Positions 1 to 64,000 of a DNA stretch of 64,000 nucleotides are shown here, one piece after another. The notes under the pieces are model-generated. The model searched no databases. It saw only the letters and a program-made list of their open reading frames with translations, and had not been told where the DNA came from. Made by a program: the position numbers and the translations under genes. Numbering within the stretch: the first letter of the stretch is position 1; the number at the start of each line of letters is the position of its first letter. Source of the DNA: Symsagittifera roscoffensis (taxonomy: Eukaryota); the NCBI RefSeq assembly GCF_963678635.1, contig NC_087064.1, forward strand, positions 45,985,437-46,049,436, in the 5' to 3' direction.

Positions 1-180
1 ACAGGCACAAAGAAAAGCAGCCGGCTTTTCCATTGTTACCAATTTTTTGAAAATCGGTAGTGGTTTGAGAAAAATTGAAACTTCTGCAAAAAGTGCAAAA
101 ATTTTCCAAAGTGTTGCAAAAAAAAAACGAAAAACAACATATCCCACTTATGTTCAATATACATGTTTTTTTTTCAAATC
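1..180 (+). repeat. 3'-terminal fragment of the composite element.
   Basis: Matches 11040-11170 and 18640-18800 (…cagccggcttttccattgttacc…ttttccaaagtgttgcaaaaaaaaaacg). Confidence 0.45.
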
Positions 181-922
181 GAAACTAACACTAGCCAAAA
201 AAAGCAGCAACATATGCCATTAAATTGGTTACGCTTAAATATGATTAAATTCAAATATACCAAAAAAGCGACCAAGTGAGTACTTTTATTAGCGACTTAG
301 GTGATAAAAAATTCTTCGTAATCATACACTACGCTTCGCTTATGTTAAAGCTATGAAACGTTTGAAAACTCCAAGTTTTTAGGTCTCCTCAACACAGAGA
401 CGCCAACAAACTTTTTCGCCCGTTAAATAAGGCAATAAGAGGCAGCTAAGCCAATATAGTATAATCGGAAACCTTTCAAGTCATTGAGTAAATCAAAACA
501 AAGAAATCGGTCAAAGCAATTTTACAGGCAATGAAAAAAGAACATAGTACCAGTAAATAACAGTAATAACAACTATTAGCTAATTTTGAATTTTCCAGAA
601 GTTGTGCATATCAGCACAAATAATACAGTGATTCTATTTCACAAATTTTTTTTTCGAAAAAAGTCAATATTCCAACTTTATCACGCTTGCTAATCGCAAG
701 CGTAGACAACTTAAAATTAAATTTTCAACTATTTACAGAGTACCGTTGTTGTTTTCTGGTTAAAACTTAAGACTTTTCCCGGATTTTTTAACTTCAGGCG
801 GTAGGCATCAAGCCACTTCAAGAAACCCGGCGTTTCTTTTCTCGGCTGATTTTACCTAGTGTACTATTATCAATTTCAGGCGGTTTGCCGGCTCCTCCGA
901 GCCGCTTGAAATTTGCACTTAC

Positions 923-1055
923 CCTGTCTTTAGCTGCTGAGAAGAGAGTACGGTCCACAAATGCTAAATGGGTGAGGGGTCCCTCATGGGCGCTCTGCAC
1001 AGTGAACAGTCTCTCGAGGTGTACAGGTGCAAAATGATCACTCGCATCGCGACTT
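923..1055 (-). CDS. WD40-repeat gene exon (…SRDASDHFAPVHLERLFTVQSAHEGPLTHLAFVDRTLFSAAKDR).
   Basis: Acceptor tttttgtgcag|AAGTC at 1057-1056 and donor AGG|GTAAGT at 922-921. The phase matches the upstream exon 1215..1364. The residues have WD40-like composition. Confidence 0.6.
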
Positions 1056-1214
1056 CTGCACAAAAACTAACTATTAATCGTCCATAATCCTTCCATAGAT
1101 TATCGTTATAGCGTCAAATTTAAAGGAGTTTAATGACCGATAAAGAGTCTATAAAAAAACGATGCTCGACAACAATCCTAGTCCAGCGAACCCTAAGAAG
1201 AACTGCACGCTTAC

Positions 1215-1364
1215 GAAATTTGGCTAGACTCCACTTTGAACAAGTCCACATTTCCATACTCGGATCCCACACTCACAACCCAGAAAATTTTCTCTTTAAC
1301 TGGTACTATTCCAACACCCAGACAAGTTTGCTTCTCAGAGGAGTAGAAATCATACTGGACACCA
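1215..1364 (-). CDS. WD40-repeat gene exon (C GVQYDFYSSEKQTCLGVGIVPVKEKIFWVVSVGSEYGNVDLFKVESSQIS).
   Basis: Acceptor ctcctccag|T and donor TTTC|GTAAGC. Phase 1 in and phase 2 out make it the only acceptor choice that links exon 1848..2097 to exon 923..1055 in frame. Confidence 0.5.
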
Positions 1365-1847
1365 CTGGAGGAGCTTTTTTTCTTCGTTTTCTCTGTAGCC
1401 ACGCCTATCTTCTCAACAGTGAACTCAACATCTGAGTTGAAAGGCCACGTAGAAATAGGCCGTGAAGCGGTTTTAGGATAACAGTATGCAATGAAGAGAC
1501 GTCTTTCGCTTACGATTAAAAGCGAGTTATCAATCCACTCTATAAATTGAAGAATGGCTTTGAAATCCTGTGGGAATCGGGTAGACTTGAGTATCTTGTA
1601 AGTTGAGCCACTAAAAACACAAATGTAAGTTTAAGTCAAGTATTTTGGATGTCAACCGTAAGTCTAGTCAACTATGCAACCTTTATTATAGTTAAACCTT
1701 TTACAGGCTATTTATGAAATTGCGAAGCGTTTAATTTATAACAGCTGATTGCAAAATCCTGTTTGCTGAGACTTAAAAAATGTCAGATCAAAACACAGAA
1801 AATGAACATTTGAAAAGCAGGGAAAATTTCTCTTGCTAAGTTTGTAC

Positions 1848-2097
1848 CATGCAACTGAAATGTTCCCGTCAGCTAGAAGCACAGCAAATAGCGTCTGGTT
1901 TTTACAAAATGCAACACTCTTCACGGAGACATCCTGAGTGTCCTCTCGTCTACTACTCTTCGAAACAACCGCATTAGACGGATTGTCTTCAGTCAGAGTT
2001 TGTTGTCTCACGTCTAGAGCTGTGATCTCTTTGCCCAGGTCACTTCTCCATACCCTTAATTGACCGTCACTGCCAGTTCCCACCAACATTTGGCCGC
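1848..2097 (-). CDS. WD40-repeat gene exon (GQMLVGTGSDGQLRVWRSDLGKEITALDVRQ…).
   Basis: Acceptor tctatttcag|GCGGCC and donor CATG|GTACAA. The sequence LVGTGSDGQLRVW is a canonical WD40 blade. The phase matches exon 7002..7182. Confidence 0.7.
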
Positions 2098-4334
2098 CTG
2101 AAATAGATTAAAAAATGAACAATCTGGGCAAAAACTACGAGGCAACAAATTGTAGAAAAATCATGAATTTAACTATGCATCGTGATGATAAAACAAAAAT
2201 TCAGCAGCGGCACCAGGCTTGACATAAATATGCGGCGCATAACCCCGCATAATTAGCCTTCAATTCGAAATCGAAGAATACCGCAGAAATTTTGCATAAT
2301 TGAAGGATTTCGAGCAAACTTTTCGAATTTTTCCGAAAATTTTATAGAGATGGCATTGAATTTTTTGACGCTTAAAAAATTCGACGCTTAAAAAGCTCAA
2401 GTACCCAAAAAAAATCAAAATTAAATTAAAGGAAAATTTTTGGGTTTAATTCTGTTGGGAGGGTGGTCAAAATACTTATTTGGCAAAAATCTGAATTTTT
2501 TGGCTAAAATTTTCATACTTTTTTCCCGTGGAATTTTATATTTGTAGAAATGCCCACATAATTAATAAAAACTACCCGCAGTCCGAACTGCATAATTTAA
2601 CTACTTATGCCCGCTGATTTTTGCCAAGCCTGTTGGCAGCATTATTCTTGATTGTTTACTTCATATCGCGTGTTTTTCAGCCGTATGGATAACGGAGCTG
2701 TAATTGTTTCGAATTCTTGTAATGATACAATAATATGGGCAGTATCTTATAAATACCAGTTTCTTTTGAAAAAGCAGAGGATCAAATTTCTATCATATCA
2801 ACATCTTCCTAGAATTAAATCGAAAATTATGTCTGATCCGAGCATAGAAAAGAATTCAAACTGATTTTGCAAGAATTAATTGGAAAGACTTTAAGATCTT
2901 GCTCAAAAAGATTATCATGTCCGATTTAAGCAGATCAGGCAAGACAGAGGAATCTGTTCGACTAGATTACATCGATTAAAATCACGCTTAATCCTGATTG
3001 ACACCTGAATAAAATCTAGATTGCTAAACTTAGCAAATTCGAATTAAGAAATAAGCATCAGATTTTTCCGTTGCATCAGCTCCTGCAGAAATTCTTAGCA
3101 TTCACTTAATCCAACGCAGATTTTAATTAGTGGGAAGGGATGGAGGAGGATGTTGGACACTCTCAACGCCCACAGGGACTCTTGCAACACTCATTTTGGC
3201 CAAACCCTGTTTTGGCCAAATTTTCAGCACCGCAGGCAAAATTTTGAAAAACAGGTTTAAAAAAGCCGTTTCACCCCCTAAATTGGCCTCTGCTTTATAG
3301 AGTGTCCAGAGAGCTCCAAAATTATGTTTAGTCGACTCAAAAAATAGTAGATGAAATAATCAATCTCTGAAATTAAATTTTGATGTAATGGCGAGAAAAG
3401 GTAAGACTTGACGAATCAAGTTTTAATAACAAAACTAACAGAAACTTTCATTGGCAATTTCGGTTCTAATTCAAATTCAAAAAAGCAAAAAGAAGCAAGA
3501 TCTTTGCAAGAAGCACAGAAAATTCCAAATACAACACAGCAGAAAGTACCTGAGCAGAAACCATTTCAAAAAATACAAAGTTTTGGAGCCCCCTTCTCGT
3601 CAAAACACACGCGCAAACGAACACTTTCTTTGCTGATGAAACGACGCAATATAACACTACTTAGCCGATAAATATAGGCCAAAATCATTTGAGCAGAATA
3701 AAATTTGTGAGCGAAAAAAAAAGAGAATATACGAAGTCAACGTCAGTCAGTAAATTACAAACCGCAGAAAAAATCAAAACACTAAAAGCAAATAAAATAA
3801 AAATAACGTAGAGCAAAACAAATTCTGCGATGTCGCAACTATGCTGACAAAACATAAGCAGACAAATCATAAGCCGCCATTTTTTTTAAGCGAATTAATT
3901 CCAGTTTAAAAAAAAGCAGTCAGGTTCGAACCCAGAGTTTCTGCCGTCGCAGATTATTCCTTGCCTCCAAACCAATTGTGCCGGAGACGGAAAAAAATTG
4001 AATTCATGAACTGAACATGAAATTACCATTTCCAATTTTTCCCTTTCTGTGAAATAAGTTATTTAGAGGAAAAAAGTCTCGTACCCGGTTGCAGCACACT
4101 TGCAAAAGCAACAACCAAGTAAAACAAAAAAGGCCGTTTTTCTATGAGAAATTTTGTTCAACTTCGAGTCATGATTGAACCTTTTTATGTCGATCCAACC
4201 CAACTTTTAAAACTCAAAAATAGTCAACAGACTTTTAAAAAAGTGTCAATGAACGCAAAACGAGAATGAAAAAAGGCCAATGTACTATCAAAAAATAACT
4301 CTAAAAGAGCTTAAACAACACAAAATTTCGCAAT

Positions 4335-4980
4335 AACAGAAGAGCCATAGATACCGAACAAATGATTGAACTTTTTCCAAATAAGGAATTTCGGAGAAGA
4401 TATATAGTATATTTAATGTCCGAAACTTTTTTCGTCAGAATTTATCAAGAAATATTTACAAAAACTAGGCCAAAAAAATAACTTTTTTATTTCGCTGGGA
4501 ATTATTACAATGGATTTCGTTTTTGAAATTAGGCCAGTCATGTTTTTTGCGCGAATTGCACTTTTGCTATTGGAGAGCGTAATTTTCCTTTTTAAACAAC
4601 TGAGTTAGAATTGTTTGGACAAAAAATTAAGAAATGTATGGCTTTTAAGCTTTTTTAATTTTAAGAACTAACTAAGATTGACTCTTTTTTTTTGATAAAA
4701 AACTCATTAAGAACAATGGATCAATAAGTAATTTTATTATTCGGCTGTGAAATCTGAATACTTCAACGCAATTTCGAAAATAGAATTCGATCACGTTTTT
4801 TTGCACGTTCTATTCGATAGTGGAGTTTGTTTTTCTGTTAACAAAGGAAATAAAGTGAACTGAAAAAGAAATCAAGTCAAACCTTGAAAAATCAAGTTAA
4901 GCGTGAGCACTTTTCAAGAATTTTCCTGAAAAAATCTTCAAGACCTATTTCAGAGTCTTCACTACGTTCATCGACTCTCG
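4335..4980 (+). mobile_element. MITE family A copies (diverged). Further copies lie at 5480..5937, 13640..13955 (partial), 51390..51945, 61270..61640 and 46645..46790 (partial).
   Basis: All share the 3' block AAGACCTATWTMAGAGTCTTCACTACGTTCAT and the internal 'ttcgaaactagaaatcgatcacgttttt' block. Confidence 0.45.
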
Positions 4981-7001
4981 AAAAATTTTTATCGAGAACC
5001 TGAACGGAAAAATTCGACTCCGATGACGAGAACACTTTTAACATAAATCCACAAGTTGGATCAATTTTGGATGCAAGACAAAATACAGCCAGAAGAAAGT
5101 CGGAAAAAATTCGATGGATGCAAAAGGATAATGAAAAAAAAAGATGTACAATCGAAAAAAAAATTAAAACTGGAGCTTTGAAAAGAACACAAAAATTCCC
5201 ACACACATAATAAAACCATAGAAACCGAAAAAAATTGAACATCTCTCTGAGAATAATTTTCCTTTTTTAGCAATTAAAATTTAATTGAACATTAAACATA
5301 AAAATTAACCTAGAAAAATTGAACTTACCCTTTAACAACTTCTACCATACCAAAAACTCTTTCGTATAAAAAAACATAATCACTTCACTTCGTTCACTTA
5401 CACTAGAACAGAAACTTTAACAAGTTTTAGATTAATTCAAAAAAGAAGAGGCGTAATTACGGGCACAATTACTTAAAATATTATATTCATTCACCATGAG
5501 AAACATAGCCAACATACAGCTGAAAAATATTCGATAAAAACAAGCAAACAATTTTTTTTAAATAACTCAACTTTCGAATTTCAAAGTAGAAAAAACATGA
5601 CCTTAAAGCTCTTTAAATTTCAAGAACAATTTATATTTGACACTTTTCTGATAACATTAACCCAATAAGAGAAAACTAGATCAATGAGTAATTTTCGTCG
5701 GTCAATTTTTTTGAGCCATTTCCGCTTTCTACATGAAAAGCGCAATTTAACTAACTTTTAGCAGATGAAATTTAATAGAACTCAAAAAGCTCTTATAGAC
5801 TTAGGCGCAATCATAAATGCATTAAAAAGTATGAATGCATTTCTGTAGTTATCATAAAGCATTTTCAAACTTTTCCTGAAAAAAAACAACAAAACACGAC
5901 CTATAAAAGTCTTTACTACGTTCATCGAATCTTACAAATATCAGAAAAAAAAACACGGATAAACGGTTGTTGTACACGTAGCACAGATTGTTTCGACCAT
6001 TTAGTTTTCAAAAAATATTCATTTTTGTGCGTGGTGCGATTAGAGGACTATAGGAACCCTTAGAACGTAAGTGAATTAGGCACAATCGACAACAGTTGTC
6101 CTCCGAAAATGAATAGAAGAATTTTAACACTTTTTAATTTAAAAAACCTTTAATTGCCAAGGAAGCGCTTTTTTTCACTACTTAATTTTTTATAAAACCT
6201 ACTCGCTCGCTGTAACTCTCAAAAATAGACTAACGTTCAAAAACTTTACACCGTTTTTGCTGCACTGGAAAAACATTTTGAAAATTCTTTAATACCGTTT
6301 GAACCATATATGAAGGCTCGCAAAATGATTTTGTAAGTGCTCAACCGAATGTTCGAACGTTCATTTGAGAAATAACTTTCGAAGGTTCTCGCGAATATTC
6401 GGTTCCATTTGACCTGCGTGTTACTGAGTTGTTTACAGTAAGTACCCAACGCTCACTACTTTGGCGAGGGAAATTTTCAGCATAACTCTCTCGAGTACCC
6501 CGTGTGAGCGTTTTCGCGTTTTCAGCACTGCTGGAAACGTGGTTACCGAAAGAAGAGCAAAACTTAATGGAGATCGTGTGAACATGCAAAATATTCAGCA
6601 GAAAAATTGAAAAATTTTCAATTAAATTTTGATTGAACTTCGATTCAATTTTTTTCTTCTCAAGAATACTGAAAAACCCAATGAAATAACTGATGTTCGA
6701 CGAATGTTCTAATGCTTTTGACGAACACTGGAAGTCTATATTTGAACAAAAGTAGCACCACTAGATTTTATCATTGCTTAATTTCATTAATCGACCAATT
6801 TTGATGACTATTTGCGATACGTTCGAAGACAAAGTGGTCGGAAAAACAAGAACAGCCACGGGTTCTGCAATTAGTTTAGATTGAAATGGTATCATGTACC
6901 GGAAAAATGATTGGTGACCCATTATAAAATCGATCGAATTTGAACAACTTATCAATTAATCTCGAAAAGATACATTGTTTTCGATGAAACTGTAACCTGA
7001 C

Positions 7002-7182
7002 CTCTAACAATTCGCAGCTGTGTAATTGTCACATTAGGAATATAGTCCATGATACAGAGGAGACACTTCTCGGTCACAGACCACAGTCTGAGTTGCCCAT
7101 CCAGGGATGAAGAAATGAGTCTTGACCCATCAGGACGGGTGAACACCACTGACCTCACTGAGTCTGAGTGGCCTCTGTAGCT
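7002..7182 (-). CDS. WD40-repeat gene exon (SYRGHSDSVRSVVFTRPDGSRLISSSLDGQLRLWSV…).
   Basis: Acceptor ttttgttctgtag|AGCTAC and donor AGAG|GTCAGG. The GHSDSV…DGQLRLWS motif is a textbook WD40 repeat. Phase 0 in and phase 1 out match both flanking exons. Confidence 0.75.
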
Positions 7183-7624
7183 CTACAGAACAAAATAGCA
7201 ATGTAAACAATAATTAGATTAAAAAACAGAAAACACAAGAAGCGAAACGGACCTTCACGCTAATTGCGATACACGCGGAGAGAAAATGAACTGATGTCAA
7301 AATTCAATAAGGTCAAAAAGCTAGAGCTAGCAAAATTTTCATGTTTCTCTCGGTTTTCGGCCTTGAATATATGCTATAAATAACATACCAAGTAAGGCTA
7401 TTGAACCTTAAATTAGCATTGGAAAACACTCCCGAAACGATAACAAAGCCAACAAAACCTGAGCAGACACCATTTGAGCCGAAAAACAGGTGAAACCAGG
7501 TTAAAACTCCCATCACACACAGGCCTGGAAAAAAAGCTTAAGTTGATAGAAAAAAAAGAAAAAAGTGAAAAATCAAATCTGACTGAAAAAATTTTAAGCT
7601 AGCATGACAAACAAGTTATGACAC

Positions 7625-8270
7625 AGAGGCGAAGCTGCACTTCGCATTCACTTGCGAGAACACGACCAAAAAGCAGCTCTATCAAGTAAAACAAGAAAAG
7701 TCGAAATAAGCCTCGAATTAGCAAAAACTCGGCTACGTGTAGGATTCGAATCTGCGACATACTGCAACCAAGAGATTTTGAGTCTCACGCACTATCCACT
7801 CAGCCACACTAGCTTAACAACCGATAAAAACTAGTCACGAATTAAGCAGCTATTTATGCTAATAACTTGCCAATGCCTTTCAGCAAAAGTGGCACCAAAT
7901 ACAAATAGACACAAATTTGCAATTAATACTTTGGAATATATATTACAAAGCATAAAGTCACATAAAAAAAAGCAAAAGTGAGTTAGAAAACTTCTGAAAA
8001 AGAGTTTTCAGCATTGTTGTTGTTTGCAACAAATCACTTTTTCGGTTCATTTGATGAATTAATAATGCATCATTTGTGTTAACTTATTACGATTCCAATG
8101 TCAAAGAACATGTTATCAAAAAGCTGTAAAGGTACCCTACCAATTTGGGGGTGCAGCACCATAAAGGTGCCGCACCAGTATTTGCGACTCAGATTGGAAA
8201 AAAGAAGGTTCGTATTAATACACTCGCTTCGCAAGTGTAAATACAACGGGTCTTCAAAATTCACACGTGC
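7625..8270 (-). mobile_element. SINE-like element with an internal tRNA-related segment (B-box-like GATTCGAATCC, anticodon loop CTCAAAA) and a 3' GCGAAG-loop-CTTCGC hairpin tail.
   Basis: The reverse complement of 7715-7805 folds as a tRNA-like sequence with a long variable arm. The tail hairpin is gaggcgaagctgcacttcgc. The head region is shared with 11200-11480, 46100-46190 and 49800-49930. Confidence 0.5.
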
Positions 8271-8889
8271 TCAAAATATATCTGTCGATTGAAGGAAGTA
8301 CAGACGGGAGAAACTGACAAAAAATTCAGTTAAACAACTTGTTGAACAAGTTGTTAAACAAGTTCGAAAAGTGTCAAGGAACTCGAGAAAGCAAAAAAAA
8401 TGATTGAAATTTATAGATTACACTACTTAGAACTTTGAAGAAAAAAATATCATGCTGAAACTCTTTTAATCGCATGCATTAATTTTATTTCCTACTTTGT
8501 TTATAAGTCAAATCAAATAACAACTTTAGAACTTCACACAAAAAAATACCATGTTCAAGCTTTTCTCAATAACATGTATTTCTAAGTTTTTACAATTTGT
8601 TCATAAACCAAATGAATAAATAAACGCAATCAACATTTTTTTTTGCTCCATGTCGACTACTTTCGTAATTAGAGAGTGTAAGTCCAACCGCGAAAAATCT
8701 AACTTGAGCATCATCAAATTATAACTTTTTATGAAAAAAAAACAAAAAATCACACGACCTCGCAGCGTCGCTTCACTTAGTGCTTTAACACTTAAGTTTT
8801 TCCACATAAAGTGGATAAATGTCATGGTACCAGAGTTTGGTAACACGTCCGTCATACGAAAAAGAAACCTGAAGACTTCACGATAGCCT

Positions 8890-9190
8890 AGGTTTATACG
8901 AAAGTTGCACTTCGCAAACACTAGTCAGAACGCGACAAAAAAGCAGCTAAAAGATAGAAATAAGCCTCGAATTAGTAAAAGTTTGCTAAGTATGGGCTCT
9001 GAACCTGCGACCTCGAGAATTGATTCTCACATCCTGCCCTCTCGGTCACGGACGCTTAACAACCAGCAAACACTAGTCAGAACAAATCAGCTACAAATGC
9101 TAAACAAATGCCAATGCTATTCAGCGAAAAAGGCACCAAAAGAAATAGACACAATTTTGCAAGTAATATAATTTACAAGGAATGTAATAC
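8890..9190 (-). mobile_element. SINE-like element, truncated copy of the family at 7625..8270.
   Basis: Tail gttgcacttcgcaaac…, an AAGCCTCGAATTAG block, a tRNA-like segment and a shared 9080-9190 segment (gccaatgc…aaatagacacaa). Confidence 0.45.
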
Positions 9191-9769
9191 AATTTTAACC
9201 CTGCGCTAAAAAAAAAAAAACAGCCATAAAAAGAGTTGATGAGCTCTTGATATCCGGATTCCTCGGAAACCATATAGCAACCCTTCGCTTCTAAATTAAA
9301 CATGCATTGGAGACTTCCGGAAATAATGCGCAAGAGCCTGTGTTTTTTTAAGGAACTCAAGAAAGTAAAAAAAAATTAGATTTACATTTTTAGATTAAGC
9401 AACTTAGATTTTTGAAGAAACAAAATCATGCTGAAACTCTTTTAATCGCATGCAATAATTTTGTTTCCTACTTTGTTTATAGGCCAAATCAGATAATAAC
9501 TTTAGAACTTCGCACAAAAACTACCACGTTTAAGCTTTTCTCAATAACATGTAATTCTAATGTTTTACAATTTGTTCAAAAATCAAATGAATAAAAAAAT
9601 GCAATCAACATTGTCTTTTCTCCATTTCAACTACTTTCGTAATTGGAGAGTGTAAACATTGTAAACGAAAAAGTTCATAAAAACATCGACCCTGCCCAGC
9701 TTCGCACCCTCGTATTTTGTTGCGGGTCGAGTCTCCTTCCCTTCATCTACACTACAGATCCATAATACC

Positions 9770-11170
9770 TTAAGGCTAAAAAGCTACCAGAGGCCTAGCT
9801 AAAGCTGGATTTACCTGTTTGATATCTTTTGAATTTGTTGTACTGATGCGGGATGAAGTAGGTTATTTAAAAAACGTAACCATTGAGCTTCACTCAAAAC
9901 CTTGGTTGTTGCTCTATTGAAAAATGAGTGAAAAATTAATTCTGGAATTTTCTTAAAAACATATTTATTGCTCAAACTTAAATGCGTAGAAGTTTATGCA
10001 CGGAGGCTTCTTACAACCTGTTGCCTTGATTAAACCTTTGAAATCAGATTGAGTTGTTTTCGAGAAGTCAAAAGTTTAAAACGGACAAGAAATCAAATTA
10101 TTGACTTTTCTGAAAGCACTCAATTTTCTTGCGTCAAAAAAATTAAACCTGAGCACTTACACAGAGAGCCCTTTCTCTCTTCTTTGAAACCAATATCTCA
10201 GATTCAGGAGGGTAGTTTTTGAGAAAACAAAACTTTTCAAAAAAAAACAGTCTAAAATTCAACTTTTCCGAGGTCCGAGGGTGATAAAGTATTGGGAAAA
10301 AAACTTGGGCGTAACCGCTTATGCAGGACAGCTTACACCAACCCATTCTACCTATTAAAACCAAAATCACAGATTTGGGATGGTAGTTTTTGAGAAAAAT
10401 CGAAAACTTTGAAAAAACGGTCAAAAAATCGAAAATTTGACGTTTCGAAGGGTCATAATTTTTTGTGTAAAAAAATTTAGGCGTAATGATTTATGCAGCG
10501 GAGCTTCTCATAACCCATTCTACTCATTGAATCCAAAACCTCAGGTTTGAGAGGGTAGTTTTTGAGAAACATTGAAAAATTTCAAAAAACGACAAAAAAA
10601 ATCGTAAGTTTGACTTTTCTGAGGATCATAACTTTGTGTGAAAAAATTTGAGCGTAACTGCTAAAGCAGGGGAGCTCCTCACAAGCTGTCCATTCGATTG
10701 AAACTAAAAACTCCTATTTAGGAAGGTAGTTTTTGAGTTTTGAGAAAAGTGTAAAAGTTTCGTAACATGGTCAAAAAATCGAAAAATTGACTATTTTGAG
10801 AGCCATAACATTTTGCGTTAAAAAATTGGTCGTGGTTGTTGATGTAGGGTAGCTTTTCATAAACCTGTTCTATTCATTGAACCCAAAATCTCAGTTTTGG
10901 GTGGGTAGCTTTTGAGAAAATACAAAAAAAAATCCAAAATTGGGTTCGAAAATTCCACCCCACACACTTTTTCGAAGGCTGTAGAAAGTGGGGTAAGGTA
11001 GAAAGAGACCAGAAGAGTATGCAGGCAAACAGGGGAGTGGCCGGAATCGCCATTACGCCATTAGTACTACTCTTTTGAAATTCGTTAGAGTACTGTTGAG
11101 AAAAACGAAAATTTTCCAAAGCGTCTCAAAAAAAACCGATCCCACACATTGTCATAATACCTTTTTTATC
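9770..11170 (+). mobile_element. Second copy of the composite element, truncated at the 5' end, with four ~178-bp internal units at 10195-10925.
   Basis: Colinear with 16925-18790. The same 3' block appears at 11000-11170. Confidence 0.5.
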
Positions 11171-11520
11171 AAACAGAATTTGTAATATAATAGTCTGTGT
11201 TAATATCGTTAGCACTAGCTGTACTTAGTAGCTGGTTATCGATCAAAATAAACACTTTCAAAATGAACACATTTTGTCGCAACAATATTTGCGACTTAGG
11301 TTGGAAAAAAAGATAGTTCATACCATAACACAAGCTTTGCTTGTGTAATCAATTGTGTTAACTTATTACTATTCGGATTTCAAAGCACATGCTATCAAAA
11401 AGCCTTAACGGTTCCCCAAAAGAGACGCCAATATTTCCGACTTAGGTTAGAAAAAAATAGTCGTAGAATAACATTAACGCTCACTTAAGTCAGCTAGTGT
11501 AAAACTGAAAATATATTTAC

Positions 11521-11782
11521 ATATTCCATAGTTTTGGAGGTAGTGTTGAGCAACTTGATCGTCGAGTCCCAACATGCAATGGCCAAAAGAGGTCTATTGG
11601 GATGCCAGTCTACTGAGTTAATGGCACACGGAGACGCCCTCTCCACTTCACTCTCTAGTTTCCCATCAGATACATTCCACAACATCAGAGTGCAGTCCCA
11701 TCCCACTGTTGCGAATGTCATACCGGCAGGGTCACAGGCTACCGAGACTACTTTGCGCTCGTGTTTCTTCCACGATGACAAC
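11521..11782 (-). CDS. WD40-repeat gene exon (…KKHERKVVSVACDPAGMTFATVGWDCTLMLWNVSDGK…CWDSTIKLLN…).
   Basis: Acceptor tttgttcattcag|G and donor TAT|GTAAAT. The exon holds two WD40 blades. Its phase matches exons 11987..12111 and 7002..7182. Confidence 0.75.
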
Positions 11783-11986
11783 CTGAATGAACAAAGCTAC
11801 CCGGGTTCACAAAGCAGGCTGCCCAGAATGTTTTAAGCTTTTGGATTCAATAGGCCAACTACACCTCTGGTTATATGTTGTTCATATTTAACCGGTTACA
11901 AGCCGCTTACATTCAAAACTAGTGTTAGAATCCGAGGATAATCCTGTGGTAGTTTTTGATTGAGAAAAAAATTAGTTTTGATTTAC

Positions 11987-12111
11987 TTGTGCCAGTCGTT
12001 CACTGAGTACATTAGCAGTTGTCCTCCGTCTGTTCCGACCACCATCTTGTCCCGGGAGACAAACTTCACCACGGAGACAGGACTCATGAAGCCACTCAGC
12101 TCATTCGTCAT
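11987..12111 (-). CDS. WD40-repeat gene exon (MTNELSGFMSPVSVVKFVSRDKMVVGTDGGQLLMYSVNDWH).
   Basis: Acceptor tgttgctag|ATGACG and donor CACAA|GTAAAT. It is shorter than the ORF-track cutoff but joins 12362..12457 to 11521..11782 in frame. Confidence 0.7.
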
Positions 12112-12361
12112 CTAGCAACATAACAGCATCAAAATAGTTACAGACAATATAGTTATAAGCTATTCCAAAAACATTCTTTGACCAAATGATCTACGGGAAA
12201 CAATAGCCACCGCTTTAAAATCACCAACTTCAGCGTCCAAAAGTGAATATTGTTGTTGATGGGGTAGCCCTGTATATCGTAGCCTAAATTTAAACCCAAT
12301 ACTGGACCATTTTTTCACCGACTGTGAAACTGCGATGGGAAGCCGTGATTGCTTAGAATAC

Positions 12362-12457
12362 CTTAGCTGTTTCGGTGTCATAGATGAGCACACGGCAATC
12401 CTTGACTCCCACTGCTAGTGTATTGGTCCCTTCCAGAACATCGAGAGATACGATAGG
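12362..12457 (-). CDS. WD40-repeat gene exon (PIVSLDVLEGTNTLAVGVKDCRVLIYDTETAK).
   Basis: Acceptor ttattttcag|CC and donor AAG|GTATTC. The exon is exactly 32 codons with phase 0 in and out. Confidence 0.7.
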
Positions 12458-12901
12458 CTGAAAATAACTCATGTTGTGTCGTGTCCTTTATCTCTGCTCA
12501 TTATTATTCCAGCTGGGAAGATATCGAAAGTTTTGTAATAAAAGTTTTCCCATTATGGCTCAATCAGAAGCAAATCACTTCAACTGAGTATTTTTCGTTT
12601 ACGTTGTCATTTTCAGATACGTTATACTCGCCATTACTAGCCTACAAATGTAGAAAAACTACTCAAACCAGCTTAGTCTATTTCAGACAGAGGACTTCGG
12701 TCTTTCTCGGGATGGGGATGGATTAAGAAAAAATTCCAATTTTGTCGACATTTATGGGTCCACCAAAGTGATTTTGTTCAGGTATGTTTGGTCAGGTTTT
12801 GATTTTTTAAAAGAAGTGTTTTGAGCAAATGAAAACTTAAAGTGGGCGTCAATTACCTGAAGAAGCGCTAAGAACCCTAGATTTAAACCTAGCCCACTTA
12901 C

Positions 12902-25119: not shown

Positions 25120-25360
25120 TGTTAAGTTTCGGAGAAATGACCTCTCACTTTATAGAGAAGTCATTTCCCACTTTTTGGTTCAAAATAAGAACATGATTGG
25201 ATATCGCACGATGTCACGCGATATCGCGCGATGTCATATCAAGAAATCAGATCTCAACAGGCGGTTAACTTTCCATATATATAGAAGTTGATTTACTACT
25301 CTTTTATCGCTCTCTAATAAAACTGTTGATTATACCTAGTTTTGCTGCCAACCTGTGAAA
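25120..25360 (+). repeat. 3' LTR (241 bp).
   Basis: Direct repeat of 22386..22626. It is preceded by a polypurine tract and followed by TSD ACTTT. Confidence 0.75.
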
Positions 25361-25365
25361 ACTTT

Positions 25366-26690
25366 GCAAGATACTGCAACAGGGGAAATCAGGGTATCTC
25401 TGTTGCTGTAGAAGGTATTAGATGAAGGGCATATAGAGCACCACAGAGATGTCTTCTATCTTCGGGAGCTGGAAGAGAGGAGAACAGTGGAAAACCCAAA
25501 CAGAACTATCCAGGGTCAAGGGGTCATACGAAGTAGAGATAAGAGACCGCCACTTAACTGTAAGGAGGCATAAATATCAAGGAGGCCAGTTTCTGTCGAG
25601 CTTATGAGCAACAAATTAGCTGCAGGCACTTCATTTACAGGCACTAGATGGTGAGCAACTACCTGTGAAGCAAGGTGACAAGCTTTGCTTTCTTCACGAT
25701 TAGGTCAAGTGGAAGCCATTGACTCGAGCGCCGAAACCAAATCGGGAGTCTGGTAATGCAAAGTTGTCGCGCCACCGACTGAGGCGCCTCAACACAGACG
25801 ATATAATATCAGTTGGCAATGTGGACGAGCTGGAGCACTGCGAAGTGCTCATAGCTGAGAAGATGCATACAGCTGTAGTGGCAAAGAAGGCTGACTACAC
25901 GGCACCGGCAGTGGTTATGAAGTGACATCTAGACACTATTCGAACTTCTGAGCAGGCATGGGGTACCCTATGCATTGGGTTCTCTCGAAGGGGTCAAGTA
26001 CCAGGTGAAGAGAAGTGATGCTCAACTGACATTCAAGTGTTTGCAGCTGAGCCAGGAGCTCCGAAGAGTCTACAAACTGATAATGGAGAAAAATATTCAT
26101 CACGATTATTTCGGTTTTCTAGAAAATAACAGGGAAAGCAAGAGTCCAGAAAGCTTGAGACCTTGCAGCAGAGCCTTACAGAGACTAAGTGTCTACTGGC
26201 CGAGGCAAGGCGTAGAAGGTCAGCAACTTGAGCAAAAAGGAGTGCATTTCACAGATGGAGATGCAATTTGGTAATTAATCAAACGTTGGGTACCTTCGTA
26301 TGATCGCACGCCTGGCGAATTATCTAGACAGCGGCAGCAGTCGGAAATAAAATCCGATAGGCAAAAATAATTTCGTTGGCTAAAGAAAGCCAGGTATATC
26401 TGCTGGTGGACCTAGTGACAGCATGAGTGGTGTGGACAGACGACCTCATGGTTGACAGTATTTCATCGTGAACCCCGGGACTATTGACTGAGCGTTTTAC
26501 TGAGGTGGAGGAATCGCCGACATCCAGCGAAACACTCTTGATGGTGATACTACAACTTTAGAGGAAACTTCTGTCTGAAAAAAACTCCGTTTGCCAGACT
26601 CTAATCCGGATAGAATTGGACTGGTATTACACTCTAAGCGTTTGTTCCCAAGCGACAGTGTCCACTAAAAAAGCAACAGCTTCTCAAGGA
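25366..26690 (+). other. Degenerate internal remainder of the older retroelement (GC-richer, broken ORFs).
   Basis: Composition is about 45% GC, unlike its surroundings. It continues the split gag codon. The ORFs 25719..25925 and 25975..26274 have no recognisable motifs. Confidence 0.3.
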
Positions 26691-29600
26691 ATAGTTATCC
26701 AGTAGAGAAAACAAAAATTAGCCAGCAAACATGTCCAAAATGTCCAACGATTATAGAGAACAAAAAATTGCAAATCGTTTTTTTAGCTCAGAAAATTTGT
26801 GGGAAAAAATCCTATTTCCGATGTAAAACCAATCAAAAAAATTAAGGAGAAACAAAACAAAATGAACAACGGCGCTCTAGTGACCACGTGCATAAAGCAA
26901 ATAAATTATAAGTTACCGAGCAAAAGCCCTTGAGAAAAACCGTTGAAGCATTTGGCTGTTCAATGATGATATTACCGGATATCTCAATGAAATTATTGGA
27001 GATCTGTACATTTTTGAGACTGTAAAATCTGTAAGTCTGACCAGGCTCCTGGGTTTCCAAAAAAATGTTTGTCAAGTCTCTAATGTTAGTGCATCATCGT
27101 AGATATCCTCCAAACATAATAAGCCATTCGCAGCGGGTTTGAAACAGACAGCCTGCTTGAAATTGACAATTTGTTTGGTTCTTAACGCCACTTCAGACCA
27201 CCAAAATGAATGATTCGATTGTCGAGTGATTAAGCTAATGACATAAATATTCAACGATTATTCGCGCCTCATGCAACTTGCTTCTCGCACGGAAACTCAA
27301 TTTCTGATTTGAGGCTATTTCTCAAGCTTTTTCAGAAGAACGGGCAAATATTTGGAGCTCATGATTTCCGAGACGGAGGTTCACTTAGTTTTTCTACTGA
27401 TTCGTAAGATACCAATTGTTAGTTAAGTTAGAAATGAGTTCAAACTTAAATGACCCGAATTTAAGTACATCCAAAAATACCTGCAAATTGAGATGAACAC
27501 AAATTGAATCAAACGATAGATCAAGCTTGTCATCCATCAACCTATACAAACAGGGGCAAATTAACGCTTCCATGTGGCGCTATTATTCATTTTAGGAAAA
27601 ATACTGGATGAACACCCATTTACTTTGACACGCTGCACTCGATTAACTAGGTAAGAATGAAATTATTCAAGACGACCCATAATAAACTTGTACTCCAATC
27701 GATAAAATGGGCTGTTTAACACAATTGTCACAATCACAGTCAAGAACTTGAAGCAACATCCCAAACTGCGTGACAAATGAACGACCTTTTTTGATCCCAT
27801 ATTGCTTATCATAAAACTCAGCTACGATCAAGGAAAAAGAAAAAATGAAAAAAACAAAATCAGATGAAAAACAACTGAGGTAAAATTGAAATCGGCCAAT
27901 AGTTTTTAGCTGATGGTTTATTCTCTTTTTTGTTGAGTACTGATTTAAATTATCCGGACAAATTGAGTTGATTTTAAATTAAAATGATGAAAACGAATTT
28001 TGCTTTAAATTTCAGCAGAATTAATATGTCGCAATTTGTTTGGCATAATTAGGGCCCAAAAATGCACAAAAAAAATCATTTATGGCTTTGTTTAGTATAT
28101 CAAAAATTACTCCAAACCTATTTGGTCATTTTGCTTACAAAACTATATCACTGCAAGCCTTTTATACAACCCAGCAAAATTTGAGAGAGGTATAATTTTC
28201 TCAGTTTTGTATAAATATTTATTTTCGTTTGAAAGCCAACCTATGTCGTTTTTACTATGAAAACATCATTTTATTTTTATTTAAAAAAATATGTTTTAAA
28301 CCTTTTGCGCCCACTATAGGAGATTACACCCTCTCAAACTTTGTTGGGCTTGCAGTGATATAGTTCTGTCAGAAAATGAACAAACAGGTTTGGAGCCATT
28401 TTTGATTGACTTAACAGAGCCAAAAATGATCTTTTTGGGGTAAATTTTTCGGCCCGAATTTTGCCAAACAAATTGCTCCACATCAATTTTTTCGCTATTT
28501 TAAGCAAGATTTGTCTTCGTCATTTTTTGTTTAAAATCAACCCCATTTAAGAAAAACGGGTTATAAATTTCAAGCTTTATTCATTTTGTCCGGATACTTT
28601 AAATCAGCACTGTATATTGGAGATATGAAGTTTTTCCCAAAGACGGCCACACGAGCAAAAATGGAGGTAAATGAAAAGACAAGATAAACAAATGGTCCGA
28701 GTAGGAAACATTGTAAGAGACAAGCACATTAAAAACCAATACAATCACGCACTTTTTTGAATGCTAGCAGGATTTCTGAATAAAAAAACTTTTTCAACGC
28801 TCGCAATGCCAAAAAACCGAGACACTTTATGATCCTGAAATCCTGAATGTGAAAAGCTATTGAATATCTTAACTTTGTCTATACTGTGTCAAGCTTCTTC
28901 GTTTTTTGAAAATAACTCTGATGAAAATTTTGATTTTTGATTTTTCAGCAAAAAGAAAGCCAGAAAATTGAAAAGATTTGAGAATTTTGCTGACGTTTCC
29001 AGCTCAATTAACTTCGGTAAATTCAACACAACTCTTGAACTAAAAATAGCATGACGTTTACGGAAAGTTCTGATAGATTTCAAGCACGTTAAAAGAGGAA
29101 ACTCGAATTAGGGAAATAGTAAACTTCGGCGACAATGGATGATTAATACGTGTATAAAGCCAAATTCAGACTCTAGTCGGTTAGTGAGACTCTGATCATT
29201 ATTTTTCTTTTTCCGATAGAGAAAAAAAAACTTAGCCGAAAAACATGTCCAAAATGTCCAACGATTATAGAGAACAAAAAATTGCAAATCGTTTTTTAGC
29301 TCAGAAAATTTGTGGGAAAAAATCCTATTTCCGATGTAAAACCAATCAAAAAATTAAGGAGAAACAAAACAAAATGAACAACGGCGCTCTAGTGACCACG
29401 TGCATAAAGCAAATAAATTATAAGTTACCGAGCAAAAGCCCTTGAGAAAAACCGCTGAAGCATTTGGCTGTTCAATGATGATATTACCGGATATCTCAAT
29501 GAAATTATTGGAGATCTGTAAATTTTTGAGACTGTAAAATCTATAAGTCTGACCAGGCTCCTGGGTTTCCAAAAAAATATTTGTCAAGTCTCTAATGTTA

Positions 29601-32600
29601 GTGCATCATCGTAGATATCCTCCAAAAACAATAAGCCATTCGCAGCGGGTTTGAAACAGACAGCCTGCTTGAAATTGACAATTTGTTTGGTTCTTAACGC
29701 CACTTCAGACCACCAAAATGAATGATTTGATTGTCGAGTGATTAAGCTAATGACATAAATATTCAACGATTATTCGCGCCTCATGCAACTTGCTTCTCGC
29801 ACGGAAACTCAATTTCTGATTTGAGGCTATTTCTCAAGCTTTTTCAGAAGAACGGGCAAATATTTGGAGCTCATGTTTTCCGAGACGGAGGTTCACTTAG
29901 TTTTTCTACTGATTCGTAAGATACCAATTGTTAGTTAAAATAGAAATGAGTTCAAACTTAAATGACCCGAATTTAAGTACATCCAAAAATACCTGCAAAT
30001 TGAGATGAACACAAATTGAATCAAACGATAGATCAAGCTTGTCATCCATCAACCTATACAAACAGGGGCAAATTAACGCTTCCATGAGTGCAATTATTCA
30101 TTTTAGGAAAAATACTGGATGAAAACCCATTTACTTTGACACGCTGCACTCAATTAACTAGGTAAGAATGAAATAATTCAAGACGACCCTTAATAAACTT
30201 GTACTCCAATCTATAAAATAGGCTGTTTAACATAATTGTCACAATCACAGTCAAGAACTTCAAGCAACATCCCAAACTGTGTGACAAATGAACGACCTTT
30301 TTTTTTGATCCCATAATGCTTATCATAAAACTCAGCTTCGATCAAGGAATAGAAATGAAAAAAAATAAATCAGATGAAAAACAACTGAGGTAAAATTGAA
30401 ATCGGCCGATAGTTTTTGGCTGATGGTTTATTCTCTTTTTTTTTGTTGAGTGCTGATTTAAATTATCCGGACGAATTGAGTTGATTTTAGATTAAAATGA
30501 TGAAAACGAATTTTGCTTTAAATATCAGCAGAATTAATACGTCGCAATTTGTTTGGCATAATCAGGGCCCAAAACTGCAAAAAAAAATCATTTTTGGCTT
30601 TGTTTAGTATATCAAAAATTACTTCAAACCTATTTCGTCATTAATTTACAAAAGTATGTCACTGCAAGCCTTTTATACAACCCAGCAAAACTTGACAGAG
30701 GTATAACTTTCTCAGTTTTGTATAAATATTTACTTTCGTTTGAAAGCCAACCTATGTCGTTTTTACTATAAAAACATCATTTTATTTTTAAAATAAAAAC
30801 ATGCTGTAAACCTTTTGCACCCACAATAGGAGATTACACCCTTCAAACTTTGTTGGGCTTGCAGTGATATAGTTCTGTCAGTAAATGAACAAATAGGTTT
30901 GGAGTAATTTTTGACTGACTTAACAGAGCCAAAAATGATCTTTTTGGGGTAAATTTGTCGGCCCGAATTTTGCCAAACAAATTGCTCCACATCAATTTTT
31001 TGGCAATTTTAAACAAGGTTGGTCTTCGTCATTTTTTGTCTAAAATCAACCCCATTTAAGCAAAACGGGTAATAAATTTCAAGCTTTATTCATTTTGTCA
31101 GGATACTTTAAATCAGCACTGTATATTGGAGATATGAAGTTTTTCCGAAAGACGGCCACACGATCAAAAATGGAGGTAAATGAAAAGACAAGATAAACAA
31201 ATGGTCGGAGTAGGAAACATTGTAAGAGACAAGCACATTAAAAACCAATACAAGCACGCACTTTTTTGAATGCTCGCAGGATATCTGAATAAAAAACTTT
31301 TTTTAACGCTCGCGATGCCAAAAAAAACGAGACATTCTATGGTCCTGAAATCCTAAATGAGAAAAGCTATTGAATATCTCAACTTTGTCTATAATGTGTC
31401 AAGCTTCTTCGTTTTTTAAAAGTTAGTCAGATAAAAAGTTTGATTTTTCAGCAAAAAGCAAGCCAGAAAATTGTAAAGATTTGAGAATTTTGCTGACGTT
31501 TCCAGCTCAATTAACTTCGGTAAATTCAACACAACTCTTGAACTAAAAATAGCATGACGTTTACGGAAAGTTCTGATAGATTTCAAGCACGTTAAAAGAG
31601 GAAACTCGAATTAGGGAAATAGTAAACTTCGGCGACAATGGATGATTATTACGTGTATAAAGCAAAATTCAGACTCCATTCGGTTAGTGAGACTCTGATC
31701 ATTATCTCCCTTTTTCGGTGAGGGCTCTTGTCTCAAAATCAATGTACGATGGCGCCAAAATCACTCTTAGAAAAATTTTAAGGTCGGTTGGCCAAAAGTT
31801 GATGGTCAGGGAATAGAAGTCACCCTAACACTAACTACCCCACCTAAATCGGCTATATAGCTCCGTTTTTTTTGAGTGCCCGATTCATTAATTTATGTCT
31901 TAGAAGCTCTAGCTTTTTCGGAAAAATTGAAACGCTAAAGCACCACGTTTTAACCAAACCATGAATTATAAAAAAAACCTAGATTGAAAATTTTGTTACG
32001 TAAGTAAAATATTTGACCTTCGAAGAAGTAGGTTTTTTGCTGAAGACATCTTCAGATTACAGCCGATACTGCGCTTTTCAGCCCTTTTGGTCTCAATTTA
32101 AGGTTAATCCAGGATAAGGTTTCATATCTCTGCGAGCTAATACCTAAACTGAAGATGTTAATATCGGGTTTATCCCATATGGAGAAAGAGATACAATATT
32201 AGTTCATTTGAATCCTCAAAAGATTTAAGTACTACCAAAAATTAGCATAAGAACTTCATTTTACAGTTCTGATTTAAATTAAACTAAATAACGAACAACA
32301 TTTGAAATTTTTAAATAATTATTCTCAAAACAGGTTAGTTTTAGAAAAAAAAGCAATGAAAACCGAAGTTGTTCAAAATTAAACCAGACTTAATAAAATA
32401 TTTATTGTTCCAACTTTCGATACGAAAGCAACGGAATATTTGTGCTCGGGTGGGTTTTTTTTTTCAGACAAATTTCGACTTTTTAACCAGGCATTTTTGA
32501 CGGAATTTTCAAAATATCATCCGAAAGCTATTGTTATCCTGAGCTTAAATTTGAAAATATATTTCACCTGTGACCTTTTTTCGTAAAGTTATGGGGGTTT

Positions 32601-33817
32601 AAAGATTGCCATTTTGGGACAATTAACGCGCGATATATTTCGCGCTATCAACCCGTAAGCGGAGAGTTAATCCGTCTTAGAAGTCGTTCCAAATTGGTTG
32701 AAAGAAACTTATTTGCCATAATTGATTTGTTACAAGGAGCGAAATCTATCCTGTTGTACTTCATATGGCGTGTGGGGGGATGATTTTCATAAAAAATTTC
32801 AAATTTAAAAAAAAACTTCATTTCATTCTATTATATTTAATTTTTTTTTGTTATTACTGCTCAATAAACCTCAAAAGTTTTTTATAAAATCAGATTCAAA
32901 AAGTCACAAAGTAAAACTGGGTCGTTTTGTTTAATCAAAAAGATACGCAAAATTACTAGGTCATCCTTTTAATGATTTGATAGAAAATGAGTACAATGAA
33001 TCAGCCAAATGAATCAGAAGGATATAAGCACAAGGCGTAAAAATTGGCCATTTTTTTGAAATTTATTTCAAACTTAAGGCTAGCCATTTTGTAGGAAAAA
33101 TACCCTGTTTGTCAGGTTTTGAATTCGAATTTCTTAAAACAATTTGCATCATACTATGGTTGATAAAATTCCAAGTAACTTAGGTTTGCATCCTCTAAAT
33201 TTACTGAAACTTGAACATATGAAGCTTTCTTTTGTAAAAGTCACATAGTTTTTAAGATATAAACTGTATTTTAAAAGGAGATGTTGCGTTTTTTCTTGAG
33301 TTGTTATATTTAACAAATAAGAGATAACAAAATCGAGAAAAAAGCTAAATATCTCAAGTTGTATAACAAGAAAAAACGAAACATCACAAGTTAAAATACA
33401 CAATTTGTATCTTCCAAAATACGTGGCTTTAACAAAATAGAGTTTCATAAAAGAGAGTTTTATATAATCTCAAACCTGGACTCTCCTTCTAGAGTCACTA
33501 AATAGATCAAAAGTTCTTTGGTGGTCAAATACTCTTTAAGCAAATATTTATTAACTTCCCAGACGGGGAAGGGGACAAGATCCAAACCAATGATAAACAT
33601 TGAGCATGGCCGCAAGTTACTGGAACAAGAGTTACTTAAATCAAAGAACAGAAATCAATCAAACTTTGTTTTCCTATATTTATTTAGAGAAACTTTTATA
33701 CAAGAGCTCAATTTCGAAAAACTGTATGATTGACGCAGCAAAGTATAAATAAGAAGCGTGACCACAAGTCACTGGAAAAAGTTAATCAAATCAAAGACAC
33801 AGAAAACAGTTAAATTA

Positions 33818-34105
33818 TGGGTGATATATTACAATAGGTGGTAATTTTAAATTAAATAGATGGATCATTTTTTGCTTTACTTCGCACAGTATATACAATT
33901 TATTTTAAAAGCCAATTTTTTTAAGCAAGAGTGTAAAATTTGAGTTTTTCAAAGGCACTTTATCTGGCAGAGTAATGTATTTGCAAAAACAATCTTAGCA
34001 GCATGTACAATTGATTGAAAATGAAATGACTATATTATGCATTACAGTTCTCAAATTTAATTCATGCACTGCAGTTAAAATTACCACCTATTGTAACATA
34101 TCACC
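33818..34105. mobile_element. MITE (about 288 bp) with 28-32-bp TIR GGTGATATATTACAATAGGTGGTAATTTT inside the V unit.
   Basis: Perfect inverted termini. The same insert lies at 42608..42894 in V2. Confidence 0.5.
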
Positions 34106-34437
34106 TTTTAATAACCTAAAATATTAAACATAATTTTGTATCGATTACTTTTTTTTGATCAATTGGACTAATTTATGTTGCCTTCGAAGAAGTTAATTTA
34201 TGAAAAACAGTCATTTTATCCCCCTCCCCTAAATCGATTGGGGGGTGTTTATTCTTTTTTTGAATAGTAATTTCTCTATGTCTGAAGCTCAATTTCAAAA
34301 ACTTATATAAATGACACAGATCGGCGCACTTTGCAATAAAAGCTTTCATGAAAATAATTAAAACAACGACGAAGCTGAACTTCTACCACTTGCGATGCAA
34401 ACATGACTACGATTAAAAAGCAAAAAAAAATTTACAA

Positions 34438-34890
34438 CATAGCCAATCGAAGATTGGAAAAGAGTATTGAACGCAAGTAAACATAAAAAAAACGTTCTTG
34501 AAAAAATCTCAACTTTCGAACTTCAAAGAAAAAAATAGATGCCCTTTCAGCTCTTTGAATTTCTAGAACAATTTATGATCGGCGCTTTTCTAATAACATA
34601 AACCCAACGTGAGAAAATTGGATCAACAGGTAAGTTTTTTATCCCGCTTGAAACCTAAAAATGAAATTCAACTTTCGAAACTAGAAATCATTCACGTTTT
34701 TTCTGCGCCATTTACACGTTCGTATTTCCACGGGTGCTATTTACGTCACTTTCATCATATGAATTTCAATTGAACTTAAAAGTGCATATATACCTAAGTG
34801 CATCAATACTTTGAGACTTTTTCCCGAAAAAAACTAAAACAAAAAATCAGCAAGACCTATTTAAGACTCTTCACTACGTTCATTACTCTT
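34438..34890 (+). mobile_element. MITE family A copy (in W1). Paralogous copies lie at 43221..43673 (W3) and 37250..~37300 (fragment).
   Basis: Same termini and internal sequence as the 17234..17690 copy. Confidence 0.6.
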
Positions 34891-37800
34891 GAAAAATGAA
34901 AAAAAAATCGCAGAAAAGAGGCCAATCTTTAAAAAAGAAACATTTCCCGCTGAAACTATGCTGACAAAAATCAGCAGACATAAGGTAGACTAAATTGCCG
35001 GAAAGTTTTAGTTTGCAAACAAAACAGATCCAGACTGGAAATGAACTCAGGGTTTCCTCGTTTCAATCATGGGTGTTATCACTGCGCCAAAAGTGCAGAA
35101 TACTCCTTGAATTTGAATTAATAATAAAGTAAGTCAACATTTGTAAAATTTTCATGCGCGAATCCTGTTAACAAGGGTAATAAGCACAAAAGAAACAAAC
35201 TGGTCGCTGCACAAGAACATAAGGTTCCGATCAGAACAATTCATGAACAAAAATTTAAAAAGAAGCGTTTTCTCTAATTTTCCAAAAAAAATTCTAAGTA
35301 GAAGGAATGCACAAAAAAATCTATCCAAAAGTGAGTAATGACCGTCCAAAAAAACTTAACAGCTGTAAGTAACAGCAAAAGGAAGTTATTATCCACTAGC
35401 CTGCAGTAAGTTACAATAAAATCATCACAGAGGCGAAACTGATTTTTACTCCACTAGCAATAAAAATAACTAAGATAAGAACAGCATGACGCTCAAGAAG
35501 TAGCAACTACAATTTCGAAGGATGTAAATGGAATTATTAAAACATAAAAAACTGGTGGTATGGGGCCACGAGTACTACAACACAAGAACAAAAAAGTTTG
35601 AAATGGAATTGCCCGTAGTATATAACCGACCTTGCATTCTACCGGAACCCATCTCACAACAACAAGAGCTTCTATTTGAAACTAAACTCAAATATTCCGT
35701 TACTTTCGTATCGAAAGTCGGAACAATAAATTATAAGTTACCGAGGAAAAGCCCTTGAGAAAAACCGTTGAAGCATTTGGCTGTTCAATTATGATATTAC
35801 CGGATATCTCAATGAAGTTATTGGAGATCTGTAAACTTTTGAGACTGTAAAATCTGTACGTCTGATCAGGCTCCTGGGTTTCCAAAAAAATGTTTGTCAA
35901 GTCTCTAATGTTAGTGCATCATCGTAGATATCCTCCAAAAATAATAAGCCATTCGCAGCGTGTTTGAAACAGACAGCCTGCTTGAAATTGAATTTGTTTG
36001 GTTCTTAACGCCAATTCAGACCACCAAAATGAATGATTCGAAATTTTGCCGAGTGATTAAGCTAATGGCATAAATATCCAACGATTATTCGCGCCTCATG
36101 CAACTTGCTTCTCCCATGGAAACTCAATTTCTGATTTGAGGATATTTCTCAAGCTTAGTTCAGAAGAACAGGCAAATATTTGGAGCTCATGATTACCGAG
36201 ATGGAGGTTCACTTAGTTTTCTCTTGATTCGTAAGATACCAATTGTTAGTTAAGTTAGAAATGAGTTCAAACTTAAATGACCCGAGCTTAAGTACACCCA
36301 AAAATACCTGCAAATTGAGATGAACACAAATTGAATCAAACAATAGATCAAGCTTGTCATCCATCAACCTTTACAAACAGGGGCAAATTAACGCTTCCAT
36401 GTGGCGCTATTATTCATTTTAGGAAAAATACTGGATGAACACCCATTTACTTTGACACGCTGCACTCGATTAACTACGTAAGAATGAAAATTTTCAAGAC
36501 GACCCTTAATAAACTTGTACTCCAATCGATAAAATGGGCTCTTTAACATAATTGTCACAATCACAGTCAAGAACTTCAAGCAACATCCCAAACTGCGTGA
36601 CAAATGAACGACCTTTTTTGATCCCATATTGCTTATCATAAAACTCAGCTTCGATCAAGGAAAAAGAAAAAAATGAAAAAAACAAAATCAGATGAAAAAC
36701 AACTGAGGTAAAATTGAAATCGGCCAATAGTTTTTAGCTGATGGTTTATTCTTTTTTGTTGAGTACTGATTTAAATTATCCGAACAAATTGAGTTGATTT
36801 TAAATTAAAATGATGAAAACGAATTTTGCTTTAAATTTCAGCAGAATTAATATGTCGCAATTTGTTTGCCATAATTAGGGCCCAAAAATGCACAAAAAAA
36901 ATCATTTATAGCTTTGTTTAGTATATCAAAAATTACTCCAAACCTATTTGGTCATTTTGCTTACAAAACTATATCACTGCAAGCCTTTTATACAACCCAG
37001 CAAAATTTGAGAGAGGTATAATTTTTTCAGTTTTGTATAAATATTTATTTTCGTTTGAAAGCCAACCTATGTCGTTTTTACTATGAAAACATCATTTTAT
37101 TTTTATTTAAAAAAATATGTTTTAAACCTTTTGCGCCCACTATAGGAGATTACACCCTCTCAAACTTTGTTGGGCTTGCAGTGATATAGTTCTGTCAGAA
37201 AATGAACAAACGGGTTTGGAGCCATTTTTGATTGACTTAACAGAGCCAAAGCAGACATAAGGTAGACTAAATTGCCGGAAAGTTTTAGTTTGCAAACAAA
37301 ACAGATCCAGACTGGAAATGAACTCAGGGTTTCCTCGTTTCAATCATGGGTGTTATCACTGCGCCAAAAGTGCAGAATACTCCTTGAATTTGAATTAATA
37401 ATAAAGTAAGTCAACATTTGTAAAATTTTCATGCGCGAATCCTGTAAACAAGGGTAATAAGCACAAAAGAAACAAACTGGTCGCTGCACAAGAACATAAG
37501 GTTCCGATCAGAACAATTCATGAACAAAAATTTAAAAAGAAGCGTTTTCTCTAATTTTCCAAAAAAAATTCTAAGTAGAAGGAATGCACAAAAAAATCTA
37601 TCCAAAAGTGAGTAATGACCGTCCAAAAAAACTTAACAGCTGTAAGTAACAGCAAAAGGAAGTTATTATCCACTAGCCTGCAGTAAGTTACAATAAAATC
37701 ATCACAGAGGCGAAACTGATTTTTACTCCACTAGCAATAAAAATAACTAAGATAAGAACAGCATGACGCTCAAGAAGTAGCAACTACAATTTCGAAGGAT

Positions 37801-39204
37801 GTAAATGGAATTATTAAAACATAAAAAACTGGTGGTATGGGGCCACGAGTACTACAACACAAGAACAAAAAAGTTTGAAATGGAATTGCCCGTAGTATCT
37901 AACCGACCTTGCATTCTACCGGAACCCATCTCACAACAACAAGAGCTTCTATTTGAAACTAAACTCAAATATTCCGTTACTTTCGTATCGAAAGTCGGAA
38001 CAATAAATTATAAGTTACCGAGGAAAAGCCCTAGAGAAAAACCGTTGAAGCATTTGGCTGTTCAATTATGATAATACCGGATATCTCAATGAAGTTATTG
38101 GAGATCTGTAAACTTTTGAGACTGTAAAATCTGTACGTCTGATCAGGCTCCTGGGTTTCCAAAAAATGTTTGTCAAGTCTCTAATGTTAGTGCATCATCG
38201 TAGATATCCTCCAAAAATAATAAGCCATTCGCAGCGTGTTTGAAACAGACAGCCTGCTTGAAATTGAATTTGTTTGGTTCTTAACGCCAATTCAGACCAC
38301 CAAAATGAATGATTCGAAATTTTGCCGAGTGATTAAGCTAATGGCATAAATATCCAACGATTATTCGCGCCTCATGCAACTTGCTTCTCCCATGGAAACT
38401 CAATTTCTGATTTGAGGATATTTCTCAAGCTTAGTTCAGAAGAACGGGCAAATATTTGGAGCTCATGATTACCGAGATGGAGGTTCACTTAGTTTTTCTC
38501 TTGATTCGTAAGATACCAATTGTTAGTTAAGTTAGAAATGAGTTCAAACTTAAATGACCCGAGCTTAAGTACACCCAAAAATACCTGCAAATTGAGATGA
38601 ACACAAATTGAATCAAACAGTAGATCAAGCTTGTCATCCATCAACCTTTACAAGCAGGGGCAAATTAACGCTTCCATGTGGCGCTATTATTCATTTTAGG
38701 AAAAATACTGGATGAACACCCATTTACTTTGACACGCTGCACTCGATTAACTACGTAAGAATGAAAATTTTCAAGACGACCCTTAATAAACTTGTACTCC
38801 AATCGATAAAATGGGCTCTTTAACATAATTGTCACAATCACAGTCAAGAACTTCAAGCAACATCCCAAACTGTGTGACAAATGAACTACCTTTTTTGATT
38901 ACATAATGCTTATCATAAAACTCAGCTTCGATCAAGGAATAGAAAAAATGAAAAAAAAATAAATCAGATGAAAAACAACTGAGGTAAAATTGAAATCGGC
39001 CAATAGTTTTTAGCTGACGGTTTATTCTCTTTTTTGTTGAGTGCTGATTTAAATTATCCGGACAAATTGATTTAATTTTAAATTAAAATGATGACAACAA
39101 ATTTTTTGCTTTAAATTTCAGCAGAATTAAAATTTCGCAATTTGTTTGGCATAAATAGGGCCCGAAATTGCACAAAAAAAATCATTTTTGGTTTTGCTTA
39201 GTAT

Positions 39205-39553
39205 GGCGGAATCCCTCATGCGCGAAGGATCGAATGCGCGAAAATACAAATCAGATTCCAGTAATCTAAAATTTGCAAAGAAAGCAAACATTTCCAGGGA
39301 CTAGAATATTGATATTGGCCGAATATAAAAACGGCAGAATATGCAAAATTTTCGAATTGTCACTGACCGCCGCCGCATTGGAACAAATTTCATATTTCAA
39401 GGGTTTCGTTATAAAAGAAGCGAACTATTGCTTCATTTAATTGAATGGCAATTGCTTCTTTTCAAAATTTGACTTTCGGCTAATTTTATTTTCGGTCATT
39501 CGCTCACAAGTTTTTTCGCGCGTTTGGTCCTTCGCGCATGACAATAGCCCCCA
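39205..39553. mobile_element. MITE-like insertion (about 349 bp, imperfect ~30-bp TIR …TCATGCGCGAAGGA…) present only in the U4 copy; TSD ~TTAGTAT.
   Basis: Paralogous U copies at 28085, 30595 and 36910 read …gctttgtttagtatatcaaaa… uninterrupted. U4 reads …cttagtat[insert]tttagtatatc…. Confidence 0.55.
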
Positions 39554-42500
39554 TTTAGTATATCAAAACTACTCCAAACCTATTTCGTCATTAATTTACA
39601 AAAGTATGTCACTGCAAGCCTTTTATACAACCCAGCAAAACTTGACAGAGGTATAACTTTCTCAGTTTTGTATAAATATTTACTTTCGTTTGAAAGCCAA
39701 CCTATGTCGTTTTTACTATAAAAACATCATTTTATTTTTAAAATAAAAACATGCTGTAAACCTTTTGCACCCACAATAGGAGATTACACCCTCTCAAATA
39801 TTGTTGGGCTTGCAGTGTTATAGTTCTGTCAGTAAATGAACAAATAGGTTTGGAGTAATTTTTGATTGACTTAACAGAGCCAAAAATGATCTTTTTTGGG
39901 GTAAATTTTTCGGCCCGAACTTTGCCAAACAAATTGCTCCACATCAAAGTTTTGGCAATTTTAAGCCAGATTGGTCTTCGTCATTTTTTGTCTAAAATCA
40001 ACCTCAATTAAGAAAACGGTATTTAAATTTCAAGCTTTATTCATTTTGTCCGGATACTTTAAATCAGCACTGTATATTGGAGATATGAAGTTTTTCCGAA
40101 AGACGGCCACACGAGCAAAAAAAATTGAGGTAATTGAAAAGACAAGATAAACAAATGGTCCGAGTAGGAAGCATTGTAAGAGACAAGCACATTAAAAACC
40201 AATACAAGCACGCACTTTGCTCGCAGGATATCTGAATAAAAAACTTTTTTAACGCTCGCAATGCCAAAAAAACGAGACATTCTATGGTTCTGAAATCCTG
40301 AATGAGAAAAGCTATTGAATATCTCAACTTTGTCTATGCTGTGTCAAGCTTCTTCGTTTTTTGAAAATTAGTCTGATGAAAATTTTGATTTTTGATTCTT
40401 CAGCAAAAAAAGCCAGAAAATTGAAAAGATTTGAGAATTTTGCTGACGTTTCCAGCTCAATCAACTTCGGTAAATTCAACACTACTCTTGAATTTAAAAA
40501 TAGCATGACGTTTACGGAAATTTCCGATAGACTTCAAGCACGGTAAAGGAGGAAACTCGAATTAGGGAAATAGTAAACTTCGGCGACAATGGATGATTAA
40601 TACGTGTATAAAGCAAAATTCAGACTCCATTCGGTTAGTGAGACTCTGATCATTATCTCCCTTTTTCGGTGAGGGCTCTTGTCTCAAAATCAATGTACGA
40701 TGGCGCCAAAATCACTCTAAGAAAAATTTTAAGGTCGGTTGGCCAAAAGTTGATGGTCAGGGAATTGAAGTCACCCTAACACTAACTAACCCACCTAAAT
40801 CGGCTATATAGGTTTGGTTTTTCTGAGTGTCCGATTCATTAATTTATTTCTTACAAGCTCTAGCTTTTTCGGAAAAATTGAAACGCTAAAGCACCACGTT
40901 TTAACCAAACCATGAATTATAAAAAAACTCGATTAAAAATTTTGTTACGTAAGTAAAATATTTGACCTTCGAAGAAGTAGGTTTTTTGCTGAAGACATCT
41001 TCAGATTACAGCCGATACTGCGCTTTTCAGCCCTTCATTTTACAGTTCTGATTTAAATTAAACTGACTAACGAACAACATTTGAAATTTTTAAATAATTA
41101 TTCTCAAAACAGGTTAGTTTTAGAAAAAAAAGCAATGAAAACCGAAGTTGTTCAAAATTAAACCAGACTTAATAAAATATTTATTGTTCCAACTTTCGAT
41201 ACGAAAGTAACGGAATATTTGTGCTCGGGTGGGTTTTTTTTCTTCAGACAAATTTCGACTTTTTAACTAGGCATTTTTGACGGAATTTTTAAAATATCAT
41301 TCGAAAGCTATTGTTATTCTGAGCTTAAATTTGAAAAGATATTTCACCTGTGACCAATTTTCGTAAAGTTATGGGGGTTTAAAGATTGCCATTTTGGCCA
41401 ATTTGGGACAATTACCGCGCGATATATTTCGCGCTATCAACCCGTAAGCGGAGAGTTAATCCGTCTTAGAAGTCGTTCCAAATTAGTTGAAAGAAGCTTA
41501 TTTGCCATAATTGATTTGTTACAAGGAGCGAAATCTATCCTGTTGTACTTCATATGGCAAGTGGGGGGATGATTTTCATAAAAAATTTCAAATTAAAAAA
41601 AAAACTTCATTTCATTCTATTATATTTAATTTTTTTTTGTTATTACTGCTCAATAAACCTCAAAAGTTTTTTATAAAATCAGATTCAAAAAGTCACAAAG
41701 TAAAACTGGGTCGTTTTGTTTAATCAAAAAGATACGCAAAATTACTAGGTCATCCTTTTAATGATTTGATAGAAAATGAGTACAATGAATCAGCCAAATG
41801 AATCAGAAGAATATAAGCACAATGCGTAAAAATTGGCCATTTTTTTGAAATTTTTTTCAAAATTAAGGCTAGCCATTTTGTAGGAAAAATACCCTGTTTA
41901 TCAGGTTTTGAATTCCAATTTCTTAAAACAATTTGCATCATACTATGGTTGATAAAATTCCAAGTAACTTAGGTTTGCATCCTCTAAATTTACTGAAACT
42001 TGAACATATGAAGCTTTCTTTTGTAAAAGTCACATAGTTTTTAAGATATAAACTGTATTTTAAAAGGAGATGTTGCGTTTTTTCTTGAGTTGTTATATTT
42101 AACAAATAAGAGATAACAAAATCGAGAAAAAAGCTAAATATCTCAAGTTGTATAACAAGAAAAAACGAAACATCACAAGTTAAAATACACAATTTGTATC
42201 TTCCAAAATACGTGGCTTTAACAAAATAGAGTTTCATAAAAGAGAGTTTTATATAATCTCAAACCTGGACTCTCCTTCTAGAGTCACTAAATAGATCAAA
42301 AGTTCTTTGGTGGTCAAATACTCTTTAAGCAAATATTTATTAACTTCCCAGACGGGGAAGGGGACAAGATCCAAACCAATGATAAACATTGAGCATGGCC
42401 GCAAGTTACTGGAACAAGAGTTACTTAAATCAAAGAACAGAAATCAATCAAACTTTGTTTTCCTATATTTATTTAGAGAAACTTTTATACAAGAGCTCAA

Positions 42501-42607
42501 TTTCGGAAAACTGTATGATTGACGCAGCAAAGGATAAATAAGAAGCATGACCACAAGTCACTGGAAAAAGTTAATCAAATTAAAGACACAGAAAACAGTT
42601 AAATTAT

Positions 42608-42894
42608 GGGTGATATATTACAATAGGTGGTAATTTTAAATTAAATAGATGGATCATTTTTTGCTATACTTCGCACAGTATATACAATTTATTTTAAAAG
42701 CCAATTTTTTTAAGCAAGAGTGTAAAATTTGAGTTTTTCAATAGCACTTTATCTGGCAGAGTAATGTATTTGCAAAAACAATCTTAGCAGCATGTACAAT
42801 TGATTGAAAATGAAATGACTATATTATGCAATACAGTTCTATAATTTAATTCATGCACTGCAGTTAAAATTACCACCTATTGTAACATATCACC
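42608..42894. mobile_element. Second copy of the V-unit MITE, duplicated together with the unit.
   Basis: Identical TIRs and an identical position within the unit. Confidence 0.5.
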
Positions 42895-45689
42895 TTTTAA
42901 TAACCTAAAATATTAATCATAATTTTGTATCGATTACTTTTTTTTTATCAATTAGACTAATTTATGTTGCCTTCGAAGAAGTTAATTTATGAAAAACAGT
43001 CATTTTATCCCCCTCCCCTAAATCGATTGGGGGGTGTTTATTCTTTTTTTGAATAGTAATTTCTCTATGTCTGAAGCTCAATTTCAAAAAATTATATAAA
43101 TGACACAGATCGGCGCACTTTGCAATAAAAGCTTTTGCATTAAAACAACGGCGAAGCTGAACTTCCGTCACTTGCGATGCAAACATGACTACGATTAAAA
43201 AGCAAATAAAAAATTTACAACATAGCCAATCGAAGATTGGAAAAGAGTATTGAACGCAAGTAAACATAAAAAAAACGTTCTTGAAAAAATCTCAACTTTC
43301 GAACTTCAAAGAAAAAAATAGATGCCCTTTCAGCTCTTTGAATTTCTAGAACAATTTATGATCGGCGCTTTTCTAATAACATAAACCCAACGTGAGAAAA
43401 TTGGATCAACAGGTAAGTTTTTTATCCCGTTTGAAATCTAAAAATGAAATTCAACTTTCGAAACTAGAAATCATTCACGTTTTTTCTGAGCCATTTATAC
43501 GTTCGTATTTCCACGGGTGCTATTTACGTCACTTTCATCATATGCATTTCAATTGAACTTAAAAGTGCATATATACCTAAGTGCATCAATACTTTGAGAC
43601 TTTTTTCCCGAAAAAAACTAAAACAAAAAATCAGCAAGACCTATTTAAGACTCTTCACTACGTTCATTACTCTTGAAAAATCAAAAAAAAATCGCAGAGA
43701 AGAGGCCAATCTTTAAAAATAAACATTTCCCGCTGAAACTATGCTGACAAAAATCAGCAGATATAAGATAGATTAAATTGCCGGAAAGTTTTAGTTTGCA
43801 AACAAAACAGGTCCAGACTGGAAATGAACTCAGGGTTTCCTCGTTTCAATCATGGGTGTTACCACTGCGCCAAAAGTGCAGAATACTCCTTGAATTTGAA
43901 TTAATAATAAAGTAAGTCAGCATTTGTAAAATTTTCATGCGCGAATCCTGTTAACAAGGGTAATAAGCACAAAAGAAACAAACTGGTCGCTGCACAAGAA
44001 CATAAGGTTCCGATCAGAACAATTCATGAACAAAAACTTAAAAAGAAGCGTTTTCTCTAATTTTCCACAAGTAGAAGGAATGCACAAAAAATTCTATCCA
44101 AAAGTGAGTAATGACCGTCCAAAAAATCTTAACAGCTGTAAGTAACAGCAAAAGGAAGTTATTATCCACTAGCCTGCAGTAAGTTACAATAAAATCATCA
44201 CAGAGGCGAAACTGATTTTCACTCCACTAGCAATAAAAATAACTAAGATAAGAACAGCATGACGCTCAAGAAGTAGCAACTACAATTTCGAAGAATGTAA
44301 ATGGAATTATTAAAACATAAAAAAACTGGTGGTATGGGGCCACGAGTACTACAACACAAGAACAAAAAAGTTTGAAATGGAATTGCCCGTAGTATCTAAC
44401 CGACCTTGCATTCTACCGGAACCCATCTCACAACAACAAGAGCTTCTATTTGAAACTAAACTCAATCCGCAATGTATAATCTTAGGAAGTTCATGTAACA
44501 ACGAATAAGGTATCGAAAAGGTCTATTTCTTTCAAACCCTTCGTGCTTTGTCTAACAGAATCTAGAAACTGAGTTCAATCTCTCTTCAAGCCATTCGTTA
44601 ATGTAAGATCAGCTTTGTTTGAAATTCGAACGCTTTAACCTCACTTCATTTACCTCCTATTTTTACACGCCCCTTTTTTATCATCCGATAACATAATAAC
44701 CACCTTCAAGTTAACCCCTTTTAATTTTGAAAATTCGCTGCGAATTAAAATTCTTCTCAAACCAAATAGTTATCAAATTGAGTATACTGATTGACGCCAG
44801 ATGAGTATATAACTCACTTGATGCACTTAGTCACACAAAGATGATTGCGTTTCAGTTAGCAATAGAAATAGTCGCTCACTCAAGCTTTTGAAGCAGATAA
44901 CGTCTATGGTGCTCAATGAAGGCATCATGAGACGTTTGTGGATTTCAACTGAAAAAATACTGCCTTACTTGATAAAAAACAAACACTTACATCATTGTTA
45001 AATAATTCTATCATTATAATAATTGAAGTGTTGGTGTCCAAGAAAAACAAATACTTAAGGTATCAGCCCACAAGGACTATCTAAAACACTCGAACAAAAT
45101 AACTGCCATTTGAAATTGCTTATAGTATAAAACACAAATGCCGTGAAACAACAATTACGAAAGACGATATTCTTGAAACCAGGGGTGAACATTATCACGA
45201 CATTTTCACGAAAAGAAACCGATGAGACTAATTTCAAAAATATCAAGTATTTGAGTTATAGTGTTATCTCTACAATCGATTCGCGGAACATTTTGCCATT
45301 TTGCCACGCATTTAGCCCTACCAGCAACACAAACAATAGTTCAAACTTCTAAAAACACATGAGCAAGCCACGAGAACAGGATGTACCAGTCTCTCAAGCA
45401 ACCAGCAGTTTCAAAACATCTAAACTATTAGATATTTATAATAAGGTCGACAGTGGAAAAAACCTAATGAAGGTCGCCGAAAGAAATAAGTTCGCTCAGC
45501 GACCCTAAAAAGTTAAGCATACTAGAAAAATTTAACTTTGGTTGGCTGACGGCATTTTCTTAAAACATTTTATGAACTTTACTGCGTGCAAGTAAGTCTG
45601 TCAAAAAGAGCACCTGCTTGAAAATTTGCGTTCTTGCAAAAAAGTGAAAAGCCCTGAAAATACTACACCCTGGCAGTAATAGAGAAACA

Positions 45690-46190
45690 AACCAGTCCAA
45701 GCTGGCTGGGCGTTTTTTTGTCTTCTTTCTCAAATGCTTCGCAAACACAAGCGAGAAAACGAACTTATCAAATGAGCTGAGCAAAATTAGAAGTAGTTCA
45801 CCAAAATGTAAAATTCTTGCCAAGTGTCGGATTCAAACATGCAACCTCGAGATTGGGAGTCTCACGTTATTGAATTTGTGCCACGGGCCATTGAGATTTG
45901 CTAACACTAGTCACCAATGATGCAGCTATAGATGCTATAAAATTGCTGCTAAGCACGAAGTTGAATCTCGGACAAGTAACATAGGAATGTTAAGACCTTC
46001 CCTCTGAGCAACGGACACTTAGGTTACGGCAAAAACTAGCCATGAAAGGGGCCATGAAAATTCCAATGCTACAGATCGTGGCTATAACAAAATGCCACCG
46101 ACCGAATGAGCGCTTTTATTTGCCAATTAGGTTGAAAAAGTAATTTAGTCATACTAATACACTACGCTGGCTAGTGTAAAATAGGAGTAT
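45690..46190 (-). mobile_element. SINE-like element of the same family.
   Basis: tRNA-like GGATTCAAACATGCAACCTCGAGATTGGGAGTCTCACG and the head CTAGTGTAAAATAGG. Confidence 0.4.
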
Positions 46191-46199
46191 AAATAAAAC

Positions 46200-46634
46200 C
46201 AGGGGCGGATTAGGGGGGGGGGGGGGCGGACGCCCCCCCCCCCCTCAGGGATTCCACCCCCTGCCGACCCAAAGGGTCCCCCCTTTGATACTTTTTCAGA
46301 AATCCACTTTTGGCCGATCGACCCTAAAATTTTTCTAAAGGCGCCTTCGGCGCCAATATATACTAATTTTTGAAGGGGAGCGCGCGCCAAAAAAAAACGC
46401 GATTTTTTTGTCAAAATTTTTCAAAAAGTGCCCAAAAACGGCTTCTTCGACTGTTTTTTCAAAAATTTGCCTGCGGCGCAGAAAATTTTGCCAAAATAGG
46501 CGCAAAACAGTGCTTTGGAGAGAGCTCGAAAAATTAATTTGGTCAACCTAAAAAAAAAAAAAAGGTCGTCAAAAGTTTGGAAAATTTTTTGAAAATCCGA
46601 CCCCCCCCCTCGAGAAAATCCTAGATCCGCCCCT
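46200..46634. mobile_element. hAT-like MITE (435 bp) with TIR CAGGGGCGGAT…ATCCGCCCCTG and 8-bp TSD AATAAAAC.
   Basis: Perfect 11-bp terminal inverted repeat and perfect 8-bp flanking duplication at 46192-99 and 46635-42. An internal G15…C14 inverted homopolymer pair is present. Confidence 0.65.
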
Positions 46635-47904
46635 GAATAAAACCCTCTGATTTACCCGCAAATCAAAAGCCGAACCGCGAAAAACAAAAATTGAGCGAGA
46701 AAAGATTTTCTTTAAAAAAAAACAAAAAAAGATAAATCACTAAGACCTATATAAGGGTACTCACTACGTTTATTACTGTTAAAAGGCTCGTCCAAATCGA
46801 GAGGTTCTATTTTCCCTTCACTATGGAATCAAAGAGACGCTGCATCATCCGGCTGGGCCAGAAAAACAAATGCAGTTGAACATTATAACATATAATCATA
46901 TTTCAGTGGCACGCATCCCAGAAAGATGAAAGTAATTTCAACTTGCAAAAACACGCCTCTGTTCAGAAATTCAATTTTTATAAAGCCTCAAGTGGGCCAC
47001 GCGTTAAAAAAAGAAACAATACCTGATTCAACTGAGAAACTATACATAGCTCATTATTTCTTCCCAGTTCGTAAGCTGGATAACCTTACTTTCAAGATGG
47101 AGTATTTCCAAGCAGTGTAGCTCATGTAGGTAAAGACAAGTAATATTACATGATTTTAAATCATTCTTTTTTAAAGAATGCGTTTAGAAAAGTTTGCGTA
47201 TGATAGTGTTTTTAGCCGGCTGTATCCTTATTTCAAATAAAATGCTTTAAAACATGACCTTTTTGAAACATTTTCGATAAATAGTCTTCATTACTTTCAG
47301 TACTATTTTGTTCTTTTTTTTACATACTAGTTGCAAAAATTATGTCTTTACACACCAGTGATCATTAATTCAAGCTCCTTTTCCGGCTTTACTACTAGAC
47401 CACCATCGATCAGCAGCTATAAAAAATATTACCAAGTGGTGCAAGATGAGAGAGTAACAAGACCCTTCCGGCATCGTCCAGATATCCCCCCGTTCCTCCT
47501 CGTTTTCCTCGACTGATTTTCCATTTGATGCGCGGAAGAGATGGAAAGCTAGACAAGGAGAGCTTAATTAATATTCATTTTTATTCAAATTAGAAATTTA
47601 AACCTTAGCGTGAAACTATAAGTTATTCTACTGTAAAAGAATAGCCCGCCGTTAATCCCATCGCGCCACCCCGGCTTCTTCGTGTCATTAAAAAATTGGA
47701 AAAACTAAACAGGTCGAATGACAACTAAGAAGCATCGGATTTGAAATAATCTAAGAAGATGACAAATAATGGAACGTTTTTATTATGAAAAATCTATAAA
47801 AACTTCTAGTTCAAACTTGCAGCTCCATAAAATAATCAATTTCAATGTAAAACCAAAACAATCAATGTAAAAAGTAAAGATTTATAGATTGTATAAATTT
47901 TAAC

Positions 47905-48225
47905 CTGCTAAGATTTTGTTGAACATAACACGCTTTGGCAACTTGTCCATTTTTGAGAGATATTTCTTTTCGATAACATCGCTCAACATCGTGGTATCAA
48001 TTTGCATCCAATCAACTCTGCTTTCATCCGATTCCGTTTGCTCAGAACCGAACGTTCCGAGCAGTAATTTCAGGTAGGTTGCTAGTTTTGAGAACCACAA
48101 GTATGATATAGATGAGACACGTTTCGCGAAGAGCTCATGCAAGTCCGCCACTGATTTTGAGCTCAGGTCGAAATCCGCCATTCTGTACACACTAAGAATG
48201 TGCCACAGATCCTTGGTATGCGCAC
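47905..48225 (-). CDS. Gene exon, possibly the terminal exon of an upstream STAND/NACHT-like gene (…AHTKDLWHILSVYRMADFDLSSKSVADLHELFAKRVSSISYLWF…MFNKILAG).
   Basis: Acceptor ttaattatcgtag|GTGCG. The 3' end has both a CAG|GTTAAA donor and an in-frame TAA at 47902-47900. An AATAAA lies about 130 nt further downstream on the minus strand. Confidence 0.5.
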
Positions 48226-48312
48226 CTACGATAATTAAACAAAAAACACGATTCAATCATTTCATTCACTTTTAAACCCAAGGAAAAAGCAAAGCGGTTT
48301 TATTCATCTCAC

Positions 48313-48410
48313 GAAATGAAGGTTCCGGAAAATCTAGAACAGCAGCTAAAGCTGCTTCTAGCAAATCATTTTGCAATTTTACTATAACAATTATCAGCAT
48401 TTCTCTTGAT
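48313..48410 (-). CDS. Gene exon (…EMLIIVIVKLQNDLLEAALAAVLDFPEPSF); the 5' boundary is uncertain.
   Basis: Donor TTTC|GTGAGA is strong. An 87-bp intron leads to the 48225 acceptor, and the phase-1 leftover nucleotide completes CGT in the next exon. The acceptor was not resolved. Confidence 0.3.
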
Positions 48411-48560
48411 ATCGATAAAAGCGACAAGAAATTATGACGTACGGGAGCAAATAATGCGTGGGAAGGCATTTTATTGACTCACAACAGACTGACAAAAAAC
48501 ATGTACATTGGCCGGTATGTGTGTCAATCTCCGACAGAAATATGATAGCCATTTAATGAT

Positions 48561-49142
48561 CATAGCCAGAATACAATCGCAAAAGTGTCAATGAACTAAA
48601 AAAAGGAAAAACCTTTGACTTTTTTGAAGAAATTTCAACTTTCGAGTTTCAAAGAAATATATATATCACCATAAAAAACCTCGTTGGACTTTCCGAAATT
48701 CTTGTCATATACACTTTTTTGATAAAAAAATAACCTAATTGAGATATTTGGGTCGATAGGTAACTTTTTTATTTTAGGCAAATTTTTAGCGTTTTTAGGC
48801 AAATTGAACTTAGGTCATTCAACCGCTTAATTTGCTTTCCTCGTTAATCAAAAGTTCGACCGCGAAAAATTAAACTCGAGCATGAACAAATTTTTCTAGA
48901 AAAAAAAATCAAGAAACCACAAGACCTAAATAAAAGAAAACAAATATTTGAAAAAATAAAAATGTAAGATAACAAAAATTTCTAGTTTCTTTCGGATGAA
49001 ATTCAACTGGCAAAAAAAGTCAGCAGGAAGTTGCCGTACTGTCATGTCAATAAACTGACAAGATTTAAGACTTATTCCTGAAAAAAAAACAGAAAATTAC
49101 CAAGACCTATATAAAGAGTATTCACTTCTTTCATGACTCTTG
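48561..49142 (+). mobile_element. MITE family A copy (longer variant).
   Basis: 5' CATAGCCAGAATACAATCG… and 3' …TCATGACTCTTG. The internal AAGTCAGCAGGAAGTTGCCGTACTGTCA block is shared with 50390..50450. Confidence 0.5.
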
Positions 49143-50784
49143 AACATCTATACAACACAAATGTGTCAATCACGCAAAAAGTAGAACAGAGCGATGCCAC
49201 AAAGAACAACAGGAAAAATGAATTTACAAGGCGAGTAGTGTGGTAATACAACTCAGGCTCCGCTCATGTTCTCATCCCCAGGAAAAACCCAGATATGGGA
49301 TTCAAAACAGCTATTTAAAAACATGCCAGCCTTATTCAATTAAATAGATCGCTGATCCTGTTTGATAGCATTAAAAACACAAGAGTATTGCATTTTAAAC
49401 ACAGAGGTAAAATTGAACTTCGCATACACAAGCAAAAATATGACCGATAACGCTACTGGGAAAAACTGAATAAGTAAAACTTTGAGTCTACAAAATTCCT
49501 TAAATTACGCACCCCAATTATGAGTCTACATAATTGCTAAGTGATGCAAGCTTGTTATGACGCATTAGCAGTACCACTCAATTTGAAAAAAAAATTACCA
49601 ACTAACAGGCCTCAATTTATAGAGCGGACGCATTTTAACTAGTATACGAAAAAGTTCATAACAACATCCGACCCTGCCCAGGTTCGAACCCTCTTATTTT
49701 GATGCGTGTCTCCTTACCTACCTCTACGCTACTGATTCACGATACCTAGAAGCTAAAGTGTTATTTGTAATATAATAAAGTGTTAAAATCCTTAGCATTG
49801 GCTGTACTTAATAGCAGGTTATTGAATTTATACATTCTGCAATAAAAGAACACTTTCAAAACGAACACTAATATTTGCGCCTTAGATTAGAAAAAGGAGT
49901 TCATACTATCACACAATCTTTGCTTGTGTAATTTAGAGGAAGGTAAAAAGTAGGACTTTCACTGAAGAAAAAAACTAGACAAAAATTTGATCAAAATAAC
50001 ATAGCCAAAAATAAGGTGGAAAAAGTCTACAAAAACAAAGAAATTTAAAAAATGATTGAAAATTATTGAAACTTTTTCAACTTTCAAATTTTGAAAAATA
50101 ATAGTAAATCAAGTTAACGCTCTTTGCCCAAATGAAGAATACTGGAAAAATGGGTATATTTTTTATTCAACTGAAAAATCTAAAAAAAAAAATAAAACGC
50201 ATTTTCGAATCTACAAGTCGTTCAATTTTTTTTGCGCCAGTTTCGATTTCGTAATTGTAGAGCGCAACTTACTTAACTTACAGATTAATTTGAAAAAAAA
50301 AAATCAAACAACCACAAGACATAAATACGTGAAAAATGTGGTTTTAAAATGTCAAAAATATAACACACCAAAAGTTTTCTACGTTTCCATCAAATGAAAT
50401 TCATTGGCAAAAAAGTCCGCGGGAAGTTGCCGTACTGTCAATAAACAATTAAATAGATCGAGATTTTTTCAGCTTTTTGATTTCGAAGAAAAAATGCATC
50501 ACGTTAAAGCTCTTCGAATTTCAATAACAATTTCATGACTGACTCTTTTTCTACATAAAAGTAATCCACCTAGACAATACTGAGTCAAGAGAATTTTTGT
50601 ATGCTGCTGACAACAAAAAACCTATTTTAAAAATAAAGCTCATTCACATTGGTTTGCTTGAGTCTCCACTTTTGTTATCAGAGAGCACTGTGTCGAAAAT
50701 TCAAATGTGAGCCTCGAAAATTCAAATGTGACCGAGAACAATTTAACAAACTTTTTTTCATGCAAAAAACTGCATGACCTAAAA

Positions 50785-51170
50785 CATAGCCAACTGAAAG
50801 TTGGAAAAGAATAATGAACGCAAGAAAACTGAATAAAAACTTACTTTTTTTTCAAAAACCTTCAACTTTTGGATTTCGAAGAAAACAAATAGATGGCTTT
50901 AAAGCTCTTTGAACTTGCAGAACAAATTTTAAAGAACAATTTTTTGTTAAAATTAACCCAATTTGAGAAAACTGAATCAATAGGAATCAATAAAAGTTAA
51001 ACTTTTAACTTTTGCCTTCCTTTTAACAATGGAAATGCATTGAACTTAAAAAGAAATCAGAAGTCAAACCGCGAAAAATCAAAATTGAGCGAGAACAAAT
51101 TTTCCTGAAAAAAAAATAAAAATAAATAAAGAAAATCTATGTAAGAGTACTCACTACCTTCATTACTCTT
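50785..51170 (+). mobile_element. MITE family A copy.
   Basis: 5' CATAGCCAACTGAAAGTTGGAAAAGAATAATGAACGCAAG and 3' CTCACTACCTTCATTACTCTT. Confidence 0.55.
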
Positions 51171-51685
51171 CATAAGGGATAAATCATTTCGTTCATTAAC
51201 CCTCCTTTAAATTTAGCAAGAGATTTCTTCAAAAAAAGACGTAAATGCATGATAATTCAAGTTCATTTCATTCATCAACAAGTGTTACAAATCATCAACA
51301 ATCACTAAAGTAAAATAGCATTTAGACGAAATAAACCAAGCCCTAGTAACAACAACATCGCCAAGAAAAGGCCCGTTGAAACGAAAAAAAGTGTGACCAT
51401 AACAAAAAAATTGGATTTTTTAAAAGCCCCTGCGAAACACATGCACATCTATTTTTGTCAATCAAAATACACAACGTTATGCCGACCATACCGATCAAAA
51501 ATAAGCAGAAACAGAAAAAGTAAACAGAAAAAAACTAGTGAATTTCTGAAACAATTTCAATTTTCGAAGAAAAAATTTACTCCCTTCAAAATCTTCGATT
51601 TTCTAGAACCATTTAGGATTGGCGCTTTTTGAAAAAAGTAACCAAACTTGAGAAAACTATCAATTATTAAAATTTTTATTTTGCT

Positions 51686-54630
51686 GGGAAATCTGAAAAA
51701 CAAATTCCACTTTCGAAACTAGAAACCGATCACGTTTTTCGTGATCTTTACACTTTTGCGGTTCGATAGTGGATTTTTCCTTTCTTTGAATAGTAGAAAT
51801 GAGCTGAACTTAAAAAGAAATTGAAAGTCAAACCGCGAAAGAAATTGAAAGTCAAAATTTTAGCACTTTTCCTGAAAAAACAAACGAACACAAAATTCAT
51901 CGCGACCTATAAAAGAGTCTGAACTACGATCATCCAAAAGTTGTTAAATCAGAAGAAAAGTCAGAGAAAAGTTAAATCAGAAGAAAATTGAATTTAATAA
52001 AACTTTAATTCCAGATCAATAGTTTCAAGTTTTAATAAATAGTATTACAGAGGTGAAGCGGAAAACTTCGCATCACTTGTGATAGATCTTATTTAGAGCA
52101 GGACAAACAAGCTAGTCGACACAAAAGGTGCAAGTCAAAAAACGGTCAGAAACGATCGCAAACTAGGCCCATAAAAATAAGAGATTTGTTATGAAGAAAG
52201 CTCGACAAAGAAAACAAACCGAGAAACAAAACAGCCAGTAGTAAGTAAAAAAGCATTGAAAAAAATCTGAATCAGTAACTAAGCCGATTAAACTTGGGTA
52301 GACGCTCGTAGAGTCGAAAATATCTGTCATAAAATTTCAAGCTACAAAAAAATTTCTTAACTCGAAGTTTTCAAATTTCACATTACCCTCTTACGCACGC
52401 GATGGAAAAAATAACGATGTCATTCAAACAACAAAAAGCGGTTAAACACATATAAAAGTAGCCGGATCCTTTATTTACGCTAGAACTGTTTCAAAGGAAA
52501 AAAGGAAAGTAGATAAAATCTGAGCTAATTTACAACCAACATGAACGCAAACATTGACGAGATTTGAGACTCAAAATACTGACATGCGGAAAATATGTAC
52601 GTGAAGTCACCCTCTCAGAATTGACTAATTCTTACAAAGTTGTAAAATGGCAAAAAAATAAAGTTCCCGATTAAAAGACACATGCTCTCGCAAGTATAAT
52701 ATGACAAACAATTTGACCTCAGATTCAGTGAAAACAAGGAGACCTTTCAACTAATGTTGCTAAGCAATTTGGCAATGACAGATGTAAAAAATATCAATCA
52801 TTCAATACCCATCGTAACTTGTTAGGGTGCTTTTTAACGTTTCACGAAACTCTTGAGCGAAACTTGCAACCTTTGTTATCTGAAAACAAGAGCAATAAAA
52901 AGAACACCAAAAAATCAAAAACGAAGCAGTTAAAGAAACATAGCCAACAGAGAGATGGGAAAGAACGCAAGGAAACGAAAAAAATCCTGATTTGTTTTTT
53001 GTAAAAAAAAAATAAACTTTTACTTTCGAACTTCAGAGAAAAAAATAGGGCCTTGCAGCTCTTTAGGTTCCAAGAACATTTAATGATTGACACTTTTTGA
53101 TTTAAAAAAAATAAGCCAAAGTGAGAAAACTGGATCAATAGGTTAATTTTTTCCACTGGGAAATCTGAAAAACAAATTCCACTTTCGAAACTAGAAACCG
53201 ATCACGTTTTTCGTGATCTTTACACTTTTGCGGTTCGATAGTGGATTTTTCCTTTCTTTGAATAGTAGAAATGAGCTGAACTTAAAAAGAAATTGAAAGT
53301 CAAACCGCGAAAGAAATTGAAAGGCAAAATTTTAGCACTTTTCCTGAAAAAAACAAACGAACACAAAATTCATCGCGACCTATAAAAGAGTCTGAACTAC
53401 GATCATCCAAAAGTTGTTAAATCAGAAGAAAAGTCAGAGAAAAGTTAAATCAGAAGAAAATTGAATTTAATAAAACTTTAATTCCAGATCAATAGTTTCA
53501 AGTTTTAATAAATAGTATTACAGAGGTGAAGCGGAAAACTTCGCATCACTTGTGATAGATCTCATTTAGAGCAGGACAAACAAGCTAGTCGACACAAAAG
53601 GTGCAAGTCAAAAAACGGTCAGAAACGATCGCAAACTAGGCCCATAAAAATAAGAGATTTGTTATGAAGAAAGCTCGACAAAGAAAACAAACCGAGAAAC
53701 AAAACAGCCAGTAGTAAGTAAAAAAGCATTGAAAAAAATCTGAATCAGTAACTAAGCCGATTAAACTTGGGTAGACGCTCGTAGAGTCGAAAATATCTGT
53801 CATAAAATTTCAAGCTACAAAAAAATTTCTTAACTCGAAGTTTTCAAATTTCACATTACCCTCTTACGCACGCGATGGAAAAAATAACGATGTCATTCAA
53901 ACAACAAAAAGCGGTTAAACACATATAAAAGTAGCCGGATCCTTTATTTACGCTAGAACTGTTTCAAAGGAAAAAAGGAAAGTAGATAAAATCTGAGCTA
54001 ATTTACAACCAACATGAACACAAACATTGACGAGATTTGAGACTCAAAATACTGACAAGCGGAAAATATGTACGTGAAGTCACCCTCTCAGAATTGACTA
54101 ATTCTTACAAAGTTGTAAAATGGCAAAAAAATAAAGTTCCCGATTAAAAGACACATGCTCTCGCAAGTATAATATGACAAACAATTTGACCTCAGATTCA
54201 GTGAAAACAAGGAGACCTTTCAACTAATGTTGCTAAGCAATTTGGCAATGACAGATGTAAAAAATGTCAATCATTCAATACCCATCGTAACTTGTTAGGG
54301 TGCTTTTTAACGTTTCATGAAACTCTTGAGCGAAACTTGCAACCTTTGTTATCTGAAAACAAGAGCAATAAAAAGAACACCAAAAAATCAAAAACGAAGC
54401 AGTTAAAGAAACATAGCCAACAGAGAGATGGGAAAGAACGCAAGGAAACGAAAAAAATCCTGATTTGTTTTTTGTAAAAAGAAAATAAACTTTTACTTTC
54501 GAACTTCAGAGAAAAAAATAGGGCCTTGCAGTTCTTTAGGTTTCAAGAACATTTAATGATTGACACTTTTTGATTTAAAAAAAATAAGCCAAAGTGAGAA
54601 AACTGGATCAATAGGTTAATTTTTTCCACT
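51686..54630 (+). repeat. Tandem duplication, 2 x ~1472 bp (51686-53157 and 53158-54630), nearly identical.
   Basis: Long stretches are identical, including the duplicated ORFs 52819..53004 and 54292..54477. A third unit begins at 54631 and diverges after about 25 bp. Confidence 0.8.
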
Positions 54631-54702
54631 GGGAAATCTGAAAAACTAAATCTCTCTTTCGATAATAGAAGTCGTTCACATTTTTTGCGCCAGTTTCGCT
54701 TT

Positions 54703-54733
54703 CGCAATCAGAGAGAGAGAGAGAGAGAGAGAG
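54703..54733. repeat. (GA)n microsatellite.
   Basis: Sequence cagagagagagagagagagagagcgc. Confidence 0.9.
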
Positions 54734-54929
54734 CGCAATTTATCTAAATTATAGAAGATGAATTTGAATTCAACTCACAGAGTTCATATATACCTTAAGG
54801 CATTCATAAATACGTCAATCTGTGTGAATCAACTTCTTTCGTTGTTAGAGCATTTTAGACTTTTTTCCTGCAAAAGAAAACAAAAAATATCACGATCTTT
54901 AAAAGTCAAAATCATTCACTTGAACTTCT

Positions 54930-55030
54930 ACTTCATAGAGCATAGCCAATCGAAGATTGGATCAGAGTAATGACCGCAAGTCAACATAAAAAACTCTTAC
55001 TCTTAAAAATTGCGTTCATTACTCTTAAAA
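54930..55030 (+). mobile_element. Miniature derivative of MITE family A, about 100 bp, with the 5' and 3' TIR regions fused.
   Basis: Sequence CATAGCCAATCGAAGATTGGATCAGAGTAATGACCGCAAGT…GCGTTCATTACTCTT has no internal region. Confidence 0.45.
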
Positions 55031-55886
55031 ATGCGTAAATTTTAGCGCTGAACAGGTAAATGTAGATATTTAACAGATGCGTGTACCAAAAACAGATAGA
55101 GGTAATCATTTTAGGGCAGGTCGGTAAATAGTGAATGTCATGACATTTTAAAACAGCCAACAGATAGCTGGAACTAAAAAACGATAAATATGATCGAATT
55201 ATTTAAAACTAATTTTCAACTTCTAAATTTTGGTTTAAAAATTACCAAGTAATAGCTCTTTGCATTTCAAGAATCTTGTATAATAGTATTTTTTTCTATG
55301 AAGATGACTATTGGAGAACTCTAGATCAATATTTAAATTTTCAAATCAACAAAAATTAAAACCCCTTTTGAAGCTAACAGTCATTTTGCTTTCCTCACAG
55401 TTAAAGTAATTTGCATTCCTCTTAGCAAATGAATTTAAATCGAAGTAAAGGAATCAAACGTCAAACCACTTAATTGAATTATTTAACAAATCGTGAACAA
55501 CTTTTTCTTGTAAAAAAGTCAACACGACCTATATAAGCGTCTTCATTACATTCATTGACATTTAATTATGATGATACAGGATTCATATTTTAAAAGAGAG
55601 AGTTAGTTTGCTGTAAGTTTTCCCTTCTTTCAGAAGCATTTTAGACCCAAATAACTGCGTGGATTCTTTCTTATAAGCAGAAAAAGGCCGAGTCTATGCT
55701 TCTTCATAGCTATCTTATAAATCATCTACAAGCCAAAAGACTGATTAGCATTTGAACAACCTAGTTTTGACACTCTTTATTGAATTGCATCACAACAGAA
55801 CAGTATTCTTTATCGTGAATGCCCCGTGACTGTTAAATTGAAAAAGAAGGCAACTTAAATGAAGTTGATTGAATTTTTTGATTGAC

Positions 55887-56019
55887 TTATTTGTACCTGC
55901 GGGAGACAAATGAAGCAGCAAAAGAGCAGCGGCTGTAAAATAACTTCCAAATTTTGCCTCCATTGTCTTGATAAATGACTCCAAAAGAGCATTCACAGTT
56001 TGCGGAAGGGCCTTGATCC
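55887..56019 (-). CDS. Gene exon (LNARIKALPQTVNALLESFIKTMEAKFGSYFTAAALLLLHLSPA in one frame).
   Basis: Acceptor gtctggtctattttcag|CTG and donor CGCAG|GTACAA are both strong. Two frames are open across the exon, so the frame choice is tentative. Confidence 0.45.
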
Positions 56020-57179
56020 TCGCATTCAGCTGAAAATAGACCAGACATGGTAATCATATAACCTTCCTTCCTTGTAAGGACAAGATTGATATAACAATGA
56101 ATTAAGAGGATGCTTTGAAGGTAACCTGAAACCCATACTATTTTGGAAAGCAATCAAATTAAATGCACCACTGAATCCAATACTGAGTCAACCGGATACT
56201 TTGAACTCAGAAAATCGTCAAATGAGCGACCTTGAAAATTTGTCCAACTGATCACCGCAATCAGCTAAAAAAGATTTTCAATCTAACTTCAAATCGGATT
56301 ATTGAAAGTAGGTTCGTGTGAAGTAAAGTCTCTTGAGCTGTTTTCTCTTGGGGGCAATAATTGGTTGAAATTTCTATACCGTCAAAAAAATAGGATTGAC
56401 ATTTTCAAGCTACTCGGTGAGGGGCTAAAATGGGACAGAATCAAAAACTGACTGTGACAAAATAAAAACATCAGTACGTGAAAAAAATGACTAAAAAGTA
56501 CAACTATACGCTCATATCAAACAGTACCTCTATTTCCAGGCATACAATTTTTGAAATTTTGCAAACTGGGTTTTTCAATATGCTATGGAAAAAAAGATAA
56601 AATTACTTAGATAGCCGGTTGCTGTGCAAGAAGCACAAAAATTCCGAGAGTTATTTAAAAAGAGGTTTTCAAAATTTTTTTTTTCTATTTAGGCCGTTTT
56701 TTGTTCGCCATTGGAGAAAATGAATCAAAAAAGAACGCTCAGATAGCATTGGCCTCAACCGACTACGAAAAACAAAAAAAAATCAAACACAATTTTTTCT
56801 TAAAAATAAAGTTTTTTTAAACAAATTTTCTAAGTTTTAAATGCCAAAAAGGCGCAGCACAAATCTTCACAAATAATTTTTTTAAATAAAACTAAGTTTT
56901 CCATATCTAAAAAAAACTTTCATATAATGAACGTTACTAGCTCATTGTACTCGCTTGACGATGAAAAAAGCTTAAATTTGAGATATCACTCACCGCTGTA
57001 GATTCTCCTGTACATGTGTACTCTATACTGTTCAAAAAAATGTTTCTGATATGATTTTAACACAGATGGTAGTTTAGTGCAAAGTTAAGCGGGGTTACAA
57101 TAAAACGTTTTTTCATAAAGGAAGATGCTTGCGATGCCATTTTAACCGCTATAAACATGCACTAGCGTTTAACGCACCT

Positions 57180-58560
57180 TCGGTGCTTCGAAGTTTTTCG
57201 ACAACTTATGAAAAACCGCATATATTGGAAACAACATCTGCAAAATTTTAGTGTACTGTGACTGCACCCAATTACAGGGTTGGTAATTTCGAACTTTTAA
57301 ACTTTCTTTTTATTACCATTTTGAAAGCGTCATCTCGAAAACTTAATGGGCCTCTGGAGAACTTTGGAGGCCAGATTTGCAACCACTGAGAGTCCCTGAG
57401 AGCACCCTACTATAGGGTTAGGAATCCAAAATTTTGTGAATTTTTTAAACCTAAGTTTCCCGAAAAAAAAAATTGAAAAAAAACGTCTTATCTCGAAAAC
57501 TAAAAGGATTTGAGCATTCGTATTAAAAGGCAAGATTTGAGACGCCTGGGTGTACAATGACAATAAGGTTGCATTTTCATCAAGTTAGTAGTTTCAAACT
57601 TTTTTGAATTTCTTTGTAGATAAGTTTTTTGAGAAACTTTGAAAAAAATCAAAAAACGTCACATCTCGGGAAACTAAAAGCATTTGAGCAGTCGCGTTTA
57701 ACAGTCGTATGTGGCAAGATTTGCAACTCTTTAGAGTACCCTGACAACACCGAACTATACCGTTGGAAAATTCAAATTGTGCAAACTAATTAATATAAAC
57801 TTTCTGAAAATTTTGAAAAAATCACAAAAAACGTCACCTCTCGAAAACTACAAAGAATTGAGCAACCATAATTGGAGGCAAGATTCGCAATCCTTGAAAG
57901 TACTCTGACAGGACCTAACTACAGGGTTGGGAATTTCATACTTTTGAAGAAAAATAATTTAAGTTTTCTGAAAACTTTTGAAAAAATCACAAACGTCATA
58001 TCTCGAAAACTACAAAGAATTGAGCAGTCAAACTTAGAGGCGAGATTTGCAATCTTTGAGAGTACTCTGACAGGACCTAACTACAGGGTTAGGAATTTCA
58101 GATTTTGCAAAAAAAAATTAACATTGGTTTTCTGAAAACTTTTTGAAAAAATCAAAAAACGTCATATCTCAAAAAATACAAAGATTTGAACAGTCATATT
58201 TGGAGGCAACGCTTGTAACTCCTTAGAGTACTCTGACGGCACCCAACTACAAGGTTGGAAATTTCAGATTCATAGAAAAATAATCATAACTTAAGTTTTC
58301 TGAAAATTTTTGAAAAAAATCACAAAAAACGTCATATCTCGAAAACTACAATAATTTGAACAGTCATATTTGGAGGCAAGATTTGTAACTCCTTAGAGCT
58401 CTCTGACAGCACCCAACTACACGGTTGGGAACTTCAAGTTTTGTAAATGATTTAATTATTTGAAATTTCTGAAAACTTTTGAAAAAACTCAAAAATCGTC
58501 TTATCTCGTTAATTAAAATGATTCGGGCATTCAAAATTGGAGGCCAAATTCGCAACCCCT
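57180..58560 (+). repeat. Satellite-like tandem array of about 8 units of 165-172 bp.
   Basis: The unit contains …CGTCATATCTCGAAAACTACAAAGAATTGAGCAG…GAGGCAAGATTTGCAA…CTACAGGGTTGGGAATTTCA and recurs at 57330, 57483, 57657, 57830, 57994, 58160, 58330 and 58497. Confidence 0.7.
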
Positions 58561-58984
58561 AATTCGATATTGGACTGCTTAATTTAAACTCGGTAAAATA
58601 ACCCTGAAAATCAAATTGGAAAATCGAAAAAATTCTTAACCATTGCAATATACGATATAGCTTAAACATGCAAAAAATAATACGTTGAAAAAGCTTAAAC
58701 ATGGCGAGATAGTGAAGCCCGCATTTAAATATATAATAGATAATAGATTAGAGCCCTTAGATTCGCTACCAGAAGCAGATCTTTAGTGTACGAACTGTTT
58801 TTTTTGCAGATGACATTTTCGACTAACACATTTTCGACAAAGAGAAAAAAGTTGCAGCTTTGCGGCGTGCCAATGGAGGTTCTACTCGCAGAGTCACAAA
58901 CATTGACAAAAAAATTTTAGGGAAAGCCGATATTTTGAGCGATGAAACAGGGAAACCAGTACTTAACAAAAAATTACAACCACC

Positions 58985-60440
58985 GAAACTACTATGGGGA
59001 AAACTGAAACTGAAGCTGGACTAATTATTAATCGCATTGAATATTGGTAAAATTCTGTTAAATCATGAGACAAAATACTAAGTAATTTTGATGAACACTC
59101 AAAATCTACATTCGAAAATTTTGTTATCATGAGATCTTTCGGTTCCTACAATTCAAAAAATAACCAACACACGAAGTAGAAAAGTTAGTTTAAAAGGCAT
59201 TGACTATACATAGAGGCCAAGCGGAGCTTCGCATCACTTGCGGTACTTCACAAACAAAAACATATAAGCCGAAAAAAAGATAAATATTGAAAAACACTAG
59301 GTGTACCAAAATCAGCTGAGCCGAAGTTAATTGGATCTGTATAAAAACATCAAGTCCTCCTTGAAGCTACAAAGAACAACACTTGCAAGAACAATGATAA
59401 TTGCTTGCAGCAAAACAAAATCCGTGATGTGGCAACTAAGCCGACAAAATTGGCAACTAAGCCCACAAAACTTGAGCCAATTTTCATTTCATGAACGTTA
59501 CTAGCTCCCTATACCCGCTCGACGATGAAAAAACTTGAATATGAGATATTACCCAACATAATACGGCGATTATATGGCAACTGATTTTGCGTGGAAAAAA
59601 GCTTGAGCACGCCCAAAGACGAAGTTCCTCTCCAAATTTGAAGGATTTAACCCAAGAAAACATTAATGCATGCTGCGTTTTTGAACCAAAAGAAATAGAT
59701 ACCACAATATCAATGGATTCGCTGCTTTTCCAGAAGAAAATATTTGAGCTTTATAGGAGAATCGAAAAGATAAAACAAAACATAAACTGAAATCGAAAAG
59801 ATGCGGCAAAAAATGATTATTTCTGCTAAGCAATTTACAAATATGATTTCTCCTGTACAAATAAATTCTAAACTCTTCAAAACGACATTCTTTCCAATAT
59901 GATTTCAAAAAAGAGGATAGCTTAGCGCAAACTTAGCAATATATAACGACCACAAACACCAACAATTGGAAAACTCATACTGAAGCTCGAAACTTTAAGA
60001 GTCGCTTTAAATATTGGTGACAACTTACTTAAATTCATGGACAAAATTCAAAGAGATCTTCTTAAATTCATAGAGATCTTCTTAAATTCATAGAGATCTT
60101 TCGGTTCCTACAAGTCAATAAATAATCAACCAAAAAAGAAGAACAGTTAGTTTAAAAGGTAGTGCTCACACACAGAGGTGAAGCAGCTAATCTTAGCATC
60201 ACTTGCAAATCAACAAAAAAAAATATAAAAAACAGCCAAAAAAATGATAAATGTTGAAAAACACTAGGTGTACCAAAGTAGCTGAGCCGGAGTTATTTCG
60301 ATTTGTAAAAAAAGTATCAAGTCCTCCCTGAAGCTACAAAGAACAACACTTGCAAGTACAATGAAAATTGCTGACAGCAAAAAAAAAATCCGTGATGCGA
60401 CAACTAAGTCGACATAACTAAGCAGCCAAACGAAAATCCG
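58985..60440 (+). repeat. Two diverged copies (58985-59470 and 59965-60440) of a ~480-bp repeat that carries the SINE-type GCGAAG/CTTCGC hairpin. The second copy has a 3 x 21-bp internal micro-tandem.
   Basis: Shared blocks are …gagatctttcggttcctaca…, …gaggccaagcggagcttcgcatcacttgc…, …cactaggtgtaccaaa… and …ccgtgatgtggcaactaagccgac…. Confidence 0.5.
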
Positions 60441-60754
60441 AAAATTTGATTTTTACCGGAAAAAAATTAATATCGTACATGATGAAAAACAAGGCCCAGT
60501 CGGGACTCAAACACCACACTTTAAAGTCCAAAGGCAACCATGATACCTCTCGTCCTACTGGTAACGAGCCTGAAAAATGTTACGGTTCACTAATAAAGCA
60601 ACGAAGATCTGCAACAAAATTGTTTAGGGGAAAAGTGAAAAGTATAATTTAAAGCAAATAAAAATTTTAAAGTGGGTCTCAATGTTGAGATGGCGGAAAA
60701 AATCTGAAACACTGCTTCCCGAAAAAATTTAAATCGTTTGAAAAATAAAAACAC

Positions 60755-60873
60755 TCCTTGCAAAAATTTGCTTTTATTTCATCATGATATATGTGGAACA
60801 AGACTTTTTGAAATGCTGGATACTTCAAATCGGGTAGAATCGACAAATTTAATCCGCCGGAGAAAAGCATGTC
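60755..60873 (-). CDS. Candidate gene exon (DMLFSGGLNLSILPDLKYPAFQKVLFHIYHDEIKANFCKE).
   Basis: Strong acceptor ttttttttcgattcatccag|GAC and a moderate donor GA|GTGTTT. Its phase is not reconciled with exon 55887..56019. Confidence 0.3.
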
Positions 60874-61039
60874 CTGGATGAATCGAAAAAAAAACACTCA
60901 ATTTTACAATACGCGTGATACACTAGGTAACATATGATTCAATTCCACCAAAAAAAATAAGTGTAAAATAAATATTCAAAGTGTCGAGAAAGAAAGATGA
61001 ATCACTTTGTTTAACATGGAAAATATTAAATCCTGTTAT

Positions 61040-61240
61040 GAAGGGTAAAACAGAGGTGAAGCTGTGCTTCGCAAAAAACAGAGAGAAAACGACAAAAAGC
61101 AGCTCTACAAAAGCAATAAGCAAAAGAAAAAGCCTCGAATTAGTAAGAACTCGGCAACGCCTAGAAACCGATCTCCGATCTAGAGATTATGAGTCTCAGA
61201 CACTAACCACTCAGCTACGGAAGCTTAATGAATATCAAAC
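61040..61240 (-). mobile_element. SINE-like element, tail plus tRNA-like part, with anticodon loop CTCATAA (Met-like).
   Basis: Hairpin gaggtgaagctgtgcttcgc, an AAGCCTCGAATTAGTAAGAACTCGG block and a tRNA-like segment. Confidence 0.45.
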
Positions 61241-62859
61241 ACTAACCGCATTCGAAATTCAAATTAAACATTAGATGCCCTTACGGCTATTTGAATTTTA
61301 AGAACAACTTATGATTGGCAGTTTTTTTGATAAAATTAACTCCATTTGAGAAAACTTGATCAATAAGCAAACTTTTTATTTCGCTCGAAAATCTATAAAC
61401 TAAATTCCACTTTCAAAACTAGAAGTCGATCACGTTTTTGGGGACGTTTGCACTTTTGCTATTCGATAGTGGTTTGCTTTCTCCAAAATCAATGAACTGG
61501 AATTGAAAAGAAATCACAAGTCGAACCGCGAAGAAGTAAATTTGCGCCTGAACAAATTTTAATACTTTCCCGAAAAAAAGAGAAAAAAATCATCGCGTCC
61601 TATATAATAATCTGCACCACGTTCATGGACTTTTAAAAAACTTATCAAAAAACAATTCAGATAAAGGAAAAAAAGAACATATGGTGCATGAAAAAAAGTG
61701 TAAGGTAGTTTTCAATTGGCGAAAAAAAATTGAAAATCAAGCAATACAAGTTTTTCTTCGAAAACTATTTTTTTTTTGGTTTTATCAAGTTTATACTAGG
61801 CCCAATATATCTTATGGCGTTTTTACATATGACTTTTCATCAAAATGTGTCTTGCAAATACTTGTTTTTGAGCAAAGTCGGATGATAAGGACCATATGTT
61901 TCAGGATTAAAAATAAAAAGGAATTTTTCTGGAATAAACCAAATTTTCTGAAATACAAAAACAACTTCTTAGGTTTTTATCGTGTTCCTGCCAAACCCAT
62001 TATATCTTATGGCTTTTTTAATGTTGCTGCGCCTCAAAAATTTCTTTGCAAAGAAAAAACTACGTTTACTCAAAGATATCGTTGATCAGTTACCATGAAA
62101 ATCACATCTGAAAATTTTAAACAGAGATGAGTTAACTTAAAGGTGATCTACGAGAGCTCACAAACCAAAAATTCTTAATTTAAAAATAATTAGAACAAAC
62201 TCCTTGCAGAGTTCATTCAGCCATAGGAGTAAAAAAAAAACTTAAAATCTTTTACCCTCAAACAAACTTCTACTTGACACGAAAAAATATTAACTATAAA
62301 TGGAATTAATTAATACCGTTTTTACAGCAAAAACTGTTTTCTCAAAGATAATTCCTATTTATACGAATTAAATTTTCCTATTTTTCTTTGCTGTTTCTAG
62401 TTTTTCAGGGACGCGCCTTAGTTTGTGCGTAAACCTTATGCGTTAGATACTGTTTGTGAGTGATGCTGTGAGTTAGAAACAATCTATTTATGCCTTTCTC
62501 ACTAAATACTCTTAGTTTGCTTGAATTTCCTGGCCGGATCAGAGCCCGGTAGTTTGTTTGTCCTAAACAAAAACCTCACCTCCGCACCCAAATGAGCATG
62601 GAACTTGAATGATTATGAATGAGGCTACCAAATCATTCAATAATTCAGTGGGACAATTTGTTTACACGAACAAACAAACTTGTTCTAACTTGATACTGCT
62701 AGCCACACAAAATAATAAAAAAGGTTTTTATACTCCACGAATCCACGCGTTTTTATACCGCGAATCAATCAACGACTATTTACTCTTCGATCAAATCCGA
62801 GCATATTTACTCCTCGGCGAAGCCTGATCATTAAACAGTATTGGTAACAAACAGCACAC

Positions 62860-63129
62860 CTGTTCATAGGTTCCGGACATCCGCAATTCGTCGCACGCGT
62901 ATGTTAAATACAACGGATTTGAGGCGTCTCTCTTAGACACCAGCTGTCCCAGTTGGTTATTAAAAGCAGCCGTGTCTAGGTGTTTGCCAAAGTTACTAAG
63001 ACGACTTTGCACCAGGTGTTTCCTGTCCACGACATTTAGTTCCCCTATTGAAATGACGTCATCGGCCAATTCCTCGGCTCGCTTGTGAAGAGGTCCAGAG
63101 GAGCTGACGCTGAGCACAAAGACACAACC
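62860..63129 (-). CDS. Gene exon, STAND/NACHT-like region (GCVFVLSVSSSGPLHKRAEEL…NPLYLTYACDELRMSGTYEQ).
   Basis: Acceptor ttttgtttag|GGT and donor CAG|GTGTGC enclose exactly 90 codons. The xxVLSxSSxP and PLYLxxAC motifs resemble NACHT sensor and winged-helix motifs. This resemblance is from memory and was not computed. Confidence 0.5.
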
Positions 63130-63139
63130 CTAAACAAAA

Positions 63140-63340
63140 TTATGATTGTTGTTGTTCCGAAATTGACCCCGAATCCAAAAATCCGTTCCACTCTGCGTTT
63201 TTGTTCATTGTTGTTGTTCCTAAATTGACCCCGAATCCAAAATTCCGTTCCACTCTCCGTTTTTGCTCATTGTTGTTGTCCCAAAATTGACCCCGAATCC
63301 AAAATTCCGTTCCACTCTCTGTTTTTGTTCCAGCCAATTT
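63140..63340. repeat. Tandem repeat, 3 x ~62 bp (TTGTTGTTCCNAAATTGACCCCGAATCCAAAATTCCGTTCCACTCTNCGTTTTTG).
   Basis: Three near-identical units. This explains the ORF 63140..63337. Confidence 0.8.
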
Positions 63341-64000
63341 TGACTACCTCACGGAAAGCTCAAAGCGGTATTAAATTCGAGCCCTTTTGATCGTTATTCG
63401 AATTTGAAAAATTTGTCTCAGTGTCGAGAAAAACTCGTCTGAATGTTTTCAAAAATTTTCAGACTAAATCAGGCGAAATTTGACGATCCCGGGTTGACCT
63501 CAATAGACAAAAAATGCTAATCATACAGTTCCATAAACTAAGTCTATGAAAAAATTCTAATCATACAAATTTCATACATTTTGCTAAAATAGTCTGATCG
63601 AATTTTCAAAGAACTTTTTTCTTGCTTTGGCATAAAAGTCAGTGTATTGTAATAAATATAAAAGAACAACTTTTTGTCAAAAAAAAAGTACTAATCATAC
63701 CAATTTCATATAAGGAAATTGTAAGACTAGCATTTTTTTTGATGGCGAACAAAAATTTTAGTTTTAAAATTTCACCGAACAACTCGAATTTTGTACTCAA
63801 ACAAACATTTTCAAAAAAAACTTTTGCAAGCAAAATCAATTTGTGTGCATAACGTAGTCCTGGATACACCAAAATTTGATTTTTTTTCCATTTCTCTGGA
63901 TAAACTTTTTCAAAAATGCTAAAAATTCCCATTTCTTTTGTATGGCATGCTTATGCATGCCTTGATCAATGACTGATAAATTAAAAACTCAATATTTGAA

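Follow-up and report, generated by a model that had tools for sequence, protein, structure and literature searches.

A polymorphic low-copy-repeat array with three nested periods in Symsagittifera roscoffensis

The 64-kb window, by which the whole stretch of DNA analysed here is meant, carries an array of 17,763 bp (26703-44465) which is probably, with a likelihood put at about 85%, a non-coding and transposon-derived low-copy-repeat locus, built by three nested tandem duplications and remodelled afterwards by homologous exchange. As judged from assembled contigs, it is a genuine polymorphic locus of this type, the copy number of which differs between chromosomes.

Units of the array

The array was delimited by repeat finding and self-BLAST of the window and it was recovered almost exactly where an earlier note on this DNA had placed it (26690-44460), and the unit order given there (U, U, V, W, partial U, partial W, U, V, W) was confirmed. 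The layout can be written as x-U / x-U-V-W / filler-partialU-W / filler-U-V-W, and the units are head-to-tail direct repeats with periods of 2,514 bp, ~8,780-8,950 bp and 2,277 bp and with paralog identities from ~90% to 99.7% (Table 1). In self-BLAST, 26703-29213 was aligned with 29217-31716 (94.6% over 2.5 kb), 30603-32086 with 39554-41035 (94.3%), 32254-35691 with 41033-44465 (97.3% over 3.45 kb), 34973-36924 with 37250-39204 (98.0%) and 26900-28424 with 35725-37250 (96.7%). The array is gapless, with 0 Ns in the window; Tandem Repeats Finder returned no array at a period of 500 or less, and U was not seen by self-BLAST beyond the array within the 64-kb window.

The string ATAAATTATAAGTTACCGAG has four exact matches (at 26901, 29413, 35726 and 38003; chance expectation 0) and marks where the U core begins in every U copy, full or partial. 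It had previously been described as a breakpoint shared by partial U units starting at 35720 and 37995. The string itself holds, the positions are 6-8 nt off, and the limitation to partial units does not apply; of the two units in question 35725-37249 is truly truncated, while 38002-40667 lacks the first 197 bp (x) only. In V-A and V-B older dispersed repeats are found at matching positions, and further copies of R1/R2 lie at 20599-21088, 14486-14768 (inverted), 17232-17689 and 50.8-61.4 kb.

Table 1. Features of the array in window coordinates
Feature	Position	Strand	Remarks
x1, 197-bp leader of first U unit	26703-26899	+	97.5% to x2 at 29217-29411; missing before U3 and U4
U'1, first U core, 2,314 bp	26900-29213	+	94.6% to U'2 overall, mosaic
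Candidate decayed LINE reverse-transcriptase relic	27238-27904	-	motifs collinear, over three frames; weak
Quasi-palindrome in U, ~590 bp	27967-28545	.	dG -138.4 kcal/mol vs shuffles -60.1 +/- 4.0, z = -19.4
Quasi-palindrome equivalents	~30474-31057; 36786-37249; 39066-40009		U2; U3, cut by joint C; U4, MITE-split
Joint A (CGA)	29214-29216	+	novel joint of 2,514-bp tandem duplication; 3-nt untemplated insertion
x2 + U'2, second U unit	29217-31716	+	runs directly into V-A
V-A, 3,256 bp	31717-34972	+	97.9% to V-B
167-bp segment of V-A	32087-32253		missing from V-B
Template of 33-bp joint insertion and microhomologies (putative)	32400-32442	-	R1 5' end in V-A and 7 nt of flank specific to V; V-B equivalent 41179-41221
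R1 dispersed repeat in V-A	32402-32877
R2 dispersed repeat in V-A	34436-34888
W-A, 719 bp	34973-35691	+	99.73% to W at 37250-37968; 98.2% to W-B
Joint B filler, copy 1	35692-35724	+	ATATTCCGTTACTTTCGTATCGAAAGTCGGAAC; inverted templated insertion at W->U' joint
U'3, first 1,525 bp of U core	35725-37249	+	left ~800 bp like U4 (99-100%); right ~700 bp like U1 (98-99.5%)
Joint C (GAGCCAA/AGCAGAC)	37243-37256	+	novel joint of 2,277-bp tandem duplication; 0-1 nt microhomology
W, module copy	37250-37968	+
Joint B filler, copy 2	37969-38001	+	identical 33 bp
U'4, full U core without x	38002-40667	+	split by MITE
MITE, 349 bp	39205-39553	.	private to U4; 8-bp TSD (CTTAGTAT / TTTAGTAT) and terminal inverted repeats (GGCGGAATCCCTCATGCGCGAAGGA...)
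V-B, 3,088 bp	40668-43755	+
W-B	43756-44465	+	array end: ...AAACTAAACTCAA / TCCGCAATG

Joints and the proposed history

Each period possesses one unique novel joint (A, B or C) which is common to all copies and to other haplotypes, and joints B and C return unchanged both inside one haplotype and from one to another. Together with the repeats kept at the same positions in V, and with units devoid of target site duplications (TSDs) or transposon termini, this bears out the earlier proposal of successive segmental duplication in place of independent insertions. No microhomology accompanies the short insertion at joint A, and joint C is nearly blunt. Joint B contains a 33-bp inverted insertion with microhomologies of 3 nt (CAA) and 7 nt (AATAAAT) at its borders. 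This filler is the reverse complement of V at 32407-32439 / 41186-41218, a site 3.3 kb off and inside the duplicated segment, which corresponds to the 5' end of R1 (31/33 to V-A and 32/33 to V-B). The R1 copy at 20604 matches the filler better (33/33), but the match to the V copies runs on for 3 nt and 7 nt into the sequence flanking the joint and the copy at 20604 lacks the 7-nt extension; V is considered to be the template on account of the 7-nt flank match and its proximity.

It can be said that joint B bears, at the level of sequence, the signature of a template switch, namely an inverted insertion copied from the repeat in V and bounded by microhomology. The end of W would have primed on the opposite strand of R1 in V, 3.3 kb away, by means of CAA, and after the copying of 33 nt a switch through AATAAAT would have led to the start of U. 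Such a joint is compatible with replication restart of the FoSTeS/MMBIR type, and also with end joining by polymerase theta after extension of an end. Since joints A and C are without microhomology, no single mechanism covers all three events.

Duplication B could also be ascribed to homologous recombination between pre-existing R1-family repeats, the 33 bp being a leftover repeat terminus. The 33 nt of the filler do coincide exactly with the terminus of an R1-family repeat and R1 copies are scattered around the locus; nevertheless this route is very unlikely, because at x/U' (26899/26900, 29411/29412) and at the border of W with the right flank (44465/44466), where the model needs an R1 fragment, there is none. 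The filler is not present at the outer edges of the array, it is inverted relative to R1 in V, and its match reaches the V-specific unique flank, as expected of a copy made from V.

The steps of the history can be read from the sequence. An ancestral x-U-V-W already contained a putative decayed LINE-like relic, the quasi-palindrome of ~590 bp and, in V, the two dispersed repeats. A tandem duplication of the 2,514-bp x-U block created joint A with its 3-nt insertion and a tandem duplication of the ~6.5-kb U-V-W block created joint B, either before or after it. A MITE then entered U4, and the 2,277-bp block W-filler-U(1-1525) was duplicated in tandem through joint C. Unequal crossover and gene conversion finally gave rise to alleles in which U leaders number 1 or 2 and extra modules 0, 1 or 2, as well as to mosaic U copies and to indels common to paralogs.

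The duplications had been regarded as recent, which can be upheld for the 2,277-bp module only, the copies of which are 99.7% identical. In the 2.5-kb and ~6.5-kb duplications paralogs diverge by 2-10%, as compared with an allelic divergence of at most 0.3% in the flanks, and V-A and V-B orthologs cluster across haplotypes (98.8-99.97% vs 97.4-97.9% between paralogs), so both duplications are much older than the split of the present haplotypes. A ladder of duplications alone fails to explain the mosaic copies, for which unequal crossover and gene conversion are also needed. The divergence of U2 from U4 (~5-6%) exceeds that of V-A from V-B (~2%), which is not predicted by a single duplication B without later conversion, and the history is thus only partly reconstructed.

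Haplotypes, exchange between copies and instability

The window was compared with ctg20359l, ctg21516l and ctg24344l, three ENA contigs from two assemblies (ERZ25878734, ERZ25071366), across which the flanks are 99.7-100% identical. The array measures 13,067, 17,763 (window), 20,134 and 10,199 bp in the four haplotypes. The full 52-nt joint B occurs once, twice or three times, joint C is absent (ctg21516l, ctg24344l), single (window) or double (ctg20359l), and joint A (CTTTTTCCGATAGAGAAAA) is either missing or present, in the same form in ctg20359l and with one substitution in ctg24344l. The MITE of U4 was also found in U4 of ctg20359l and ctg21516l.

In ctg21516l the only U is a clean U1/U2 chimera with one switch, as expected from unequal crossover: its first 8 diagnostic sites carry U1 states and essentially all of the remainder carry U2 states. 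Within the window the U copies switch from a 12/34 pattern (27:0) to a 13/24 pattern (1:29; Fisher p = 2e-15), and U'1 is 98% identical to U'2 over its first ~800 bp and beyond that 98-99.5% identical to U'3. At a 44-bp indel in V both paralogs are without the 44 bp in the window (-/-) and both possess them in ctg21516l and ctg20359l (+/+), as does the outgroup R1 copy; this concordance between V paralogs within each haplotype points to gene conversion. In U2 of ctg24344l 14-15 allelic differences equal paralog states.

The allele of ctg24344l, in which the distance from gag to the flank is 7,563 bp shorter than in the window, has lost ~5 kb. The joint of this deletion is a patchwork in which pieces of 18-75 nt were copied from U and the MITE, and ~20 microdeletions follow within 1.1 kb (a suspicious stretch; record ~304,030-305,470). 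That this allele represents the ancestral arrangement was considered and rejected, as 18 nt of the U4 MITE and variants private to U4 are found in its joint, and it is therefore derived from a two-unit, MITE-bearing allele.

Could the array or its copy number come from false expansion, collapse or haplotypes laid in tandem by the assembler? The source is a metagenome-type assembly, four contigs give four copy numbers, the 2,277-bp modules are 99.7% identical and the stretch of ctg24344l full of microdeletions is doubtful. Moreover, the window haplotype is near-identical to ctg21516l at the left and to ctg24344l at the right, and such a composite of two others could reflect a haplotype switch by the assembler. 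An artefact is very unlikely, however, since the array is gapless and lies well within contigs of 190-470 kb, away from their ends, and since its copies are 0.3-10% apart, with a private MITE, 167-bp and 44-bp indels and mosaic blocks. All three joints recur base for base in independent contigs of two assemblies, and the differences in copy number bear the recombinant signatures of real unequal crossover. The usual marks of a false duplication were not found in the assembled contigs: Ns are absent, copies have private variants and the joints are reproduced in the three other contigs. The earlier note had held that a different copy number would indicate an artefact, which is too simple; the other contigs do differ, yet with recombinant signatures and private variants, which speaks for real polymorphism. 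The copy number of any single contig, that of the window included, is that of the assembled sequence and should be taken as apparent.

The quasi-palindrome of U may be a fragile site seeding new breaks, as 3/9 breakpoints fall in it (enrichment p ~ 0.04, post hoc). A farther-reaching scenario, which is unlikely, is that the quasi-palindrome in every U acts as a natural fragile site that breaks or stalls germ-line replication, that template-switch repairs add or remove modules so that the array feeds its own instability, and that ctg24344l is the preserved scar of one error-prone event. If such fragility were true, the locus would offer a compact natural system for inverted-repeat-seeded complex copy-number change outside model organisms.

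Coding content, genomic setting and known systems

The array appears to have no function of its own. Pfam gave no match for any array ORF or for stop-masked single frames of U, and Rfam and tRNA scans of the array found none. The recurring ORF MNIYVISLITRQSNHSFWW... was confirmed at 27072-27254(-) and at 29584-29766(-). In U3 and U4 it is interrupted by frameshifts and stops, and this, together with the lack of Pfam matches, agrees with the earlier opinion that recurrence of the ORFs comes from DNA identity and not from selection. In the 99-aa V ORF 4 variable sites are distributed by codon position as 2, 0, 2, too few for power. By exact look-up the U and V ORFs were found at this locus only, and ORFs 29354-29587(-) and 45560-45823(-) had no exact match, probably due to start-codon choice. 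A gag query had unnamed ENA proteins as its only matches. The hand-stitched RT-like pseudo-protein of the putative LINE relic reached RVT_1 in Pfam at E = 0.11 only, below the cutoff, and had no homologue among 5.8 billion proteins; it is thus a weak lead and is kept out of the evidence.

The array had been placed in an intron-sized gap. WD40 exons do lie at one side, on the minus strand at 1.7-11.8 kb of the window (when concatenated they match generic, mostly prokaryotic WD40 proteins only), and no exon was confirmed on the far side, where the candidate 62794-63129(-) is without a Pfam or meaningful PDB match. An intronic position of the array is plausible.

A TE-derived, repetitive locus, perhaps situated within a gene that shares its strand with the RT-like relic, might be kept as a small-RNA (piRNA-type) source or as a regulatory block in the intron of the host gene. 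There is only a slim chance of this: Rfam gave no match, the ORFs are decayed, paralog divergence is similar to the expectation for neutral DNA, and constraint is argued against by alleles that differ two-fold in length through the loss or gain of entire units and of which one is scrambled.

Some retroelements form partial tandems. A mobile U or U-V-W (LINE, Penelope-like, Helitron or similar) multiplied head-to-tail or by self-insertion, for which the collinear RT-like motifs on the U minus strand and the weak RVT_1 hit could be quoted, is a very improbable origin, given that the unit boundaries are ordinary duplication joints without TSDs, poly-A/microsatellite tails, LTRs or TIRs, that older, independent repeats sit at matching sites of V-A and V-B, that U is absent elsewhere in the 64-kb window and one of its ORFs is known from this locus only in the collection looked up, that no intact coding capacity was found, and that the partial U has lost the wrong end for a minus-strand LINE, which would be shortened at its 5' end. 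The unit ends were also considered as those of a Helitron, a LINE tail or an LTR, and the sequences at the boundaries spoke against each of these.

For annotation, the array would count as real, non-functional repeat DNA and its ORFs are not to be called genes. Because copy number varies between haplotypes, the locus will confuse assemblers and read mappers. The array is a known kind of feature, an ordinary and well-documented case of repeat origin and reshuffling. It can serve as a worked example in which each duplication is tied to one joint from sequence alone, joint B being an inverted templated insertion with microhomology at both switches, and in which unequal crossover and gene conversion among the copies can be followed in four natural alleles.

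With macrosatellites and higher-order repeats the array has in common the head-to-tail units, the U-V-W pattern and the variable copy number, but it comprises 2-4 copies with three nested periods and is not homogeneous; many homogeneous tandem copies, as in a satellite, were not found, and as each period comes from a single joint the array is not an amplified satellite. Of transposable element boundaries, a TSD with TIRs was found at the private MITE (39205-39553) only.

Error-prone synthesis is reported near FoSTeS/MMBIR-type junctions, and the indels of ctg24344l are densely clustered beside the breakpoint. Small templated insertions and microhomology have been ascribed to FoSTeS/MMBIR (PMC6258378), and the array resembles these events in serial switches at 3-7 nt microhomologies and in a short inverted insertion from nearby. 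Those are usually described as pathogenic CNVs in man, arising de novo and spanning 10 kb to several Mb, whereas in the array the duplication is old, is fixed in a wild genome and was later remodelled by homologous exchange. TMEJ characteristically leaves tandem duplications of ~0.1-10 kb that show microhomology and, at times, a templated insertion (PMC8654963). The C. elegans helq-1/brc-1 TMEJ duplications (aborted synthesis-dependent strand annealing) are similar in size (~0.1-10 kb) and in the microhomology and templated insertion of joint B, and the ctg24344l joint of several short templated pieces is similar to TMEJ patchwork insertions (PMC8654963). The joint B template is nevertheless 3.3 kb away, far beyond the tens of bases from the break that are typical of TMEJ templates; no microhomology marks joints A and C, and a part played by the enzyme here is putative.

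Low-copy-repeat loci with NAHR-mediated CNV are represented in man by CMT1A-REP, LCR22 and the amylase-type loci. In contrast to these, the units of the array are small (2.3-6.5 kb), nested at three levels, gene-free and located in a non-model eukaryote. The likeness consists in kilobase direct repeats with 90-99.7% identity, alleles differing by whole units, a chimeric unit with a single paralog-variant switch, conversion patches and concerted indels. Four marks of a low-copy-repeat CNV locus were found in the array: direct repeats of at least 1 kb with 92-99.7% identity, one joint per event, chimeric units and exchange of paralog variants.

Layout of the array

The repeated blocks described in the earlier note are real: the array at 26703-44465 was recovered by repeat finding and by an all-against-all BLAST of the window, which contains no Ns, and the order U, U, V, W, partial U, partial W, U, V, W is borne out by the block layout (see the table; U' is the core of U, and x a unit preceding the first two cores). 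The breakpoint coordinates proposed before were 6-8 nt off. The 20-mer quoted as the breakpoint lies at 26901, 29413, 35726 and 38003, exactly four occurrences in the window with none expected by chance; it is not restricted to the partial U units but opens each of the four copies of the U core. The array is a genuine set of tandem segmental duplications, nested in one another within junk DNA, and its copy number is still polymorphic.

Positions of the array units and of other features (window coordinates unless stated otherwise)
Feature	Position	Remark
WD40-repeat exon	1739-2107	minus; Pfam WD40 1e-3
WD40-repeat exon	6955-7182	minus; Pfam WD40 2e-7
WD40-repeat exon	11497-11796	minus; Pfam WD40 6.6e-14
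x1	26703-26899	
U'1	26900-29213	
Quasi-palindrome in U	27967-28545	~590 bp
CGA (joint A)	29214-29216	
x2	29217-29411	
U'2	29412-31716	
V-A (first V)	31717-34972	
R1 in V	32402-32877	dispersed repeat; further copies elsewhere in window
R2 in V	34436-34888	dispersed repeat; further copies elsewhere in window
W-A (first W)	34973-35691	
Filler, first copy	35692-35724	33 bp
U'3	35725-37249	first 1,525 bp of U core
W, module copy	37250-37968	
Filler, second copy	37969-38001	identical to first
U'4	38002-40667	
MITE		349 bp; only in U4; 8-bp target-site duplication, terminal inverted repeats
V-B (second V)	40668-43755	
W-B (second W)	43756-44465	unique sequence beyond
Patchwork joint of ctg24344l	~304,030-305,470 of ERZ25878734 record	locus L008, reverse complement

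Copy number on other chromosomes

Exact-protein look-ups of window ORFs found the locus on three further contigs from two ENA assemblies (ctg24344l of ERZ25878734; ctg21516l and ctg20359l of ERZ25071366), the pieces of which were rejoined in window orientation and mapped with the window units, the copy numbers being those assembled. None of the three is identical to the window; the left and right flanks are common to all four haplotypes (99.7-100% identical). The window array of 17,763 bp reads x-U1, x-U2-V-W, f-U3-W, f-U4-V-W, where f is the filler; ctg20359l has this structure with one extra f-U3-W module (20,134 bp), ctg21516l has x-U-V-W, f-U4-V-W (13,067 bp), and ctg24344l has x-U1, x-U2, V(1-~484), a scrambled partial U4, V-B and W-B (10,199 bp). 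In the window, ctg20359l, ctg21516l and ctg24344l, respectively, the 52-nt joint B occurs two, three, one and zero times and joint C one, two, zero and zero times, while joint A is found in the window, in ctg20359l and, with one substitution, in ctg24344l. Since they are recovered repeatedly across contigs, joints A, B and C are real and copy number varies between chromosomes. These reproduced joints, together with private variants and recombinant signatures, argue against an assembly artefact, although the window resembles ctg21516l on the left (99.96-100% from the left flank through U4; U2 99.74%) and ctg24344l on the right (99.84-100% from V-B rightwards), which a haplotype switch could explain. 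The window haplotype may be a natural recombinant, or it may reflect such a switch in the source assembly.

The V-A of ctg24344l carries a 75-bp patch from U and then an 18-nt patch found inside the U4 MITE, ends abruptly at ~32200 and gives way to U4-like sequence that starts near U4 position 1593. This stretch has U4-private variants and, within 1.1 kb, has lost about 20 pieces of 5-45 bp, outside which it matches perfectly, and the deleted bits tend to contain G/C; beyond it, identity to the window is 99.8-100% over V-B, W-B and the flank. The MITE and U4 markers indicate that this allele derived from a two-unit allele via a ~5-kb deletion, and its patchwork stretch may be the scar of error-prone repair or else a local fault of assembly or consensus. 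Of the nine mapped breakpoints, three (joint C, the site where the MITE inserted and the right end of this deletion) lie within the quasi-palindrome, which takes up 9% of the unit; this gives a post hoc p of ~ 0.04, and the points where the U mosaics switch are in the palindrome or close to it. For the palindrome, a fold-back energy of -138 kcal/mol is predicted vs -60 +/- 4 in shuffles (z = -19); that it drives the instability of the array is a lead and not a result.

Joints, exchange between copies and age

There is one novel joint for each period. Joint A (period 2,514 bp; ...CTTTTTC/CGA/TAGAGAAAA...) leads from U end to x start through three extra bases, with microhomology absent. Joint C (period 2,277 bp; ...GAGCCAA/AGCAGAC...) connects U-core position 1525 with base 1 of W, the microhomology being 0-1 nt, and is the joint predicted by tandem duplication of 34973-37249. 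Joint B leads from W end to U start with the filler between, an exact reverse complement of R1's first 33 nt (33/33 at 20604-20636, 31/33 in V-A, 32/33 in V-B). Its alignment to V runs on past the 33 nt, for three bases (CAA) towards W and for seven (AATAAAT) towards U; those seven are V-specific flank beyond R1, which the R1 copy at 20604 does not have. The simplest reading of these sequences would be two template switches in a ~6.5-kb duplication: the nascent end ...CTCAA would prime 3.3 kb behind itself on V's opposite strand, 33 nt would be copied from there, and a 7-nt microhomology would then lead from V to U start. Ectopic recombination between R1 copies as the source of joint B is disfavoured, since the positions where it would need an R1 fragment have none; the filler was not found at the array's outer edges or x/U joints. 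A tandem of a transposon is rejected on its boundary sequences, on the older repeats common to both V copies (R1 and R2 hold equal positions in V-A and V-B and are thus older than the V duplication) and on the failure to find further copies elsewhere in the window or, by exact look-up of array ORFs, at other loci, so the preference for successive segmental duplication over independent insertions stands.

Later homologous exchange is visible in U, where informative sites group U1+U2 vs U3+U4 by 27 to 0 over the first ~800 bp and U1+U3 vs U2+U4 by 29 to 1 beyond (Fisher p = 2e-15); having almost no private changes, U3 must be a hybrid, formed recently from U4-like and U1-like sequence. Among the sites diagnostic of U1 vs U2, the only U in ctg21516l is U1-type at the first eight and U2-type at essentially all later ones, as would be expected from an unequal crossover deleting one 2,514-bp unit, and 14-15 allelic differences in the U2 of ctg24344l match states in other paralogs, which points to a conversion tract. 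A 44-bp segment at the R1 3' end (GCAGTCGGAACTGTCAGGGCTTCGCCCTGATACAAGCAGTCTTC) is missing from both window V copies (sites 32870 in V-A and 41659 in V-B) and from the V-B of ctg24344l. By contrast, ctg21516l and ctg20359l each keep it in their two V copies, and a closely similar segment stands at this place in the outgroup R1 copy (20599-21088). This pattern indicates a single deletion passed between V paralogs. The segment includes GTCGGAAC, the inverse of the R1 5' end, so R1 may be MITE-like with short terminal inverted repeats.

The duplications had been called recent, which holds only for the 2,277-bp module (99.7%). Across haplotypes, V-A orthologs group with one another at 99.4-99.97% and V-B orthologs at 98.8-99.84%, while V-A and V-B are 97.4-97.9% identical and U1 and U2 89-98%, depending on the block. 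As the flanks diverge by at most 0.3% between haplotypes, duplications A and B must long predate the ancestor that the chromosomes compared here have in common. U2 and U4 (~94-95%) are more diverged than V-A and V-B, not as one clean event predicts; gene conversion has overwritten parts of U, blurring the order of A and B. Taken together, the nested duplications, one of them with a probable template-switch joint, were followed by unequal crossover and gene conversion.

Contents, surroundings and known systems

Coding capacity was detected nowhere in the array. The recurring ORFs reflect DNA identity only, as was suggested, the ORF MNIYVISL... being intact in U1 and U2 and broken by a frameshift and stops in U3 and U4. 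Collinear reverse-transcriptase-like motifs across three frames on the minus strand of U (27904 to 27238) give, when stitched, RVT_1 E = 0.11 at best and no homologue, a weak lead to a possible reverse-transcriptase relic. Nothing supports a function of the array, and its two-fold length variation speaks against constraint.

The window is eukaryotic, rich in repeats and of 30-40% GC, with only three ORFs of at least 120 aa in 64 kb and neither Rfam families nor tRNAs found in the window scan. The WD40 exons, with strong matches to solved WD40 propellers (APAF1 among these) and faint Pfam matches to TEP1-propeller, belong to a host gene with very long introns. On the far side of the array the exon-like upstream ORF 62794-63129 (minus; ...NPLYLTYACDELR...) is without Pfam or PDB support, though it resembles the region after a NACHT/STAND NTPase domain. 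It is plausible that the array is intronic. Directly left of it lies a gag-only copia-type LTR element (22386-25360; LTRs 241 bp, 97% identical), with pol absent and a 273-aa gag in which Retrotran_gag_2 is accompanied by two CCHC knuckles. This gag family is abundant in the host, having at least 60 protein clusters, all on ENA contigs. The element region accounts for a GC skew that is strong at 22-26 kb (+0.21 to +0.25), and contains a CT/GA dinucleotide microsatellite (22834-23013) whose minus strand reads as an SLSLSL... ORF. A separate tandem duplication at 51628-54685 (51628-53211 vs 53101-54685, period 1,473 bp, 97.7% identity) suggests that such events are common in the region. Short satellite-like arrays with a period of ~170-175 bp occur at 10184-10928, 17842-18580 (mutually related, 72-83%) and 57620-58560, and two ~310-bp direct-repeat pairs, each ~970 bp apart (8376-8681/9350-9655, 87%; 59127-59446/60088-60414, 82%), may be LTRs of small non-autonomous elements.

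The phenomenon is already known and the array is not categorically new; its value is that of a worked example and a warning for annotation. The ctg24344l joint is like the "patchwork" templated insertions of abortive polymerase-theta repair (PMC8654963), and the signature of joint B fits two published descriptions: tandem duplications of ~0.1-10 kb that carry microhomology and at times templated insertions, as left by polymerase-theta-mediated end joining (PMC8654963), and the replication-based template switching of FoSTeS/MMBIR (PMC6258378).

Follow-up and report, generated by a model that had tools for sequence, protein, structure and literature searches.

A MITE-like insertion private to one unit of a recombining repeat array in Symsagittifera roscoffensis

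In a 64,000-nt stretch of Symsagittifera roscoffensis DNA (NC_087064.1; in the following 'the window') one of four paralogous repeat units, U4, contains about 350 bp that the other three units do not have. Two questions are raised by this locus: is the additional DNA a transposable element, and does its restriction to a single unit allow its arrival to be ordered relative to the duplications that generated the array?

Filled and empty sites in the U repeats

The uninterrupted 21-mer GCTTTGTTTAGTATATCAAAA occurs exactly three times in the window, with no occurrence expected by chance: in U1 (28085–28105), U2 (30597–30617) and U3 (36911–36931), always on the forward strand. A four-way alignment of U1–U4 shows a single clean extra block in U4, located exactly at this 21-mer. 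Together these observations confirm the original prediction of an insert in U4 at a site that is intact in U1–U3. Each empty paralogue has a single TTAGTAT heptamer at this point, while U4 has two, directly at the borders of the block (39198–39204 and 39555–39561, forward strand). The predicted duplication is thus perfect over 7 bp, and the check that had been proposed, an alignment of the U copies, returned a clean block. Depending on where the insert ends are placed, the target-site duplication (TSD) comes to 7, 8 or 9 bp, with one substitution needed for the 8-bp and two for the 9-bp reading. In the latter, GCTTAGTAT (39196–39204) faces ATTTAGTAT (39553–39561) with 7 of 9 positions identical, and the empty sites carry GTTTAGTAT once. 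The insert comprises 350 bp (39205–39554) under the 7-bp reading and 348 bp (39205–39552) under the 9-bp reading, a range that includes the 349 bp given in the original prediction. In the symmetric 9-bp reading the alignment-defined insert has the ends 5′-GGCGG...CCCCC-3′ on the forward strand.

The imperfect terminal inverted repeat (TIR) that had been quoted is real: a 14-nt core, TCATGCGCGAAGGA, is found at 39216–39229 and as its reverse complement at 39528–39541, and these are its only two matches in the window. It had escaped attention that this perfect core (14/14) is subterminal. At each end 11 nt lie outside it, in register on both sides, and only 4 of these 11 positions match. The left TIR (39205–39247, forward strand) consists of these 11 weak nucleotides (GGCGGAATCCC), the core TCATGCGCGAAGGA and 18 nt matching at 14 positions; the right TIR (39510–39552, reverse strand) reads GGGGGCTATTG TCATGCGCGAAGGA CCAAACGCGCGAAAAAAC as reverse complement. 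Core and inner part together give an inverted repeat with 28 of 32 matching nucleotides (88%). The insert is predicted to fold into a hairpin (−62 kcal/mol, z = −5.84), shows self-inverted similarity across its positions 24–301 and has a GC content of 39% as compared to 34% in the flanks. It is also devoid of recognizable coding sequence: the longest stop-free stretch has 56 codons, no database protein matched any frame, and a protein-collection search with a 71-aa ORF spanning the MITE end and the U flank yielded no candidates. The concatenated six-frame stop-free stretches of this element and of the V-unit element described below gave nothing at E ≤ 10 in such a search, and an Rfam scan of the window gave no match.

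The U4 insert lies within an older element. Every U unit contains a foldback of ∼676 bp (U1 27936–28611, U2 30449–31120; in U4 39040–40071 including the insert), whose two arms run through the empty site without a break. The U4 insert is therefore a nested insertion in the left arm of this host foldback. We also compared its position with that of the U3|P duplication joint in the host palindrome; a mirror symmetry between the two sites was rejected because the joint misses the expected position by about 20 nt.

Based on the TIR, the hairpin, the target duplication and the contrast of filled and empty sites we consider it very likely that the insert represents a non-autonomous DNA transposon, MITE-like and without coding capacity. 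Inverted repeats are located at its boundaries (32 nt at 88%, albeit with an outer 11 nt matching at just 4 positions), a TSD is evident by comparison with the empty site, and the element is small and non-coding (348–350 bp). In length, coding capacity, TIRs, hairpin potential, TSD and nesting in another repeat it resembles MITEs in general. Two features count against this assignment: poorly matching extreme termini are unusual for ends recognized by a transposase, as well as for MITEs in general, and the 8- and 9-bp TSD readings are imperfect, the length of the duplication being ambiguous. A further difference is that MITE families are usually defined by many copies, whereas this element is present as one copy, in several haplotypes, within about 390 kb of S. 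roscoffensis sequence. A second copy was absent from the window and from about 230 kb of independent loci in the assemblies that supplied the haplotypes described below, and translated searches gave none either. Likewise, ∼120 kb of independent sequence from other contigs, taken as ±10 kb on either side of copies of a retrotransposon gag gene, contained neither the U4 nor the V-unit MITE and no U-like sequence. Neighbouring Pfam hits (DEG/ENaC, DIRP, PHD/WSD) point to an animal-like eukaryote. In metagenome contigs the 14-nt core, too short a query for that collection, gave lone chance matches in unrelated contigs, and BLAST of the full insert against these core-matching contigs gave no match. 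The lack of dispersed copies within about 390 kb is weak negative evidence, and mobility as a family is therefore putative.

Superfamily of the insert

The original prediction had suggested 'hAT or similar' from the length of the duplication. This assignment is not established, and no firm superfamily can be given, since the TSD is 7, 8 or 9 bp long depending on the reading, the ends are 5′-GG..CC-3′ and no other family member that would fix them was found in about 390 kb. Termini of hAT elements typically begin with YARNG, whereas those of the U4 insert begin with GGCGG and (T)GGGGG. An 8-bp TSD, TTTAGTAT, as in hAT MITEs is possible with one mismatch and agrees with the hAT target preference, nTnnnnAn, but the symmetry of the ends is then lost, as the core lies 11 nt from one and 12 nt from the other. 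hAT TIRs are short, with 8–23 bp (PMC2528002). The insert differs from hAT elements in its repeats and in its terminal sequences, GGCGGAATCCC and (T)GGGGGCTATTG. For MULEs, G-rich termini are common and TIRs are usually long; the latter distinguishes MULE-derived MITEs from the U4 insert, for which no link to a transposase was found. The 9-bp reading, with its 7 of 9 identical positions, would agree with these MITEs, as TSDs of 9 bp are typical of MULEs (PMC2528002). Merlin elements are defined by TIRs of 24–462 bp, a conserved terminal 5′-GG and TSDs of 8 or 9 bp, and some Merlin families have highly imperfect TIRs (PMC8101967). In the 9-bp reading, the only one that places GG-initial ends equidistant from the core, both ends of the U4 insert start with 5′-GG as in Merlin (IS1016-like) elements. 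The TSD of 9 bp (8 bp possible) would be compatible with Merlin given one or two substitutions after insertion; the two required by the 9-bp reading set the insert apart from Merlin, and neither a transposase nor a related autonomous element was identified here. From these sequence features, 5′-GG ends combined with an 8–9-bp duplication appear no less consistent with Merlin or MULE than with hAT. Tc1/mariner and PIF/Harbinger MITEs, in which the TSD next to the TIRs is TA or TWA, were rejected as candidates: forcing a TA or 3-bp TSD abolishes the inverted symmetry of the ends and requires a chance repeat of 5 bp in the flanks.

Mosaic structure and haplotypes of the array

Around the site, U3 differs from U1 by 0–1.9% and, to judge from this similarity, was recently copied from U1 or converted by it; the empty copies therefore do not amount to three independent witnesses. 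U4 itself is a mosaic. In all haplotypes the 415 bp to the left of the insert (38790–39204, forward strand) diverge by about 7% (6.5–9.7%) from each of the remaining U copies. This segment matches no sampled paralogue and is roughly equidistant from U1 and U2, while the sequence further left differs from U3 by 0.1–0.8%. On the right, a U2-like patch of ∼220 bp (39562–39790, forward strand, corresponding to U2 30610–30842) begins ≤13 bp from the insert and contains 2 differences in about 225 nt (99% identity). Over the right flank U4 is 2.5–2.8% distant from U2 compared to 7.9–9.5% from U1. The switch in divergence between the left and right side of the insert is abrupt (Fisher p = 1e-4). The U array is clearly homogenized by gene conversion, which is active there, and the U2-like patch has the appearance of a conversion tract that extended as far as the MITE and no further.

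Three further haplotypes of the locus, H1, H3 and H4, were recovered from two ENA assemblies (ERZ25071366 and ERZ25878734) and compared with the window as a fourth. According to the block maps the number of empty U units is 1 in H1, 3 in the window and 4 in H3; H4 has 2. Wherever the site is retained, in three of the haplotypes, the MITE occupies exactly the same position: H1 (ctg21516l) carries the same insert with identical flanks and 0 differences to the window, H3 (ctg20359l) the same insert and flanks with 3 SNPs. H4 lacks the MITE owing to a complex deletion of 7.4 kb with MITE-derived filler. It contains the 17-mer AAAATACAAATCAGATT, a sequence that elsewhere in the window and 323 kb of loci occurs solely within the MITE. 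The right breakpoint of the deletion is 39 bp away from the end of the MITE, and fillers of 15 bp and 5 bp match the MITE interior. An 84-bp filler with U4-type variants is located beside a joint with 3 bp of microhomology. It is conceivable, though we regard it as rather doubtful, that the MITE acts as a hotspot: its hairpin or an attempted excision would have caused the double-strand break behind the H4 deletion, the fillers would have been copied by template switching, and its heterology would block conversion tracts and thereby split the array into independently evolving segments.

A second MITE-like foldback resides in the V unit (33820–34105 in V and 42609–42894 in V′, both forward strand, 97.9% identical). 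It folds back over its full length and has the TIR GGTGATATATTACAATAGGTGGTAATTTTAA (30/31); a TSD was looked for and none was recognizable. For the ORF at 42962–43267 a look-up gave no record. The prediction that this element is shared by both V copies and predates their duplication can be extended, as it occurs in every V copy of the four haplotypes, which supports an origin before the V/V′ duplication.

Origin of the insert and relative order of events

A single insertion of a non-autonomous class II (cut-and-paste) MITE in the U4 lineage is, with good confidence, the best explanation of these data. A DDE transposase supplied in trans would have bound the inverted ends and integrated the element at a staggered cut of 7–9 bp in GTTTAGTAT, in the left arm of the older foldback, and repair of the cut would have created the flanking duplication. 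This event probably took place once, after the separation from U1 and U2 (flanks 6–10% diverged) and before the split of the present haplotypes (≤0.9%). From then on the MITE would have behaved as a passive heterology of 350 bp within an array undergoing recombination, marking the end of the ∼220-bp U2/U4 conversion tract. Unequal exchange and microhomology-mediated duplication would have added and removed empty U units on its sides, and one haplotype would have lost it in the 7.4-kb complex deletion, which left the short MITE-templated filler.

Other histories have to be considered. The divergent left flank could have been imported into U4 jointly with the MITE from an unsampled U paralogue, in which case the contrast between copies would date a conversion instead of a transposition. 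Active conversion in the array and the isolation of the 415-bp segment between sequence close to U3 and sequence close to U2 speak for such an import, but the same pattern is equally explained if U4 kept an old lineage and the neighbouring segments were overwritten, and about 230 kb of other loci contain no U-like sequence outside this locus; we regard it as unlikely. Even less probable is an origin without any transposon, as a palindromic or templated insert that arose locally when a break was repaired in an error-prone manner, with chance microhomology at its bounds. Template-switch repair with filler DNA is demonstrable at this locus, and the insert is single-copy in about 390 kb with poorly matching outer 11 nt. 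On the other hand, no template for 350 bp is present in the window or the haplotypes, the GC content is unlike that of the flanks, and a 7–9-bp target duplication together with symmetric 32-nt inverted repeats is a signature of transposition. The reverse polarity, in which the original U repeat contained the 350 bp and the other copies lost them by recombination between the two TTAGTAT repeats, is disfavoured and seems highly improbable. A 7-bp direct repeat could mediate such a deletion, and U4 could be an outgroup given its rough equidistance from U1 and U2 on the left flank. However, U4 groups with U2 against U1 on the right flank, so that two identical deletions would be required where one insertion suffices; a deletion would have to remove precisely a TIR-bounded hairpin, and the continuity of the host foldback arms at the empty site suits the empty state in the older palindrome.

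With a single MITE insertion as the preferred history, the claim that it followed the U duplications stands in part. The data support entry of the MITE into the U4 lineage at a time when this was already distinct from those of U1 and U2. Units of the U3 type, which differ by ≤1% from the units they derive from, are in contrast probably younger than the insertion: the number of empty units varies from 1 to 4 among haplotypes while the MITE site is constant. The relative chronology proposed for the locus is thus partly supported, with the reservations that U3 is not independent, that the number of empty units is polymorphic and that the array is converting. The reasoning is the same as in other dating by shared and private transposon insertions, where an element common to both copies is taken to be older than their duplication and one confined to a single copy to be younger. 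It differs here in that the array is still changing its copy number and converting, and therefore the private insertion bounds only the oldest split. Similarly, as known for insertions that act as barriers to conversion tracts, the tract in U4 ends at a large heterology.

The U4 case is ordinary transposon and segmental-duplication biology, and all phenomena observed were already known. It has little significance outside this locus other than as a clean case of a private transposon insertion among paralogues, and it calls for caution: in an array that exchanges sequence, counting empty paralogues overstates the evidence. The haplotype series, with its 1–4 empty units, complex deletion and conversion tract, could serve, on a small scale, as a natural illustration of the influence of an insertion heterology on conversion and rearrangement.

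Array layout and the insertion in U4

Self-BLAST and block mapping divided the repeat array into two U copies arranged as preU-[Ul Um Ur], U1 (26695-29213) and U2 (29209-31716), followed by V (31717-34972), U3 (34973-37250; [P Ul Um]), U4 (37250-40667; [P Ul MITE Um Ur]), the second V copy V′ (40667-43755) and a further P block (43756-44465). U-like sequence was not found in ~120-230 kb of other loci from the same assemblies, and U is therefore a local segmental repeat, not a dispersed element. The U3/P joint (37225-37260) is a microhomology junction, GAGCCAA/AGCAGAC (GAGCCAA/AGCAGACATAAGG), and defines a 2277-bp tandem unit. U3 is chimeric: its P and left Ul are U4-like (0.1-0.8%), its right Ul and Um U1-like (0-1.9%).

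It had been proposed that a MITE with terminal inverted repeats (TIRs) and a duplicated TTAGTAT interrupts U4 at a target that is intact in the other copies. We found exactly three matches to the uninterrupted 21-mer GCTTTGTTTAGTATATCAAAA in the window, one each in U1, U2 and U3 (28085, 30597 and 36911; chance expectation 0), and the four-way alignment of the U copies showed one clean extra block at this point in U4, the remainder being collinear. U4 reads TTTTGCTTAGTAT / GGCGGAATCCC TCATGCGCGAAGGA ... TCCTTCGCGCATGA CAATAGCCCCC AT / TTAGTAT ATCAAAA, with two TTAGTAT motifs versus one in each empty site. A 14-nt inverted-repeat core matches within the window only at the two insert ends; the inverted repeat is 32 nt long at 88%, and between positions 24 and 301 the insert is similar to its own reverse complement. 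Folding of its single DNA strand gives one long hairpin at -62 kcal/mol (shuffles -41 ± 3.6; z = -5.84). Empty 21-mers, alignment, TIR core, self-complementarity and hairpin together confirm the insertion at its predicted position: it is a real, ordinary MITE-type insertion of an uncharacterised element, for which the label MITE is reasonable.

All full U copies have a foldback of ~676 bp (27936-28611, 30449-31120 and 39040-40071). This host of the insertion is itself probably an older MITE or another foldback element; the MITE lies in the left arm of the U4 foldback, and the insertion is therefore nested. The outer arms of the U foldback match over 31 nt at 87-90% and the arms overall at ~68-83%; in U3 only the left arm is found, at 36762.

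A copia-type element encoding only Gag (window 22386-25360; also all of locus L002 and L001 1069-5788) has a 273-aa ORF (23628-24449) with Retrotran_gag_2 and two CCHC knuckles, is flanked by 241-bp direct repeats (97%), forms a tandem array of ~2.7 kb period (LTR-gag-LTR-gag) on ctg11387c and occurs elsewhere in many copies at 85-94%. An interspersed ~400-500-bp family has at least eight window copies, 62-77% identical (4624-4986, 13626-13950, 17211-17694, 34415-34918, 43197-43711, 51555-52008, 53025-53481 and 61251-61703), and occurs on other contigs of the same assemblies. Satellite-like arrays with a period of ~162-172 bp and 65-80% matches lie at 9917-10956, 17692-18586 and 57219-58560; the first two are mutually related, and the third has relatives in L130 and L131. 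At 51555-54705 a 1469-bp unit is tandemly duplicated (51555-53231 versus 53024-54705, 95.4%). On ctg21979l (L126 15893-16825) an ORF of the dihydroxy-acid dehydratase family (ILVD_EDD) has a PHD/WSD gene and a gag copy within a few kb; the genome otherwise looks animal-like, with DEG/ENaC and DIRP genes close by in other loci.

Termini, affiliation and the V-unit element

With the insert taken as 39205-39552, each core lies exactly 11 nt from its end, the ends are 5′-GGCGG and 5′-GGGGG, and the terminal 43 nt match at 4/11 + 14/14 + 14/18 positions. This makes the flanks GCTTAGTAT and ATTTAGTAT, compared with GTTTAGTAT in the empty sites: a 9-bp target-site duplication (TSD) with one transition per copy. 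Other readings are a 7-bp TTAGTAT that is perfect and leaves asymmetric ends (11 versus 13 nt), an 8-bp TTTAGTAT containing one mismatch (11 versus 12 nt) and a 7-bp TTTAGTA with an element beginning with T (12 versus 12 nt). The single copy does not discriminate between these readings. A TA or 3-bp TSD, as in Tc1/mariner and PIF, is excluded, as it leaves ends without inverted symmetry.

The terminal motif usual for hAT elements, YARNG, is absent from the insert ends. Merlin elements have TIRs of 24-462 bp, a conserved terminal 5′-GG and TSDs of 8 or 9 bp (PMC8101967); TSDs are 9 bp in MULEs and 8 bp in hAT elements, whose TIRs measure 8-23 bp (PMC2528002). Given its GG termini and the symmetry of the 9-bp reading, the element would fit Merlin or MULE at least as well as hAT, and the original suggestion of 'hAT or similar' is unproven. 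A metagenome-wide scan with the 14-mer TIR core gave chance matches only; two translated searches of a 5.8-billion-protein collection and DNA searches of other contigs of these assemblies (~120 kb) yielded no further members of a putative family. Neither the MITE nor the foldback of the V unit had another copy in ~323 kb of fetched loci plus the window (~390 kb in total).

This second foldback, the V-unit element, has copies at 33820-34105 and 42609-42894 that are 97.9% identical, V and V′ overall being 97.3% identical. Its TIRs match at 30/31 positions and foldback similarity extends along its whole length. Each V copy in the four haplotypes of the locus carries it, which supports the earlier view that it predates the V/V′ duplication. 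No recognisable TSD was found for it and it has no empty site; 'MITE-like' is therefore the safe label. A 50-64-nt stretch of it is 72-77% similar to the left arm of the U foldback. V and V′ show a second filled/empty difference, a ~167-bp segment at 32087-32253 that is missing from V′ (41033-41035); it is also present in haplotype H4, has CTT microhomology at its bounds and, as it lacks TIRs, probably reflects a deletion in V′.

Haplotypes of the locus

A 99-aa ORF common to V and V′ led to two contigs of ENA assembly ERZ25071366, and two other window ORFs to one contig of ERZ25878734; collinear parts are 99-99.9% identical to the window, which is identical to none of the three. H1 (ctg21516l) has just one U in place of U1 and U2, followed by V, one [P Ul MITE Um Ur] block and V′, with one empty and one filled site. 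The window haplotype (U1 U2 V U3 U4(MITE) V′) has three empty sites and one filled, H3 (ctg20359l; U1 U2 V U3a U3b U4(MITE)) four and one. Position and flanks of the MITE are identical in these three, and its sequence differs from the window copy at 0/348 positions in H1 and by 3 SNPs in H3. The number of empty units is thus polymorphic, and the insertion is common to every haplotype that retains the site. Copy number of the U/V/P array (window 26695-44465; L132-L137) varies among the four haplotypes: the U1/U2 position holds one U unit or two, and empty U3-type units number zero, one or two.

The fourth haplotype, H4 (ctg24344l, ERZ25878734), has neither MITE nor U3. Empty U1 and U2 are followed by just the first ~484 bp of V and by a joint with 3-bp microhomology, GATACGATATT/TACAAAAGTATG, that connects window positions 32200 and 39591; beyond it, U4-type Um begins at ~+30 with extra small deletions, and identity to the window from 40373 onward is 99.77%. 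The loss of ~7.4 kb includes V and U3 as well as the left part of U4 with the MITE, whose end lies 39 bp from the right breakpoint. Three fillers adjoin the joint: 84 bp with the variants of a U4/U3-type Ul, a type that H4 itself lacks; a 15-bp insertion, AAAATACAAATCAGA, that together with adjoining bases matches MITE positions 39241-39257 exactly over 17 nt, a 17-mer found elsewhere in the window and 323 kb of loci only in MITE copies; and a 5-bp insertion matching the same MITE segment. H4 is therefore not an ancestral empty allele. It descends from a MITE-bearing chromosome by a complex deletion that acquired template-switch filler, and the pattern resembles repair by template switching or the theta-mediated pathway. 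The deletion region is L137 18269-18626 (window 31945-39591), and the adjacent 580 bp are unusually diverged (~8%) from window U4.

Order of events

Sliding-window identities and distance matrices over all copies showed U4 to be a mosaic. Counted from the insert, the stretch -1200 to -420 differs by 0.1-0.8% from U3 and by 4-6% from U1/U2; the stretch -420 to 0 differs from all other copies by 6.5-9.7%; and the stretch 0 to +320 differs by 2.5-2.8% from U2 and by 9.5-10% from U1/U3. At finer scale the U2-like patch is ~220 bp with just two differences, starts at most 13 bp from the right-hand duplication, and beyond ~+232 divergence returns to roughly 6-7% (300 nt left versus right: Fisher p = 1e-4). 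The patch is most simply read as a short U2/U4 gene-conversion tract whose end would have been set by the 350-bp heterology, which implies that the MITE was present before this conversion. Near the insertion site U3 is 0-1.9% from U1, so that only two independent lineages, U1 (= U3) and U2, stand behind the three empty sites.

Deletion of 350 bp from the other U copies is disfavoured, as the right-flank tree requires two identical deletions, each excising exactly a TIR-bounded hairpin. That no other copies of the insert were found would suit a palindrome generated by repair, yet there is no local template and the TSD and symmetric TIRs count against it; this origin is likewise disfavoured and stays alive only at a low level. 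Joint import of flank and MITE from an unsampled U copy is improbable.

The MITE insertion is bracketed by the 6-10% split between U4 and U1-U2 and the haplotype divergence of at most 0.9%. U3-type units are at most 1% from their sources, comparable to allelic divergence, and with this bracket U3 is probably younger than the MITE, although continuing homogenisation prevents a firm order. The original chronology is thus partly right but over-read: it stands in placing the MITE after the U4/U1-U2 split and the V-unit element before V/V′, but probably not in placing the MITE after all U duplications. In the presumed 6.3-kb unit the U part is 6-7% diverged versus 2.7% for the V part. The supported order begins with insertion of the V-unit element, followed by the V/V′ duplication, which placed a U beside each V, by MITE insertion into the U4 lineage and by the U2/U4 conversion tract stopping at the MITE; the last events were the H4 deletion and the recent gain and loss of units of the U1 and U3 types.
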